Source: Candidatus Pelagibacter sp. HTCC7211 (GTDB taxonomy: Bacteria; Pseudomonadota; Alphaproteobacteria; Pelagibacterales; Pelagibacteraceae). Taken from it: a stretch of DNA of 32,000 nucleotides. Both the position numbers and the translations under genes were made by a program. The notes under the pieces were generated by a model. The model did not search any database, was not told the origin of the DNA, and worked only from the letters and a program-made list of their open reading frames with translations. The stretch is taken from the NCBI RefSeq assembly GCF_000155895.1, contig NZ_DS995298.1, positions 1,320,001-1,352,000 of the forward strand, written 5' to 3'. Numbering within the stretch: the first letter of the stretch is position 1; every line of letters starts with the position of its first letter. This document shows positions 1-32,000 of this stretch, one piece after another.

Positions 1-103
1 ATAGCATTAGCACTTAAGCTATATAATAAAATTATGAAAGTTAATTTAACTATTTTCATTCACTAAATTTTATTAGATTTAATTAAAATTTACAAATTAT
101 ATT

Positions 104-120
104 AAACCTAATTTAGGTTT
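104..120 (-). terminator. weak candidate hairpin 3' of msrB
   Basis: AAACCTA-att-TAGGTTT (7-bp stem, only 2 G:C pairs) starts 6 nt after the msrB stop. Flanks are A/T-rich but there is no clean U-tract. It could equally serve a + strand gene ending left of the window. Confidence 0.2.
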
Positions 121-125
121 ATGAT

Positions 126-500
126 TTATTCCTTTGGTTTAAAAACCAAACAAACGCCGTTATTACAGTATCTTTTACCAGAAGGATTTGGACCATCGTC
201 AAAGATGTGACCATGATGACCACCACATTTTTTACAATGATATTCAGTTCTAGCATAACCAAGTAGGTGATCTGTTTTAGTTTCAAATACATCAGGTAAA
301 GACTCGTAAAAAGATGGCCAGCCTGAGCCACTTTCGTACTTTGTGATTGAATCAAATAATTTTTCACCACAATTTACACAATGAAAACTTCCTTCTCTTT
401 TTTCATTATTTAATTCAGAGGAATTTGGCATTTCAGTGCCCTCTTCAAATAAAACTAATTTTTGCTCAGAAGTTAAATCTTTATTAATTTTCTTTGTCAT
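126..500 (-). CDS. msrB: peptide-methionine (R)-S-oxide reductase MsrB
   Basis: 124 aa. Two zinc CxxC motifs (CVNCGEKLF; HCKKCGGHHGHIFDDGP) and the catalytic RYCNNG motif typical of MsrB/SelR. ATG start. Confidence 0.92.
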   Translation of the reverse strand: MTKKINKDLTSEQKLVLFEEGTEMPNSSELNNEKREGSFHCVNCGEKLFDSITKYESGSGWPSFYESLPDVFETKTDHLLGYARTEYHCKKCGGHHGHIFDDGPNPSGKRYCNNGVCLVFKPKE

Positions 501-503
501 AAT

Positions 504-1397
504 TTAAATTAATTTAGCACAAGATTGATGTAATAAAGAATGTAATTCTACCAATTTATTAAAGTCTTTATTATATCCTCCACCTAGAACACCACAAATA
601 GGTATTTTTTTTGAAGAAAAACTTTCAATTACTAGCTCATCTCTGAGTCTTATGCCTTCATCTGAAATTTTTAATTTACCTAATCGGTCATTAAAATGAA
701 TATCGACACCAGCTATATAAAAAACAAAATCAAAGTTTTCATTATTTAACTCATTTAAATAAAATTTAAGTGTCTTTATATATACATCATCTTCAAGATT
801 GTCTTCAAGCTCAACATCTAAATCACTAATTGATTTTTTTGCGGGATAATTAGTTTTTGAATGCATGCTAAAAGTAAAGACATGTCTATTGTATTTAAAA
901 ATTTCTGAGTTACCATTTCCTTGATGAACATCTAGATCTACTATTAAAATTCTATTTGCAAATCCTTTATCCAATAAATAATGTGCAGCAACAGCTACAT
1001 CATTAAAAACACAATAACCAGCACCACTATCATAATTTGCATGATGACTTCCGCCTGCAGTGTTGCAAGCAATCCCATAGTTTAAAGCAAGTTTTGATGC
1101 TAAAACAGTTCCCCCAGTTGCTACTAAGGACCTTTGAACCACGCTATCAACCAATGGAAAACCAATTTTTTTAATTTTATTTTTATCTAAGGTTTTGTTT
1201 TTAATATCATGTATATAATCTTCTGAATGAGCTCTATTTAAAGTTTCAAAAGAGCAAGCAACAGGGTTAAAAAAATTTTTTACTACTTTTTGTTCTATTA
1301 AATATTTAGCAAGTTCACCAAATTTATTAATTGGAAACTTATGATCATCTCCAATTTTAGCAACATAATCTTTATGATTAACTACAGGTAGCTCCAT
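504..1397 (-). CDS. histone deacetylase-family (HDAC/AcuC/acetylpolyamine amidohydrolase-like) zinc deacetylase
   Basis: 297 aa. Catalytic His pair in AGGSHHA, zinc-ligand block IVDLDVHQGNG, and a C-terminal GGGY catalytic Tyr. Stop lies 3 nt from the msrB start. Confidence 0.85.
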   Translation of the reverse strand: MELPVVNHKDYVAKIGDDHKFPINKFGELAKYLIEQKVVKNFFNPVACSFETLNRAHSEDYIHDIKNKTLDKNKIKKIGFPLVDSVVQRSLVATGGTVLASKLALNYGIACNTAGGSHHANYDSGAGYCVFNDVAVAAHYLLDKGFANRILIVDLDVHQGNGNSEIFKYNRHVFTFSMHSKTNYPAKKSISDLDVELEDNLEDDVYIKTLKFYLNELNNENFDFVFYIAGVDIHFNDRLGKLKISDEGIRLRDELVIESFSSKKIPICGVLGGGYNKDFNKLVELHSLLHQSCAKLI

Positions 1398-2350
1398 TAT
1401 TTTTCAATAACACGAATAGGTTTACCATTTACACAAGCTTCAAGATCTTCAATCATTTGAGTATAATAGATGCTATAATTTTCAGCTGTCACATAACCAA
1501 TGTGAGGTGTTAATAATACATTGGGTAAAAATCTTAGCTTATTAGCCTCAGGCAGAGGTTCTTTTTCATAAACATCAATTCCAGCACCCATAATAACATT
1601 AGTAGATAAAGCAATAATCAAATCATCTTCATTAACTATTGGGCCACGCGCAGTATTAATTAAAAAAGCAGTTTTTTTCATTTGATCAAACTCTTTAATT
1701 GTGATGCAATCTTTGTAACGCTCTCCACCTTGTACGTGAATTGAAATATAATCTGACGTTTTAATTAAATCCTCTTTACTACAAGGCAGAACGTTTAATT
1801 CTTTACATTTATCTAAATCTAAATTTTCACTCCAAGCCATTACTTGCATACCAAATGCATTAGCAATTTTTGCAACTTGTGAACCTACTTTTCCAAGACC
1901 AATTAAACCAATAATTTTTCCTTTAAGCTCAAAACCAACTGTTGTTTGCCAATAACCTTGGTACATATTATCAATTTCTGTTTTTAAATTTCTTGATAAC
2001 CCTAAAATTAATGCCCAGGTTAATTCACAAGTTGGATTTGTATTGCTTTCAGTACCACAAACTATGATTTTTCTTTTTTTTGCAGCTTCAAGATCAACTG
2101 ATTTGTTTCGTACACCACTTGTAATTATATATTTAAGATCATTAAGATTATCGATTAAATTCTTAGAAATAGGTGTTCTTTCTCTCATTATCAATAAAGC
2201 CTCAAAATCAGCTAACTGTTCAATAGCATCTGCTTCATCAAGAAATGGTTCGCTAAAAATTTTAAACTCATATTTTCCAGACAATTTTTTAAGATCCACA
2301 AACTCTTGTGAAACGTTTTGGTAATCATCTAAAATTGCAACTTTAAGCAT
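1397..2350 (-). CDS. D-isomer-specific 2-hydroxyacid dehydrogenase, NAD-binding
   Basis: 317 aa. Rossmann motif GLIGLGKVGSQVA. Catalytic Arg/Glu/His context (NTARGPIV, DVYEKEP, TPHIGY). TAATG overlap with the downstream deacetylase start. Confidence 0.87.
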   Translation of the reverse strand: MLKVAILDDYQNVSQEFVDLKKLSGKYEFKIFSEPFLDEADAIEQLADFEALLIMRERTPISKNLIDNLNDLKYIITSGVRNKSVDLEAAKKRKIIVCGTESNTNPTCELTWALILGLSRNLKTEIDNMYQGYWQTTVGFELKGKIIGLIGLGKVGSQVAKIANAFGMQVMAWSENLDLDKCKELNVLPCSKEDLIKTSDYISIHVQGGERYKDCITIKEFDQMKKTAFLINTARGPIVNEDDLIIALSTNVIMGAGIDVYEKEPLPEANKLRFLPNVLLTPHIGYVTAENYSIYYTQMIEDLEACVNGKPIRVIEK

Positions 2351-3239
2351 TTGTAACTTTTTTGTTTGATAAAAATAAACCTAATATAATTAAAACAGAT
2401 CCAATGAAATGAAAAAATAAAAATTTTTCATTAAAAAAAATCATTGCAAAAATTGTACTGAATAATGGAATTAATGATAAAAAAATTCCAGCTCTATTAG
2501 CACCAATGATTGAGACTGCTCCAGCCCAGCAATAATAAGATCCAATGCTTGGAAAAATTGCAATATAGAGCAAAATGAAAATAAGATTACTATTAAGCTC
2601 AGTTGTTTTCCCTTGAGCTAACTCAAATAAAAAAGCTGGTAAAAGAATAATTAACCCAAATGTACAAACAACATGAACAAGAGAAAGTAAAGATATATCA
2701 AATGTTTTTTTTTTCAAAAATGCTGAATAAATACCCCATGATATTATTGCAATTATCATATAAATATCTCCCTTATTAAAATTTAAAGTTAATAAAATAT
2801 TTAAATCTAGACGTGTAATAATTGCCAGAATTCCTAGAACTGAAACAATTAAACCAGATATTTGATAAATATTTGTTTTTTCAATCTTAAGTAGAAAACA
2901 GACTAAAATTATTGATACAGGTATAGCGGTATTAAAAAGTGAAGCATTTATTACCTGCGTATAATTAAGGGCATTATAAGTGAACGCTGAAAATATACCA
3001 ACGCTGGTAAAACCTAAAATAAAAAATAATGGTAAATTATTTTTAACTTCTGTTTTTATTTTTGGAATTTCTTTGAAGGTAAAAGGTAACAATATTATCC
3101 AAACTAAAATCCATCTAAAAAAAGCTAATGAATATGGAGGTACATTCTCTGTGTACGCAAATTTACCAATAGTAAAATTTCCTGCCCAAAATAATGTTGC
3201 AAGAATTAGCATTGTATATGCTTTTGTGTTTTTATTCAT
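2343..3239 (-). CDS. EamA/DMT-superfamily permease (about 10 TM)
   Basis: 298 aa, hydrophobic throughout. Two repeated EamA-like halves (LATLFWAGNF... and ...ISWGIYSAFLKK). 8-nt overlap with the dehydrogenase start. Confidence 0.8.
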   Translation of the reverse strand: MNKNTKAYTMLILATLFWAGNFTIGKFAYTENVPPYSLAFFRWILVWIILLPFTFKEIPKIKTEVKNNLPLFFILGFTSVGIFSAFTYNALNYTQVINASLFNTAIPVSIILVCFLLKIEKTNIYQISGLIVSVLGILAIITRLDLNILLTLNFNKGDIYMIIAIISWGIYSAFLKKKTFDISLLSLVHVVCTFGLIILLPAFLFELAQGKTTELNSNLIFILLYIAIFPSIGSYYCWAGAVSIIGANRAGIFLSLIPLFSTIFAMIFFNEKFLFFHFIGSVLIILGLFLSNKKVTNA

Positions 3240-3341
3240 TTTATCAATTTATGTTTTATCAAATATAATCTTCCCAGAGATTAAAACTAAAGTCTATCTT
3301 AAATAAAACTAATAATAATATTTAATAAAAGGAATTATTAT

Positions 3342-3641
3342 TTATTGAATTTCTTTACAATCTAGATCTTCTGATTTTTCAAAGAATATTTTTTGTAAAT
3401 CATTGCTATAAGTATTATCACACTCTAAAATTTCAACTTCATCTGGCAATAAACTCATTGCATGTTCGCTAACATTTTTACCTGTTTTATTTTTTACTCC
3501 ATAATTTATTGTTTCACCAACTATTGCATGTTGAATGCCACCAGTTTTAACTACTGAAAATGCTGGACCCAATAATGCTAAATTTTGAGCACAACCAGTT
3601 AAAAATACGAAAGTAAATAAAATAAAAAAAATATTTTTCAT
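3342..3641 (-). CDS. small lipoprotein, unknown function
   Basis: 99 aa. Signal peptide with lipobox FLTG-C (MKNIFFILFTFVFLTGCAQ). I recognise no family. Confidence 0.6.
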   Translation of the reverse strand: MKNIFFILFTFVFLTGCAQNLALLGPAFSVVKTGGIQHAIVGETINYGVKNKTGKNVSEHAMSLLPDEVEILECDNTYSNDLQKIFFEKSEDLDCKEIQ

Positions 3642-3722
3642 TAATAGTGATTACTATCTAAATTTATTAACTATTAAAGAATAAAATGATTAATTTAAAA
3701 ATTAAATGTGTCCATTTTGATT

Positions 3723-5960
3723 TTATTTGCCAATACCAATTATTGTTAAGTCATCATCAAGAATATCGTTATTTTCTTTTATGCCTTTTTCAGATATTTC
3801 TTTTTTCAAACTTCTAAGTCGAATTTCTTCAGTTGCATCTTCTAATTCTTTTTTAAGTAAAGAATTTTGGTGTTTAATGATTAATTCTTTAACGCCACTA
3901 ATACCTATTTCTTCTTTTTTTTCATTCATGCACTCAGAAAAACCATCAGTGAAACAATAAATTCTACCTCCATTGAGTTTGAAGCTTTCTAATTTATATA
4001 CACTTTCATCTTTATGTCTTGTAACTGCTAATGGAACTGAACTAGATGGAAATTCCTTAAACTCTTTATCGTTTCTTAACAATGCTGGTTGATGTCCAGC
4101 ATTTGCAATTTCTACTAAATCTGATTTTAAATTATATCTTCCAACAATTGAAGTTATAAATGTACCTCTCGGATTTGTTTCGTTTAAATCATTATTCATT
4201 TCAAATAAAATTTCATTAGGTCTAAATTTTTGTCTCGCAAAAATTTTAAATAATGTGATAGCTTTTGCCATGACCATCCCTGCATTAACACCTTTACCTG
4301 ATACATCTGATAACGTGAAATAAACTTCATCATCATGAAGAAAAAAATCATAAAAATCTCCTGAAATTTCTCTTGCTGGAATATTAAGACCAAATATAGG
4401 ATAGTGATCCATATCTCTTTTTGGCATTAAACGTTTTTGAACATCCATTGCGAGCTTGATCTCTTGAGAAACTCTGTTTTTCCATTTATTTTTTTGTTTT
4501 TCAGTTTGCTCTAGTCTGTCCATTAAAACATTATATTGAGTTCCAATAATACCACTATCCGTGAAAGGATCTTGTGGAGCTCTATTAGAATAGTCATCTG
4601 ATTTAGCTTGTTTTGTCAAAACTTCTAACAATTCATGTGTATCGGTTGATGCATTATGTTCTGAAATATTAAGACCCAACTCTTCTTGAATTTTTCCAAC
4701 TCTTAATGGAAAAAAAGAATTGATAGTTTTAAAAATTATATAAGACCCAAAAAAACAAAAACTTCCAATTGAAACAATTCCAATTAATTGAATTAATAAT
4801 TGCTCTAATCTTGTTTTTTCAACACCCATCATTTCAAAATTTCCAAATATAGCAACAGCAATAGTTCCCCAAATTCCAGAAGCTAAGTGGACAGGAATCG
4901 CACTCACTACATCATCAATTTTAATTTTTTCTAACAATACAATTGTTGAACCTGAAATGATTCCACCAATGCTTCCAATTACAATTGCATCAGATGGATC
5001 TACATAAGCGCATGATGCGGTTATAGAAACCAATCCTGCAAGAGGACCTGTTATCATGAATAACGGTTCAGGTTTTTTTAAAACAATTATTCCCATTATG
5101 CTTGAAAAAATAAGACCAAAAGAAGCTGATAAAAAAGTATTAATTAAAATTAATGGAATTTTTAAATCCATTGCTCCATTAGCGCCTCCATTAAATCCAA
5201 ACCAGCCAAACCATAAAATTAAAGCACCAAGTGCAGCAATTGGAGTATTGCTACCCTGAAAGGTCTTACTTAAGCTATCTTTTCTAAATCTTCCTGTTCG
5301 ATTACCTACAACTAATAAAACTGCAAGTGCAATCCATCCACCAACTGAATGGACAACCGAAGCTCCTGCAAAATCCAAATAACCCAATTTTCCAAGCCAA
5401 CCAAATTTCTCTGTTGGATTTTCAAAGTTAAATGCCCAAGACCAATGACCAACAATAGGATAAAAAAATCCTGAAGCAAAAAATGTAATAATCACGTAAG
5501 AAAAAAACCTTAATCTCTCAGCAACTGCACCAGATATAATTGTTGCAGCTGTAGCAACAAACATTGCTTGGAAAACAAAATAAGTCTGATAGCCAGCAAC
5601 TTTTGTAGTAAAAAAGAAAAACTTATTGCCAAACAATCCAGATACACTAGTTCCATACATTAATGCAAAACCAAATGCCCAAAAAATTACAACTGCAATA
5701 CCAAAGTCAGTTACATTTTTAAGAGCAACGTTAATACTATTTTTGTTTCGAGATAACCCAGTTTCCAAACACATAAACCCTGCTTGCATCAGAAAAACAA
5801 GGATTGCACAAATTAAAAGCCAAAAGGTATCTAGATTTGCTTGAAGGATTGCATCTAAACGAAATTCTAAAGCAGTTAAAGCTCCTTTGTTGGTAAGCTC
5901 TAATTGCTTAATACTTGACTGCAGCTTATTAAGCAAAATCTGGGTTTCAGCCGCAGTCAT
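3723..5960 (-). CDS. ammonium transporter (Amt/MEP) fused to a C-terminal SpoIIE/PP2C serine phosphatase domain
   Basis: 745 aa, ATG start. The Amt core spans aa ~45-440, with signature LDFAGASVVHSVGG and the second pore His in AIPVHLASGIWG. An Amt-type cytoplasmic tail follows (PLRVGKIQEELGLNISEH). After a helical linker, aa 505-745 (nt 3726-4448) carry PP2C motifs ISGDFYDF, LSDVSGKGVNAG, ANAGH, FTDGF and DDDLTIIG. Confidence 0.9.
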   Translation of the reverse strand: MTAAETQILLNKLQSSIKQLELTNKGALTALEFRLDAILQANLDTFWLLICAILVFLMQAGFMCLETGLSRNKNSINVALKNVTDFGIAVVIFWAFGFALMYGTSVSGLFGNKFFFFTTKVAGYQTYFVFQAMFVATAATIISGAVAERLRFFSYVIITFFASGFFYPIVGHWSWAFNFENPTEKFGWLGKLGYLDFAGASVVHSVGGWIALAVLLVVGNRTGRFRKDSLSKTFQGSNTPIAALGALILWFGWFGFNGGANGAMDLKIPLILINTFLSASFGLIFSSIMGIIVLKKPEPLFMITGPLAGLVSITASCAYVDPSDAIVIGSIGGIISGSTIVLLEKIKIDDVVSAIPVHLASGIWGTIAVAIFGNFEMMGVEKTRLEQLLIQLIGIVSIGSFCFFGSYIIFKTINSFFPLRVGKIQEELGLNISEHNASTDTHELLEVLTKQAKSDDYSNRAPQDPFTDSGIIGTQYNVLMDRLEQTEKQKNKWKNRVSQEIKLAMDVQKRLMPKRDMDHYPIFGLNIPAREISGDFYDFFLHDDEVYFTLSDVSGKGVNAGMVMAKAITLFKIFARQKFRPNEILFEMNNDLNETNPRGTFITSIVGRYNLKSDLVEIANAGHQPALLRNDKEFKEFPSSSVPLAVTRHKDESVYKLESFKLNGGRIYCFTDGFSECMNEKKEEIGISGVKELIIKHQNSLLKKELEDATEEIRLRSLKKEISEKGIKENNDILDDDLTIIGIGK

Positions 5961-5972
5961 AATTAAATTTTA

Positions 5973-6311
5973 TTAGTCTACTAATTTTCTAGCTTCCTCA
6001 GCGTCATTGATAATTTTATCAACACTTACAACTTTGATAACTTCAAAACCAGTTCCAAGAATAGCATTTTTATAATCTTCTTCTGTTAAATTTGATTTAT
6101 CAGTAAAAGAAGAAATGGCTACACCTTCTGGCCATGATACCTTCACATCAGCATTAGGACTTGCTGCCTGAAGTGCTTTAGTCACCATTTTTTGACACTT
6201 AATACACATCATGCCATTTACTTGGGCTATTTGTGATTGAGCTGCAAAAACATTTGTAGAAAATAATACTAACAATAAAGTAATAAATATTTTTTTCATA
6301 TTTGCTTTCAT
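5973..6311 (-). CDS. periplasmic heavy-metal-associated (HMA, MerP/CopZ-like) domain protein
   Basis: 112 aa. Signal peptide (ITLLLVLFSTNVFA/AQ) followed by the HMA metal-binding motif VNGMMCIKCQKMVTKAL. Alternative start at Met5 (nt 6299). Only 12 nt upstream of the Amt-PP2C start. Confidence 0.65.
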   Translation of the reverse strand: MKANMKKIFITLLLVLFSTNVFAAQSQIAQVNGMMCIKCQKMVTKALQAASPNADVKVSWPEGVAISSFTDKSNLTEEDYKNAILGTGFEVIKVVSVDKIINDAEEARKLVD

Positions 6312-6402
6312 TTATAATTAAACAAATCTAACTCCTATAATAACTTAAATCCATAATAAAGCTGATCAATTTGAGTTAAAATTCAATTGCTAATTGATTT
6401 TT

Positions 6403-6696
6403 CTATTCTTCAGTGTCTTTTTTTTTCCAAATATAGAAAAATATATATGGAGATAGAGCGGGTACAATTCCAAACCAAAACCATTCATCCCATCTAAAAC
6501 TTTTATCTAAAGTTGGTGCTTTTAAACCATTCCACCAAGTTAAATAACCAATAAAAATTATCCAGCCCAAACTTGCTGTGATAAAAATTTTTTGTTTTTG
6601 TGAAAAGTCTTGTTTTGTTAATTTTAAAAAAAATTCTTTTATGTTTTCTAAATTCATGCCCTTAACACTTTGCTGGATCTCTTCGTAAAGAACCAT
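6403..6696 (-). CDS. small 2-TM membrane protein, unknown function
   Basis: 97 aa as tracked. Two hydrophobic, Trp-rich segments. The ATG at 6696 overlaps the upstream pilin 3' end by 35 nt. The ATG at 6657 (MNLENIKEFF, 84 aa) avoids the overlap and may be the true start. Confidence 0.45.
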   Translation of the reverse strand: MVLYEEIQQSVKGMNLENIKEFFLKLTKQDFSQKQKIFITASLGWIIFIGYLTWWNGLKAPTLDKSFRWDEWFWFGIVPALSPYIFFYIWKKKDTEE

Positions 6697-7108
6697 CAGC
6701 TGTTAAAGTAATATTGCACCCATTAGAATTATCTTCCTCGACCGCATAAATCTTATAATTTGAAGCATGATCTGCAACACATATTAAATAACCTGCTGTT
6801 GCTTTTTTAGGGCTTACATTTGGATCAATAATAGATTTTGCTCCACCAAGTAATTCATTTTCAATAGCTTCAGATGTTGCAATTGATGGCGTGCAAGATG
6901 ACCCTGTGCCTGTGTAATAAATTGAATTAACTGAATAATACTCTGTTTGACCAAGAGATATTTGTCTCATGATATTTTCAGTTGATTTTTTTTTTGTAGA
7001 AGAAACGTAGCCGCTATAACTTGTAATACCAATAGCAGCAATAATACCTAGAATTGCTACAACAACCAAAAGTTCGATAAGGGTAAACCCGGAACTTTTG
7101 GTTGTCAT
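6662..7108 (-). CDS. type IV pilin (second pilin paralogue)
   Basis: 148 aa. Class III prepilin signal MTTKSSG/FTLIELLVVVAILGIIAAI with Glu5. Four Cys in the C-terminal globular part (possible two disulfides), with a C-terminal Cys. Confidence 0.87.
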   Translation of the reverse strand: MTTKSSGFTLIELLVVVAILGIIAAIGITSYSGYVSSTKKKSTENIMRQISLGQTEYYSVNSIYYTGTGSSCTPSIATSEAIENELLGGAKSIIDPNVSPKKATAGYLICVADHASNYKIYAVEEDNSNGCNITLTADGSLRRDPAKC

Positions 7109-7124
7109 AAAATTTATTTTTTAA

Positions 7125-7583
7125 TTATTCAATAGTAACTGTGTTAGTCTTCAAGTCCTCACCATTGGCTGGACAACTTGTTATAGTCACTGTTGTTCCA
7201 TTATCATCAACACTTGTTTGACCCTCTGTTGTAGCATTGCAAGCAGACAGTGTTGTGGTTACAATTGCAGAACTAGCAGTTGCATAAGGGTTTTTAAACT
7301 CAGTTGATAATGCTTCGTTAGTTGCCTTTTTAACAGTTCCTGAACTTTTTCTTTGAGAACAGGTTAATTTAGTACCCATTACTGAACTTTCGCCTATTTC
7401 ACATTTTTTAAGTTCAGCTGCCACATATTTAGTAACTGCAGCCTGGTTAGATTTAACCGCTGATTTTTTTGCGCCCGCTGTGTAACCTGAGTATGCAACT
7501 ACACCTACGGCAGCTAGAATTCCGATAATTGCTACAACAACTAGTAGCTCGATAAGAGTAAAACCTTTATTATTTTTTTTCAT
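7125..7583 (-). CDS. pilA: type IV major pilin PilA
   Basis: 152 aa. Prepilin leader MKKNNKG/FTLIELLVVVAIIGILAAVG with Glu5. Four Cys. Thr/Ser-rich C-terminal half. First gene after the divergent promoter region. Confidence 0.9.
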   Translation of the reverse strand: MKKNNKGFTLIELLVVVAIIGILAAVGVVAYSGYTAGAKKSAVKSNQAAVTKYVAAELKKCEIGESSVMGTKLTCSQRKSSGTVKKATNEALSTEFKNPYATASSAIVTTTLSACNATTEGQTSVDDNGTTVTITSCPANGEDLKTNTVTIE

Positions 7584-7743
7584 AATTAATTCCTATATTT
7601 TATAAGTAAACTTTATAAACCTTAATAGTTTTTGTAAAGCCAAGAAATTATGATAATTCTTCGCATTAGCAATGCCTTAATAGTCCAAAATGGGTGTTAA
7701 TACTAGCGTTTAATAAAAAATTAACGTAAAAAGAGCAAAAAAA
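7584..7743. promoter_or_regulatory. divergent promoter/operator region between pilA (-) and the STAS gene (+)
   Basis: 160-nt non-coding spacer between divergent ATG starts. It contains the only G/C-containing palindrome of the spacer, GCATT-agc-AATGC (7663-7675). No promoter hexamers can be assigned confidently against the AT-rich background. Confidence 0.4.
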
Positions 7744-8043
7744 ATGACTTATCAAGTTACAGAGGAAAATAATATTTCAACCGTATTTCTTAATGGTGAG
7801 ATCGATATGGACGTGACAGACAAAGCAAAGGACGTCATTTTGCCATTAATAGAAGCTGGTAAGGAAGTTCATATTAATCTTAAAGATGTTGAGTATATGG
7901 ACTCATCGGGTATTTCAGTGCTAATCGAAAGTCATCAAAAAGCAATGGAGCTTGGAACTAAAGTAACTCTAAAAGAAATCAGTAAATCTGTTCTTAAAGT
8001 AATTATGATGGCAAAACTAGAGCAGATCTTAAATTTAGATTGA
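7744..8043 (+). CDS. STAS-domain anti-sigma-factor antagonist (SpoIIAA/RsbV family)
   Basis: 99 aa. Conserved phospho-acceptor motif EYMDSSGISVL; Ser54 (nt 7903-7905) aligns by eye with SpoIIAA Ser58 in FMDSSGLGV. Confidence 0.9.
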   Translation: MTYQVTEENNISTVFLNGEIDMDVTDKAKDVILPLIEAGKEVHINLKDVEYMDSSGISVLIESHQKAMELGTKVTLKEISKSVLKVIMMAKLEQILNLD

Positions 8044-8453
8044 TGGATATTAAAGATCAAAAAGAGTTTCCCGTAGACTCGGCACAACTTAAAGAAGTAA
8101 GAAATTTTGCAAGAGGTTTATTTGATCAAGTTCCAGAATTTGAAGATAATAGAGAAGAATTAGTTTTAGCGTTAGCAGAAGCAGCTCAAAATATCGTCAA
8201 ACATGCTTATAGTGGTCAACCAAGTGGTGACACCATGAGAGTTGAAATTGAATATCAGGACAAAGTTTTAAAAATGGAATTATTTGATAAAGGCAAACCT
8301 GTTATCCCAGAAAATATTAAACCCAGAAAATTAACGGATATTAAAGCTGGAGGATTAGGTACTTTTTTTATCGGACAAATAATGGATGAAGTTGTTTTTA
8401 AAACTAATAAAGAAGATTGGGTAAATCACTTAATCTTAACCAAAAGATTTTAA
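8043..8453 (+). CDS. anti-sigma-factor-type serine protein kinase (SpoIIAB/RsbW family, GHKL ATPase)
   Basis: About 136 aa. N-box AEAAQNIVKHAY, G1-like FDKGKP, G2 box GGLGTFFIGQIMDEV. The track starts at TTG 8040. ATG 8043 gives a TGATG overlap with the STAS stop, suggesting translational coupling. Confidence 0.85.
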   Translation: MDIKDQKEFPVDSAQLKEVRNFARGLFDQVPEFEDNREELVLALAEAAQNIVKHAYSGQPSGDTMRVEIEYQDKVLKMELFDKGKPVIPENIKPRKLTDIKAGGLGTFFIGQIMDEVVFKTNKEDWVNHLILTKRF

Positions 8454-9691
8454 CTACCAATAATAGAACCAACGTTAAAGATTGGTGAATACATCGCAAT
8501 CATCAATCCACCGATCATAGTTCCCATAAAAACAATCATGATTGGCTCAATCAAACTCGACATATTGTCAACAGCAGTATCAAATTCTTCTTCATAGTAA
8601 GCTGATACTGAATTAAACATTTCATCTAAATTTCCAGTTTGTTCACCAACAGAAATTAATTGACTAAATGTTGCAGGAAAAACTGGTTCTTTTAAAAATA
8701 ATTTTGTTAAAGTGTCACCTGAGAATACTCCTTTTTTTACATTTTCTAATGCTTGTGTAACTACATCATTGTTACTTACTGATTTTGCAATCTCAATACT
8801 CTCTAATAAATTTACACCTGCAGCACTTAGATTTCCCATAATAAGAGAAACTCTTGCAATCAATGATTTTAAAATCATATCACCAAATACTGGCATTTTT
8901 AAAACTTGTTGATGCCATTTATATCTAACAGCTGGTATTTTAGTAGTTGTGTATTTAAAGATGATATAAGTAATAAGACATACAATACCAAGTGTAAGAC
9001 CGCCACTACCTCGCATAAAATTACTAGCAGTCATAATAACTGCGGTTGGTGTAGGAAGAGCTACACCCATTCCTTCATACATTTTTGCAAAAACTGGAAC
9101 AACTTTGATTAACATGAAAACCATCACAGTTATTGCAACTGAAAACATCACAACAGGATAAGTAAGAGCACCTTTGATCTTCTTTTTAACTTTTTCCCTT
9201 TTTTCAAGAGACTCTACTAATTTTAATAAGAACGTATCTAGTTTACCGCTGGCTTCACCAGCTTTAATTAAATTGATATAAACACTATCAAAAATCTTTG
9301 GATATCTCTCAAAACACTTAGATAAAGTAATCCCTCCCTCAAGGTTTTTTCTTACATCTTCAATAATTTCTTTCATTGTCGGGTGCTCTATTTGATCTCT
9401 TAACATCGTAAGTACATTTAAGATAGGAAGTCCAGCCTTAACCATGGTTGCAAATTGTTTTGAAAAAATCATCACATCTTCTGGTTTGACTGCTTTTTTA
9501 CCAAAAGAAAAACCTCCACCTTTTTTCTTTTCTTTTTCTGCTTTTTTCTTTTTAACTTTTGTAAGATTAGTAATGATTACTTTTTGCTCTTTAAGTTTAA
9601 ATGAAGCTTCCTCTTGATTGAGAGCTTCTATCTCACCTTCAATATATTTTCCTGCTGATATGCCTTTGTATGAAAATGTTTCTGCTGACAT
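8450..9691 (-). CDS. pilC: type IV pilus platform protein PilC (GspF family)
   Basis: 413 aa. Duplicated GspF domains (FSKQFATMVKAGLPIL... and ...FSQLISVGEQTGNLDEMF), 3 TM segments, C-terminal PIFNV. Convergent with the kinase gene, 4-nt overlap. Confidence 0.95.
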   Translation of the reverse strand: MSAETFSYKGISAGKYIEGEIEALNQEEASFKLKEQKVIITNLTKVKKKKAEKEKKKGGGFSFGKKAVKPEDVMIFSKQFATMVKAGLPILNVLTMLRDQIEHPTMKEIIEDVRKNLEGGITLSKCFERYPKIFDSVYINLIKAGEASGKLDTFLLKLVESLEKREKVKKKIKGALTYPVVMFSVAITVMVFMLIKVVPVFAKMYEGMGVALPTPTAVIMTASNFMRGSGGLTLGIVCLITYIIFKYTTTKIPAVRYKWHQQVLKMPVFGDMILKSLIARVSLIMGNLSAAGVNLLESIEIAKSVSNNDVVTQALENVKKGVFSGDTLTKLFLKEPVFPATFSQLISVGEQTGNLDEMFNSVSAYYEEEFDTAVDNMSSLIEPIMIVFMGTMIGGLMIAMYSPIFNVGSIIGS

Positions 9692-9698
9692 TTTTGAT

Positions 9699-11447
9699 TT
9701 ACTCCGAACTTAATACCCGGTCAAATTCTCTAAAATTTAAATCGCCAGTTAAAATTAATTCTCGACCCATATCTTGCATAGTTCTAAATCCTTCTTTCAT
9801 TGCAATTTCTTTAAGTTCAGGCGTTGTTGCTTTTCTTAAAATTGCTTCTTTAATAGGTTTAGAAACACTTAAAATTTCATAAATACCCATTCGACCTTTG
9901 TAACCTGAGTCTTTACATTGAGAACAACCTTCTCCCTTTTGAACTTTAGCTCTTGAAGCTTGTTCTACTGTAAAACCAAAATCAGCAAGTGCTTTAGGAG
10001 TAATATCTTCATCAGGTACTCTACAGTTTGGACAAGTTTTTCTAGCAAGTCTCTGAGCAAGAATTAAACTTACAGCAGCACTAATCAGATAATCTGGTGT
10101 TCCCATGTTTTGTAATCTAGTAATTGAACTTGGGGCATCATTAGTGTGAAGAGTGCTAAATACTAAGTGACCTGTAAGTGCAGCCTTCAAACCTATATCA
10201 ACGGTTTCTTTATCCCTCATCTCTCCAACTAGAATAATCTCTGGGTCTTGTCTTAAAAAAGATCGAAGTGCTCTTTGGAAATCATAACCAATATCATCTT
10301 TAATTTGAACTTGTCCAACTCCATCCAATTCATACTCAACAGGATCTTCTGCGGTTAAAATGTTTAAGTGTGGTTTAGATACCTCTTTTAAAATACTATA
10401 AAGTGTAGTTGTTTTACCAGAACCTGTTGGACCAGTAACCAAAACTAATCCTTGAGTACCATGAATTGCTTTTCTTAAATTTTTTAAATCTTGTTCTTCA
10501 AAGTTTAATTGTTCTAAACTAATATCTCCAGCATCTTTGTTAAGAACCCTCATTACAATTCTTTCATTAGTTGCTGTTGGCAGAATTGATAAACGAAGGT
10601 CGACAACTTTTCCATCTATTTTAAATGGAATTGCTCCGTCTTGTGGTAAACGTCTTTCAGCAATATCCAATTTACCCATAATCTTAAATCTTGTTACAAC
10701 CGCACCATAATTTGAGTGTAAAAATTTCGCAAAATGTTCTTGCTCTGTAAGAATTCCATCAAGTCTATATCTAACCCTTGAACTAAATCGATATGGCTCA
10801 ATATGAATATCAGACACTCCTGATTTAATTGCTTCTGCAACAACTGCTGTACTGAATTTAATTACATCAGATTCATTTTCAATTGCTTCTATATCCTCTT
10901 CAGGTTTTTCATCCAAAAGTTCAGCGCTTTCATCAACATCGTAATCAAATGTTTTGATTTTTTCTTGATTTGCCTGCTGAATTGATTGCATGGTAGTTTC
11001 ACCCTCTGCAGATAATCTGTCAATATGAGCTGAAATATCTGACAATTTTGCAGCATGAAGCTCAATATCTTTCTTGGTAATTGTTTTTAAGTTTCTCATT
11101 AAGCTTAATTTTGAACTATCTGGAATTGCAATATGTAAAACGTTACCCTCAATTTTAAAAGGAGCTATGAAATTCATGTTTATGTAATTTGAAGGTAGCA
11201 CAGACTTTATTTCATCTGAAATTTCAGAACTTGCTAAATCAGCTATATCTAATGATTGCTCTTTAACTAATAAATCTAAAATTTTATCTTCATCAGTTAA
11301 GTTTAATTCAAATACAGCATCAATTTGTGATTTATCACCATCAGATGATTTTTTTTTAATATCAATTAAATCTTTACCAGAAATTACATCTTGATCGATT
11401 AAGATGTTTATTAAATTAATTTCCGACTCTCTACTAATCTTGATCAA
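9699..11447 (-). CDS. pilB: type IV pilus assembly ATPase PilB (GspE family)
   Basis: 582 aa. Walker A VTGPTGSGKTT, Asp box, Walker B ILVGEMRD, His box STLHTND, tetracysteine zinc motif CPNC...CSQC. The tracked start is TTG overlapping the pilQ stop, so the start codon is uncertain. Confidence 0.94.
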   Translation of the reverse strand: MIKISRESEINLINILIDQDVISGKDLIDIKKKSSDGDKSQIDAVFELNLTDEDKILDLLVKEQSLDIADLASSEISDEIKSVLPSNYINMNFIAPFKIEGNVLHIAIPDSSKLSLMRNLKTITKKDIELHAAKLSDISAHIDRLSAEGETTMQSIQQANQEKIKTFDYDVDESAELLDEKPEEDIEAIENESDVIKFSTAVVAEAIKSGVSDIHIEPYRFSSRVRYRLDGILTEQEHFAKFLHSNYGAVVTRFKIMGKLDIAERRLPQDGAIPFKIDGKVVDLRLSILPTATNERIVMRVLNKDAGDISLEQLNFEEQDLKNLRKAIHGTQGLVLVTGPTGSGKTTTLYSILKEVSKPHLNILTAEDPVEYELDGVGQVQIKDDIGYDFQRALRSFLRQDPEIILVGEMRDKETVDIGLKAALTGHLVFSTLHTNDAPSSITRLQNMGTPDYLISAAVSLILAQRLARKTCPNCRVPDEDITPKALADFGFTVEQASRAKVQKGEGCSQCKDSGYKGRMGIYEILSVSKPIKEAILRKATTPELKEIAMKEGFRTMQDMGRELILTGDLNFREFDRVLSSE

Positions 11448-12994
11448 TCTAATACCCTAGGTGCTATAAATATTAATAACTCTTCAAGCTTATCTTCCTT
11501 CTTTTTGTATTTTAAAAGATTTCCAATTACAGGAACATTTCCTAAGCCTCCTGGAACTTGTTCTTTAGCTTTTGATATATTATTAGATTTTATTCCACCG
11601 ATTACAACTATATCTCCATCTGCAACTAAAAGTTTTGTAATTATTTCCATTTTTGTAATTGGAGGTTCGTCTTGTGAAGTGTCGGCATCATCGTTATTTA
11701 CTTGTATATCTAATAAAACGTTTCCATCTCCAATAATACTTGGTGTAACTTGAAGTTTTAAAGCAGCTTCTTTAAATGAAGTTGAAGTTGTGCCTTCTGA
11801 TGTTGTTTCATAAGGAATTTCTTTACCTTGTGTAACTGAGGCAGGCTGATTATTTATAGTAAAAACTTTTGGATTTGAAATTGTCTCGACCATGCCCATT
11901 TTCTCTAAAGCTGTAATTTCAGCTTTTAAAACTGCAGAACCAGTCTTCTTTAATATACCAATACCGCTAGTAGCACCTGTTGCTGCAAAATTTGTAATTT
12001 GATCTTTTGCAACTTGAGCAAGAGCAGCAGAAGTATCATCGAGTGTTCCAGCGGAACTTGTTGAACCAACTATACCACCGATTTGCTCATCATTTCTTTT
12101 ATAATAACCGCCTAACCTTGTGCCTAATTGTTTTTCAAATTCAGATGTAGCTTTTACAACGAATGCTTCGATTAAAACTTGCTCTGTTTTAATATCAATT
12201 TCATTTAAGACTTTATCAACTGTATCAAGATCTCTTTCTTTACCTCTAACAATAATTGATCTGGTTGCTGTTTCTTCTGTAATTTTTATTGGAGAATATG
12301 CATTTTCACCTGTGCTTTTAAACAACTCTTCAATTGTAGATTTTGCTAAAGCTGGTGAGATATAATAAAGTCTAAATATTTCTGAGATAATTGGTTCAAC
12401 ACTATCTTCTAACTCTACTTTGTTTTTAACAGCTTGAGCTCTCTCTGATTTATAAGTTTCTTGAGATGTTAATGTTTCAGGTGAATGAACTCTTATTAAA
12501 TTACTATTTACATCTATATCAGATGCATAATTTTTCATATCTAATAAAGCTTGAAAAGCTTTATCCCATGGAACGTCTACTAACTCTGCAGAAATTGCAC
12601 CAGCAACTTCATCTCCAACTAAAACGTTAATTTCACCAATTTTTCCCATCAATTTCATAGTCTCTTTATAATCAAGATTTTTAAATTTTAGGGTTACTCT
12701 TTGTTTTAAAGATTTATATTCATCAGGAATTAACAAGTAATTTCTTGTAGTTTCTGAAGTAATCTTTTTTCTTTTTCTTTGAACTTTTTTATTCCCTGGT
12801 ACTGGTTTAGGGCCCATCTCAAGAGTTTTAGCAATTTCAGCTTTACCCAAAGCTTTCATATCTTTTTTTATTAAAGGTGTATTATGCTTAAATGGCTGAT
12901 TATATTTTTTTGCAAATTGAGTATTAGCACAACCACTTAGAACAAATCCTAAAATTATAACAATCGACAAATTAAAGAGTTTTTTAATATTCAT
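11444..12994 (-). CDS. pilQ: type IV pilus secretin PilQ
   Basis: 516 aa. Lipoprotein-type signal (LGFVLSG-C). Lys-rich linker, N-domains, and a C-terminal secretin domain ending VPGGLGNVPVIGNLLKYKKKEDKLEELLIFIAPRVL. I recognise no AMIN domain. Confidence 0.9.
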   Translation of the reverse strand: MNIKKLFNLSIVIILGFVLSGCANTQFAKKYNQPFKHNTPLIKKDMKALGKAEIAKTLEMGPKPVPGNKKVQRKRKKITSETTRNYLLIPDEYKSLKQRVTLKFKNLDYKETMKLMGKIGEINVLVGDEVAGAISAELVDVPWDKAFQALLDMKNYASDIDVNSNLIRVHSPETLTSQETYKSERAQAVKNKVELEDSVEPIISEIFRLYYISPALAKSTIEELFKSTGENAYSPIKITEETATRSIIVRGKERDLDTVDKVLNEIDIKTEQVLIEAFVVKATSEFEKQLGTRLGGYYKRNDEQIGGIVGSTSSAGTLDDTSAALAQVAKDQITNFAATGATSGIGILKKTGSAVLKAEITALEKMGMVETISNPKVFTINNQPASVTQGKEIPYETTSEGTTSTSFKEAALKLQVTPSIIGDGNVLLDIQVNNDDADTSQDEPPITKMEIITKLLVADGDIVVIGGIKSNNISKAKEQVPGGLGNVPVIGNLLKYKKKEDKLEELLIFIAPRVLD

Positions 12995-13454
12995 CTGCCT
13001 CTCTTATCTGGTTGTTGAAATCAATAATAATAAAAGATTTATCTTCTTTTTCGAAGATAGCCTCTGTTAATCTTAAATCTATAAATTTTATTTTTCCTAA
13101 ATACTGATTGAGATTTAAAGTAATAACGTCTCCTGATGTATTTGTTAAACTTATATAACTTTCATCTTTACCTGAAATTAAACCTGATAATTTAAAATTA
13201 TACAAACTCATTTCGTCTCTCTCTTCACCAGTTTCTGGATTTACTGTTGAGCTTCCCATTCCTTCATTACCAGCAAACGGATCGTTTAAAGGAACTTCGT
13301 CCTCATCTACTTGGCTTTGTTTGCTTTCAATTTCTTTTGTAATTTCTTTTGCTTTTTCTACTAACTCAGTATTAGTGCTATGATTATCTGCAAAAACATT
13401 TGTGTATGATAGTAACAGTATGGTTATGATTAAAAATTTCTTAAAAGAATTCAT
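12984..13454 (-). CDS. pilP: PilP-like pilus assembly protein
   Basis: 156 aa. Signal peptide (no lipobox Cys), acidic linker, C-terminal beta-domain (LYNFKLSGLISGKDESYISLTNTSGDVITLNLNQYLG). Position between pilO and pilQ. Overlaps both neighbours (14 nt and 11 nt). Confidence 0.6.
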   Translation of the reverse strand: MNSFKKFLIITILLLSYTNVFADNHSTNTELVEKAKEITKEIESKQSQVDEDEVPLNDPFAGNEGMGSSTVNPETGEERDEMSLYNFKLSGLISGKDESYISLTNTSGDVITLNLNQYLGKIKFIDLRLTEAIFEKEDKSFIIIDFNNQIREADEY

Positions 13455-14091
13455 CGGGTATACCTACTATTGTTAATTCTCCTTGTGCAATAATCGCTCC
13501 AGTTGAATCATTTTGTACAATACTTATAGTCTCTTTGTCAAAGTTTAACATTTTGCTAGATTTGGCTATAGATCTCTTAAACTTGATATATCCAAGGAAA
13601 TTGCCTTTAATCTCGTATTCAACAGGTATTTTATAATATGAAATATCTGTTTTTTTCAATAGCTCCTCTGCTTGTTGAGCTACTCCACTTTTTAAAACTG
13701 GTTTAGGTTTTTTCTTTTGAATTTTAGAAATAGTTAAACCATTCACACCAGCATACTTACTTAAGCTCTGATACAATCCTTCAACTTCTTCTTTAGAATG
13801 AAATAACGTAGAACTTTTTTTAAACTCAGGCTCAAGTTTTTTTAATCTCTTTTTATTTAGAATAATTTCATTTTCAAATTGAACAATTTCGTTTTGCTTT
13901 AAAACTTTTTCATCATACAGGGCTTTTTTATTTTTAACGATTGGATTTAAAATAGCGTAATAACCAATTAAAAAAATAATAATTGCTGCAAAACCAATCC
14001 CAAATTTTATTAATGTTTTTTTATCAATTGCTTTAAGCTTTTCTTTTAAATCACCAACATTAATATTTTTTAAATCTACATTTAAATCCAT
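13441..14091 (-). CDS. pilO: PilO-like bitopic pilus alignment protein
   Basis: One TM (FGIGFAAIIIFLIGYYAIL), then a coiled coil, then a C-terminal alpha/beta domain, in the pilN-pilO-pilP position. The tracked start 14112 is TTG. ATG at 14091 (MDLNVDL...) forms a TAATG overlap with the pilMN stop and is preferred. Confidence 0.6.
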   Translation of the reverse strand: MDLNVDLKNINVGDLKEKLKAIDKKTLIKFGIGFAAIIIFLIGYYAILNPIVKNKKALYDEKVLKQNEIVQFENEIILNKKRLKKLEPEFKKSSTLFHSKEEVEGLYQSLSKYAGVNGLTISKIQKKKPKPVLKSGVAQQAEELLKKTDISYYKIPVEYEIKGNFLGYIKFKRSIAKSSKMLNFDKETISIVQNDSTGAIIAQGELTIVGIPDEFF

Positions 14092-15806
14092 TATGCGCTC
14101 TCCAATATACAAGCTACAACAAACCCTTTCATTGTGGGAGCATTTTGCGATTGCCCATCAGGAAGAGTCATTGTTGCTAATGATGCTTGCTTAATTAATT
14201 TTTTATTATTTAAATTACTTATTAATTTTAATATATCTTGGTCACTAAATGCTGAGCCTTTTATAACAATTTGACTTGAGCCATTATACTCAACTGATTC
14301 AAACTTTACTCTTTTTGGCACTGCTGAGGCAATTTGAGCCAATACTCTAAAACTTGCAGTTTTATTTGACTTAATCGATTTACTAATCTTGAGTGACTTT
14401 AATATTATACCAACATCTTTTTCTAGTTTATTTTTTTCAAGAGTTCTAAGCTCATGAGTTTGAACGATTTCATCATAATCTACTAACTTTCCATTTAATT
14501 CTTTGATTTGCCAAAATGACAATCCAAACAATGCTATATAAATTAATGAAACAACTCCAATTACACCTTTGAATGCAAAATTTGAAAACACTTTTGCTTT
14601 CTTTTGAGCCATCATGCTGTCTCTATTTGGAAGAAGGTTAATATTTTTTACTGCTGTTACAAATTTGTAATAACCAAAAACATCTAACTTTCTAAATGCT
14701 AAACCAATCACTGTTGAGAAGTATGATCTATTTTGATAATTAACACTTTCCTCTAATTGTGCAGGAACTTTAATTTCTTTAATAGGATCTAATAAATCAA
14801 AACCAGTATTAGCTAAACTTTTTCTAAAAGTTTCAAGATAAGTATCAACATTAGTTAAATTTGAGACAACTTTTAAATTTCTAATTCTTTTTTCATATTT
14901 TGTTTCAAAATCTTGTATCGCTTGTTTAACTTGGGTTACATATCTTCTAACCAAAGCATCCATATCTTCTTGGTTATCAGAATTTAAAAGCGTATTTCTG
15001 TCTTGGCCTCTTATAAATATATCTGTAATAATTGGATTATTTTCATATAAAATCATTACATAATTTTCATCCAATCCAAATTCTAGAACTGCAGTAAGAT
15101 TACTCTCTTCAATTGATCCACCAAGTTGATTGATTTGGTCAACAGCAGATTTAAGTGCAAAACATTTTACATCAATAATAACTGCATTAAGACCACCTTT
15201 TTTAATTATCGATGTGTAACTATTAATATCTGAAAGTTTTGAGGCAACGAACAAGATATCCATAGTATTGCCAGTGGTATCTCTATTAATAACTTGATGA
15301 AAAACTGAGTAATCATTTAGATTATCAGTAAGTTGAACTAAATTTTCCCAAAGTGAATCAGTATCAATTGCTTTATTTAATTCTTCGTCAGTCATTAAGG
15401 GTGCAGTCACTACTCTTATGATTGCACTTGTAACTGGAATGGCTATTGCAGCATTTGATGTTTGTATTTTAGATTTTTGTAAAGCAATTTGTAATTGTTC
15501 CCCATACTTATCTGGTTCATCTAATACGTTTGAATTCGCATCTGCATCCTCAATTTTATGAGTAAAAAATTTTTCTAAAACCCACTTATTTGATTTGTCA
15601 GTCGATAATTGAGCTAATCTTATTTCTGTGGGGGTTAGCTCTACTCCAACAATTTCTTCACCTTGAACAGCAGATTTTCCTAACCTGTTTTTAAAGAATT
15701 TACTAAAAAATCCTTCTTTCTTTTTTTTATCTTGAGCTTGTGGGACGGGTGTTCCCTCATCACCTTTCGGTTTTTTTTTAAAAAGATTTGCAAAAGGATT
15801 TTTCAT
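14091..15806 (-). CDS. pilM: fused PilM (actin-like ATPase fold) - PilN protein
   Basis: 571 aa. After a basic ~50-aa N-terminus, aa ~50-378 look like PilM (IVGVELTPTEIRLAQL..., IIDVKCFAL). The hallmark PilN N-terminal motif INLLP is internal (aa 389-393, nt 14628-14642). It is followed by the PilN TM (GVIGVVSLIYIALFGLSFW) and a periplasmic domain. Confidence 0.8.
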   Translation of the reverse strand: MKNPFANLFKKKPKGDEGTPVPQAQDKKKKEGFFSKFFKNRLGKSAVQGEEIVGVELTPTEIRLAQLSTDKSNKWVLEKFFTHKIEDADANSNVLDEPDKYGEQLQIALQKSKIQTSNAAIAIPVTSAIIRVVTAPLMTDEELNKAIDTDSLWENLVQLTDNLNDYSVFHQVINRDTTGNTMDILFVASKLSDINSYTSIIKKGGLNAVIIDVKCFALKSAVDQINQLGGSIEESNLTAVLEFGLDENYVMILYENNPIITDIFIRGQDRNTLLNSDNQEDMDALVRRYVTQVKQAIQDFETKYEKRIRNLKVVSNLTNVDTYLETFRKSLANTGFDLLDPIKEIKVPAQLEESVNYQNRSYFSTVIGLAFRKLDVFGYYKFVTAVKNINLLPNRDSMMAQKKAKVFSNFAFKGVIGVVSLIYIALFGLSFWQIKELNGKLVDYDEIVQTHELRTLEKNKLEKDVGIILKSLKISKSIKSNKTASFRVLAQIASAVPKRVKFESVEYNGSSQIVIKGSAFSDQDILKLISNLNNKKLIKQASLATMTLPDGQSQNAPTMKGFVVACILESA

Positions 15807-15955
15807 ATAATCATTATAAGTTTAGCTATCATTATAATATAATATTAATTAATCAACTAATACTCGAATTTGATATCTTTGTGTTTATTATGGGCTAAAT
15901 TATTATTTTAAGAGTTAATTATTTAAAAAATGTAGTACTAAAGTGAATAATTATT
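15807..15955. promoter_or_regulatory. divergent promoter region between pilMN (-) and pilT (+)
   Basis: 149-nt spacer between divergent ATG starts. It carries a 10-bp direct repeat ATCATTATAA at 15810-15819 and 15828-15837. The repeat contains TATAAT on the minus strand. Confidence 0.35.
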
Positions 15956-16972
15956 ATGTTTGAAAAATTAGAAGAGCTTGCAAAAAATAATAAGAAGATT
16001 TCAGATTTTCATATTAGATCTGGATCTCCTTTAGCATACAGACAAACAGGTGAAATTATAAAAGTAGCTGACACAAATGTTACTGCTCAAGATTTAAAAG
16101 ATTTAATATCGATGAACTGTAATGAAGCTGAGACTGCAAGATTTAATGAAACTCACGAACTAGACTCAGCTGTAATGTTAAGTGGTTTAAGATTTAGAGC
16201 AAATTTTTATAAAACAATTAATGGTCCAGCTGCTGTTCTTAGAAGAGTTGAAAGTAAAATTCCAGATATGGATCAATTTAATTTACCTCAAGCATTATAT
16301 GATATCGTAGATTTTCATAAAGGTTTAGTTTTAGTAACTGGACCAACTGGCTCAGGAAAATCTACAACTCTTGCAGCGATCGTAAATGAAATTAATAAAA
16401 CTAGAACTTCAAATATTATAACTGTTGAAGATCCAGTAGAATTTATTCATAAAGACAATCAAAGTATTGTCTCACACAGAGAAGTTGGAAAACAAACTCA
16501 ATCATTTTCAGCAGCTTTAAAAGCAGCATTAAGAGAAGACCCTGATGTTATCTTAGTTGGAGAAATGAGAGATCTTGAAACAATCAGTTTAGCTTTAACA
16601 GCTGCTGAAACAGGACACTTAGTTTTTGGAACTTTGCACACAAGTGGTGCACCAAGTACCATCAATAGAATTATTGATGTATTTCCTCCTGAACAACAAG
16701 AACAAATCCGTGCGCAAATTTCAACTTCATTAAAAATGGTAGTTACTCAAAGATTACTTAAAACTAGAGATGGTCAAGGTAGAGTTGGTGCATTTGAAAT
16801 AATGAAGTGTACTCCACCAGTTCAAAACTTAATTAGAGAAGCAAAAATTCATCAAATTCCAAGTATCATGCAAACAGCAGTTAGAGATGGAATGATTACT
16901 ATGGAAAAATCTCTGGAGGAATTAGTTAAATCAGGTAAAATAGATCCAGGTGCAGCAAAATCAGGACATTAA
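15956..16972 (+). CDS. pilT: twitching-motility retraction ATPase PilT
   Basis: 338 aa. Walker A VTGPTGSGKST, Walker B ILVGEMRD, His box GTLHTSGA, and a PilT-type C-terminal helix motif VQNLIREAKIHQIPS. Confidence 0.95.
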   Translation: MFEKLEELAKNNKKISDFHIRSGSPLAYRQTGEIIKVADTNVTAQDLKDLISMNCNEAETARFNETHELDSAVMLSGLRFRANFYKTINGPAAVLRRVESKIPDMDQFNLPQALYDIVDFHKGLVLVTGPTGSGKSTTLAAIVNEINKTRTSNIITVEDPVEFIHKDNQSIVSHREVGKQTQSFSAALKAALREDPDVILVGEMRDLETISLALTAAETGHLVFGTLHTSGAPSTINRIIDVFPPEQQEQIRAQISTSLKMVVTQRLLKTRDGQGRVGAFEIMKCTPPVQNLIREAKIHQIPSIMQTAVRDGMITMEKSLEELVKSGKIDPGAAKSGH

Positions 16973-17666
16973 AGGTTTTACTCTTTTAGAATTATTGGTT
17001 GTAATTTCACTTGTTGCAATCATCTCAGCAGTTGCATATCCAAATTTTTCATCATGGAAAAAAGAAAGAGAAGTAAGATCAGCAACAGAAAAAATTGCTG
17101 GTATGATTTCAAATGTTGCAACTCAAACACAAAGAGGAAATTTTTCTTACTCTCAATTTTGGGTTCTACCCGTGCCAAACCAAAGCACCGTTTTTTTTAC
17201 TAAAGGAATGAAAAAAAATAATTTTACATCACTAATTAACTCTGGAGCGACACCAACTTGTAGAAGAGTTCAAAGTGGTCACTGGGATAGTTTAAATGAT
17301 AAAAAAATAAATATCATGGGAACTACATTTAGAGATTATTATGAAGTTTATGATCCAGAGTCTGGTATTGATAATATTGAAGTTGCAACACACTTAAGTC
17401 TAGATTCTGCTATTTGTTTTGGAACTAATGGAAGTTACTATAAAGCTGTTAATGGTTTATCAAAAGGAAGTAATACTAATATTAATATAGAGGGCGCACC
17501 AACTGCTAATTACATAATTATCTGCACTTTAGATAATGCTAAAGCATTTGGTAATAAATGCCCAAGAAAATTAGGGCTTGAAAGACCAGCATATTTGGTA
17601 AAATGGTCAAGATTTGGTAACGTTACCAAATATAAATGGAGTGGAAGTGATTGGAATAGACAGTAA
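16950..17666 (+). CDS. minor pilin, GspH/FimT/FimU-like
   Basis: 238 aa. GTG start overlaps the pilT 3' end by 23 nt. Prepilin signal (M)QQNQDIKG/FTLLELLVVISLVAIISAVAYPNF with Glu5. Confidence 0.72.
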   Translation: MQQNQDIKGFTLLELLVVISLVAIISAVAYPNFSSWKKEREVRSATEKIAGMISNVATQTQRGNFSYSQFWVLPVPNQSTVFFTKGMKKNNFTSLINSGATPTCRRVQSGHWDSLNDKKINIMGTTFRDYYEVYDPESGIDNIEVATHLSLDSAICFGTNGSYYKAVNGLSKGSNTNINIEGAPTANYIIICTLDNAKAFGNKCPRKLGLERPAYLVKWSRFGNVTKYKWSGSDWNRQ

Positions 17667-18258
17667 AAAAATAAAGCAAAAAGGGATTACTCTTATAGAG
17701 GCTTTAATTTCAACAGCAATTGTAGGCATAGGTTTTATAGCTGTATTTCAAATGGTTAACTATTCAGTTACCTCAATAGATGTGTCTGGTGAGAGGACAA
17801 AAACAAATTATTTATCCTCAATGATTGCTGAAGATTTAATCGGAGATCGATTTACTCAAATTAAAGTTGGTGGCACTGATAAAAAGATTTATGAGTATTT
17901 AGCAGATAATACTAAGCAAAATAAATATGCTTGGAAAAGAACCCCCTCATTAAATTCAAATAAAAAATGTAAGCAAGAAACAGGAAGTCCTTATAAAACT
18001 AGTGATGTCACTATTACTAATAAAGAGCACAAATGGAATCATAGATTTTCAAAAAGAATTAAATGTCGAGGGGTTAAAGATATTAAAGAGTTAAAAGTTT
18101 ATGAAAGCTGCAGAAATAATGTCAAAGTTGATGGAAAAACTAGAGTTAATTGTCATTATAGAAATCAATTCCTTTGGAATAAACATTACTTTGGCCGTAT
18201 GGAAGTAAAATTAAATAACGGTAACAAGAGTAAAGTTTTATATTTCCGAATAAAATAA
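17614..18258 (+). CDS. pilV: minor pilin PilV-like
   Basis: Prepilin signal ...KQKG/ITLIEALISTAIVGIGFIAVFQM with Glu5. The tracked start is TTG 17614. GTG at 17641 or 17647 would give a more typical short leader, so the start is uncertain. Confidence 0.7.
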   Translation: MVTLPNINGVEVIGIDSKKIKQKGITLIEALISTAIVGIGFIAVFQMVNYSVTSIDVSGERTKTNYLSSMIAEDLIGDRFTQIKVGGTDKKIYEYLADNTKQNKYAWKRTPSLNSNKKCKQETGSPYKTSDVTITNKEHKWNHRFSKRIKCRGVKDIKELKVYESCRNNVKVDGKTRVNCHYRNQFLWNKHYFGRMEVKLNNGNKSKVLYFRIK

Positions 18259-19052
18259 TGAAAAAGAAAAATTCATCAATAGCTGGTGTAACTTTAGTAG
18301 AAATATTAATTGGTATCGTCATATCAATGATCATGATGGCAGCAATGTTCACATCTTATCAAGCGGTAAACAATAGCTATTCACAAGTAATAGACCGAGC
18401 AAAGATTAGTCAAACTGGTCGAAATATATTAGGGATGATTGTTAAAGACATTAGATTAGCAGGGTTTAAATATTTTGATGATATCAGTAAGACACCAACA
18501 AACTATGTTCCGATTTATATCACTAAAGCTTCTGGTACTGGATGTGATAAACTTGATATAATGTACTCTGATCGAAGAGTAAAACCTGGATCCTCTCCTA
18601 AAACATATGAGTACACGACTTATAAAATTACTTATGAATGCAAAGCATCTAACATTGTTGATAAAAAAACAAAATTAAAAATAAATGCATTTGCAATTTA
18701 TAAATCAAAAAGTAAATGGAGTGGAAGTAATTGGGTAGCTCCAGCAACTTCTACTGATGATTTAATTTATAAAGATGAAATGATTGTTGATCATGTTCAA
18801 GATTTCATTTTGCTTCCAATTGATGAAAAGGGAAAGATAATTGATCCAGCACCAACTACTTTAACCGGTAGTAATAAAATTAAAGTAGTTGATATAATGA
18901 TGTCGGTTAGATCACAAAGTCAATTTTATAAAAAAGATAAATCATTTGAAAGTTTATCTTTGGGTAAAAAAAGCTCTAAACAATTTAATGATAGATTTTT
19001 GAGAGAACAAATTATTGTTTCTGCTCATACAAGAAATATGGGGCTTCAATGA
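18258..19052 (+). CDS. pilW: minor pilin PilW-like
   Basis: 264 aa. Leader MKKKNSSIAG/VTLVEILIGIVISMIMMAAMF with Glu5 and a PilW-like N-terminal helix (...GRNILGMIVKDIRLAGF). TAATG overlap with the pilV stop. Confidence 0.7.
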   Translation: MKKKNSSIAGVTLVEILIGIVISMIMMAAMFTSYQAVNNSYSQVIDRAKISQTGRNILGMIVKDIRLAGFKYFDDISKTPTNYVPIYITKASGTGCDKLDIMYSDRRVKPGSSPKTYEYTTYKITYECKASNIVDKKTKLKINAFAIYKSKSKWSGSNWVAPATSTDDLIYKDEMIVDHVQDFILLPIDEKGKIIDPAPTTLTGSNKIKVVDIMMSVRSQSQFYKKDKSFESLSLGKKSSKQFNDRFLREQIIVSAHTRNMGLQ

Positions 19053-19795
19053 TTAAAAACCAAAAAGGTTTTGCAATGGTTTTGTCATTGGTGCTTTTAT
19101 TAGCAATGTCATTAATGGGTGGTGCTTTAATATTAATTGCATCAGGCGATCACCAAGGGAATAATGACAGTGACCAATACCAACAAACTTTTTATGCAGC
19201 TGAAATGGGACTTTTGGATGGTGAACAATATATTTTAAATGAAAAAAATGGACCTTGGGATGCATCTACTAATGCAAGAAATTTAGCAAAAAGTAATTTG
19301 CCAGAAAAAAATACTACTAAGTTTACTGGAGTTATGTATGCAAAAAATTACTCCAAAAAAGGTAAATTTGATTACAGATTAACTAGCACTAAAAAAAGAT
19401 CAAAAAAATTTTTAGATACATCTGATACTTGTTTTAAAAGTTTTAAAGATATCGACAAAGATGATTTTTATGTAATTAAAGACGACAAAAATTTAAATGT
19501 TGCTCGAAGCATGAATGTAGGTGTACTTCTGGAAAGATCTTTTGCATCAGGAGGTACTAATGAAGAAAAATTAGAAGCTACCAGAATGAAAAAGTTTTAT
19601 TATGAATACTTCATTGAAAGAATTGGAGCTGCTAATGTACAGTTAGTTGGATCCAGTATAAAAACAACTGCAACCGATGCCTCTAAAAACGGTTTAGCTT
19701 ATCGGGTTTATTCCTGCGGCATTTATGGAGAAGACGGTGATAAAAACAAAATGATTGTATCTTTAGAAAGTGTGGTGGTTGTTCCTAAAAACTAG
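19049..19795 (+). CDS. pilX: minor pilin PilX-like
   Basis: 248 aa. PilX_N-type N-terminus MIKNQKGFAMVLSLVLLLAMSLMGG...FYAAEMGLLDGEQY with no Glu5, as is usual for PilX. ATGA overlap with the pilW stop. Confidence 0.65.
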   Translation: MIKNQKGFAMVLSLVLLLAMSLMGGALILIASGDHQGNNDSDQYQQTFYAAEMGLLDGEQYILNEKNGPWDASTNARNLAKSNLPEKNTTKFTGVMYAKNYSKKGKFDYRLTSTKKRSKKFLDTSDTCFKSFKDIDKDDFYVIKDDKNLNVARSMNVGVLLERSFASGGTNEEKLEATRMKKFYYEYFIERIGAANVQLVGSSIKTTATDASKNGLAYRVYSCGIYGEDGDKNKMIVSLESVVVVPKN

Positions 19796-19870
19796 AGTTT
19801 TATGAGACCTATAATGAGTATTAAATTAATAGACCAATAATCAAAAAATTATTATGATAATCAAATTATA

Positions 19871-20404
19871 ATGAAAAAAATTATACTTATTCTAGCAATC
19901 TCTTTAATTAGCATTTCTGCAAATGCAGCATGTAAATTTGATTTAAATTTCGGTGATGATGCATCAAAAGTTTTTGATAAATATGGTCCACCAATGAAAG
20001 AAATGTTCGAGGAACTATCATTTATTCCAGTTCCAGCTGATGATGTCTGTCCCAATCAAAATTTAAAAGATATTGCAATTGAATATCGTTTCTTAAATGA
20101 AAAATTAGCAGCAATTAATTTAATTGTTTTAAATGATGAAAAAAATTCAGCTTCAGAAAAATTAACTTTAATGAAATATGCGAAAAGAGTTTATGGAGAT
20201 TTTGATACGGGTCAAAACCCAAAAGCTTATGTTGGTTTTGAAGTGTTCGAGAAAAATAATTATTATGTAGTTTATCAAAAATTAGTTGAAGACAAAATGA
20301 TCAATGAGCAACTTTATATTTCAACCGATGAATATGATCAATTGCTTGGTGAAGTTTATAACAAAGCTGAAGAAGAAATGGATACAGGACCTAAGGAAAA
20401 TTAA
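19871..20404 (+). CDS. secreted protein of unknown function, coupled to pilY1
   Basis: 177 aa. Signal peptide MKKIILILAISLISISANA/A, two Cys, acidic C-terminus. Its TAA stop overlaps the pilY1 ATG (TAATG at 20402-20406). Confidence 0.55.
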   Translation: MKKIILILAISLISISANAACKFDLNFGDDASKVFDKYGPPMKEMFEELSFIPVPADDVCPNQNLKDIAIEYRFLNEKLAAINLIVLNDEKNSASEKLTLMKYAKRVYGDFDTGQNPKAYVGFEVFEKNNYYVVYQKLVEDKMINEQLYISTDEYDQLLGEVYNKAEEEMDTGPKEN

Positions 20405-23400
20405 TGAAAATAAAATTTATAATAACTACTTTAGTTTTATTTTTTAGTTTTGTTTCAACAAACGTAAGTTCAAAAATTTTACCTCCTGGAACAGGAACAC
20501 AAGCAGACGTTCCCTCAAACCTTTTAATATTATTAGATAAATCTGGAAGTATGGGTTGGAGAATGAGAAATGCTCAAGGTCTTAATTACATGTACGTATC
20601 TGCAACCGATAGCTCAGGAAATATTTATGTAGCACAATATTCTACTTATGGTGTTAAAAAATATAACTACTCAGATATGTCCGACGACACTTCATGGGGA
20701 AGCAATGGAGTTGTTGGAAGAAGTGGATCTTGTAGAACTTATTATCCTTATGGAATTAAAGTTCATAACGGTATTATCTACGTAAGTAGTTATTATGATC
20801 GAAGAATTAGAAAAATTAGAGTTTCTGATGGAGCTTGCTTAGGCAGTATTGTCCCAGGTAACAGTAGGGCTTATCCAATATCAGTAGATATTCATAATGG
20901 GCATTTGTATGTTACAACCAATCTAGGTTTGTTTACGCAAAACTTAAGTAATGGTGCTAGCAAAATGTGTGGAAACCCCTCTGGTTTTAGGTATTCTCAC
21001 GCAATGACAGGTAGTGGAAACTATTTGTACAGTAATTATAGCAGAAGAATATACAGAGGAACGCTGACAAGTTCTGGTTCCAATCTTTGTCCAACGAATA
21101 TAAAAGCCCATAACGCCTATGGTATGAGCTGGGTCTACGGTATGACAGCCCACCCTACCAATCCAAATGAATTATATGTAATGGCGAGAAATATGCATCA
21201 AATTTTTAAAATTACTGTTAATTCAGCAGGCACGGGTCATACTGTTAATTGGCGAAAAGGAAGGTGGGGATACCAAAAACAATCAACTGCAACCCAAAAT
21301 TACTTTTATTATCCATGGGGTATTCATTATGATGATGATAATCATCGATTAATTGTATCAGGATATAACCAAAAAAAAATTCAAGTATTTGATAATAATG
21401 GTGTCTTTATTAAAGATAAAGGTGGTATGGCTGCTACGACAAGAATGGCAGCAGCACATGCTGCAATTAAAGCAATTGTAACAGATTCTAATTTAACATC
21501 AGGGGTTAATTTTGGCTTTGGATATTGGTCAAGTAGATGGAGTGCTCGACAATGGCCACCTGGATTTAGTTCTTGGTCAGGAAATATCACAACAGGTTCT
21601 GCTAGACCTTGTGATACTCAAAACTGCTTAAAAGTGAGGGTTCATAAAGATGGTGCTGCCCAAATTAATAAAATTATTTCATCAGTAAATGCTCGTGGAG
21701 GAACGGATCCATATACATTTATGAAGATAGCTCAAGATTATTATAATCATGGAAGTTTAAGTCCAATTGATAAAAAATCTCCTTGTCAAAAAAGTTACGT
21801 GATAGTGATTGGAGATGGTGATTTTTTTCCTTCGATGGGCTGGAATACTCATATCAATATGGCAAAAGCTTTAAACAATAAAGGAATTAAAACTTTTGGA
21901 GTTGCTTTTGGAACAGGGATTAGCCCAGGTGGATTAAAAAGGTTTAATGATCTTGCAAAAGCTGGTGGAACCACTAAAGCAATTATTGCGCCAACTGCGG
22001 CAGCTTTAAAAACCCAATTACAAGCTGCAATTTCACAAATCATTGCATCTAAACTTTCATTTACCGCACCGGCAATTACTGCAACATTAAATGAAGATGG
22101 CTCTTTATATCAAGCTCAATTTGATTACGCACAAAATAAAGAGTGGAATGGAACTATTAAAAGAACCAAGATTGATAAAAATGGAAAATTATATCCAAAA
22201 GATAAAGATAACTGGAGTGCAGTTGATAAATTACCAAAGTCAGGTGCTAGAAAAATTTGGAGTGCAATTCCAAATACTGATTACACAACAAATTATAATA
22301 ACTGGACTACGAGTAATGCTACTGCAATAGATAATTTAGTAAGCTTGATGGGATTTGATGTTCAAGATTACCATCGAAAATCTAACAACTCTGATGGATC
22401 AACTAACAATAAACGTTGTGCTAATGCATCAGGTGTTGCTGATGGAACTGATGATGATCTTAAAGGTTTAATTAATTTTATTCGAGGAACAGATTACTTT
22501 GATTATGATGCTGATTGTAATTTAACTGAAGATAGGCCAAACCCAATGGGAGATGTCTATCATTCTCAATTAGTAACTGTTGGTCCACCTACTGCTGAAA
22601 CTGCATTTACAAGTGAGAACCAAGAAAGTTATTGGAGAGCTACTAAAGGTTATGACGCTTGGGCGGAAACACAAAGAAGCAGAAAAACAATGATTTATGT
22701 TGGCTCTAACAGTGGAGTATTACACGCATTGAATGCCGATACTGGTATTGAAGAATGGGGATTTATTCCTCCATTTGTTGCCTCAAGATTAACAAGAGTA
22801 ATGAACACAAACTTAAACCAAGTAAGCCCAGCTGCTAAAGGAGGAAGTAATGCAATTTACGGTGTAGATGGCTCTCCTGTACAACATGATATTTGGTTCA
22901 AAAGTCCTCATGATACTTCAGAAAGATGGCATACTGTTTTATTTGTACCTTATGGAAGAGGTGGAAGTGGATTTACGGTGTTAGATGTTACAGATCCTGT
23001 AAAACCATTTCACTTAGTCTCTATTTATAACGATCTAGTAAATAATAAAGTATATCGAATGACCCATGATCAGCAAATTTTAATGTATAATTATATTGGT
23101 AGGTCATATCCTTTATCTGAATTAATGGAAGCAAAACGTGCAGGTGATAACTATGCTCCTGACAAAGGTAGTGAAGTTGCCTCAAAACAAGTTTGTAATG
23201 ATGGCGGAACTTCATATTGCTATAAGAGTAAGAAATGGACTTTAGAAGTTAAAAATTTAACTAAGAAAGACATAACCGTCATGGAAGATGGTAAAGATAT
23301 AACTGGCTCTATTACAATCACTTACGATGCTGCAAAAGATACTGTGATTAACTTTAATAAAGAAATGCAGTTTGATGCAGATGAAACTACTGGTAATAAA

Positions 23401-24558
23401 TTAAATTCTCCAATTGGTATAACTATAAAATCAGGTGCAGTTGGAACAGGTGTGTTAACTGATCCAGAGTGGGATTATAGTTCTTTAGGTGAAACATGGT
23501 CAGATCCAAGAATGTTTAGACTACCAAACAAGGGTGCAGGTGATAATAACCGTGCAGATGATATTAATGTAGCTGTTATGGGTGGAGGATTTGGAACACA
23601 ATTCTCAGGAGCTGGAAGTAACGTCATGATTATCAATATGCAAGATACTGATAATTATGGAAAATTAGAAAAAGTAATTCAAATTGAAGATACTGCTGCA
23701 AGTGATATTGATAATTCTGTTCCATCATCATTAACAGTAATTACTCCAGATAAAGCAAAAGGTGCAAACTTTGCAGGCTCTTTAGTTTATGCAGGAGATC
23801 TTGAAGGTAAAATTACAAAGATTAATTTAACAAATATGTCAGCAGATCCTTTAGGGGTGCCAATTAAATTATATGATCATACTACTTTATTTAAAGCAGG
23901 TGCTACTAAAACAAATGGAAGATATATGTATCACGCTGTAGATGCAGCAATTGGTCAATCAACCAGTGACTTGTGGTTGTATGCTGGAACGGGTGATGCT
24001 CAAAGATTAAATGATAGAACAACTGGAACACAAAACATGATGATTGGAATTAGAGATGCCGATTATCCAAATTATAGATCTATTGCAACGCCAGCAAAAG
24101 CTGCAGATATCACGAAATGTCAAAACACTACTAATGATACAGCTGGTAAACCATGTAGAGTTCAGAATAAAGACTTGGGTTGGTATGTAACACTAAAAGA
24201 TTTTGCAAAAGTCAGTGCACAACCAAAAGTAAATAATGGTTATGTTTATTTCCCAGTTTACAGACCATCTAAATCAGTTAACAAATGTGATCTTGGAGAT
24301 GCATTTATCTGTGCTGTTGATGATGAGTGCGGAACCCATGATAGTTTCATAGGACTAGAATCTTCTAGATCAGAGCAATCTGGATCTAAGTGTAGATTTG
24401 TTGGTAAAGGGGTATTGTCAGAAATTGTACTATTTGCTGGTAAAATCTTTGCAAATATCTCTGGTAAATCTCTAGGAGCAGTGACTGATCTAGTAACTCT
24501 TGATGCCGCAACGGGCGAGTCAAGTACTTACCGAAAATCTTGGCGAGAGAACAATTAA
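20404..24558 (+). CDS. pilY1: PilY1-like pilus tip adhesin: vWA domain (interrupted by an NHL-type repeat region) plus C-terminal PilY1/PilC beta-propeller
   Basis: 1384 aa with a signal peptide. MIDAS motif LLILLDKSGSMG, with ARGGTD and VIVIGDGD later. Six ~45-aa NHL-like repeats span aa ~58-340. PilY1 hallmarks are present: WNGTIKR, PMGDVYHSQLVTVGPP, MIYVGSNSGVLHALNADTGIEEWGFIPP, VYAGDLEGKITKINL. Confidence 0.9.
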   Translation: MKIKFIITTLVLFFSFVSTNVSSKILPPGTGTQADVPSNLLILLDKSGSMGWRMRNAQGLNYMYVSATDSSGNIYVAQYSTYGVKKYNYSDMSDDTSWGSNGVVGRSGSCRTYYPYGIKVHNGIIYVSSYYDRRIRKIRVSDGACLGSIVPGNSRAYPISVDIHNGHLYVTTNLGLFTQNLSNGASKMCGNPSGFRYSHAMTGSGNYLYSNYSRRIYRGTLTSSGSNLCPTNIKAHNAYGMSWVYGMTAHPTNPNELYVMARNMHQIFKITVNSAGTGHTVNWRKGRWGYQKQSTATQNYFYYPWGIHYDDDNHRLIVSGYNQKKIQVFDNNGVFIKDKGGMAATTRMAAAHAAIKAIVTDSNLTSGVNFGFGYWSSRWSARQWPPGFSSWSGNITTGSARPCDTQNCLKVRVHKDGAAQINKIISSVNARGGTDPYTFMKIAQDYYNHGSLSPIDKKSPCQKSYVIVIGDGDFFPSMGWNTHINMAKALNNKGIKTFGVAFGTGISPGGLKRFNDLAKAGGTTKAIIAPTAAALKTQLQAAISQIIASKLSFTAPAITATLNEDGSLYQAQFDYAQNKEWNGTIKRTKIDKNGKLYPKDKDNWSAVDKLPKSGARKIWSAIPNTDYTTNYNNWTTSNATAIDNLVSLMGFDVQDYHRKSNNSDGSTNNKRCANASGVADGTDDDLKGLINFIRGTDYFDYDADCNLTEDRPNPMGDVYHSQLVTVGPPTAETAFTSENQESYWRATKGYDAWAETQRSRKTMIYVGSNSGVLHALNADTGIEEWGFIPPFVASRLTRVMNTNLNQVSPAAKGGSNAIYGVDGSPVQHDIWFKSPHDTSERWHTVLFVPYGRGGSGFTVLDVTDPVKPFHLVSIYNDLVNNKVYRMTHDQQILMYNYIGRSYPLSELMEAKRAGDNYAPDKGSEVASKQVCNDGGTSYCYKSKKWTLEVKNLTKKDITVMEDGKDITGSITITYDAAKDTVINFNKEMQFDADETTGNKLNSPIGITIKSGAVGTGVLTDPEWDYSSLGETWSDPRMFRLPNKGAGDNNRADDINVAVMGGGFGTQFSGAGSNVMIINMQDTDNYGKLEKVIQIEDTAASDIDNSVPSSLTVITPDKAKGANFAGSLVYAGDLEGKITKINLTNMSADPLGVPIKLYDHTTLFKAGATKTNGRYMYHAVDAAIGQSTSDLWLYAGTGDAQRLNDRTTGTQNMMIGIRDADYPNYRSIATPAKAADITKCQNTTNDTAGKPCRVQNKDLGWYVTLKDFAKVSAQPKVNNGYVYFPVYRPSKSVNKCDLGDAFICAVDDECGTHDSFIGLESSRSEQSGSKCRFVGKGVLSEIVLFAGKIFANISGKSLGAVTDLVTLDAATGESSTYRKSWRENN

Positions 24559-24755
24559 AATAATCTAAAGTAAAAATAAAATATCCACAAAAACATTGTG
24601 GCCATTGTCACAAAAATCAAAGCAAGACCAACTAAACTATCTTGATCAACTTTCTTTCTCCATTTTTTTGGAAAGAAGTTCAAAGAATAAGCATAGATAA
24701 TTATGAAAACATTAAATGCTGAAAATACAATGCTTAGAAAAAGAAGTTTATCCAC
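24555..24755 (-). CDS. possible small 2-TM membrane protein (doubtful)
   Basis: 66 aa, GTG start. Two hydrophobic stretches separated by KKWRKK. Its stop overlaps the pilY1 stop in a shared TTAA. It contains the candidate terminator above, so it may not be a real gene. Confidence 0.33.
   Translation of the reverse strand: MDKLLFLSIVFSAFNVFIIIYAYSLNFFPKKWRKKVDQDSLVGLALIFVTMATMFLWIFYFYFRLF
24565..24601 (-). terminator. candidate rho-independent terminator of the minus-strand pilD operon
   Basis: Inverted repeat CCACAA-aaaca-TTGTGG (24585-24601). On the minus-strand transcript it is followed at once by a U-rich run (reverse complement of 24565-24584 = ATATTTTATTTTTACTTTAG). The stem is short (6 bp, 3 G:C). 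It lies inside the 3' end of the doubtful small ORF 24555-24755. Confidence 0.4.
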
Positions 24756-24779
24756 TTAAAGAATATTTAATATTATAAT

Positions 24780-25772
24780 TTATTCCTCGAAAGCTTTACC
24801 GGTTAACTCACCACTTGCTTCCAATCTTTCAATAGTGCCTGCAAAAGTAGCCTCGTTAGCTCCATCATCAACATAACCACCCTCAACAATTATCGTTCCA
24901 AGTCCAGAGGTTGAAGAAGTAGCAGTTGTAAATTTTCCATAAAAGAATATGTCCTGATCACCAGTATTTCCTCCAGTAACTTTGTGATTAAAGTTATCAA
25001 TTAATTCTGCTTTTGTAAGGCCTATACAGCCATCACATACATCTTGAATTGTTGTGGCATTTTTTTTCATGGTGTCATTTATTCCATCAAAATTATCATG
25101 GCCATTTGTTCCATCAGCCTTAAATTTTCTTACAGTTGTTGCTACAATTGGCACTGATGTAAAACCAGCTGTACCTGAATTATAATTTGTTTGTAAGGTT
25201 GAAGTTGCCCCTTCTGCACGTGTAAGCTTTACATCAATATCAGCCCAAATTTCCTTCTTTTTAAAATTAACATAAACTTTACCTCTAGTTTGTTGAGTGC
25301 CTGTTGCACTAAATACATTATTATTTGAGCTATATGTTTTTCCATCGTAAGAAGTAACTTTCTCTAAATCAGTCCAAGCCATTGAATAAACAATTGTGTT
25401 TTGATCTGGCGTTGATACATAATCATCATCTAATTGAGTTAAATTGTCAGTTAAAGAAGTCAAAGCAGCTGATACTGATTTACTGTCAGTACTTGATATA
25501 CCAGATAAAATATCAGCAGCAGCAGTGTCAACTGTTAAACCAAACTTGGCCGCATCTGCTTGAATATCAGCTTTCAAATTTACAGTGTCAATTATACTTG
25601 AAGTTGTCAAATTATTGCTTTGTTGGTTTGCAGTATTACTAGAAGAATGGCCTAAAGACTTTGCAATTTTTGAAATTGTAAAAGAACTCTGAGTTGCACT
25701 CGTTACTCCTGAATAAGAGTTAACAATCAAAAGTAAAAAAATTGTGAATGAGTTTAAAAAAATTTTTATCAT
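24780..25772 (-). CDS. secreted Ser/Thr/Asn-rich protein of unknown function
   Basis: 330 aa. Signal peptide (FTIFLLLIVNSYSG), no lipobox Cys. Low-complexity polar N-terminal third. The C-terminal ~170 aa look beta-rich and end DIFFYGKF...EATFAGTIE...LTGKAFEE. TAATG overlap with the FecR-domain gene stop. Confidence 0.6.
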   Translation of the reverse strand: MIKIFLNSFTIFLLLIVNSYSGVTSATQSSFTISKIAKSLGHSSSNTANQQSNNLTTSSIIDTVNLKADIQADAAKFGLTVDTAAADILSGISSTDSKSVSAALTSLTDNLTQLDDDYVSTPDQNTIVYSMAWTDLEKVTSYDGKTYSSNNNVFSATGTQQTRGKVYVNFKKKEIWADIDVKLTRAEGATSTLQTNYNSGTAGFTSVPIVATTVRKFKADGTNGHDNFDGINDTMKKNATTIQDVCDGCIGLTKAELIDNFNHKVTGGNTGDQDIFFYGKFTTATSSTSGLGTIIVEGGYVDDGANEATFAGTIERLEASGELTGKAFEE

Positions 25773-26344
25773 TAGTTTGTTACCACTGTTTCAAAACCTG
25801 GTTGGATAATATTAACTGAATTCACACCATCTGTTACTTCTAGATTGCCAGGTGTCATCCCAAGGGAATTGTTAGGACCTGGTCCAAGCAATAATACTGT
25901 GTTTTCATTTTTAGAATTTGCCAATACTACAAATTCAGTACCCCTTGCCCCTATTGCCCCTGTTGGTATCTTTATTTCTAAGTTATCAGGGTCTTTTTTG
26001 CTAATTTTTCCTGTAATAATTTTAATAGTTCCAGATTTGATATTTGACACGAATTTACCATCATTTGTCTCCGGATCATAAACAAATTCATCTATTTTTA
26101 ACTCAGAATCTTCCCCAAGTGTCATAACTGTTTGATCAAGAAACAACACTTGCGCTGTAGATTTGCTTCCAACAATTATAGTATCGCCATAAAATATTTT
26201 AGAACCATTTTCTAATTTTTGATTATTTTGATTTTTTACTTCTCCAACTCCTGCTCCAATAATACCTACAAACTCATTTGCAAATGAGCTAATTGATAAA
26301 AAATTTAAAAAGATAAAAATAATTATATGTTTAAAATATTTCAT
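25772..26344 (-). CDS. periplasmic FecR-domain protein
   Basis: 190 aa. Signal peptide (IIFIFLNFLSISSFA/NE). FecR-domain pattern: ENGSKIFYGDTIIVGSKSTAQVLFLDQTVMTLGEDSELKIDEF ... IKIPTGAIGARGTEFVV. No TM anchor or anti-sigma N-domain. Confidence 0.8.
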   Translation of the reverse strand: MKYFKHIIIFIFLNFLSISSFANEFVGIIGAGVGEVKNQNNQKLENGSKIFYGDTIIVGSKSTAQVLFLDQTVMTLGEDSELKIDEFVYDPETNDGKFVSNIKSGTIKIITGKISKKDPDNLEIKIPTGAIGARGTEFVVLANSKNENTVLLLGPGPNNSLGMTPGNLEVTDGVNSVNIIQPGFETVVTN

Positions 26345-27671
26345 TTAAATTTATTCGTTTAGTTAATCCTAAGCTTAAAAACTTTCGATCAACATCATAA
26401 TTTAGTATATTTGAACTTATATCAGAATGTTTAAACTTTAAAGAGTAAAATATACTATCATCTTTATTCATTTTTTTTACAAAAGGAATAATTTGATTTA
26501 ATTGACCAGAAAGTGAAATTGTTGATACTAAACTTTCATCTTTTCTATCAATTGTAGATGAAATAAATGTATCTTTAGCATCATAAGAATTCTCTAAATA
26601 AGTAGTCTGTAGCTTTAAAGTTCCATATTTAATAATTTGAGAAATAGAAAAATTAATTCCCTCTGAATTATAGCTATCATAATCTTTAGAAGAGTCTGTT
26701 TTATTTAAAATTAATTTACTACTGAGTTGTGTTGTTGGAGAAAAATTAAAATTATATCGAATATTACTTGAATAATTTTCAAAATTTTTGTCATCAGCTG
26801 CATCAAACGTATTTGTTTGATCGTAACTAGTGTTTGAATAACTAATACCATAATTGATATTATTTTTTTCATTAACAACATACGTATTATTAAAACCTGT
26901 TCCTTTTGTATTGTAGTCCTCAAGACGTCTATAATTTGGTCTAGAATAATAAATGTATGGAGAAAAGTAATGGTTTCCTAATACTTTAAAATAACTAGTT
27001 GAACCCGATATTATTTCACTGTCTCCAGTAGCTTTTTTATTTTGTGTATTAATATCTATTCCAAAATTAAAATAAATCGAAGAAGTATTATCAAAATTTT
27101 TCCCGAAAGTTATTGAGCTTCCTTTTTTGTGAATTTTATCATTTGCAACAATAAGATGATCATCAACTACAGGGAATGGAATTGACACATCGTCCTGTAA
27201 TAGTGTTTTTGTCTTTGTTATAGCACTTATATTATCTTCTCTAGTCTGAGTGTAAGTTAAATCAATATAAGAGAACCATTTTTTATTTTGTTCTTCAATT
27301 TGATCATTAGATAATAATTCTGCAATTAATACTCTTGTTTCATCTGTTGTATTAGGATCATTTAACATTGTTTGGATCATCAATTCTACCTTAACTTTGG
27401 AATCCATTTTTATTAATATTGATAATAAATATAATTTAATGTCAGAGTTTGAGGGATAAAGAATATTTAATCTTTCAAGGGTTGCGATTGTTAATTTAAA
27501 ATTTCCAGCTTTTTCTTGTTGTTTTGCATAGTTTAAATTTAATTCAAGATCAGTAGGATTATCGAGTATTTCTTTATATGAAATTTCTGCAAACACTGAA
27601 TTAAAGCTAAAAAGTATTAAGATTGTCAATTGTATGCAAAGACGTTTCATATCTAAAAAATTATATATCAT
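26331..27671 (-). CDS. outer-membrane protein: N-terminal TPR-like domain plus C-terminal beta-barrel (Slam/DUF560-like architecture)
   Basis: 446 aa. Alternative ATG at 27650 gives a classical signal peptide MKRLCIQLTILILFSFNSVFA/E. TPR-like helices span aa ~30-130. The rest is Tyr/Asn/Ser-rich with alternating beta-strand-like segments and a terminal Phe (...RINLNEIF). Confidence 0.65.
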   Translation of the reverse strand: MIYNFLDMKRLCIQLTILILFSFNSVFAEISYKEILDNPTDLELNLNYAKQQEKAGNFKLTIATLERLNILYPSNSDIKLYLLSILIKMDSKVKVELMIQTMLNDPNTTDETRVLIAELLSNDQIEEQNKKWFSYIDLTYTQTREDNISAITKTKTLLQDDVSIPFPVVDDHLIVANDKIHKKGSSITFGKNFDNTSSIYFNFGIDINTQNKKATGDSEIISGSTSYFKVLGNHYFSPYIYYSRPNYRRLEDYNTKGTGFNNTYVVNEKNNINYGISYSNTSYDQTNTFDAADDKNFENYSSNIRYNFNFSPTTQLSSKLILNKTDSSKDYDSYNSEGINFSISQIIKYGTLKLQTTYLENSYDAKDTFISSTIDRKDESLVSTISLSGQLNQIIPFVKKMNKDDSIFYSLKFKHSDISSNILNYDVDRKFLSLGLTKRINLNEIF

Positions 27672-27704
27672 TTTATTTAAGTTACTTTAGAACAATTTTT
27701 AAAA

Positions 27705-29714
27705 TTAATTTATAATTTTTATTCCAAGTGCTGTGATATCATCCCTTAAAGTATAACCTTTTTCTGTAAGGATTTTAGTTGCGTGGGTAATAATTGTCTC
27801 AGGTGAAGTTGTATTTAATTTTTTTATTTCGCTTTCAAGACCTGCAACTTCCAGTTCTTTACCTTCATCAACATACCCTTCTGTAACTCCATCTGTATAA
27901 ATTAAAATAGTTTTATCTGAGATATCCATAGTCGTAGTTTTAAAAAAACTTTCATCTTTAACTGGCATCAATCCCATTGGTGGTAGAGTTGATTTTATAT
28001 ACTCAAAGTTAAAATTTGGATCTAAAACCATCATTGGTTCATGACCCATATTAATAAACTCCATCTCTTTTTTTTCTAAATTTATTTTTCCTAAAATAAC
28101 AGTTATAAACATTGCTTGATAAGAAGAATCTTTTACTTGATTGTTCATATACAAAGCTGTTTTTGCAACTGATGACTCCATTTTTGCAAGTGATCTAAAC
28201 ACAGCTGCAGCATTTGCCATTAATATTCCAGCTTTAACACCCTTCCCAGTTACATCTCCAAGTATAAAATAGATTTCATTATCACTAACTTGATAATAAT
28301 CATAATAATCTCCTGATACATCCTTTGCAGGTGTATTTTTTGCAAATATATATTTCTCAATTTTTTTATTATTTGGGAATAATTTTTTTTGAACTTCTCC
28401 AGCAATTTCTCTCTCTTTTTTTAGTATCGATTGCTTTTTGTCATTTTCAATTGCGATAGAATTTTCCTCTAAATATCTAAAATATAATGACGTCATAAAA
28501 GCTAATGTTCCAGCAACACTTGAAAAAAGAAAATCTAAATAAAAATTAAATTGATAAATAATAATACTTGAAAGATTAATTACAAAAATTGAACCTACAA
28601 AAAATATAATACTAAACTTTGGCTTAATTTTCATAGGGATTAAAATTAAAAATATTAATAATAATAAAAAGATAATGTTTTCTGCTAACTGAGTGTAAAT
28701 ATTTTTAATAATGCTTTCATTTTTAAAAATGTTATCAATGATATGTGCATGAATTTCAACTCCAGGAACATATTTTCCATTAGCAATTTTAACAATATCA
28801 AAGAGTGCTTGTGCAGAGGATCCTATTAAAATTATTTTATTTTCAACTTTTTTTTGATCAAAATCATTGTTTGCTACATCAACAGCAGAGATATAATTTT
28901 CCTTAGAAAATTTGTTAAACTTCACATTAATTACAGCATTTTGATCGCTGGGAATTGTATTTTTTCTTGTCTTTATTAACTCAATTCCATTTTTACTACT
29001 TTTTACTAATAAATTTTTTTGACCTGTTGCAATCCTCACCGACTCAAGAGCTAACGAAGGCCATATTTTATCATCTATATTATAAAGTACAGGCACATTA
29101 CGAATTACACCATCTATACTAGGGATTAAGGAAATTGAACCAATACCACTGGCTGCACTACTAATTTCCTCAAGAGAAATTATTTTATGTTTAAATTTAT
29201 ATATAAAATTTTTAGGATTCTCTCCTTTGGCAAGTAATCTTAATTTAGGTTTAGAATTATTCTTTACAAAATTATTTTTTGGTTCGCCTAAAATAGGTAA
29301 AATTGCTTTTGAATTTTTTATACTTTCAATAAAGATCTTATTTGTATCTTCTACCTCTATATCTATTAATTGATTACTTTCTTTTTGTAATTGCTGCAGT
29401 AAATCTTTTGGGTTTTGCTTATCTTCCTCGCTAAATACTATATCAAATGCAATAGCTTTAGGATTATGCCGATTTAAGTTTTTTAAAATTTTTGAGTAAA
29501 TGTCTCTTCTCCAAGGAAATTGACCAACCTTAGCTATACTTTTTTCATCTATATCAACAATTGTGACATCTTTTACTTCGCCCCTATTAAATACTTTTTG
29601 ATAAAAATCATAATTTAAAAATGAAATTTTTTGAATAATAGGAGGATTAATAAATTTAATGATTATTAAAAATACAAAAATTACACTTAAATAAATATAT
29701 TTTTTATTAATCAT
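27705..29714 (-). CDS. CHASE2 periplasmic sensor domain - 3 TM - SpoIIE/PP2C phosphatase
   Basis: About 669 aa. N-terminal TM, then CHASE2-like region (VTIVDIDEKSIAKVGQFPWRRDIYSKILKNLNRHNPKAIAFDIVFSEED ... IILIGSSAQALFD ... PGVEIHAHIIDNI). A TM cluster spans aa ~345-415. PP2C motifs: VSGDYYDYY, LGDVTGKGVKAG, NMGHEP, YTDGVTE, DDITALG. The tracked start is TTG 29717. ATG 29714 gives a TGATG overlap with the pilD stop. Confidence 0.85.
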   Translation of the reverse strand: MINKKYIYLSVIFVFLIIIKFINPPIIQKISFLNYDFYQKVFNRGEVKDVTIVDIDEKSIAKVGQFPWRRDIYSKILKNLNRHNPKAIAFDIVFSEEDKQNPKDLLQQLQKESNQLIDIEVEDTNKIFIESIKNSKAILPILGEPKNNFVKNNSKPKLRLLAKGENPKNFIYKFKHKIISLEEISSAASGIGSISLIPSIDGVIRNVPVLYNIDDKIWPSLALESVRIATGQKNLLVKSSKNGIELIKTRKNTIPSDQNAVINVKFNKFSKENYISAVDVANNDFDQKKVENKIILIGSSAQALFDIVKIANGKYVPGVEIHAHIIDNIFKNESIIKNIYTQLAENIIFLLLLIFLILIPMKIKPKFSIIFFVGSIFVINLSSIIIYQFNFYLDFLFSSVAGTLAFMTSLYFRYLEENSIAIENDKKQSILKKEREIAGEVQKKLFPNNKKIEKYIFAKNTPAKDVSGDYYDYYQVSDNEIYFILGDVTGKGVKAGILMANAAAVFRSLAKMESSVAKTALYMNNQVKDSSYQAMFITVILGKINLEKKEMEFINMGHEPMMVLDPNFNFEYIKSTLPPMGLMPVKDESFFKTTTMDISDKTILIYTDGVTEGYVDEGKELEVAGLESEIKKLNTTSPETIITHATKILTEKGYTLRDDITALGIKIIN

Positions 29715-30475
29715 CAAAATAATAAATTTTTATATTGTTCTATAAATATTATATATAAAATGCACCCTATAATAATAAAAGGACCAAATGGAATTTCTGA
29801 TGAAAACTTTTTACTTTTATTTAGTAAACTAGGTAAAACAACAAACAATGCTACGATTGAAGAACTAAATATTACAAATGGTATTGCAATCCAACCAAAC
29901 CAAAAACCTATTGCAGACAATAATTTAGCATCTCCTAATCCCATCCCTTCTTTGTTTCTTAAAACTTTATATATAAAAATAATTGCCCAAATTATTCCAT
30001 ATCCAAATACCCCTCCAATTAAAGAGTTGATATAATTTGGAAATAGTTCATTTAAATTTGGATCAAAAGACTTTATGAAACCTATAAACATTAATGGAAA
30101 AGTAAGACCATTTGGAATTATATAATGTTTTAAATCAATAAAAAAAATTATAATAAATGTTAAGGCTAAAATTATAAACAACAGCGTTGTAATCGTTATT
30201 CCATAAAAAAAGTAAGCTATAACGAAAGATAAAACACTTAAAAGTTCAACAATTAGATATTGTATTGATATTTGCTTTTTACATTTCCTACATTTTCCTT
30301 GAATAAACAAATAAGATAGAATTGGTATATTATCATACCAAGAAATTTGTGTTTTACATTTAGGACAGTACGATCTACCAGAAACAACCCCTTTATCTTG
30401 AGGAAGTCTATAAATACAAACATTGGCAAAACTTCCCCAAAGTCCTCCCATTACAATGATGAAAATAAAATCCAC
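29714..30475 (-). CDS. pilD: prepilin peptidase / N-methyltransferase PilD (peptidase A24)
   Basis: 253 aa. Zinc-type CPKC...CRKC motif with SWYDNIPILSYL. Catalytic Asp contexts FFIDLKHYIIPN and GMGLGDAKLL. The tracked start is GTG. Confidence 0.94.
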   Translation of the reverse strand: MDFIFIIVMGGLWGSFANVCIYRLPQDKGVVSGRSYCPKCKTQISWYDNIPILSYLFIQGKCRKCKKQISIQYLIVELLSVLSFVIAYFFYGITITTLLFIILALTFIIIFFIDLKHYIIPNGLTFPLMFIGFIKSFDPNLNELFPNYINSLIGGVFGYGIIWAIIFIYKVLRNKEGMGLGDAKLLSAIGFWFGWIAIPFVIFSSSIVALFVVLPSLLNKSKKFSSEIPFGPFIIIGCILYIIFIEQYKNLLF

Positions 30476-30651
30476 TGAAGAAATAATATTTATTATATTT
30501 TAAATTGGCCCGCTATTTCAATGAAACCGTTTAATAACATTTGCACCACAACTACTGCGTCATGTAAATGAACATACAAATTTGGCGTATATAATATGAT
30601 TTCCATATTTGATAAATTTATCAAAAACAGGTTAAAATACTAGCTAATAAA
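30476..30651. promoter_or_regulatory. divergent promoter region between pilD (-) and the GAF-PP2C gene (+)
   Basis: 176-nt spacer. Possible sigma70-like TTGATA (30609-30614) - N18 - TAAAAT (30633-30638) close to the + strand ATG. A ~70-nt stretch (30506-30587) is noticeably less AT-rich than other spacers. Confidence 0.3.
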
Positions 30652-31944
30652 ATGCTCTTTTTTAAAACAAAAAAACCCATTCTAAATGAAATAAGAAATG
30701 AGGCTCAAGATAACGTTGACTTACAAATTATAAATAAAATGAATCAAGAGTTTGCAATTTCTCTTGATTTAAAAGAAACCTTAAATACAGCGCTTAAGAT
30801 AATTATTACGAGATTAAATGCACAAGCTGCAAATGTTTTTTTAATAAATAATAAAACAAAAAAATTTGAATGTATTGCATCTCTTAATCAAGAACACTTA
30901 GATGAATATCAGCTTGAATTAAAAGATGGCGTGATGGGTAGAGCAGTTGACCAAAGAAAATGTATCCGTGTTGGAAATGTTAGAAAAGATGTAAGAGAAA
31001 TAGCTGAATTTTATTTTGATCTAGATAATAAAACAAATTTTACAACTTATTCTGTATTATGTTCACCACTGATAGCTGCAAATGATTGTATTGGAGTTAT
31101 TCATTGTTTAAATAAAAAAACGGATGAAAAATTATTTATCGAAGATGATCGAAAACTTTTAGAACTATTATCTACTCCTGCTGCTCTTGCAATAAGAAAT
31201 GCGAAAATGGCTCAAGAAATGGTTGAGCAAAACAAGATTCAAAAAGAAGTTGAAATTGTTGGTGAAATCCAAAAATCTCTTTTATCTTCAAACAAAAAAG
31301 AACCTTTTCCGTTAGCAGGAATTAATATTCCTGCAAAAGTTGTGTCTGGAGATTTTTATAATTTTAATGACTTAGGTGAAGGAAAATATGGATTTGGTGT
31401 GGCTGATGTATCCGGTAAAGGAATAAAGTCATCGTTGTTAATGTCAAAAGCTTCAAGTTTATATAGCTGCTTAAGTAAAACAAATTTTTCACCAGGCAAT
31501 TTGCTCACTCAATTAAATAATGAAATATGTGAAACAATTTCAAGAGGAATGTTTGTAACTATGTTAATTGGAATTTATGATAGTAATTCAAATGAACTGT
31601 TGTTAGCTAATGCTGGTCACGAACCACCCATTATCATGGATAAAGATAATAATTTTTCAAATTTTGAAGAAGCTGGACCTCCTTTAGGAATAATAGGAAA
31701 GACAGAATACAAAGAATATAAGATAAATTTTGAAAAAAGCTCAATGTATATTTTCACTGATGGTATTACTGAAATAAAAAATCCTGAAGGAAATGAATTA
31801 GGATCAAAAGGATTTCAAAATTATATTACTAAATTTAAGGATAAACCAAATAATGAAAGATTAAAATTAATCATTGATAATGTCTTGGGTTCTAAATATA
31901 TCCAGAAAGATGATTTAACAATCGTTGTCTTAGACTCTAAATAG
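30652..31944 (+). CDS. GAF sensor domain - SpoIIE/PP2C phosphatase (RsbU/RsbP-like)
   Basis: 430 aa, ATG start, no TM. GAF-like aa ~30-185 (...ANVFLINNKTKKFECIAS...GVMGRAV...CSPLIAANDCIGVIHCLNK...LLELLSTPAALAIRNA). PP2C motifs: VSGDFYNF, VADVSGKGIKSS, ANAGHEP, FTDGITE, DDLTIVV. Confidence 0.9.
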   Translation: MLFFKTKKPILNEIRNEAQDNVDLQIINKMNQEFAISLDLKETLNTALKIIITRLNAQAANVFLINNKTKKFECIASLNQEHLDEYQLELKDGVMGRAVDQRKCIRVGNVRKDVREIAEFYFDLDNKTNFTTYSVLCSPLIAANDCIGVIHCLNKKTDEKLFIEDDRKLLELLSTPAALAIRNAKMAQEMVEQNKIQKEVEIVGEIQKSLLSSNKKEPFPLAGINIPAKVVSGDFYNFNDLGEGKYGFGVADVSGKGIKSSLLMSKASSLYSCLSKTNFSPGNLLTQLNNEICETISRGMFVTMLIGIYDSNSNELLLANAGHEPPIIMDKDNNFSNFEEAGPPLGIIGKTEYKEYKINFEKSSMYIFTDGITEIKNPEGNELGSKGFQNYITKFKDKPNNERLKLIIDNVLGSKYIQKDDLTIVVLDSK

Positions 31945-32000
31945 TTTTAAGAAAATCTTAACGAACTATAAGGCTTAAGATCTAAATTCGTATTTTCATT

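Follow-up and report, generated by a model that had tools for sequence, protein, structure and literature searches.

Does an ammonium transporter (Amt) domain fused to a protein phosphatase serve SAR11 bacteria as an ammonium sensor, and if so, which pathway does it feed? No bacterial clade is more abundant in the surface ocean than SAR11. Its members are devoid of PII and NtrBC, PII being absent from the subgroup considered here, and the control of nitrogen assimilation under these circumstances is an open question (Smith 2013), as are the purpose and the control of the SAR11 type IV pili (Freel 2025). We analysed a stretch of 32,000 nucleotides from Candidatus Pelagibacter sp. HTCC7211 (NZ_DS995298.1:1320001-1352000), hereafter referred to as the window. 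According to a preliminary description of this window, an Amt-PP2C protein may read ammonium and pass nitrogen status to a STAS protein encoded nearby, linking pilus function to ammonium availability without PII. The corresponding gene is organized as follows:

3723..5960, minus strand: Amt-PP2C ORF, 745 aa, with a predicted ammonium-receptor module, a helical linker and a predicted PPM phosphatase (ORF call, Pfam, TIGRFAM, AlphaFold2)
4647..5831, minus strand: Amt core, predicted receptor, aa 44-438, 11 TM helices (PDB sequence match, Foldseek, residue mapping)
4428..4646, minus strand: linker, aa 439-511 (Sd-Amt1 alignment, DSSP of the model, length conservation)
3726..4427, minus strand: PPM/PP2C phosphatase domain of the SpoIIE/RsbU type, aa 512-745 (Pfam SpoIIE, motif alignment, profile)

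As previously described, Amt-PP2C is encoded by one uninterrupted ORF that starts with ATG and comprises both domains. Ammonium_transp (PF00909) covers aa 47-438 (E 7e-107, 358 bits, cut-off 23.2) and SpoIIE (PF07228) covers aa 543-741 (E 4e-28, 99 bits, cut-off 25), and the score for TIGR00836 (amt) of 381.7 bits exceeds the cut-off of 343.3. The AlphaFold2 model has a mean pLDDT of 85.6. All sequence motifs that had been quoted were found at their places in the translation, i.e. LDFAGASVVHSVGG at aa 195-208 (with D196 and H204), AIPVHLASGIWG at aa 354-365 (with H358), PLRVGKIQEELGLNISEH at aa 418-435, and, within the phosphatase, GDFYD (534-538), DVSGKG (552-557), TDG (671-673), and DDD (735-737). 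Both domains occurred in each of the 120 best protein clusters at a length of 743-746 aa, except for one cluster of 683 aa. The junction between H435 and D535 was free of indels in 187 further full-length SAR11 copies obtained from metagenome ORFs and database clusters (188 copies including that of the window). An intact ORF of 743-745 aa is present in hundreds of independent contigs, in single-cell genomes, and in one closed genome, and the orthologous proteins SAR11_0049 and SAR11_0050 have been detected by proteomics (Smith 2013). As the same fusion is found in hundreds of independent SAR11 contigs, the Amt-PP2C fusion is real and no assembly artefact. Intact ORFs, indel-free junctions and detected orthologues lead us to reject as vanishingly improbable the alternative that an assembly error or frameshift joined two separate genes, for which the preliminary description had left room; the gene was split in only two fetched contigs, L164 and L185, the latter being an error-ridden long-read assembly in which many other genes are split as well.

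A phmmer search against the PDB identified Sd-Amt1 as the best match to Amt-PP2C (8qj3, E 1e-125, the alignment running through the linker), followed by Ks-Amt5 (1e-83), Af-Amt1 (1e-55), and E. coli AmtB (1e-33). The top Foldseek matches of the model were 'Receptor Sd-Amt1' in its ON and OFF states (TM 0.95, rmsd 1.8-1.9 Å), and TM-scores against solved Amt structures ranged from 0.86 to 0.96. Residue mapping to Sd-Amt1 placed the ligands of the N1/N2 site at Q59, E66, N82, D85, F86, T140, and S143. All seven residues reported by Pfluger 2024 are thus identical in Amt-PP2C, whereas E. coli AmtB, which is devoid of N1/N2 ligands, carries T, Y, V, T, F, G, and V at these positions. Identical are also the relay residues F62, K81, and Y155 (F25, K44, and Y119 in Sd-Amt1). 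Within the pore, the twin-His pair (H204/H358), which had been predicted to be intact, the Phe gate (F134/F256), W175, and D196 are conserved. Among five pore residues of E. coli AmtB named in the preliminary description, F107, W148, H168, and H318 have their counterparts in F134, W175, H204, and H358, while S219 is replaced by Ala260. The N1/N2, twin-His, Phe-gate, W175 and relay positions are invariant throughout the 188 SAR11 copies; residue 260 varies between Ala (175 copies) and Ser (13 copies).

Taken literally, the published signature of the AmR class, QX6EX15NX2D[F/T]X54-60TX2[S/T], does not match Amt-PP2C, as a one-residue loop deletion relative to Sd-Amt1 shortens the long spacer to 53 residues; every specified residue is there. 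The published pattern is slightly too narrow, and Amt-PP2C is not thereby a non-member. It also displays another feature of the class, a cytoplasmic transducer fused C-terminally via a helical linker. Judged by sequence and modelled fold, the Amt part looks like a sensor, i.e. an ammonium receptor of the Sd-Amt1/Ks-Amt5 type and no ordinary transporter, supporting the sensory role that had been suggested for it.

Sd-Amt1 of Shewanella denitrificans, an Amt-HAMP-GGDEF protein (8qj3, 8qj4, 8qpf; PMC11152129), shares 48% identity with Amt-PP2C over the Amt core, and both proteins can be aligned through the homologous helical linker as far as the beginning of the output domain. In contrast to Sd-Amt1, the output of Amt-PP2C is a predicted PPM serine phosphatase instead of a diguanylate cyclase, N269 is replaced by Thr and the vestibule Ser (S225 in Sd-Amt1, S219 in E. 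coli) by Ala, an N-terminal extension of about 40 aa is present, and the putative downstream partner is STAS/RsbW and not c-di-GMP. Ks-Amt5 of Kuenenia stuttgartiensis, an Amt-histidine kinase (6eu6; PMC5764959) and the second-best match in sequence and fold, is likewise a receptor derived from an Amt core and equipped with an N1/N2 site; its residue corresponding to T304 is also Thr. Unlike in Amt-PP2C, a HAMP-like segment is missing between the core and the transducer, a DHp/CA kinase. Ks-Amt5 possesses two extra N2 ligands, Gln-24 and Thr-51; the counterpart of the former in Sd-Amt1 is a Gln that is not a ligand, and that of the latter is Phe in both Sd-Amt1 and Amt-PP2C. In the AmtB-GlnK (PII) system of E. 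coli and most bacteria, the cytoplasmic face of an Amt is also coupled to nitrogen signalling. There, however, the signal runs from PII to Amt, while in Amt-PP2C it would run from Amt to a covalently attached enzyme. Docking of GlnK at the Amt C-terminal region, to which attention had been drawn previously, is background and not evidence here; no PII or glnK gene was found among the window ORFs or flanking Amt-PP2C (ORF list, Pfam scans).

The linker had been described as helical with a length of about 50 aa. It is indeed helical, but extends over about 75 aa: DSSP of the AlphaFold2 model assigned a helix at 440-454, a loop, and a confidently modelled, continuous 44-residue helix at 468-511 that leads into the phosphatase. 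Its counterpart in the alignment with Sd-Amt1, which reaches chain residue 465, is the HAMP-like linker. H435 to D535 spans exactly 101 residues in all 188 copies, among them those of the approximately 50%-identical paralogue; in the best heptad register 69% of the a/d positions are hydrophobic, compared to 34% overall. Fixed length, heptad bias and the 44-residue helix fit a mechanism in which a coiled-coil linker acts on a phosphatase dimer. In the coiled-coil-linker model for PPM phosphatases, sensors are exchangeable among PPM, HK, and GGDEF outputs (PMC12143880).

The SpoIIE/PP2C domain had been considered complete, and this was confirmed. Its motifs (GDxxD, DxxGxG, TDG, DD) were aligned with those of 12 relatives and of Rv1364c, SiaA, SpoIIE, and RsbX, and a profile of the domain matches the structures of the same four proteins. 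The motif residues are D535, D538, D552, G555, H623, D672, G673, D736, and D737. With the exception of D538, which is Ser in the 13 copies of the 717-type paralogue, all are invariant in the 188 SAR11 copies. Every catalytic motif is intact, and the domain is predicted to be catalytically complete. Upon proper alignment, the metal-binding Asp residues of the phosphatase and the pore residues of the Amt core have been retained, the change of S219 to Ala being the only one among the five pore residues named.

The surrounding window harbours the putative partners of Amt-PP2C, a type IV pilus cluster, and two further sensor phosphatases:

5973..6311, minus strand: secreted HMA-like protein of 112 aa containing GMMCIKC (CxxC), encoded 12 nt upstream of the Amt-PP2C start (weak Pfam HMA match below cut-off)
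6403..6696, minus strand: 97-aa predicted membrane protein, no family match, overlapping the end of a pilin gene and conserved in the array
6662..7583, minus strand: two type IV pilin genes (6662..7108 and 7125..7583) at the head of the same-strand array that ends with Amt-PP2C (GFTLIELLVV N-termini)
7744..8043, plus strand: STAS-domain protein of the anti-anti-sigma type, 99 aa, predicted phospho-acceptor Ser54 in YMDSSG (Pfam STAS, TIGR00377)
8040..8453, plus strand: serine kinase of the RsbW/SpoIIAB type (HATPase_c_2), overlapping the STAS stop codon (Pfam HATPase_c_2)
8450..15806, minus strand: type IV pilus assembly genes pilC, pilB, pilQ, a 156-aa ORF, pilO, and a pilM-pilN fusion (Pfam labels)
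15956..24558, plus strand: PilT-like ATPase, N_methyl minor pilins, a PilX_N-like ORF, and a 1384-aa ORF without family match
27705..29717, minus strand: CHASE2-PP2C, 670 aa, second sensor phosphatase, following pilD directly and overlapping it by 4 nt (Pfam CHASE2, E 5e-50, and SpoIIE)
29714..30475, minus strand: prepilin peptidase PilD (Pfam A24_N_bact and Peptidase_A24)
30652..31944, plus strand: GAF-PP2C, 430 aa, third sensor phosphatase (Pfam GAF_2 and SpoIIE)

The STAS protein scored above cut-off for PF01740 and TIGR00377. Its best PDB match is RsbV (6m36_B), and D53-S54 aligns with the D-S phospho-site motif of SpoIIAA, the Ser of which we take to be Ser58, as well as with the equivalent site of RsbV. 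YMDSSG, and with it the presumed phospho-acceptor, is kept in the 35 SAR11 STAS copies examined and in both paralogues. The start of the STAS gene is located 1784 nt from that of the Amt-PP2C ORF, in good agreement with the 1.8 kb given before. The adjacent kinase matches PF13581 (HATPase_c_2) with 77.5 bits (cut-off 27.4) and, weakly, the structures of SpoIIAB and RsbW. Since it scores below the equivalog cut-offs for both RsbW and SpoIIAB, it is a member of the family and not an orthologue of either.

Wherever the upstream sequence sufficed, in 23 of 23 SAR11 loci, the STAS-RsbW pair was present; conversely, the Amt-PP2C gene was found in all 10 places that carry an identical STAS. As SAR11 genomes are highly syntenic, neighbourhood conservation within the clade is weak evidence when taken alone. 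The fusion is, however, not specific to SAR11 but also occurs in Leptospira, cyanobacteria, and SAR324. Triple fusions of Amt, SpoIIE and HATPase_c_2 domains adjoin STAS genes at P0122, P0125, and P0128, and other non-SAR11 operons have the order RsbW-STAS-(permease)-Amt-PP2C or Amt-PAS-PP2C-RsbW-STAS. At a cyanobacterial locus, Amt-PAS-PP2C is located beside a SiaB-like kinase and a STAS/SiaC-like protein (slr1658- and slr1659-family genes). By manual count, an RsbW-type kinase is fused in 47 of the 120 best clusters of a search that included Leptospira and cyanobacteria. Altogether, a kinase and a STAS-like gene were fused or in the same operon at six of 10 non-SAR11 loci from unrelated lineages; at three (two Leptospiraceae and P0127), neither STAS nor kinase was found within 6-8 kb. 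Invariant synteny in SAR11 together with independent fusions and operons in other phyla support a predicted association of Amt-PP2C, STAS, and RsbW.

Cyanobacteria possess PII. Given that the fusion is found in these organisms and in Leptospira, it is no signature of PII loss. Signalling 'without PII', as put forward in the preliminary description, is accurate for SAR11 (Smith 2013). In strain HTCC1062, the abundance of the orthologues was unchanged under nitrogen limitation (Smith 2013); a sensor need not vary in abundance, and this is therefore no strong counter-evidence.

We propose that Amt-PP2C is a receptor of the Sd-Amt1/Ks-Amt5 type in which a PPM (RsbU/SpoIIE-type) serine phosphatase has replaced the histidine kinase or diguanylate cyclase as output. 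NH4+ in the N1/N2 site would shift the linker helices and thereby switch the phosphatase, probably by way of a phosphatase dimer underneath the Amt trimer, a mechanism that has been proposed for Sd-Amt1 (Pfluger 2024, PMC11152129) and RsbU (PMC12143880). By analogy to Sd-Amt1 and Ks-Amt5, the transducer would be activated by ammonium. The phosphatase would then strip the phosphate that the RsbW-like kinase sets on Ser54 of STAS, and free STAS would capture the kinase to release its target, or would itself engage a target. Amt-PP2C had been put forward as an input to this switch. It is not the sole one, as the window encodes three sensor phosphatases and only one STAS-RsbW pair; with CHASE2-PP2C and GAF-PP2C likewise present, ammonium would be one of three inputs that converge on the same pair, as RsbU and RsbP do on RsbV. 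The output would be pilus biogenesis or pilin expression, controlled through a sigma-independent partner switch. The pilus is the likeliest output given that the type IV pilus cluster surrounds all of these genes and that Amt-PP2C ends the pilin array; pilins are located upstream of it in 36 of 36 SAR11 loci with enough sequence (N_methyl domain in the orthologues). An ammonium receptor-phosphatase that feeds the STAS-RsbW switch, with the pilus as likeliest output, is the best explanation as a whole, and we consider it reasonably probable.

Two known systems resemble the proposed one. RsbU/RsbP-RsbV-RsbW of Bacillus subtilis (PMC12143880) also has a regulatory helical linker in front of a PPM phosphatase, a D-S phospho-site in its STAS protein, a HATPase_c_2 kinase, and several sensor phosphatases that converge on one STAS. 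In contrast, the sensor of Amt-PP2C is an integral-membrane Amt trimer and not a soluble N-terminal or PAS domain, and the SAR11 system is situated within a pilus cluster with no sigma-B-like target nearby. SiaA-SiaB-SiaC(-SiaD) of Pseudomonas aeruginosa and the cyanobacterial pair slr1658/slr1659 combine a membrane-anchored PP2C and helical linker with a STAS-like phosphoprotein, a dedicated kinase, and a sigma-independent output. The phosphatase of the window gave a weak and partial match to the SiaA model (E 0.0015) and also matches structure 6k4e. Unlike in SiaABC, kinase and STAS protein of SAR11 belong to the classical RsbW/RsbV type, and a diguanylate cyclase partner is missing.

The pilus had been named as output before. 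This assignment is based on gene position, and no target of the RsbW-like kinase emerged to corroborate it: the scanned window ORFs contained neither a sigma-factor domain nor another partner-switch target. Classical RsbW proteins bind sigma factors, and the partner switch may be real and yet control a global response, e.g. a programme of the stress or stationary-phase type, or a sigma factor whose gene is located elsewhere. Such an output would agree with the partner switch of the alphaproteobacterium Rhodobacter capsulatus, the phenotype of which is reported to be pleiotropic, and with the non-SAR11 Amt-PP2C loci, which are not beside pilus genes. We nevertheless regard it as rather unlikely. 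In SAR11, the STAS-RsbW genes are divergent from the pilin genes and abut pilC, all three phosphatases flank pilus genes with CHASE2-PP2C overlapping pilD, and sigma-independent switches such as SiaABC, to whose phosphatase that of the window is similar, do exist. In addition, SAR11 has very few sigma factors. A detailed version of the pilus reading is itself rather improbable: in SAR11, external ammonium might be read by the Amt receptor-phosphatase, which together with the CHASE2- and GAF-phosphatases would set STAS phosphorylation, and a sigma-independent switch would gate type IV pili, e.g. for DNA uptake as a nitrogen source. An independent ecological suggestion has tied SAR11 type IV pili to nitrogen-poor waters. 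If the detailed version is true, nitrogen would signal to the pilus by a route of a kind undescribed in any organism.

Alternatively, Amt-PP2C may mainly be a working transporter or transceptor whose phosphatase acts on the transporter itself or on a metabolic enzyme instead of STAS, for example by relieving a neighbouring subunit of an inhibitory phosphate on its C-terminal region, comparable to the PP2C ABI1 on plant AMT1. Down to the twin-His pair, the residues of the pore have been retained. At the exit, T304 takes the place of N269, which narrows the exit in Sd-Amt1; Thr is less bulky than Asn, and ammonium transport by Amt-PP2C is thus still conceivable. Moreover, plant AMT1 proteins, proven transporters among them, share the N1/N2 signature, which is hence no proof of a pure sensor, and PP2C control of AMT1 is known in plants. 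However, the exit position does not discriminate, as Ks-Amt5, with Thr at the same place, does not transport. The nearest proteins in sequence and fold are two proven receptors, RsbW-type kinase fusions and STAS adjacency in other phyla point to STAS as the substrate, and a Hanks-type kinase to phosphorylate the C-terminal region is missing from the window. The transporter reading therefore appears improbable to us.

Amt-PP2C could also sense ammonium while STAS-RsbW is served by CHASE2-PP2C and GAF-PP2C, so that adjacency would reflect conserved gene order and the substrate would be encoded elsewhere. Three PP2C genes face a single STAS gene in the window, and the number of STAS genes does not follow that of Amt-PP2C genes: the former is constant, the latter is one or two, with the 716-aa paralogue reported to be a flexible-island gene (Molina-Pardines 2025). 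The Leptospira fusions without a nearby STAS would fit as well. On the other hand, several phosphatases per STAS are normal in partner switches, Amt-PP2C ends the pilin array 1.8 kb from STAS at every locus examined, and the fusions and operons at six of 10 non-SAR11 loci join Amt-PP2C to RsbW-type kinases and STAS-like genes. We thus hold a separate substrate to be distinctly unlikely and favour Amt-PP2C as one input to STAS-RsbW.

The preliminary description knew of no characterised Amt-PP2C sensor, and we found no characterised example in the literature either. The architecture itself is in print: a SpoIIE Pfam domain was seen in two Pelagibacter Amts (McDonald 2010), and the 716-aa paralogue and SAR11_0049/0050 have been proposed as ammonium sensors with 'no cognate transducer' (Molina-Pardines 2025). 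Candidates for the latter are now the STAS protein with Ser54 and the RsbW-type kinase, a link supported by gene fusions in unrelated phyla. With the sensing site of two structurally characterised ammonium receptors fully conserved, Amt-PP2C would add the PPM phosphatase as a third output class of this receptor family, besides histidine kinase and diguanylate cyclase, an exchange of the kind proposed by the 'exchangeable toolkit' model for coiled-coil-linked signalling enzymes. It would provide a testable route by which a cell without the usual nitrogen regulators could sense ammonium, and the fusions in Leptospira and filamentous cyanobacteria, both cultivable and genetically tractable, would allow the hypothesis to be tested there.

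Two further genes accompany Amt-PP2C in SAR11. In eight metagenome loci, a 426-aa homologue of GAF-PP2C is located directly downstream of the Amt-PP2C gene. Upstream, the HMA-like protein retains GMMCIKC in 58 of 58 homologues at a gap of 12-19 nt to the Amt-PP2C gene, and its gene is conserved as a partner of the 745-type copy.

The Amt-PP2C gene is a single unbroken ORF (3723..5960, minus strand) encoding 745 aa. Domain scans matched Ammonium_transp at aa 47-438 (Pfam, E 7e-107) and SpoIIE/PP2C at aa 543-741 (Pfam, E 4e-28), and the ORF scored above the curated cut-off of TIGR00836 'amt' (NCBIfam). The uninterrupted fusion proposed in a preliminary description of this DNA was thus confirmed, and every motif listed there was found at its position. 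We regard Amt-PP2C as a putative ammonium receptor of the Amt type whose PPM phosphatase would be the output domain and would act on a partner switch, a variant without a characterised member, and consider the receptor-phosphatase-STAS core of this reading likely.

Amt-PP2C is the final gene of a same-strand array of two pilin genes, a 97-aa ORF, a gene for a 112-aa HMA-like protein and Amt-PP2C, with gaps of -35 to 91 nt. The remainder of the window, which is SAR11/Pelagibacter DNA of ~30% G+C overall, is one type IV pilus super-cluster comprising pilC, pilB, pilQ, pilO, a pilM-N fusion, a pilT-like gene, minor pilins and pilD. The features are as follows.

5973-6311 (-): HMA-like protein, 112 aa; signal-peptide-like N-terminus, MerP/CopZ-like GMMCIKC (CxxC) motif
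6403-6696 (-): Trp-rich predicted membrane ORF, 97 aa; no family match
7744..8043 (+): STAS protein, 99 aa, divergent from the pilins; best alignment with RsbV, D-S phospho-acceptor Ser54 kept
8040..8453 (+): RsbW-type kinase (HATPase_c_2), overlapping the STAS stop codon in the same divergent unit
14091-15806 (-): PilM-PilN fusion, 571 aa; same fusion throughout related SAR11 loci
20404-24558 (+): 1384-aa ORF, last in the minor-pilin operon; no Pfam match
24780-25772 and 26331-27671: ORFs for which no annotation was obtained
25772-26344: ORF with FecR domain
27705..29717 (-): CHASE2-PP2C, 670 aa, overlapping pilD by 4 nt
30652..31944 (+): GAF-PP2C, 430 aa

The window encodes three sensor phosphatases, one STAS protein and one kinase; the two further PP2C genes, located distally in the pilus cluster, had gone unmentioned in the first reading. 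The signals meeting at one switch would be ammonium, a CHASE2 ligand outside the cytoplasm and a GAF ligand inside it, which makes the originally claimed ammonium input one of three. The output may be pilus biogenesis or pilin expression. The genes do lie inside the pilus cluster, but the claimed coupling of pilus function to ammonium is unproven and, judged by gene position alone, is put forward only tentatively. Neither a sigma factor nor a switch target was found among the window ORFs scanned; we consider a global output in place of the pilus rather unlikely. SAR11 type IV pili have been speculated to aid DNA uptake in nitrogen-poor water, while their role was called unclear (Freel et al. 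2025).

The HMA match of the 112-aa protein is below cut-off. Its gene lies 12 nt upstream of Amt-PP2C, and 58/58 homologues have the motif and a spacing of 12-19 nt; the gene always precedes the 745-type gene and never the 717-type paralogue. The protein may assist the receptor as a metal- or redox-binding periplasmic partner. The 97-aa ORF shares 35 nt with the 3' end of the second pilin gene and is conserved between pilin and Amt-PP2C genes in nearly all SAR11 loci. By position, the 1384-aa ORF could encode a PilY1-like tip or adhesin protein. An Rfam scan of the window returned no RNA family, and a promoter and terminator scan of the AT-rich region 3200-8600 was uninformative, with 27 promoter-like matches versus 26 in shuffles; the sole terminator-like site there falls within the Amt-PP2C ORF.

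In SAR11 metagenome loci, STAS and RsbW genes were present wherever more than 2.6 kb of upstream sequence was available (23/23), and pilins wherever this exceeded 1.3 kb (36/36). Where the identical STAS protein is encoded, a 743-745-aa gene occupied the same position in 10/10 places, and in loci with only the 716-aa paralogue the latter takes the same slot. As SAR11 gene order is conservative, we extended the comparison beyond the clade. In a profile search, all of the best 120 clusters contained Amt and SpoIIE, and 47 of them a fused RsbW-type kinase; Amt-PP2C was distributed among Leptospira, filamentous cyanobacteria, SAR324, Acidiferrobacterales and Chloroflexota. Relatives outside SAR11 (P, protein; L, locus) were arranged as follows.

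P0122 locus: STAS, STAS, then Amt-SpoIIE-HATPase_c_2 as a single polypeptide
P0125 locus: Amt-PAS-SpoIIE-HATPase_c_2, its stop codon overlapped by a STAS gene
P0128 locus: Amt-GAF-PAS-SpoIIE-HATPase_c_2, STAS downstream
P0126 locus: Amt-PAS-SpoIIE, then RsbW, then STAS
P0168 locus (L095 3585-8169, GCA_947456915.1): operon of RsbW, STAS, xanthine/uracil permease and Amt-SpoIIE
L177 6001-11738 (Coleofasciculus): Amt-PAS-SpoIIE, CHASE-SpoIIE, slr1658-family (SiaB-like) kinase and slr1659-superfamily (STAS/SiaC-like) protein

The L095 operon ties the switch directly to a nucleobase (nitrogen-source) transporter, and in Coleofasciculus a CHASE-type phosphatase with an extracytoplasmic sensor accompanies the Amt-phosphatase, much as in the SAR11 layout. 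At one non-SAR11 locus, a STAS gene lies 5 kb from Amt-PP2C. The kinase fusions provide the best evidence for a role of Amt-PP2C proteins as input phosphatases of STAS/kinase switches, and together with SAR11 synteny and the operons elsewhere they lend real comparative support to the suggested tie to the STAS switch. No STAS or kinase gene was found within 6-8 kb at three loci (two from Leptospiraceae and that of P0127), which would be compatible with the phosphatase acting on some protein other than its STAS neighbour; however, with an RsbW-type kinase fused to, or in an operon with, Amt-PP2C and STAS in other phyla, we consider this improbable. Three Leptospira Amt-SpoIIE proteins (P0340, P0349, P0353) bear the NCBI name 'guanylate cyclase', which looks like an annotation error inherited from related Amt fusions.

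Cyanobacteria possess PII and carry the fusion, so that absence of PII is no general correlate of Amt-PP2C. The suggested PII-independent sensing agrees with the lack of GlnB, GlnK, GlnD and NtrBC in SAR11 (Smith et al. 2013), but not with a general rule, the fusion being cyanobacterial as well.

The phosphatase domain retains all RsbU/SpoIIE-type motifs (GDFYD, DVSGKG, AGH, TDG, DDD-T), and D535, D552, D672, D736 and D737 are invariant among SAR11 copies. From its sequence, the PPM domain is predicted to be catalytically complete, as had been claimed. Its profile matches structures of Rv1364c, SiaA, SpoIIE and RsbX; a single-sequence PDB search found RssB and Rv1364c only, the profile being needed for SiaA, SpoIIE and RsbX. 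In an AlphaFold2 model (mean pLDDT 85.6), the Amt cytoplasmic C-terminal region (aa 418-435) is followed by a helix (440-454), a loop and a 44-residue helix (468-511) that continues into the PPM fold. The linker shares homology with its HAMP-like counterpart in Sd-Amt1. No copy deviates from its length, not even the ~50%-identical paralogue, and 69% of the a/d positions in the best heptad register are hydrophobic versus 34% overall. In RsbU, a linker coiled coil dimerises the phosphatase domains and thereby turns on the enzyme (Baral et al. 2025). An exhaustive representative search recovered the Amt plus linker module (query ~42-490) in >140 clusters of 500-1800 aa, with a PP2C domain in 11 of the best 150. 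The outputs of Amt receptors now number three: histidine kinase (Ks-Amt5), GGDEF (Sd-Amt1) and PPM (Amt-PP2C).

In a phmmer search of all PDB chains, the top match was Sd-Amt1 of Shewanella denitrificans (E 1e-125, query 44-500), the alignment extending through the linker, followed by Ks-Amt5 (1e-83), Af-Amt1 (1e-55) and E. coli AmtB (1e-33). The AlphaFold2 model gave the same ranking by fold, with 'Receptor Sd-Amt1' in ON and OFF states (TM 0.95, rmsd 1.8-1.9 A) ahead of 'Sensor Amt Protein' 6eu6. The nearest solved relatives of the Amt part are thus receptors or sensors, not transporters. N1/N2, a lateral site for two ions, defines the receptor class; in Sd-Amt1 it consists of Q22, E29, N45, D48, F49, T104 and S107 (Pfluger et al. 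2024, PMC11152129). All seven residues are identical in Amt-PP2C (Q59, E66, N82, D85, F86, T140, S143), whereas the corresponding E. coli AmtB residues are T, Y, V, T, F, G and V; the Sd-Amt1 relay residues F25, K44 and Y119 correspond to F62, K81 and Y155, and ligands and relay residues are invariant in 188 SAR11 copies. The literal published N1/N2 pattern did not match Amt-PP2C because a one-residue loop deletion, evident from residue-by-residue mapping, shortens the spacer to 53 instead of the required 54-60. The pattern misses the whole SAR11 family by this one residue, a shortcoming of the pattern and not of the protein; with the spacer widened to 50-62, 102/150 representatives match.

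Among the pore residues of E. coli AmtB, F107, W148, D160, H168, F215 and H318 are kept and S219 is replaced by Ala260. The exit-narrowing Asn of Sd-Amt1 (N269) is Thr304; this residue was rejected as a discriminator of sensor and transporter, since the non-transporting Ks-Amt5 likewise has Thr. That Amt-PP2C is a transceptor, or a transporter regulated by its own phosphatase, has little probability in our view. The comparison with Sd-Amt1 and Ks-Amt5 and the intact N1/N2 site support the earlier claim of a probable sensor function.

Hundreds of 743-745-aa clusters share 88-99% identity with Amt-PP2C; they derive from marine metagenomes, from single-cell genomes and from one 1,308,759-bp Pelagibacter genome. 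A scan of genome contigs with the full-length protein was rejected, being dominated by the generic Amt pattern WFGWFGFN; it gave at least five SAR11 loci, and the named non-SAR11 loci among the matches listed encode Amt joined to outputs other than PP2C. Scanning metagenomes with only the C-terminal half of the protein solved this and yielded 80 more independent contigs. From H435 of the Amt core to D535, the first catalytic Asp, 188 full-length copies contain no indel. As clusters, contigs and junction agree, we concluded that the fusion is real. The gene is split in only two fetched contigs, one of them a long-read assembly full of errors, and with both domains in 120/120 best clusters and an indel-free junction, a frameshift or assembly artefact was not borne out and can be practically dismissed.

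Ammonium turns on the transducers of Sd-Amt1 and Ks-Amt5. We propose that NH4+ at N1/N2 of Amt-PP2C would move the linker and thereby switch the phosphatase, probably via a phosphatase dimer under the Amt trimer. The phosphatase would strip the phosphate from STAS Ser54, and free STAS would capture the kinase, whereupon the target would be released or engaged.

A literature search for any SAR11 partner switch, or for any Amt-PP2C that had been characterised, returned only domain-content notes from 2010 and 2025. A SpoIIE Pfam domain was noted in two Pelagibacter Amts (McDonald et al. 2010). The 716-aa paralogue was termed 'Amt-GI5' and proposed as an ammonium sensor, with SAR11_0049 and SAR11_0050 cited, the fusion being apparently SAR11-only in the authors' own data set, with no other such phosphatase domain and a cognate transducer not findable (Molina-Pardines et al. 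2025). The domain content is already published; the novelty claimed earlier therefore holds for the lack of a characterised Amt-PP2C in the literature, but not for the architecture. In the literature searched, we found no earlier assignment of the Amt core to the Sd-Amt1-type receptors on the basis of a complete N1/N2 site, nor any mention of the STAS/RsbW partners, of the other two sensor phosphatases, or of the fused-kinase relatives and wide distribution. Both orthologous proteins, SAR11_0049 and SAR11_0050, are expressed at a constant level (Smith et al. 2013).

A GAF-PP2C homologue (426 aa) lies directly 3' of Amt-PP2C in eight metagenome loci. A second, 94-aa STAS gene next to the first occurs in L001 (7787-8071, minus strand), L009 (8497-8781, minus strand) and L012 (5873-6157, minus strand); it retains YMDSSG and differs at the C-terminus (…KVLAMA[KR]KFL). 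The idea that STAS copy number tracks that of Amt-PP2C (2/2 in HTCC1062, 1/1 in the window) was rejected: L009 and L012 have two STAS genes and one Amt-PP2C, six metagenome loci have two Amt-PP2C genes and one STAS, and presence of the 94-aa paralogue did not correlate with Amt-PP2C number. The other Amt-PP2C paralogue, of 716-719 aa but 745 aa in L136, is found in some loci and not in others (present in L001 12342-14492, L122, L132, L136, L157, L167, L171), either after the 745-type gene, as in HTCC1062-like genomes, or between the 97-aa ORF and the HMA-like gene, as in several metagenome contigs, in keeping with its published assignment to a flexible genomic island. The two paralogues differ at aa 260 (nt ~5181-5183) and aa 304 (nt ~5049-5051), with Ala260 and Thr304 in the 745-type and Ser and Leu in the 717-type (175/13 and 174/13 in 188 copies; loci L096-L175). 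These pore differences may reflect different ligand access or affinity.

Follow-up and report, generated by a model that had tools for sequence, protein, structure and literature searches.

The region analysed here (the window) is a 32,000-nucleotide stretch of the genome of Candidatus Pelagibacter sp. HTCC7211 (contig NZ_DS995298.1, positions 1,320,001 to 1,352,000), a member of SAR11, the marine heterotroph that is the most abundant bacterium in the ocean. Two short genes on the forward strand encode a 99-aa STAS protein of the RsbV/SpoIIAA type (7744..8043) and a 136-aa serine kinase with the SpoIIAB/RsbW fold (8043..8453), both at the coordinates given in the original prediction. The kinase start codon at 8043 has one base in common with the STAS stop codon (TGA, 8041-8043), and through this TGATG overlap, which had also been foreseen, the kinase is, as read from the DNA, translationally coupled to the STAS gene. 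The pair was placed between pilA and pilC, and prepilin genes are indeed found on one side of it and the genes for PilC and PilB on the other. A divergent intergenic region of 160 bp (7584..7743), delimited by sequence reading, separates the STAS gene from pilA1 on the reverse strand (7125..7583), which codes for a 152-aa major prepilin candidate (N_methyl, 1.1e-10) and whose position is kept in the related loci in a neighbourhood comparison. A second prepilin of 148 aa is encoded by pilA2 (6662..7108, reverse strand; N_methyl, 2.3e-8). At the other end, the kinase gene and the reverse-strand gene for the platform protein PilC (8450-9691; T2SSF, 1.3e-60) are convergent and their stop codons overlap by 4 nt, while an assembly ATPase PilB with an MshEN domain is encoded at 9699-11447 (reverse strand; T2SSE, 1.4e-124; MshEN, 3.6e-14). 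PilQ, a protein in the PilP position, PilO and a PilM-PilN fusion (Secretin, PilO and PilM_2 plus PilN matches) are encoded on the reverse strand within 11444..16972, an interval that also contains pilT on the forward strand (T2SSE match); the 156-aa PilP-position protein is without a match in the Pfam scan. The prepilin peptidase gene pilD is located at 29714..30475 (reverse strand; A24_N_bact, 5.3e-33; Peptidase_A24, 6.5e-21). The Pfam scans of the window took in nearly all of the long open reading frames, the exception being that for a 298-aa membrane protein (2343-3239), which by eye resembles a transporter of the DMT/EamA type. No family match was obtained in an Rfam scan of the window.

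The same locus encodes three phosphatases of the SpoIIE/PP2C type, in agreement with the original prediction, and all three score above the Pfam PF07228 cut-off with their catalytic motifs kept. The SGD, DVSGKG, TDG and DD metal-binding motifs occur in each of the three PP2C domains, and residues D49, D67, G70-K71-G72, D185 and D235-D236 are invariant. A different input domain for each phosphatase had been expected, and Pfam assigns Amt, CHASE2 and GAF domains, respectively. The 745-aa Amt-PP2C (3723..5960, reverse strand; Ammonium_transp, 6.8e-107; SpoIIE, 4e-28) is encoded in a same-strand gene array downstream of the pilins. CHASE2-PP2C, a membrane sensor phosphatase of about 670 aa (27705..29717, reverse strand; CHASE2, 4.8e-50; SpoIIE, 1.7e-31), has pilD directly upstream and its start overlaps the pilD stop. 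The third, GAF-PP2C, is a cytoplasmic sensor phosphatase of 430 aa (30652..31944, forward strand; SpoIIE, 1.5e-40; GAF_2, 2.2e-11). Downstream of CHASE2-PP2C, three tightly packed reverse-strand genes (24780..27671) code, in order, for a 446-aa protein with TPR and beta-barrel-like parts (26331-27671), a 190-aa FecR-domain protein (25772-26344; FecR, 1e-11) and a 330-aa Ser/Thr-rich protein (24780-25772), and these likely represent an envelope sensing module feeding CHASE2. SpoIIE domains have been described on Pelagibacter Amt proteins (PMC2944026), and PII proteins are absent from SAR11; the Amt-PP2C fusion is a plausible ammonium sensor.

The STAS protein matches the Pfam STAS family (PF01740) at 3.2e-15, with 56.2 bits against a cut-off of 22.6, and belongs to the anti-sigma factor antagonists of NCBIfam TIGR00377 (69.2 bits, cut-off 53.45), while falling below the cut-off of the SpoIIAA equivalog TIGR02886 (42.5 versus 114.75). 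It also aligns to RsbV of PDB 6m36 (6m36_B) at 5e-10. In its YMDSSG motif, proposed from the outset as the phosphorylation site, Ser54 (tca codon, 7903..7905, forward strand) aligns with the phospho-serine of Bacillus subtilis RsbV (YMDSTG) and SpoIIAA (FMDSSG) and is the predicted phospho-acceptor. According to Supplementary Table 3 of a phosphoproteomic study of strain HTCC1062 (PMC13198564), the two orthologous STAS proteins of that strain are phosphorylated in vivo with the site localised to pS54 (883 and 1199 spectra), whereas most other phosphopeptides were represented by 1-20 spectra and the next highest by 432, among the rows listed. The STAS phosphopeptides appear in the supplementary tables and go without comment from the authors. 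The stretch YMDSSGISVLIESHQK of HTCC7211 has the same letters as the more abundant of the two, that of AAZ20881, and 16 residues around Ser54 are identical between the strain analysed here and the strain in which phosphorylation was measured. The two STAS proteins of HTCC1062 are paralogues; a search for a second STAS gene in 78 related loci found exactly one in each. Among 75 SAR11 loci the median identity of the STAS protein was 82.8%, the highest in the locus, compared to 56.9% for the kinase; it exceeded that of the kinase in all 75 loci, and was equal to or higher than that of PilB in 54 of 71. Such conservation, the strongest of any protein in the locus, fits an output hub, and the STAS protein is proposed here to be both phospho-switch and output hub.

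A kinase of the SpoIIAB/RsbW type of about 136 aa had been called, and the encoded protein has exactly this length, is 100% identical to an HTCC7211 database entry of equal length, matches Pfam HATPase_c_2 (PF13581) at 1.1e-21 and adopts a SpoIIAB-like fold in its AF2 model. The model has a pLDDT of 87.9 and TM scores of 0.81 on SpoIIAB and, on RsbW, of 0.72 (query-normalised) and 0.84 (target-normalised); SiaB-SiaC is also among its structural matches. The N-box residues E46, N50 and H54, D82 of the G1 box and G103-G106 of the G2 box are invariant in relatives down to 32% identity. The protein nevertheless scores below the equivalog cut-offs for both RsbW (NF003144, 48.7 versus 145; TIGR01924, 40.1 versus 155) and SpoIIAB (TIGR01925, 28.5 versus 135). 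Its HTCC1062 counterpart is the sole annotated Ser/Thr kinase of that strain and was detected in the proteome (PMC13198564); as the only such enzyme, the kinase may have wider roles.

The association of the pair with pilus genes extends well beyond HTCC7211. The gene neighbourhoods of relatives, put forward as a check in the original prediction, place the STAS-kinase pair beside type IV pilus genes in every relative examined. The best 80 genome loci, each from another Pelagibacteraceae species and with kinases 53-99% identical to that of the window, all keep pilA2-pilA1, STAS-kinase and pilC-pilB-pilQ in this order as far as each contig extends. The order pilA, STAS-kinase, pilC recurs in a lineage where the kinase is only 38% identical, and the linkage survives rearrangements in two loci (L084 and L087). 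L084 is a Pelagibacter locus. Counting against a pilus function is one Pelagibacter lineage in which no STAS gene adjoins that of the kinase and pilC is reduced to a remnant next to it.

The phosphatase genes are likewise found close to the kinase. Full-length orthologues of Amt-PP2C occur approximately 2-4 kb from the kinase in 35 of the 80 loci, CHASE2-PP2C occurs at most 7 kb from it in 29 of the 80, and all loci whose upstream flank reaches 7 kb or more carry one or both within 7 kb. CHASE2-PP2C travels together with the FecR-domain protein and the 446-aa protein in about 29 loci, as well as in L084. The nearest relatives of the kinase outside SAR11 are the C-terminal domains of GAF-SpoIIE-kinase fusions, and the full length of GAF-PP2C aligns to the N-terminal 425 residues of one of these, P0170 (40% identity, E 2e-119). 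In other phyla, GAF-PP2C and kinase are either one fused polypeptide or encoded by adjacent genes of an operon; an example of the latter is the unfused operon GAF-PP2C, kinase, STAS of a Myxococcota MAG (L093). A marine locus with 37.5% GC (L094) combines pilD, CHASE2-PP2C, kinase and STAS in one operon, which adjoins genes for a pilin, PilT and minor pilins. Neighbourhood, gene fusion and shared operons thus support a link between the PP2C genes and the STAS-kinase pair, as judged from gene content and order. In the wider family, GAF-PP2C, kinase and STAS triads also stand beside Mla-like ABC transporters, and the pairing of the same triad with such transporters indicates that its tie to a given machine is flexible.

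The absence of sigma factor, PilS/PilR and Chp genes from the window had been remarked on, and no match to any of them was obtained among the Pfam-scanned open reading frames. A cognate sigma gene is missing from the kinase operon, with the convergent pilC coming next in the window and, where the contig allows, in the best 80 loci, and no sigma gene was seen beside the pair in more than 90 related loci, which were screened with the window's own proteins or with precomputed Pfam hits. The surmise that the host would have a streamlined genome with few sigma factors agrees with its identity as the SAR11 strain HTCC7211, and the sigma factors reported for SAR11 are RpoD and RpoH only (Giovannoni 2005, as cited in PMC13198564). 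The SAR11 locus thus contains PP2C, kinase and STAS genes without a dedicated sigma gene, with the sigma count at genome level taken from the literature. A promoter scan of positions 7050-8700 returned eight promoter-like sites against 7.2 expected, which is not above chance, and a terminator scan of the same interval returned none; both are uninformative because the DNA is AT-rich. Footprinting of the intergenic region between pilA and the STAS gene over 71 loci yielded no conserved block or motif, so that neither an operator nor a promoter of the sigma-32 type can be called; the missing motif counts against a switch that controls the pili.

These observations suggest, with a probability of roughly 0.6, that STAS protein and kinase form a working partner switch of the RsbV/RsbW type, which belongs to the SAR11 type IV pilus locus and is without a sigma gene of its own. 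As there is no dedicated sigma factor to control, the switch probably decides when pili are produced. The 136-aa kinase would transfer phosphate from ATP to Ser54 of the STAS protein, a step seen in vivo in the HTCC1062 orthologues and expected by extension in HTCC7211, and the sensor PP2C phosphatases of the locus would strip off the phosphate, as their fusions, operons and neighbourhoods imply. The inputs would be ammonium for Amt-PP2C, an envelope signal for CHASE2-PP2C together with its FecR-domain and outer-membrane partners, and a cytoplasmic ligand for GAF-PP2C. Kinases of the RsbW/SpoIIAB family are ATP-dependent, and from this behaviour low cellular ATP should also favour the unphosphorylated STAS protein, which would explain the pili of HTCC1062 under dark energy starvation. 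Piliation of SAR11 is conditional: cells starved of energy in the dark have more pili and more pilA mRNA (PMC3090418), and pili are confined to energy starvation; in the dark, groESL, a classic member of the sigma-32 regulon, rose together with pilA, which leaves room for a sigma target. The unphosphorylated STAS protein would constitute the output, acting directly on the pilus machinery or on pilus gene expression, or, alternatively, it would draw the kinase off such a target by titration. Pilus gene expression, the motor proteins and a sigma factor are all conceivable targets, and PilC and PilB are candidates among the proteins of the locus. A more specific version, in which unphosphorylated STAS binds PilB, PilC, PilM-N or PilT and directly licenses or blocks pilus assembly, is tentative and rather less probable than the switch itself.

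In a canonical or Chlamydia-like wiring, the kinase may instead be an anti-sigma factor that holds RpoH or RpoD until the unphosphorylated STAS protein frees it, with the pilus genes as at most one part of the regulon. RpoH, which groups with sigma-B and sigma-F, is present in SAR11, the fold and key residues of the kinase match those of SpoIIAB and RsbW, including an equivalent of SpoIIAB Arg20, and the joint rise of groESL and pilA in dark-starved cells points in the same direction. Chlamydia is without a sigma-B-like factor, and a review (PMC8256260) reports control of its primary sigma factor by RsbW. Against these points stand the lack of a sigma gene beside the pair in the more than 90 loci, mostly screened with the window's proteins only, the kinase scores below the RsbW and SpoIIAB equivalog cut-offs, and the closest relatives of the kinase, which are fused to a phosphatase and have transport machines as neighbours, an arrangement known from switches with STAS as the output. 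The kinase moreover evolves much faster than the STAS protein, which would be unexpected if it had to hold a highly conserved sigma factor, and sigma control is considered unlikely.

Kinases of the SpoIIAB/RsbW type are highly specific for their STAS partner, and it is improbable that the SAR11 enzyme is instead a general Ser/Thr kinase with many substrates, with a STAS protein that mainly serves to regulate it and a place in the pilus locus that is historical. The 1014 Ser/Thr/Tyr sites on 555 proteins of HTCC1062, in which this is the only annotated kinase, would nonetheless be accounted for, and low-count phosphosites are listed for PilB (T543) and PilT (T286 and S52) in the tables of that study (PMC13198564). 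In the same tables, the STAS phosphopeptides exceed nearly all others seen by one to two orders of magnitude, and the peptide with 432 spectra, a mutase-like active-site peptide of AAZ21424, looks like a phospho-enzyme intermediate. That the gene order with the pil genes is kept so strictly, although the genome is streamlined, further argues against an incidental position. Close relatives within SAR11 differ in whether they carry the type IV pilus region (PMC12789548), as would be seen if the pair and the phosphatases merely travelled with a mobile or variable pilus island and had no functional link to the pilus. The persistence of the linkage down to 38% kinase identity, its survival of the L084 and L087 rearrangements and its recurrence in L094 with a different operon layout make such passive travel highly improbable.

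Sigma-independent partner switches, HmpUVW and RbaVW among them, are already known, and the SAR11 system is a variant of this kind. The statement in the original prediction that no characterised type IV pilus system is wired in this way was too strong, since HmpU/HmpV/HmpW of Nostoc punctiforme controls the development of hormogonia, filaments that move by type IV pili, through a PP2C phosphatase, a serine kinase and a STAS protein to which the role of output is assigned (Riley et al. 2018, via PMC6495340 and PMC8256260). These sources describe no placement in a pil operon and one phosphatase: HmpUVW is presented as a separate signalling system of a cyanobacterium with many sigma factors, while the SAR11 pair lies between pilA and pilC, is accompanied by three phosphatases with Amt, CHASE2 and GAF domains and operates alongside two reported sigma factors. 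The partner switch of Rhodobacter capsulatus, made up of RbaV and RbaW together with RbaY, is likewise alphaproteobacterial and without an identified sigma target (Mercer and Lang 2014, via PMC8256260). There the unphosphorylated STAS protein (Ser56/57) is the output and affects a horizontal-gene-transfer function and motility genes; RbaVW differs in having other sensor inputs and no linkage to a pilus locus. The Bacillus switches RsbU/V/W (sigma-B) and SpoIIE/SpoIIAA/SpoIIAB (sigma-F) share with SAR11 the folds, the phospho-serine motif, the kinase N, G1 and G2 boxes and the PP2C catalytic motifs. In SAR11, however, no sigma gene follows the kinase, which is far below the equivalog cut-offs, and the phosphatases carry unrelated sensor domains. 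RsbU/RsbV1/RsbV2/RsbW of Chlamydia resembles the SAR11 system in its reduced genome, the lack of a sigma-B-type factor, a debated output and two STAS paralogues, as in HTCC1062, but belongs to an obligate intracellular pathogen, is without pilus linkage and has the primary sigma factor as its reported target.

The closest sequence relatives outside SAR11 are Mla-adjacent modules from Gammaproteobacteria and Myxococcota MAGs, with 36-40% (GAF-PP2C), 37-40% (kinase) and 31-38% (STAS) identity to the proteins of the window and a conserved Y[IM]DSSG motif. The STAS gene occupies the MlaB position in these modules and is followed by those for MlaE, the ATPase and MlaD; fusions of phosphatase and kinase are frequent and pilus genes are lacking. 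This placement next to an ABC ATPase, like the strong conservation of the STAS protein, lends indirect support to a non-sigma effector. SypE/SypA of Vibrio fischeri, HsbR/HsbA and SiaA/B/C/D of Pseudomonas aeruginosa and BtrU/V/W of Bordetella are similarly sigma-independent, with phosphatase and kinase acting through a STAS or STAS-like protein on a non-sigma output. Their outputs (polysaccharide, diguanylate cyclase and type III secretion) and domain architectures differ from those of SAR11, and none is located inside a type IV pilus operon.

To our knowledge, no controller of the starvation-linked piliation of SAR11 has been described. Regulators are very scarce in SAR11, and what its pili do and how they are controlled is still debated (PMC12789548); the switch represents a concrete candidate regulator, whose identifiable inputs are ammonium, ATP, a small ligand and a signal from the envelope. 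The phosphoproteomic study credits SAR11 with a single Ser/Thr kinase and with no annotated phosphatase for which protein substrates are predicted (PMC13198564), a gap in which the three PP2C phosphatases of the locus belong, and the supplementary tables of the same study hold very abundant phosphopeptides of the natural substrates of the kinase. If the STAS protein does act directly on the pilus machinery, ammonium, an envelope signal, a cytoplasmic ligand and the ATP level would govern pilus production post-translationally, without a transcription factor. It would then be the first demonstrated case of a type IV pilus motor gated by a STAS phospho-switch, and would provide a nitrogen-sensing route in an organism without PII proteins. 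The Mla-adjacent modules suggest, in turn, that direct control of membrane machines by STAS phospho-switches is commoner than has been recognised.

The pilus locus lies within a window of approximately 30% GC, and its gene map is based on an ORF listing and Pfam scans. The reverse strand encodes an Amt-SpoIIE (PP2C) fusion (3723-5960), a small HMA-like protein (5973-6311), a small membrane protein (6403-6696) and two prepilins (6662-7108 and 7125-7583). The genes for the STAS protein (7744-8043) and the kinase (8043-8453) are on the forward strand, followed by a reverse-strand block coding for PilC, PilB, PilQ, a PilP-position protein, PilO and a PilM-PilN fusion (8450-15806). PilT (15956-16972), then minor pilins, a 177-aa protein and a giant protein in the PilY1 position (16950-24558), are encoded on the forward strand. 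A packed array on the reverse strand (24780-30475) codes, in transcription order, for PilD, CHASE2-SpoIIE and 446-aa, FecR-domain and 330-aa proteins, while GAF-SpoIIE (30652-31944) is on the forward strand. As originally noted, the scanned ORFs of the window contain zero Pfam matches to the sigma-factor, PilS/PilR and Chp families.

Several further features of the pilus genes were observed. The convergent kinase and pilC genes overlap by 4 nt at their stop codons (8450-8453; 8 nt in the divergent lineage L081), and a terminator-like site is absent there; transcripts from either direction must run antisense into the opposite gene. PilM and PilN are joined in one protein of 571 aa (14091-15806) whose N-terminal extension is rich in Lys, and the L081 counterpart is 769 aa long. 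PilB (9699-11447) has an MshEN domain near its N-terminus (residues 66-150, 3.6e-14), of a type that binds c-di-GMP in MshE-type ATPases. The first MshEN motif looks degenerate by eye, and a different regulator might dock on the domain. The 112-aa signal-peptide protein between the pilins and Amt-PP2C has a CxxC motif as well as a weak hit to the heavy-metal-associated (HMA) family, and is 66-98% identical in 15 loci. The 1384-aa protein in the PilY1 position (20404-24558) has NHL and VWA matches, both weak, and the 177-aa protein preceding it has no family match.

The STAS protein scores above the Pfam and TIGR00377 cut-offs, and its Ser54 (codon 7903-7905) corresponds in the alignment to the phosphorylated serine of both RsbV and SpoIIAA, in keeping with the phospho-serine motif originally proposed. 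Its stop codon overlaps the kinase ATG (TGATG). The 136-aa kinase is 100% identical to the HTCC7211 "anti-sigma regulatory factor (Ser/Thr protein kinase)", which assigns the window to SAR11. It contains a HATPase_c_2 domain (Pfam), and relatives with identities as low as 32% retain its N-box, G1 and G2 residues without exception. A confident structure model (pLDDT 87.9) is best matched by SpoIIAB (TM 0.81), then RsbW, which bears out the assignment of a TGATG-coupled SpoIIAB/RsbW-type kinase. The kinase falls below the equivalog cut-offs of both RsbW and SpoIIAB and, by these sequence criteria, is a member of the broad family and an orthologue of neither. Given these missed cut-offs and the lack of a sigma gene, the pair shares the partner-switch logic of RsbVW and SpoIIAA/AB, yet is not orthologous to either.

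With one genome scanned for each species, 373 kinase relatives were identified, the best 80 of which were taken for a study of their loci. All 80 are from Pelagibacteraceae (53-99% identity) and, by tblastn with the window proteins, the order pilA2-pilA1, STAS-kinase, pilC-pilB-pilQ occurs in every one with sufficient contig, so the expected retention of the pair with pil genes was found. Exactly one STAS gene is present in each of the 78 loci reaching the STAS position. A Pelagibacter lineage with a 38%-identical kinase has the same gene order with pilD ahead, and in a marine lineage (46%) the kinase adjoins a CHASE2 protein and pseudopilin-like genes. The Pelagibacter lineage L084 encodes a solo kinase (42%), flanked by a CHASE2-PP2C/FecR-domain/446-aa triad and, at its opposite end, by a pilin, with PilT nearby. 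Adjacent STAS, pilC and pilB genes are absent from this contig, and a vestige of the PilC C-terminus, 33 residues long, directly follows the kinase (10386-10484), suggesting that the assembly genes decayed locally while the kinase and CHASE2-PP2C were retained. A homologue of the 112-aa HMA-like protein also adjoins this kinase.

The three SpoIIE/PP2C genes anticipated in the locus share intact SGD, DVSGKG, TDG and DD metal-binding motifs. Their predicted co-occurrence with the pair holds in relatives, in that wherever the upstream flank extends to 7 kb or more, Amt-PP2C, CHASE2-PP2C or both are encoded at full length no further than 7 kb from the kinase. In many loci GAF-PP2C comes after pilM-N, approximately 9 kb downstream. 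The nearest non-SAR11 relatives of the kinase are C-terminal domains of ~570-aa GAF-SpoIIE-kinase proteins, and one such fusion aligns through its first 425 residues with the whole of the window GAF-PP2C (40% identity, E 2e-119). GAF-PP2C, kinase and STAS are three successive genes in a Myxococcota MAG (L093), while a marine organism of 37.5% GC encodes pilD, CHASE2-PP2C, kinase and STAS in succession, then a pilin, PilT and minor pilins. The same pilD/CHASE2-PP2C junction, with overlapping stop and start, occurs in the window. Neighbourhood, fusion and operons thus provide three independent lines of sequence evidence that the phosphatases belong to the same system as the pair. The genes of the packed array overlap by 1-14 nt. 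Besides PilD and CHASE2-PP2C they encode a 446-aa product with TPR and beta-barrel-like features, a FecR-domain protein of 190 aa and a Ser/Thr-rich one of 330 aa. This organisation is reminiscent of FecA-FecR cell-surface signalling, except that a PP2C rather than an ECF sigma factor stands at the end, and the CHASE2-PP2C/FecR-domain/446-aa triad recurs in ~29 SAR11 loci as well as L084. Two side-by-side Amt-PP2C paralogues (~72-89% and ~54% identity to the window protein) occur near the pilins in several SAR11 genomes (L007, L008, L018, L059 and others), matching SAR11_0049 and SAR11_0050 of HTCC1062.

In the phosphoproteome of the SAR11 sister strain HTCC1062, RsbW (SAR11_0057) is named the sole Ser/Thr kinase (PMC13198564). 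STAS proteins and pili go unmentioned in the main text of that study. In its Supplementary Table 3, phosphopeptides derive from both proteins encoded just upstream of RsbW, namely DVPYMDSSGISIIIESNQR of AAZ20880 (883 spectra) and NVALNLSNVQYMDSSGISVLIESHQK of AAZ20881 (1199 spectra), with localised forms placing the in vivo phosphate on Ser54. In the portions of the table examined, the remaining peptides have mostly 1-20 spectra, and the next highest (432) looks like an active-site phospho-serine peptide of the mutase type. The window STAS is identical to AAZ20881 across YMDSSGISVLIESHQK. Accession order and peptide matches give the HTCC1062 order as pilin, STAS, STAS, RsbW, then PilC- and PilB-position proteins; the AAZ20884 peptide QATTPELR is similar to ATTPELK of the window PilB. 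HTCC1062 thus encodes two heavily phosphorylated STAS paralogues upstream of the kinase, whereas HTCC7211 and 78 other loci encode one. The study reports no annotated phosphatase predicted to act on proteins, in contrast to the three SpoIIE genes of the window and the SpoIIE domains reported on Pelagibacter Amt proteins in 2010 (PMC2944026); the latter are probably SAR11_0049 and SAR11_0050, a few genes upstream. The partner-switch feature is real, with strong comparative and indirect experimental support.

A switch acting on the pilus system is the preferred reading, at a probability of about 0.6. With ATP plentiful and the phosphatases idle, the kinase would hold STAS phosphorylated and inactive. 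The Amt phosphatase may respond to ammonium status, CHASE2-PP2C to an envelope signal relayed via the 446-aa and FecR-domain proteins, and GAF-PP2C to a cytoplasmic ligand. Phosphatase activation, or perhaps a fall in ATP mimicking it, would yield unphosphorylated STAS, which may then act on the pilus system. PII proteins are absent from SAR11, and dark, energy-starved HTCC1062 cells bear abundant pili, with pilA mRNA up (PMC3090418). A switch devoid of any functional link to pili is very improbable beside the conserved gene order.

No protein of the locus is more conserved than STAS (median identity 82.8%; kinase 56.9%), which exceeds the kinase in 75/75 loci and equals or exceeds PilB in 54/71. 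This pattern would fit a small protein constrained by its contacts with the kinase, with several phosphatases and with a conserved effector. MlaB is a STAS protein that binds the MlaF ATPase, and in non-SAR11 relatives the STAS gene occupies the MlaB position, directly ahead of MlaE, ABC ATPase and MlaD genes. Gammaproteobacteria and Myxococcota MAGs (L089, 10001-15292; L090, 7801-13208; L093, 5706-10936) encode GAF-PP2C and kinase, fused or separate, then STAS with YIDSSG, and after it MlaE, ABC ATPase, MlaD and one auxiliary lipoprotein. The STAS protein here resembles an MlaB-type lipid-transporter subunit under phospho-regulation, an arrangement for which no description was found in the literature. 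The MlaB-position STAS and the absence of any sigma gene favour STAS as the output, the role also proposed for HmpV, RbaV and SypA; direct gating of the pilus machine is a tentative extension. That the target is instead a sigma factor (RpoH or RpoD) seems unlikely, although groESL rose alongside pilA in the dark and a Chlamydia precedent exists (PMC8256260). A mainly global role for the kinase, the only Ser/Thr kinase named in HTCC1062, is less probable still.

By analogy, the nearest functional precedents are HmpU/V/W of Nostoc, which governs development of type IV pilus-motile filaments (PMC6495340, PMC8256260), and the alphaproteobacterial RbaV/W of Rhodobacter, which controls a gene-transfer function (PMC8256260); STAS is given as the output in both. 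New here are the position of the pair between pilA and pilC, kept across the sampled Pelagibacteraceae genomes, the set of three sensor phosphatases, among them an Amt fusion and a CHASE2 module partnered by FecR-domain and outer-membrane proteins, and a host with only two sigma factors, a number restated in PMC13198564. No description of this SAR11 pilus-locus wiring was found in the literature searched. The finding matters because the pair is a testable candidate regulator of SAR11 pili and accounts for a gap in the recent phosphoproteome study (PMC13198564).

Follow-up and report, generated by a model that had tools for sequence, protein, structure and literature searches.

Signalling through CyaK, a CHASE2 adenylate cyclase of S. 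meliloti, was shown experimentally to require the outer-membrane (OM) protein NsrA (PMC7529298, PMC13001267). The gene that overlaps cyaK on pSymB, by 1 nt, encodes a 1197-aa FecR and TPR protein whose length, together with a beta-barrel at residues 600-1200, matches NsrA. The NsrA-CyaK pair brings a FecR domain, TPR and an OM beta-barrel together beside a CHASE2 sensor gene, the same set of parts that we describe here. Two further clusters have been published. The Campylobacterota cluster, known from genes alone, encodes a CHASE2 cyclase, a PDE, a FecR protein and a TPR protein (PMC9239204), while the Burkholderia "BiofilmReg" operon consists of a response regulator, a LysM-FecR protein, a CHASE2 histidine kinase and a DUF4136 protein (PMC5192318). 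The latter resembles the present locus in carrying, within one operon, a gene for an exported FecR protein, there immediately beside the CHASE2 sensor gene, but it differs in its histidine kinase output, in the LysM domain of its FecR protein and in the absence of a TPR-barrel protein. Finally, the Fec system (FecA-FecR-FecI) likewise places a FecR-family periplasmic domain between an OM barrel protein and a step at the inner membrane.

Organization of the gene run

The window, by which we mean the whole 32,000-nt stretch of Candidatus Pelagibacter sp. HTCC7211 that was analysed, comes from SAR11, an abundant ocean bacterium; the CHASE2-PP2C sensor that it encodes is 100% identical to a protein of HTCC7211. 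Five consecutive minus-strand ORFs are present in it where the initial annotation had placed them (Table 1), and Pfam matches were found for the domains assigned to pilD, the CHASE2-PP2C sensor and the FecR-domain protein. The close junctions that had been described can all be read in the sequence: the pilD stop codon and the CHASE2-PP2C ATG overlap by 1 nt in TGATG (29712-29716); the gene for the OM protein (OMP) follows after a gap of 33 or 54 nt, depending on the OMP start chosen (homologues favour M8, at 27650); the OMP and FecR genes overlap by 14 nt (26331-26344); and the FecR gene meets that of the "orphan" protein in TAATG at 25772. Of the SAR11 orthologous loci, 22 of 23 have an OMP/FecR overlap between -8 and -20 nt, and every unfused one spaces FecR and orphan by -1 to +4 nt; because these spacings are kept, the tight junctions exceed what chance would produce.

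The run is closed by a sixth co-oriented gene, the 66-aa ORF, whose 3' end overlaps the stop codon of a convergent PilY1-like gene by 4 nt and which is 68-98% identical in relatives. Where the OMP, FecR and orphan genes (hereafter the trio) are absent, this ORF comes directly after CHASE2-PP2C (L094, L101), and in L096-L100 it comes after pilD. A terminator had been proposed only after the last of the five genes, a claim that did not hold up: the hairpin lies inside the conserved sixth ORF, and the scan returned 1 hairpin against 1.9 expected from shuffles, which is not above chance. Promoter-like sites were also at chance in overall number (46 against 43.2 expected), so the best match, upstream of pilD, is suggestive only. 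From gene spacing we infer co-transcription in the run, the promoter and terminator scans giving no signal above chance.

Table 1. Features of the pilus locus in the 32,000-nt window.
Feature	Coordinates	Strand	Basis
Ammonium transporter fused to PP2C, third phosphatase input in the locus	3723..5960	-	Ammonium_transp 6.8e-107, SpoIIE 4e-28
STAS-domain protein, candidate PP2C substrate	7744..8043	+	STAS 3.2e-15, DSSG phospho-serine motif
RsbW/SpoIIAB-like serine kinase, overlaps STAS gene	8040..8453	+	HATPase_c_2 1.1e-21
66-aa two-TM ORF, GTG start, actual last gene of the run	24555..24755	-	Conserved in relatives, hydropathy
Terminator-like hairpin within the 66-aa ORF	24585..24601	-	Sole scan match
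"Orphan" exported protein, 330 aa, SAR11-specific	24780..25772	-	Homologues, model, synteny
Exported soluble FecR-domain protein, 190 aa, signal peptide	25772..26344	-	FecR PF04773 1e-11, residues 54-148
OMP, 439 aa from M8, predicted signal peptide, periplasmic TPR and 14-strand barrel	26331..27650 (ORF to 27671)	-	AF2 model, profiles
CHASE2 sensor fused to SpoIIE-type PP2C, inner membrane, 669 aa from ATG at 29714	27705..29714	-	Pfam, hydropathy
pilD, prepilin peptidase, 253 aa, GTG start	29714..30475	-	A24_N_bact 5.3e-33, Peptidase_A24 6.5e-21
Best sigma-70-like promoter match, TTGAAA-18-TATAAT, 11/12, upstream of pilD	30492..30521	-	Promoter scan
GAF-PP2C phosphatase, divergent from pilD	30652..31944	+	SpoIIE 1.5e-40, GAF

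The outer-membrane protein and its exported partners

The AF2 model of the OMP (pLDDT 76) contains helices at residues 32-121 and 14 long strands at 132-441, and its best fold matches in the PDB are the 14-strand barrels CymA and OmpG, with query-normalised TM-scores (TMq) of 0.43-0.47 and 0.37-0.46, respectively. The 446-aa protein read from the long start had no Pfam match, SlipAM being absent even at E<=10. SlipAM was passed by one of 26 close homologues (P0041, 59% identical to the OMP; 27.2 bits against a cut-off of 22) and by distant relatives found by profile (P0298, 48.1 bits; P0222, 30.1; P0296, 29.0; P0289, 27.2), and hhalign aligned the OMP family with P0298 over its full length (98.2% probability, E 5e-14). 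Such profile matches suggest that the OMP belongs to a divergent branch of the Slam/DUF560 (type 11 secretion) superfamily; a canonical Slam and TbpB-like pair is a weaker relative only. Type 11 secretion (T11SS) OMPs (DUF560, PF04575) are described as 14-stranded (PMC8406197); as modelled, the OMP shares this barrel and their N-terminal periplasmic TPR, and here too a linked exported protein is encoded next door. The differences are that the OMP itself falls below the Pfam threshold and that its partner is a FecR-domain protein, rather than a TbpB-like, hemophilin-type or lipoprotein cargo. In the T11SS literature examined, we found no description of linkage to CHASE2 sensors.

TPR joined to a barrel is also the architecture of PgaA, BcsC and PelB, and ranks 9, 12 and 19 of the OMP fold matches go to PelBC and BcsC. 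We nevertheless think it exceedingly improbable that the OMP exports polysaccharide as a porin of this kind. The TMq of PelBC and BcsC (0.34-0.37) is below that of CymA and OmpG, glycosyltransferase or synthase genes are absent from the module, and the conserved neighbour of the OMP gene is the FecR-domain gene. The barrels of BcsC and PelB are, moreover, larger. Relatives of the PgaA type have 16-strand barrels, not the 14 strands predicted here (PMC8406197).

The FecR gene lies directly downstream of the OMP gene in all SAR11 loci, both orthologous (23/23) and paralogous (53/53), as well as in every non-SAR11 context with sufficient sequence. Hydropathy agreed with the envelope locations predicted earlier: a single N-terminal signal-like segment in the OMP and in the orphan; a single N-terminal hydrophobic segment, and otherwise no TM, in the FecR protein; and, in CHASE2-PP2C, one TM at 9-27 followed by a cluster of them at 343-387. 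A Fec-type system was considered for these genes and rejected, because (i) a TonB-dependent transducer with a signalling domain is missing, with TonB_dep_Rec, Plug and STN matches all absent from the OMP in Pfam; (ii) the 190-aa FecR protein, unlike that of Fec, has neither a TM nor a cytoplasmic anti-sigma part; and (iii) the window ORFs that were scanned include no ECF sigma factor. A separate CHASE2 enzyme instead represents the inner-membrane step here.

For the orphan, no Pfam match and no significant fold or profile match was obtained in the PDB and Pfam (best fold match E 0.026 with TM-score <0.2; LbpB probability 0.13). In its model, the N-terminal part is helical but of low confidence, and the C-terminal domain, at approximately residues 120-330, is rich in beta structure; pLDDT is 64 overall and 75-93 across most of that domain. 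The 34 homologues recovered are all of marine or SAR11 origin. The three genes of the trio co-occur in 23 of 23 SAR11 orthologous loci, the orphan gene following the FecR gene each time, and in one lineage the two are naturally fused (P0152-P0154; L013:11274-12839) with loss of the orphan signal peptide. Going by this adjacency and these fusions, the orphan is a partner of the FecR protein. The initial annotation had overlooked this partnership, along with the sixth gene and the Slam/DUF560 affinity of the OMP.

Alternatively, the trio could be a module for type 11 (Slam-like) secretion or surface display. The OMP would then move the FecR protein and/or the orphan across the outer membrane to the surface, where they might serve in adhesion or bind nutrients, and the adjacency of CHASE2-PP2C would reflect co-regulation or chance rather than an input pathway. 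We regard this as unlikely, while giving it real weight: the OMP appears to belong to the DUF560/SlipAM superfamily, with the TPR and 14-strand barrel expected of it, and proven members of the family translocate the product of the adjacent gene (PMC8406197, PMC12282271). Beside canonical Slam genes, cargo genes take the slot that the FecR gene has here; elsewhere, the FecR partners extend into Ig-like domains or repeats, as surface proteins typically do; and Leptospira surface lipoproteins with a FecR domain show a weak similarity, below the cut-off. The orphan is the fastest-evolving member of the trio (median 43% identity); it and PilY1 evolve fastest, in the manner of exposed proteins. Against such a module, the profile searches with the orphan came back empty, a TbpB-like 8-strand cargo barrel was not detected in it, and a lipobox cysteine is absent from both it and the FecR protein. 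Secretion would also leave unexplained why FecR, TPR and barrel are united in NsrA, which signals to CyaK, and why CHASE2 recurs beside OMP and FecR genes in distant taxa.

Distribution of the trio and its linkage to CHASE2 sensors

The closest orthologues of CHASE2-PP2C (88-92% identical; L094, L096-L101) have no adjacent OMP, FecR or orphan gene, and these relatives keep CHASE2-PP2C together with the small 66-aa ORF. The trio is inserted exactly between the sensor gene and that ORF, and some strains have it while others lack it, even though their flanking genes are 90-99% identical. As it is missing next to the closest orthologues of the sensor, we consider the trio to be a strain-variable cassette. 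It follows that the sensor is not strictly dependent on the cassette, unless the pair is encoded elsewhere in those strains, and that any dependence of CHASE2 signalling on an OM component would be conditional.

Among the 22 orthologous trio loci with room on both sides, the order CHASE2-PP2C, OMP, FecR, orphan was found in 11 (CHASE2 identities 39 to 98%). An adjacent CHASE2-PP2C is missing from the other 11, a point in favour of secretion; the pilus locus is not the setting of five of these, nor of the fusion locus L013, and the trio was found in several distinct genomic contexts. Only two of the 22 have pilD at the head of CHASE2 and OMP genes; at other loci pilD is downstream, on the opposite strand or directly upstream of the OMP gene. 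The five genes had been put forward as one operon, but they are not a conserved unit: pilD leads only in this sub-clade, the closest relatives lack the trio, and half of the trios lack an adjacent CHASE2-PP2C. A fixed, pilD-led operon of five genes, serving pilus biogenesis as a Fec-like chain of cell-surface signalling, accordingly appears very improbable. The tight junctions of the window, the promoter-like site upstream of pilD and the overlap of pilD with CHASE2-PP2C, which recurs in L094, L095 and L101, would all suit it. The position of pilD elsewhere, the trio-less relatives, the sixth gene with the proposed terminator inside its ORF and the Fec hallmarks missing among the ORFs scanned do not, and the comparative sequence data already contradict a fixed five-gene unit.

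The linkage of OMP, FecR and CHASE2 extends beyond this locus. A paralogous SAR11 module, OMP'-FecR'-CHASE2-PP2C', has this arrangement in all 38 loci with room on both sides. Outside SAR11, where the contexts are high-GC (55-64% GC), OMP and FecR genes are followed by a CHASE2 cyclase gene in metagenomic contigs (L082/L083, L084, L089) and in Shinella and Paracoccus; OMP and FecR genes alone were found in L085, L086, L087 (FecR by tblastn only), L088 and Azospirillum. A CHASE2 sensor gene lies beside one for an exported FecR protein in six non-SAR11 organisms; the CHASE2-PP2C and FecR genes of the window share a strand, the former lying 1.4 kb upstream of the latter. The alphaproteobacterial cyclase clusters, which like that of Campylobacterota are known from genes alone, encode OMPs homologous to the one in the window (profile matches; hhalign 98%), in the gene order of the SAR11 paralogous module, and their FecR domain is N-terminal, after the signal peptide, as it is here. 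They differ in that (i) the output is a nucleotide cyclase (Shinella, Paracoccus and marine metagenomic clusters, and also Campylobacterota) rather than a PP2C, and (ii) their FecR proteins are 310-983 aa long with varied C-terminal extensions, whereas here a minimal FecR protein has a separate partner. The expectation that the OM protein, FecR and CHASE2 genes are linked was thus upheld by the co-occurrence data from the paralogous loci, from high-GC Alphaproteobacteria and from the published clusters.

This recurrence bears on whether the genes are simply unrelated neighbours, the trio being a strain-variable island that arrived in a pilus region prone to recombination and lies next to CHASE2-PP2C without functional meaning. 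Presence/absence polymorphism amid nearly identical flanks and the several differing contexts of the trio fit that explanation. However, the three gene types recur across unrelated contexts and taxa, in varied orders and with varied output domains, a pattern hard to obtain without selection for linkage, and NsrA-CyaK makes the combination functional in at least one organism. The sampled loci already point to OMP/FecR/CHASE2 linkage, and we judge chance adjacency quite unlikely.

Partner-switch genes and a possible envelope relay

Pfam assigns both a CHASE2 domain (4.8e-50) and a SpoIIE/PP2C domain (1.7e-31) to the sensor. Its PP2C motifs GDVTGKG, TDGVTE and DDIT are intact, and the phosphatase part, in which GDVxGxG and DG motifs are present, aligns to the PP2C domain of Rv1364c. 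Three PP2C genes, with CHASE2, GAF and ammonium transporter inputs, are present in the pilus locus. The GAF-PP2C gene neighbours pilD in every SAR11 locus that has pilD on the strand of the run; pilD is inverted in L096-L100, and there the GAF-PP2C gene flanks CHASE2-PP2C. The ammonium transporter-PP2C gene lies directly upstream of OMP'-FecR'-CHASE2-PP2C' in most paralogous loci whose upstream region is present. Wherever a SAR11 locus extends over the region, the STAS and kinase genes are found beside pilC. Like partner switches of the RsbU/RsbV/RsbW type (also SpoIIE-SpoIIAA-SpoIIAB and the P. aeruginosa SiaABCD system), the locus combines a PP2C of the SpoIIE family with an RsbW-like kinase and a single-domain STAS protein that bears the phosphorylatable serine motif. 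Distinctive here are the CHASE2 input with outer-envelope partners and the three differently sensing PP2Cs within one pilus locus. The suggestion that the phosphatase acts on a STAS protein is helped by the STAS protein (DSSG) and RsbW-like kinase of the same locus. Neither a sigma factor nor any other target of the switch turned up among the window ORFs scanned.

On balance, we lean towards the view that the SAR11 type IV pilus locus encodes a modular, envelope-spanning sensory system, made up of a sensor core and the accessory trio, that relays to PP2C and STAS. The core would be the inner-membrane CHASE2-PP2C, putatively co-transcribed with pilD and the 66-aa membrane protein in this sub-clade, and the accessory cassette would consist of the Slam/DUF560-like OMP, the exported FecR protein and its SAR11-specific, beta-rich partner. 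By analogy with NsrA, the barrel/TPR protein and the FecR-orphan pair would form the outer half of the pathway, conveying a cue from the surface or the periplasm to the CHASE2 domain. This input would alter the activity of the cytoplasmic PP2C on the phospho-STAS protein of the same locus, and the change in phospho-STAS may in turn shift the STAS/RsbW partner switch. Four elements of this model are inferred: contact between the proteins, the direction in which the signal travels, the choice of STAS as substrate, and any effect on pili. A trans-envelope relay is plausible and has a precedent, since OMP, FecR and CHASE2 recur together and NsrA signals to CyaK; that analogy is one of domain composition only, because the NsrA barrel (approximately 600 residues) and the OMP have no detectable homology (hhalign probability 0.09).

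Systems of this type are, then, already known, and what the pilus locus adds is its split components, its proposed PP2C/STAS output and its setting. Where NsrA is one 1197-aa polypeptide, the equivalent parts are divided here between two proteins, TPR and barrel in one of 439 aa and FecR in one of 190 aa, with an extra partner; where NsrA-CyaK leads to cAMP synthesis, the predicted output here is a PP2C phosphatase; and where that pair resides on a symbiosis plasmid, the genes described here lie in a pilus locus. In SAR11, the combination of trio and sensor probably carries signals from the cell surface inward.

The gene run beside the type IV pilus genes

A complete type IV pilus locus lies inside the window (GC ~30%), and the five minus-strand ORFs that the initial annotation had read as a single operon are present as described. 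Their domains were also as claimed: a prepilin peptidase (pilD), a CHASE2 domain joined to a SpoIIE-type PP2C phosphatase (CHASE2-PP2C), a FecR-domain protein (FecR), and two proteins without a Pfam match, the predicted outer-membrane protein (OMP) and an orphan. The junctions were confirmed from the sequence (TGATG at pilD/CHASE2, a 14-nt OMP/FecR overlap, and TAATG at FecR/orphan), the space before the OMP ORF is 33 nt, or 54 nt from the M8 start favoured by homologues, and the proposed protein locations fit hydropathy. CHASE2-PP2C is 100% identical to a protein of Candidatus Pelagibacter sp. HTCC7211 (P0331) whose NCBI name, "putative adenylate/guanylate cyclase transmembrane protein", is misleading, as it has CHASE2 and SpoIIE domains and a cyclase domain is absent. 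In a public contig (L095), the genes of the region are 100% identical at the protein level, except for the small ORF (98%).

Features of the run and its surroundings in the window
Feature	Position	Strand	Remarks
Amt + SpoIIE/PP2C phosphatase fusion	3723-5960	-	745 aa
pilM-pilN fusion	14091-15806	-	one 571-aa ORF, PilM_2 + PilN domains
pilins, pilC, pilB, pilQ, pilO		-	
pilT, minor pilins		+	
PilY1-like gene	20404-24558	+	1384 aa; NHL and VWA matches weak
small ORF	24555-24755	-	66 aa, two TM, GTG start; 68-98% identity in relatives
terminator-like hairpin	24601-24585	-	
orphan	24780-25772	-	
FecR	25772-26344	-	
OMP	26331-27650	-	
trio (OMP, FecR, orphan)	~24780-27671	-	
CHASE2-PP2C	27705-29714	-	
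pilD	29714-30475	-	
GAF-PP2C	30652-31944	+	

The observation was thus largely correct, but not at the end of the run, where the orphan had been taken as the last gene and a terminator placed after it. A sixth gene, the small ORF, comes after the orphan; the sole terminator-like hairpin is no more than expected by chance and sits within this ORF. The 3' end of the small ORF overlaps the stop codon of the convergent PilY1-like gene by 4 nt, and in relatives the small ORF directly follows either CHASE2-PP2C or pilD. Promoter-like sites in the scan were at chance level overall, the best match (11/12) lying upstream of pilD. As both promoter and terminator counts are those of chance in AT-rich DNA, they cannot settle the operon structure. 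An Rfam scan of the whole window found no RNA family.

Two pilus genes deserve comment. The pilM-pilN fusion is kept in the SAR11 loci covering that region. The PilY1-like gene is the most divergent of the locus (31-51% identity in most relatives), and its orthologue in a Ca. P. ubique locus (L094) is recorded with PF05567 T4P_PilY1.

Conservation of the cassette within SAR11

A search begun from the OMP yielded 80 related genome loci, all Pelagibacteraceae. Among those considered orthologous (OMP identity 48-94%), the OMP is followed by FecR and the orphan in 23 of 23, with an OMP/FecR overlap of -8 to -20 nt in 22 of these and a FecR/orphan gap of -1 to +4 nt in all unfused loci. Among the 22 loci with enough flanking sequence on either side, the upstream gene is CHASE2-PP2C in 11 (CHASE2 identities 39-98%), pilD in five, and neither in the remaining six, all of which lie outside the pilus locus and include a locus carrying a FecR::orphan fusion (L013). 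The arrangement in which pilD heads CHASE2 and OMP occurs in only 2/22.

A second survey, begun from CHASE2-PP2C, served as a check on sampling bias. The trio of OMP, FecR, and orphan was not found beside the closest orthologues of the window CHASE2-PP2C (L094, L101, and L096-L100). In L094 (GCA_000472605.1; CHASE2-PP2C 88% identical) the order is pilD, CHASE2-PP2C, and the small ORF, then convergent PilY1; L101 (CHASE2-PP2C 92%, PilY1 92%, GAF-PP2C 99%) is arranged in the same way, with the ATG of the small ORF ~10 nt past the CHASE2-PP2C stop codon. L096-L100 carry CHASE2-PP2C (88%), with PilY1, pilD, and the small ORF convergent to it. Given the missing trio and the L101 junction, the trio is an accessory cassette that lies exactly between CHASE2-PP2C and the small ORF, and whose presence varies among close strains. 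A fixed five-gene operon led by pilD, as first proposed, is therefore not upheld; in the HTCC7211 sub-clade, the predicted frame of the transcription unit runs from pilD to the small ORF. GAF-PP2C accompanies pilD far more steadily than the CHASE2 module does. With pilD on the strand of the run, GAF-PP2C (71-100% identity) is always divergent from it; with pilD inverted, as in L096-L100, GAF-PP2C borders CHASE2-PP2C.

SAR11 genomes also carry a paralogous module, in which the OMP (OMP') is 26-34% identical and the order OMP'-FecR'-CHASE2-PP2C' holds in 38 of 38 loci with enough flanking sequence. In most loci that include the upstream region, this module comes immediately after a gene encoding an ammonium-transporter-PP2C fusion. 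In the loci examined (L028:11411-12649, L064, L020, and L073) FecR' is 390-440 aa long, and its C-terminus is a long lysine-rich tail (KKKRKKK...). One locus (L020) has both OMP-FecR modules in tandem, around a single CHASE2-PP2C; here, two orphan paralogues (352 and 337 aa) follow FecR in tandem (L020:11887-13981).

Relationships of the outer-membrane protein and its partners

The best 120 of 674 OMP homologues are marine-metagenome or SAR11 proteins. Searches of Pfam and NCBIfam found no family for the OMP or the orphan, and the window OMP itself is under the Pfam SlipAM threshold; one close homologue passes the SlipAM/DUF560 threshold. An OMP profile run against 1.84 billion representatives returned 496 relatives, and several full-length distant relatives pass the SlipAM threshold, scoring up to 48 bits. 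By hhalign, the OMP family aligned to one relative, P0298, at 98.2% probability over the full length, and a canonical Slam from Novosphingobium, encoded beside a TbpB-like protein, is a weaker relative. The AlphaFold model (26 sequences, pLDDT 76) shows TPR-like helices at residues 32-121 together with 14 long beta-strands, its closest PDB folds being the 14-strand barrels CymA and OmpG; the OMP profile had no match among PDB sequences, and a Slam chain was absent from the top 50 fold matches of the model. Because of the homologues' SlipAM matches, the 14-strand model, and the alignment to P0298, the OMP is best placed, on sequence and modelling grounds, as a diverged lineage within the Slam/type 11 secretion (T11SS) superfamily. 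A reading of the OMP as a polysaccharide porin was ruled out by the number of strands and the gene context.

The main rival to a role in signalling is that the trio constitutes a T11SS-like display or secretion module, with a tie to the sensor that is regulatory only, which we regard as unlikely. When the orphan was tested as T11SS cargo, with an AF2 model and Foldseek against PDB, nothing significant was found, nor did its profile match anything in PDB or Pfam, so the idea of a T11SS-type cargo is unconfirmed. The model does contain a confident beta-rich C-terminal domain (~120-330, mostly pLDDT 75-93). The 34 orphan homologues all come from marine or SAR11 sources, and the orphan evolves faster than the other trio members (median identity 43%, against 56% for OMP and 64% for FecR); of the genes compared, which also included the neighbouring GAF-PP2C (77%), PilY1 alone is lower (33%). 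Three database proteins of 511 aa (P0152-P0154) join FecR directly to the orphan, the orphan signal peptide being missing, and the same fusion is found in one single-cell genome (L013:11274-12839); this true gene fusion argues that FecR and the orphan act together. Three NCBIfam entries resemble the window FecR protein weakly, all under the cut-off: the Leptospira FecR-domain lipoprotein LipL45, the Leptospira surface adhesin Lsa33, and the LapA retention module.

Distant OMP relatives were examined in their own contigs (GC 55-64%, except L085 at 33.5%). The order OMP, FecR, CHASE2-cyclase was found in L082/L083, in L084, in L089, where the cyclase gene is divergent, and in Shinella sp. H4-D48 and Paracoccus aminophilus, in both of which CHASE2 and cyclase domains were confirmed. 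OMP and FecR genes with no CHASE2 gene in view were found in L085, L086, L088, and Azospirillum thermophilum, as well as in L087, where the contig ends within the FecR gene and the evidence is from tblastn only. A FecR-domain gene adjoins the OMP in every context with enough sequence to judge, and all partners scanned have the FecR domain at the N-terminus, behind the signal peptide, with a variable extension beyond it. The split FecR and orphan pair of SAR11 takes the position of these long FecR proteins; the extensions of those in L082, L086, and the SAR11 paralogue in L028 are not homologous to the orphan, as hhalign gave a probability of <1%. In a high-GC organism, the L082/L083 module (L082:1-6842) and a type II secretion/MSHA-like cluster (secretin, XpsN, T2SSM, PilN, pseudopilin, T2SSF, and MshE-type ATPase) are divergently arranged, which echoes the pilus-locus setting in SAR11. 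On a Ruegeria sp. THAF33 plasmid (L103:1355-8100), a FecR-domain gene precedes an adenylate/guanylate cyclase gene whose product is a homologue of the CHASE2 cyclase of Shinella; this pair is divergent from a TonB-ExbB-ExbD cluster, and no TPR-barrel OMP gene is adjacent.

Related clusters have been described: a CHASE2 adenylate cyclase with a phosphodiesterase, a FecR-domain protein, and a TPR protein in Campylobacterota (PMC9239204), and a FecR/CHASE2 histidine kinase operon in Burkholderia (PMC5192318). CHASE2 is a common bacterial sensor domain for which no ligand was found in the literature searched (PMC5192318). In S. meliloti, signalling via the CHASE2 cyclase CyaK requires the outer-membrane protein NsrA (PMC7529298; PMC13001267). 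The pSymB gene with a 1-nt overlap with cyaK encodes a 1197-aa product that has a FecR domain at its N-terminus and also TPR repeats, its length matching that of published NsrA, whose beta-barrel spans residues 600-1200. NsrA thus places in one chain, beside a CHASE2 sensor, the same kinds of parts (FecR domain, TPR, and barrel) that are divided among separate genes in SAR11. Homology between the OMP family and the NsrA barrel was not detectable, and tblastn of P0298 against plasmids found no S. meliloti match. In the literature searched we found neither a FecR or CHASE2 linkage of T11SS, nor a CHASE2-PP2C link, nor a description of the SAR11 module (Pelagibacter with type IV pili, SpoIIE, anti-sigma, or STAS). 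The module type is already known but little studied, and the SAR11 form is a variant of it.

A putative input to the pilus-locus partner switch

CHASE2-PP2C, whose periplasmic CHASE2 domain spans residues ~28-342 and whose PP2C domain, at ~440-669, keeps its catalytic motifs, is the core of the system. The Slam-like OMP and FecR with its partner are accessory to it: as a set they are conserved, tightly coupled, and quick to evolve, and their linkage to CHASE2 sensors recurs. Also encoded in this locus, at 7744-8043, is a STAS protein that carries a DSSG phospho-serine motif; its gene overlaps that of an RsbW-like kinase at 8040-8453, and this pair adjoins pilC in the SAR11 loci covering that region. 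Two further PP2C genes are present, GAF-PP2C and the ammonium-transporter fusion; the position of the latter directly upstream of the paralogous module, in most loci with that region, suggests that nitrogen status feeds into the same STAS switch. In the scanned ORFs of the window, neither a sigma factor nor any other partner-switch target was recognised. The tie between the module and pili is drawn solely from co-location. SAR11 pili have been suggested to take up DNA under nitrogen limitation (PMC12789548).

By analogy with NsrA-CyaK, we consider it somewhat probable that a cue from the surface or periplasm reaches the CHASE2 domain by way of the accessory set; this input would modulate PP2C activity on phospho-STAS and so shift a partner switch in the pilus locus. 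The outline of a chain from the outer membrane through FecR and CHASE2 to PP2C, with STAS as a plausible output, stands as initially proposed, but the likeness drawn to Fec-type signalling is unsupported by sequence features.

A broader interpretation, which we hold to be somewhat unlikely, is that a branch of the Slam/T11SS OMPs has been recruited into signalling, where it would supply, together with FecR, the outer portion of a widespread input device that spans two membranes and serves CHASE2 sensors. Possibly, the variable C-terminal part of FecR would be threaded or displayed by the barrel and act on the cell surface as an antenna that can be exchanged; its SAR11 counterpart would be the separate orphan. 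The SAR11 set would then be a plug-in cassette that varies between strains and tunes the PP2C/STAS switch, which, with the ammonium- and GAF-sensing phosphatases, would decide when type IV pili are made or used. This interpretation would be a hybrid of relay and display, the barrel showing the variable part of the FecR partner as an antenna.

NsrA-CyaK is the sole worked example of CHASE2 input, and it uses an outer-membrane protein. The recurrence of FecR domain, TPR, and barrel as separate homologous genes beside CHASE2 sensors with differing outputs suggests a general two-membrane input device, for which the split parts found here offer simpler material for interaction and structural tests. 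It also points to a possible role for members of the Slam/T11SS family without recognisable cargo. SAR11 bacteria have very few regulators. At this locus, a single STAS/kinase pair is found with three sensor-phosphatases and with a surface-input cassette that varies among strains. Its content provides a concrete, testable regulatory hypothesis in the cultivable HTCC7211 and may also account for strain-level differences in pilus use.
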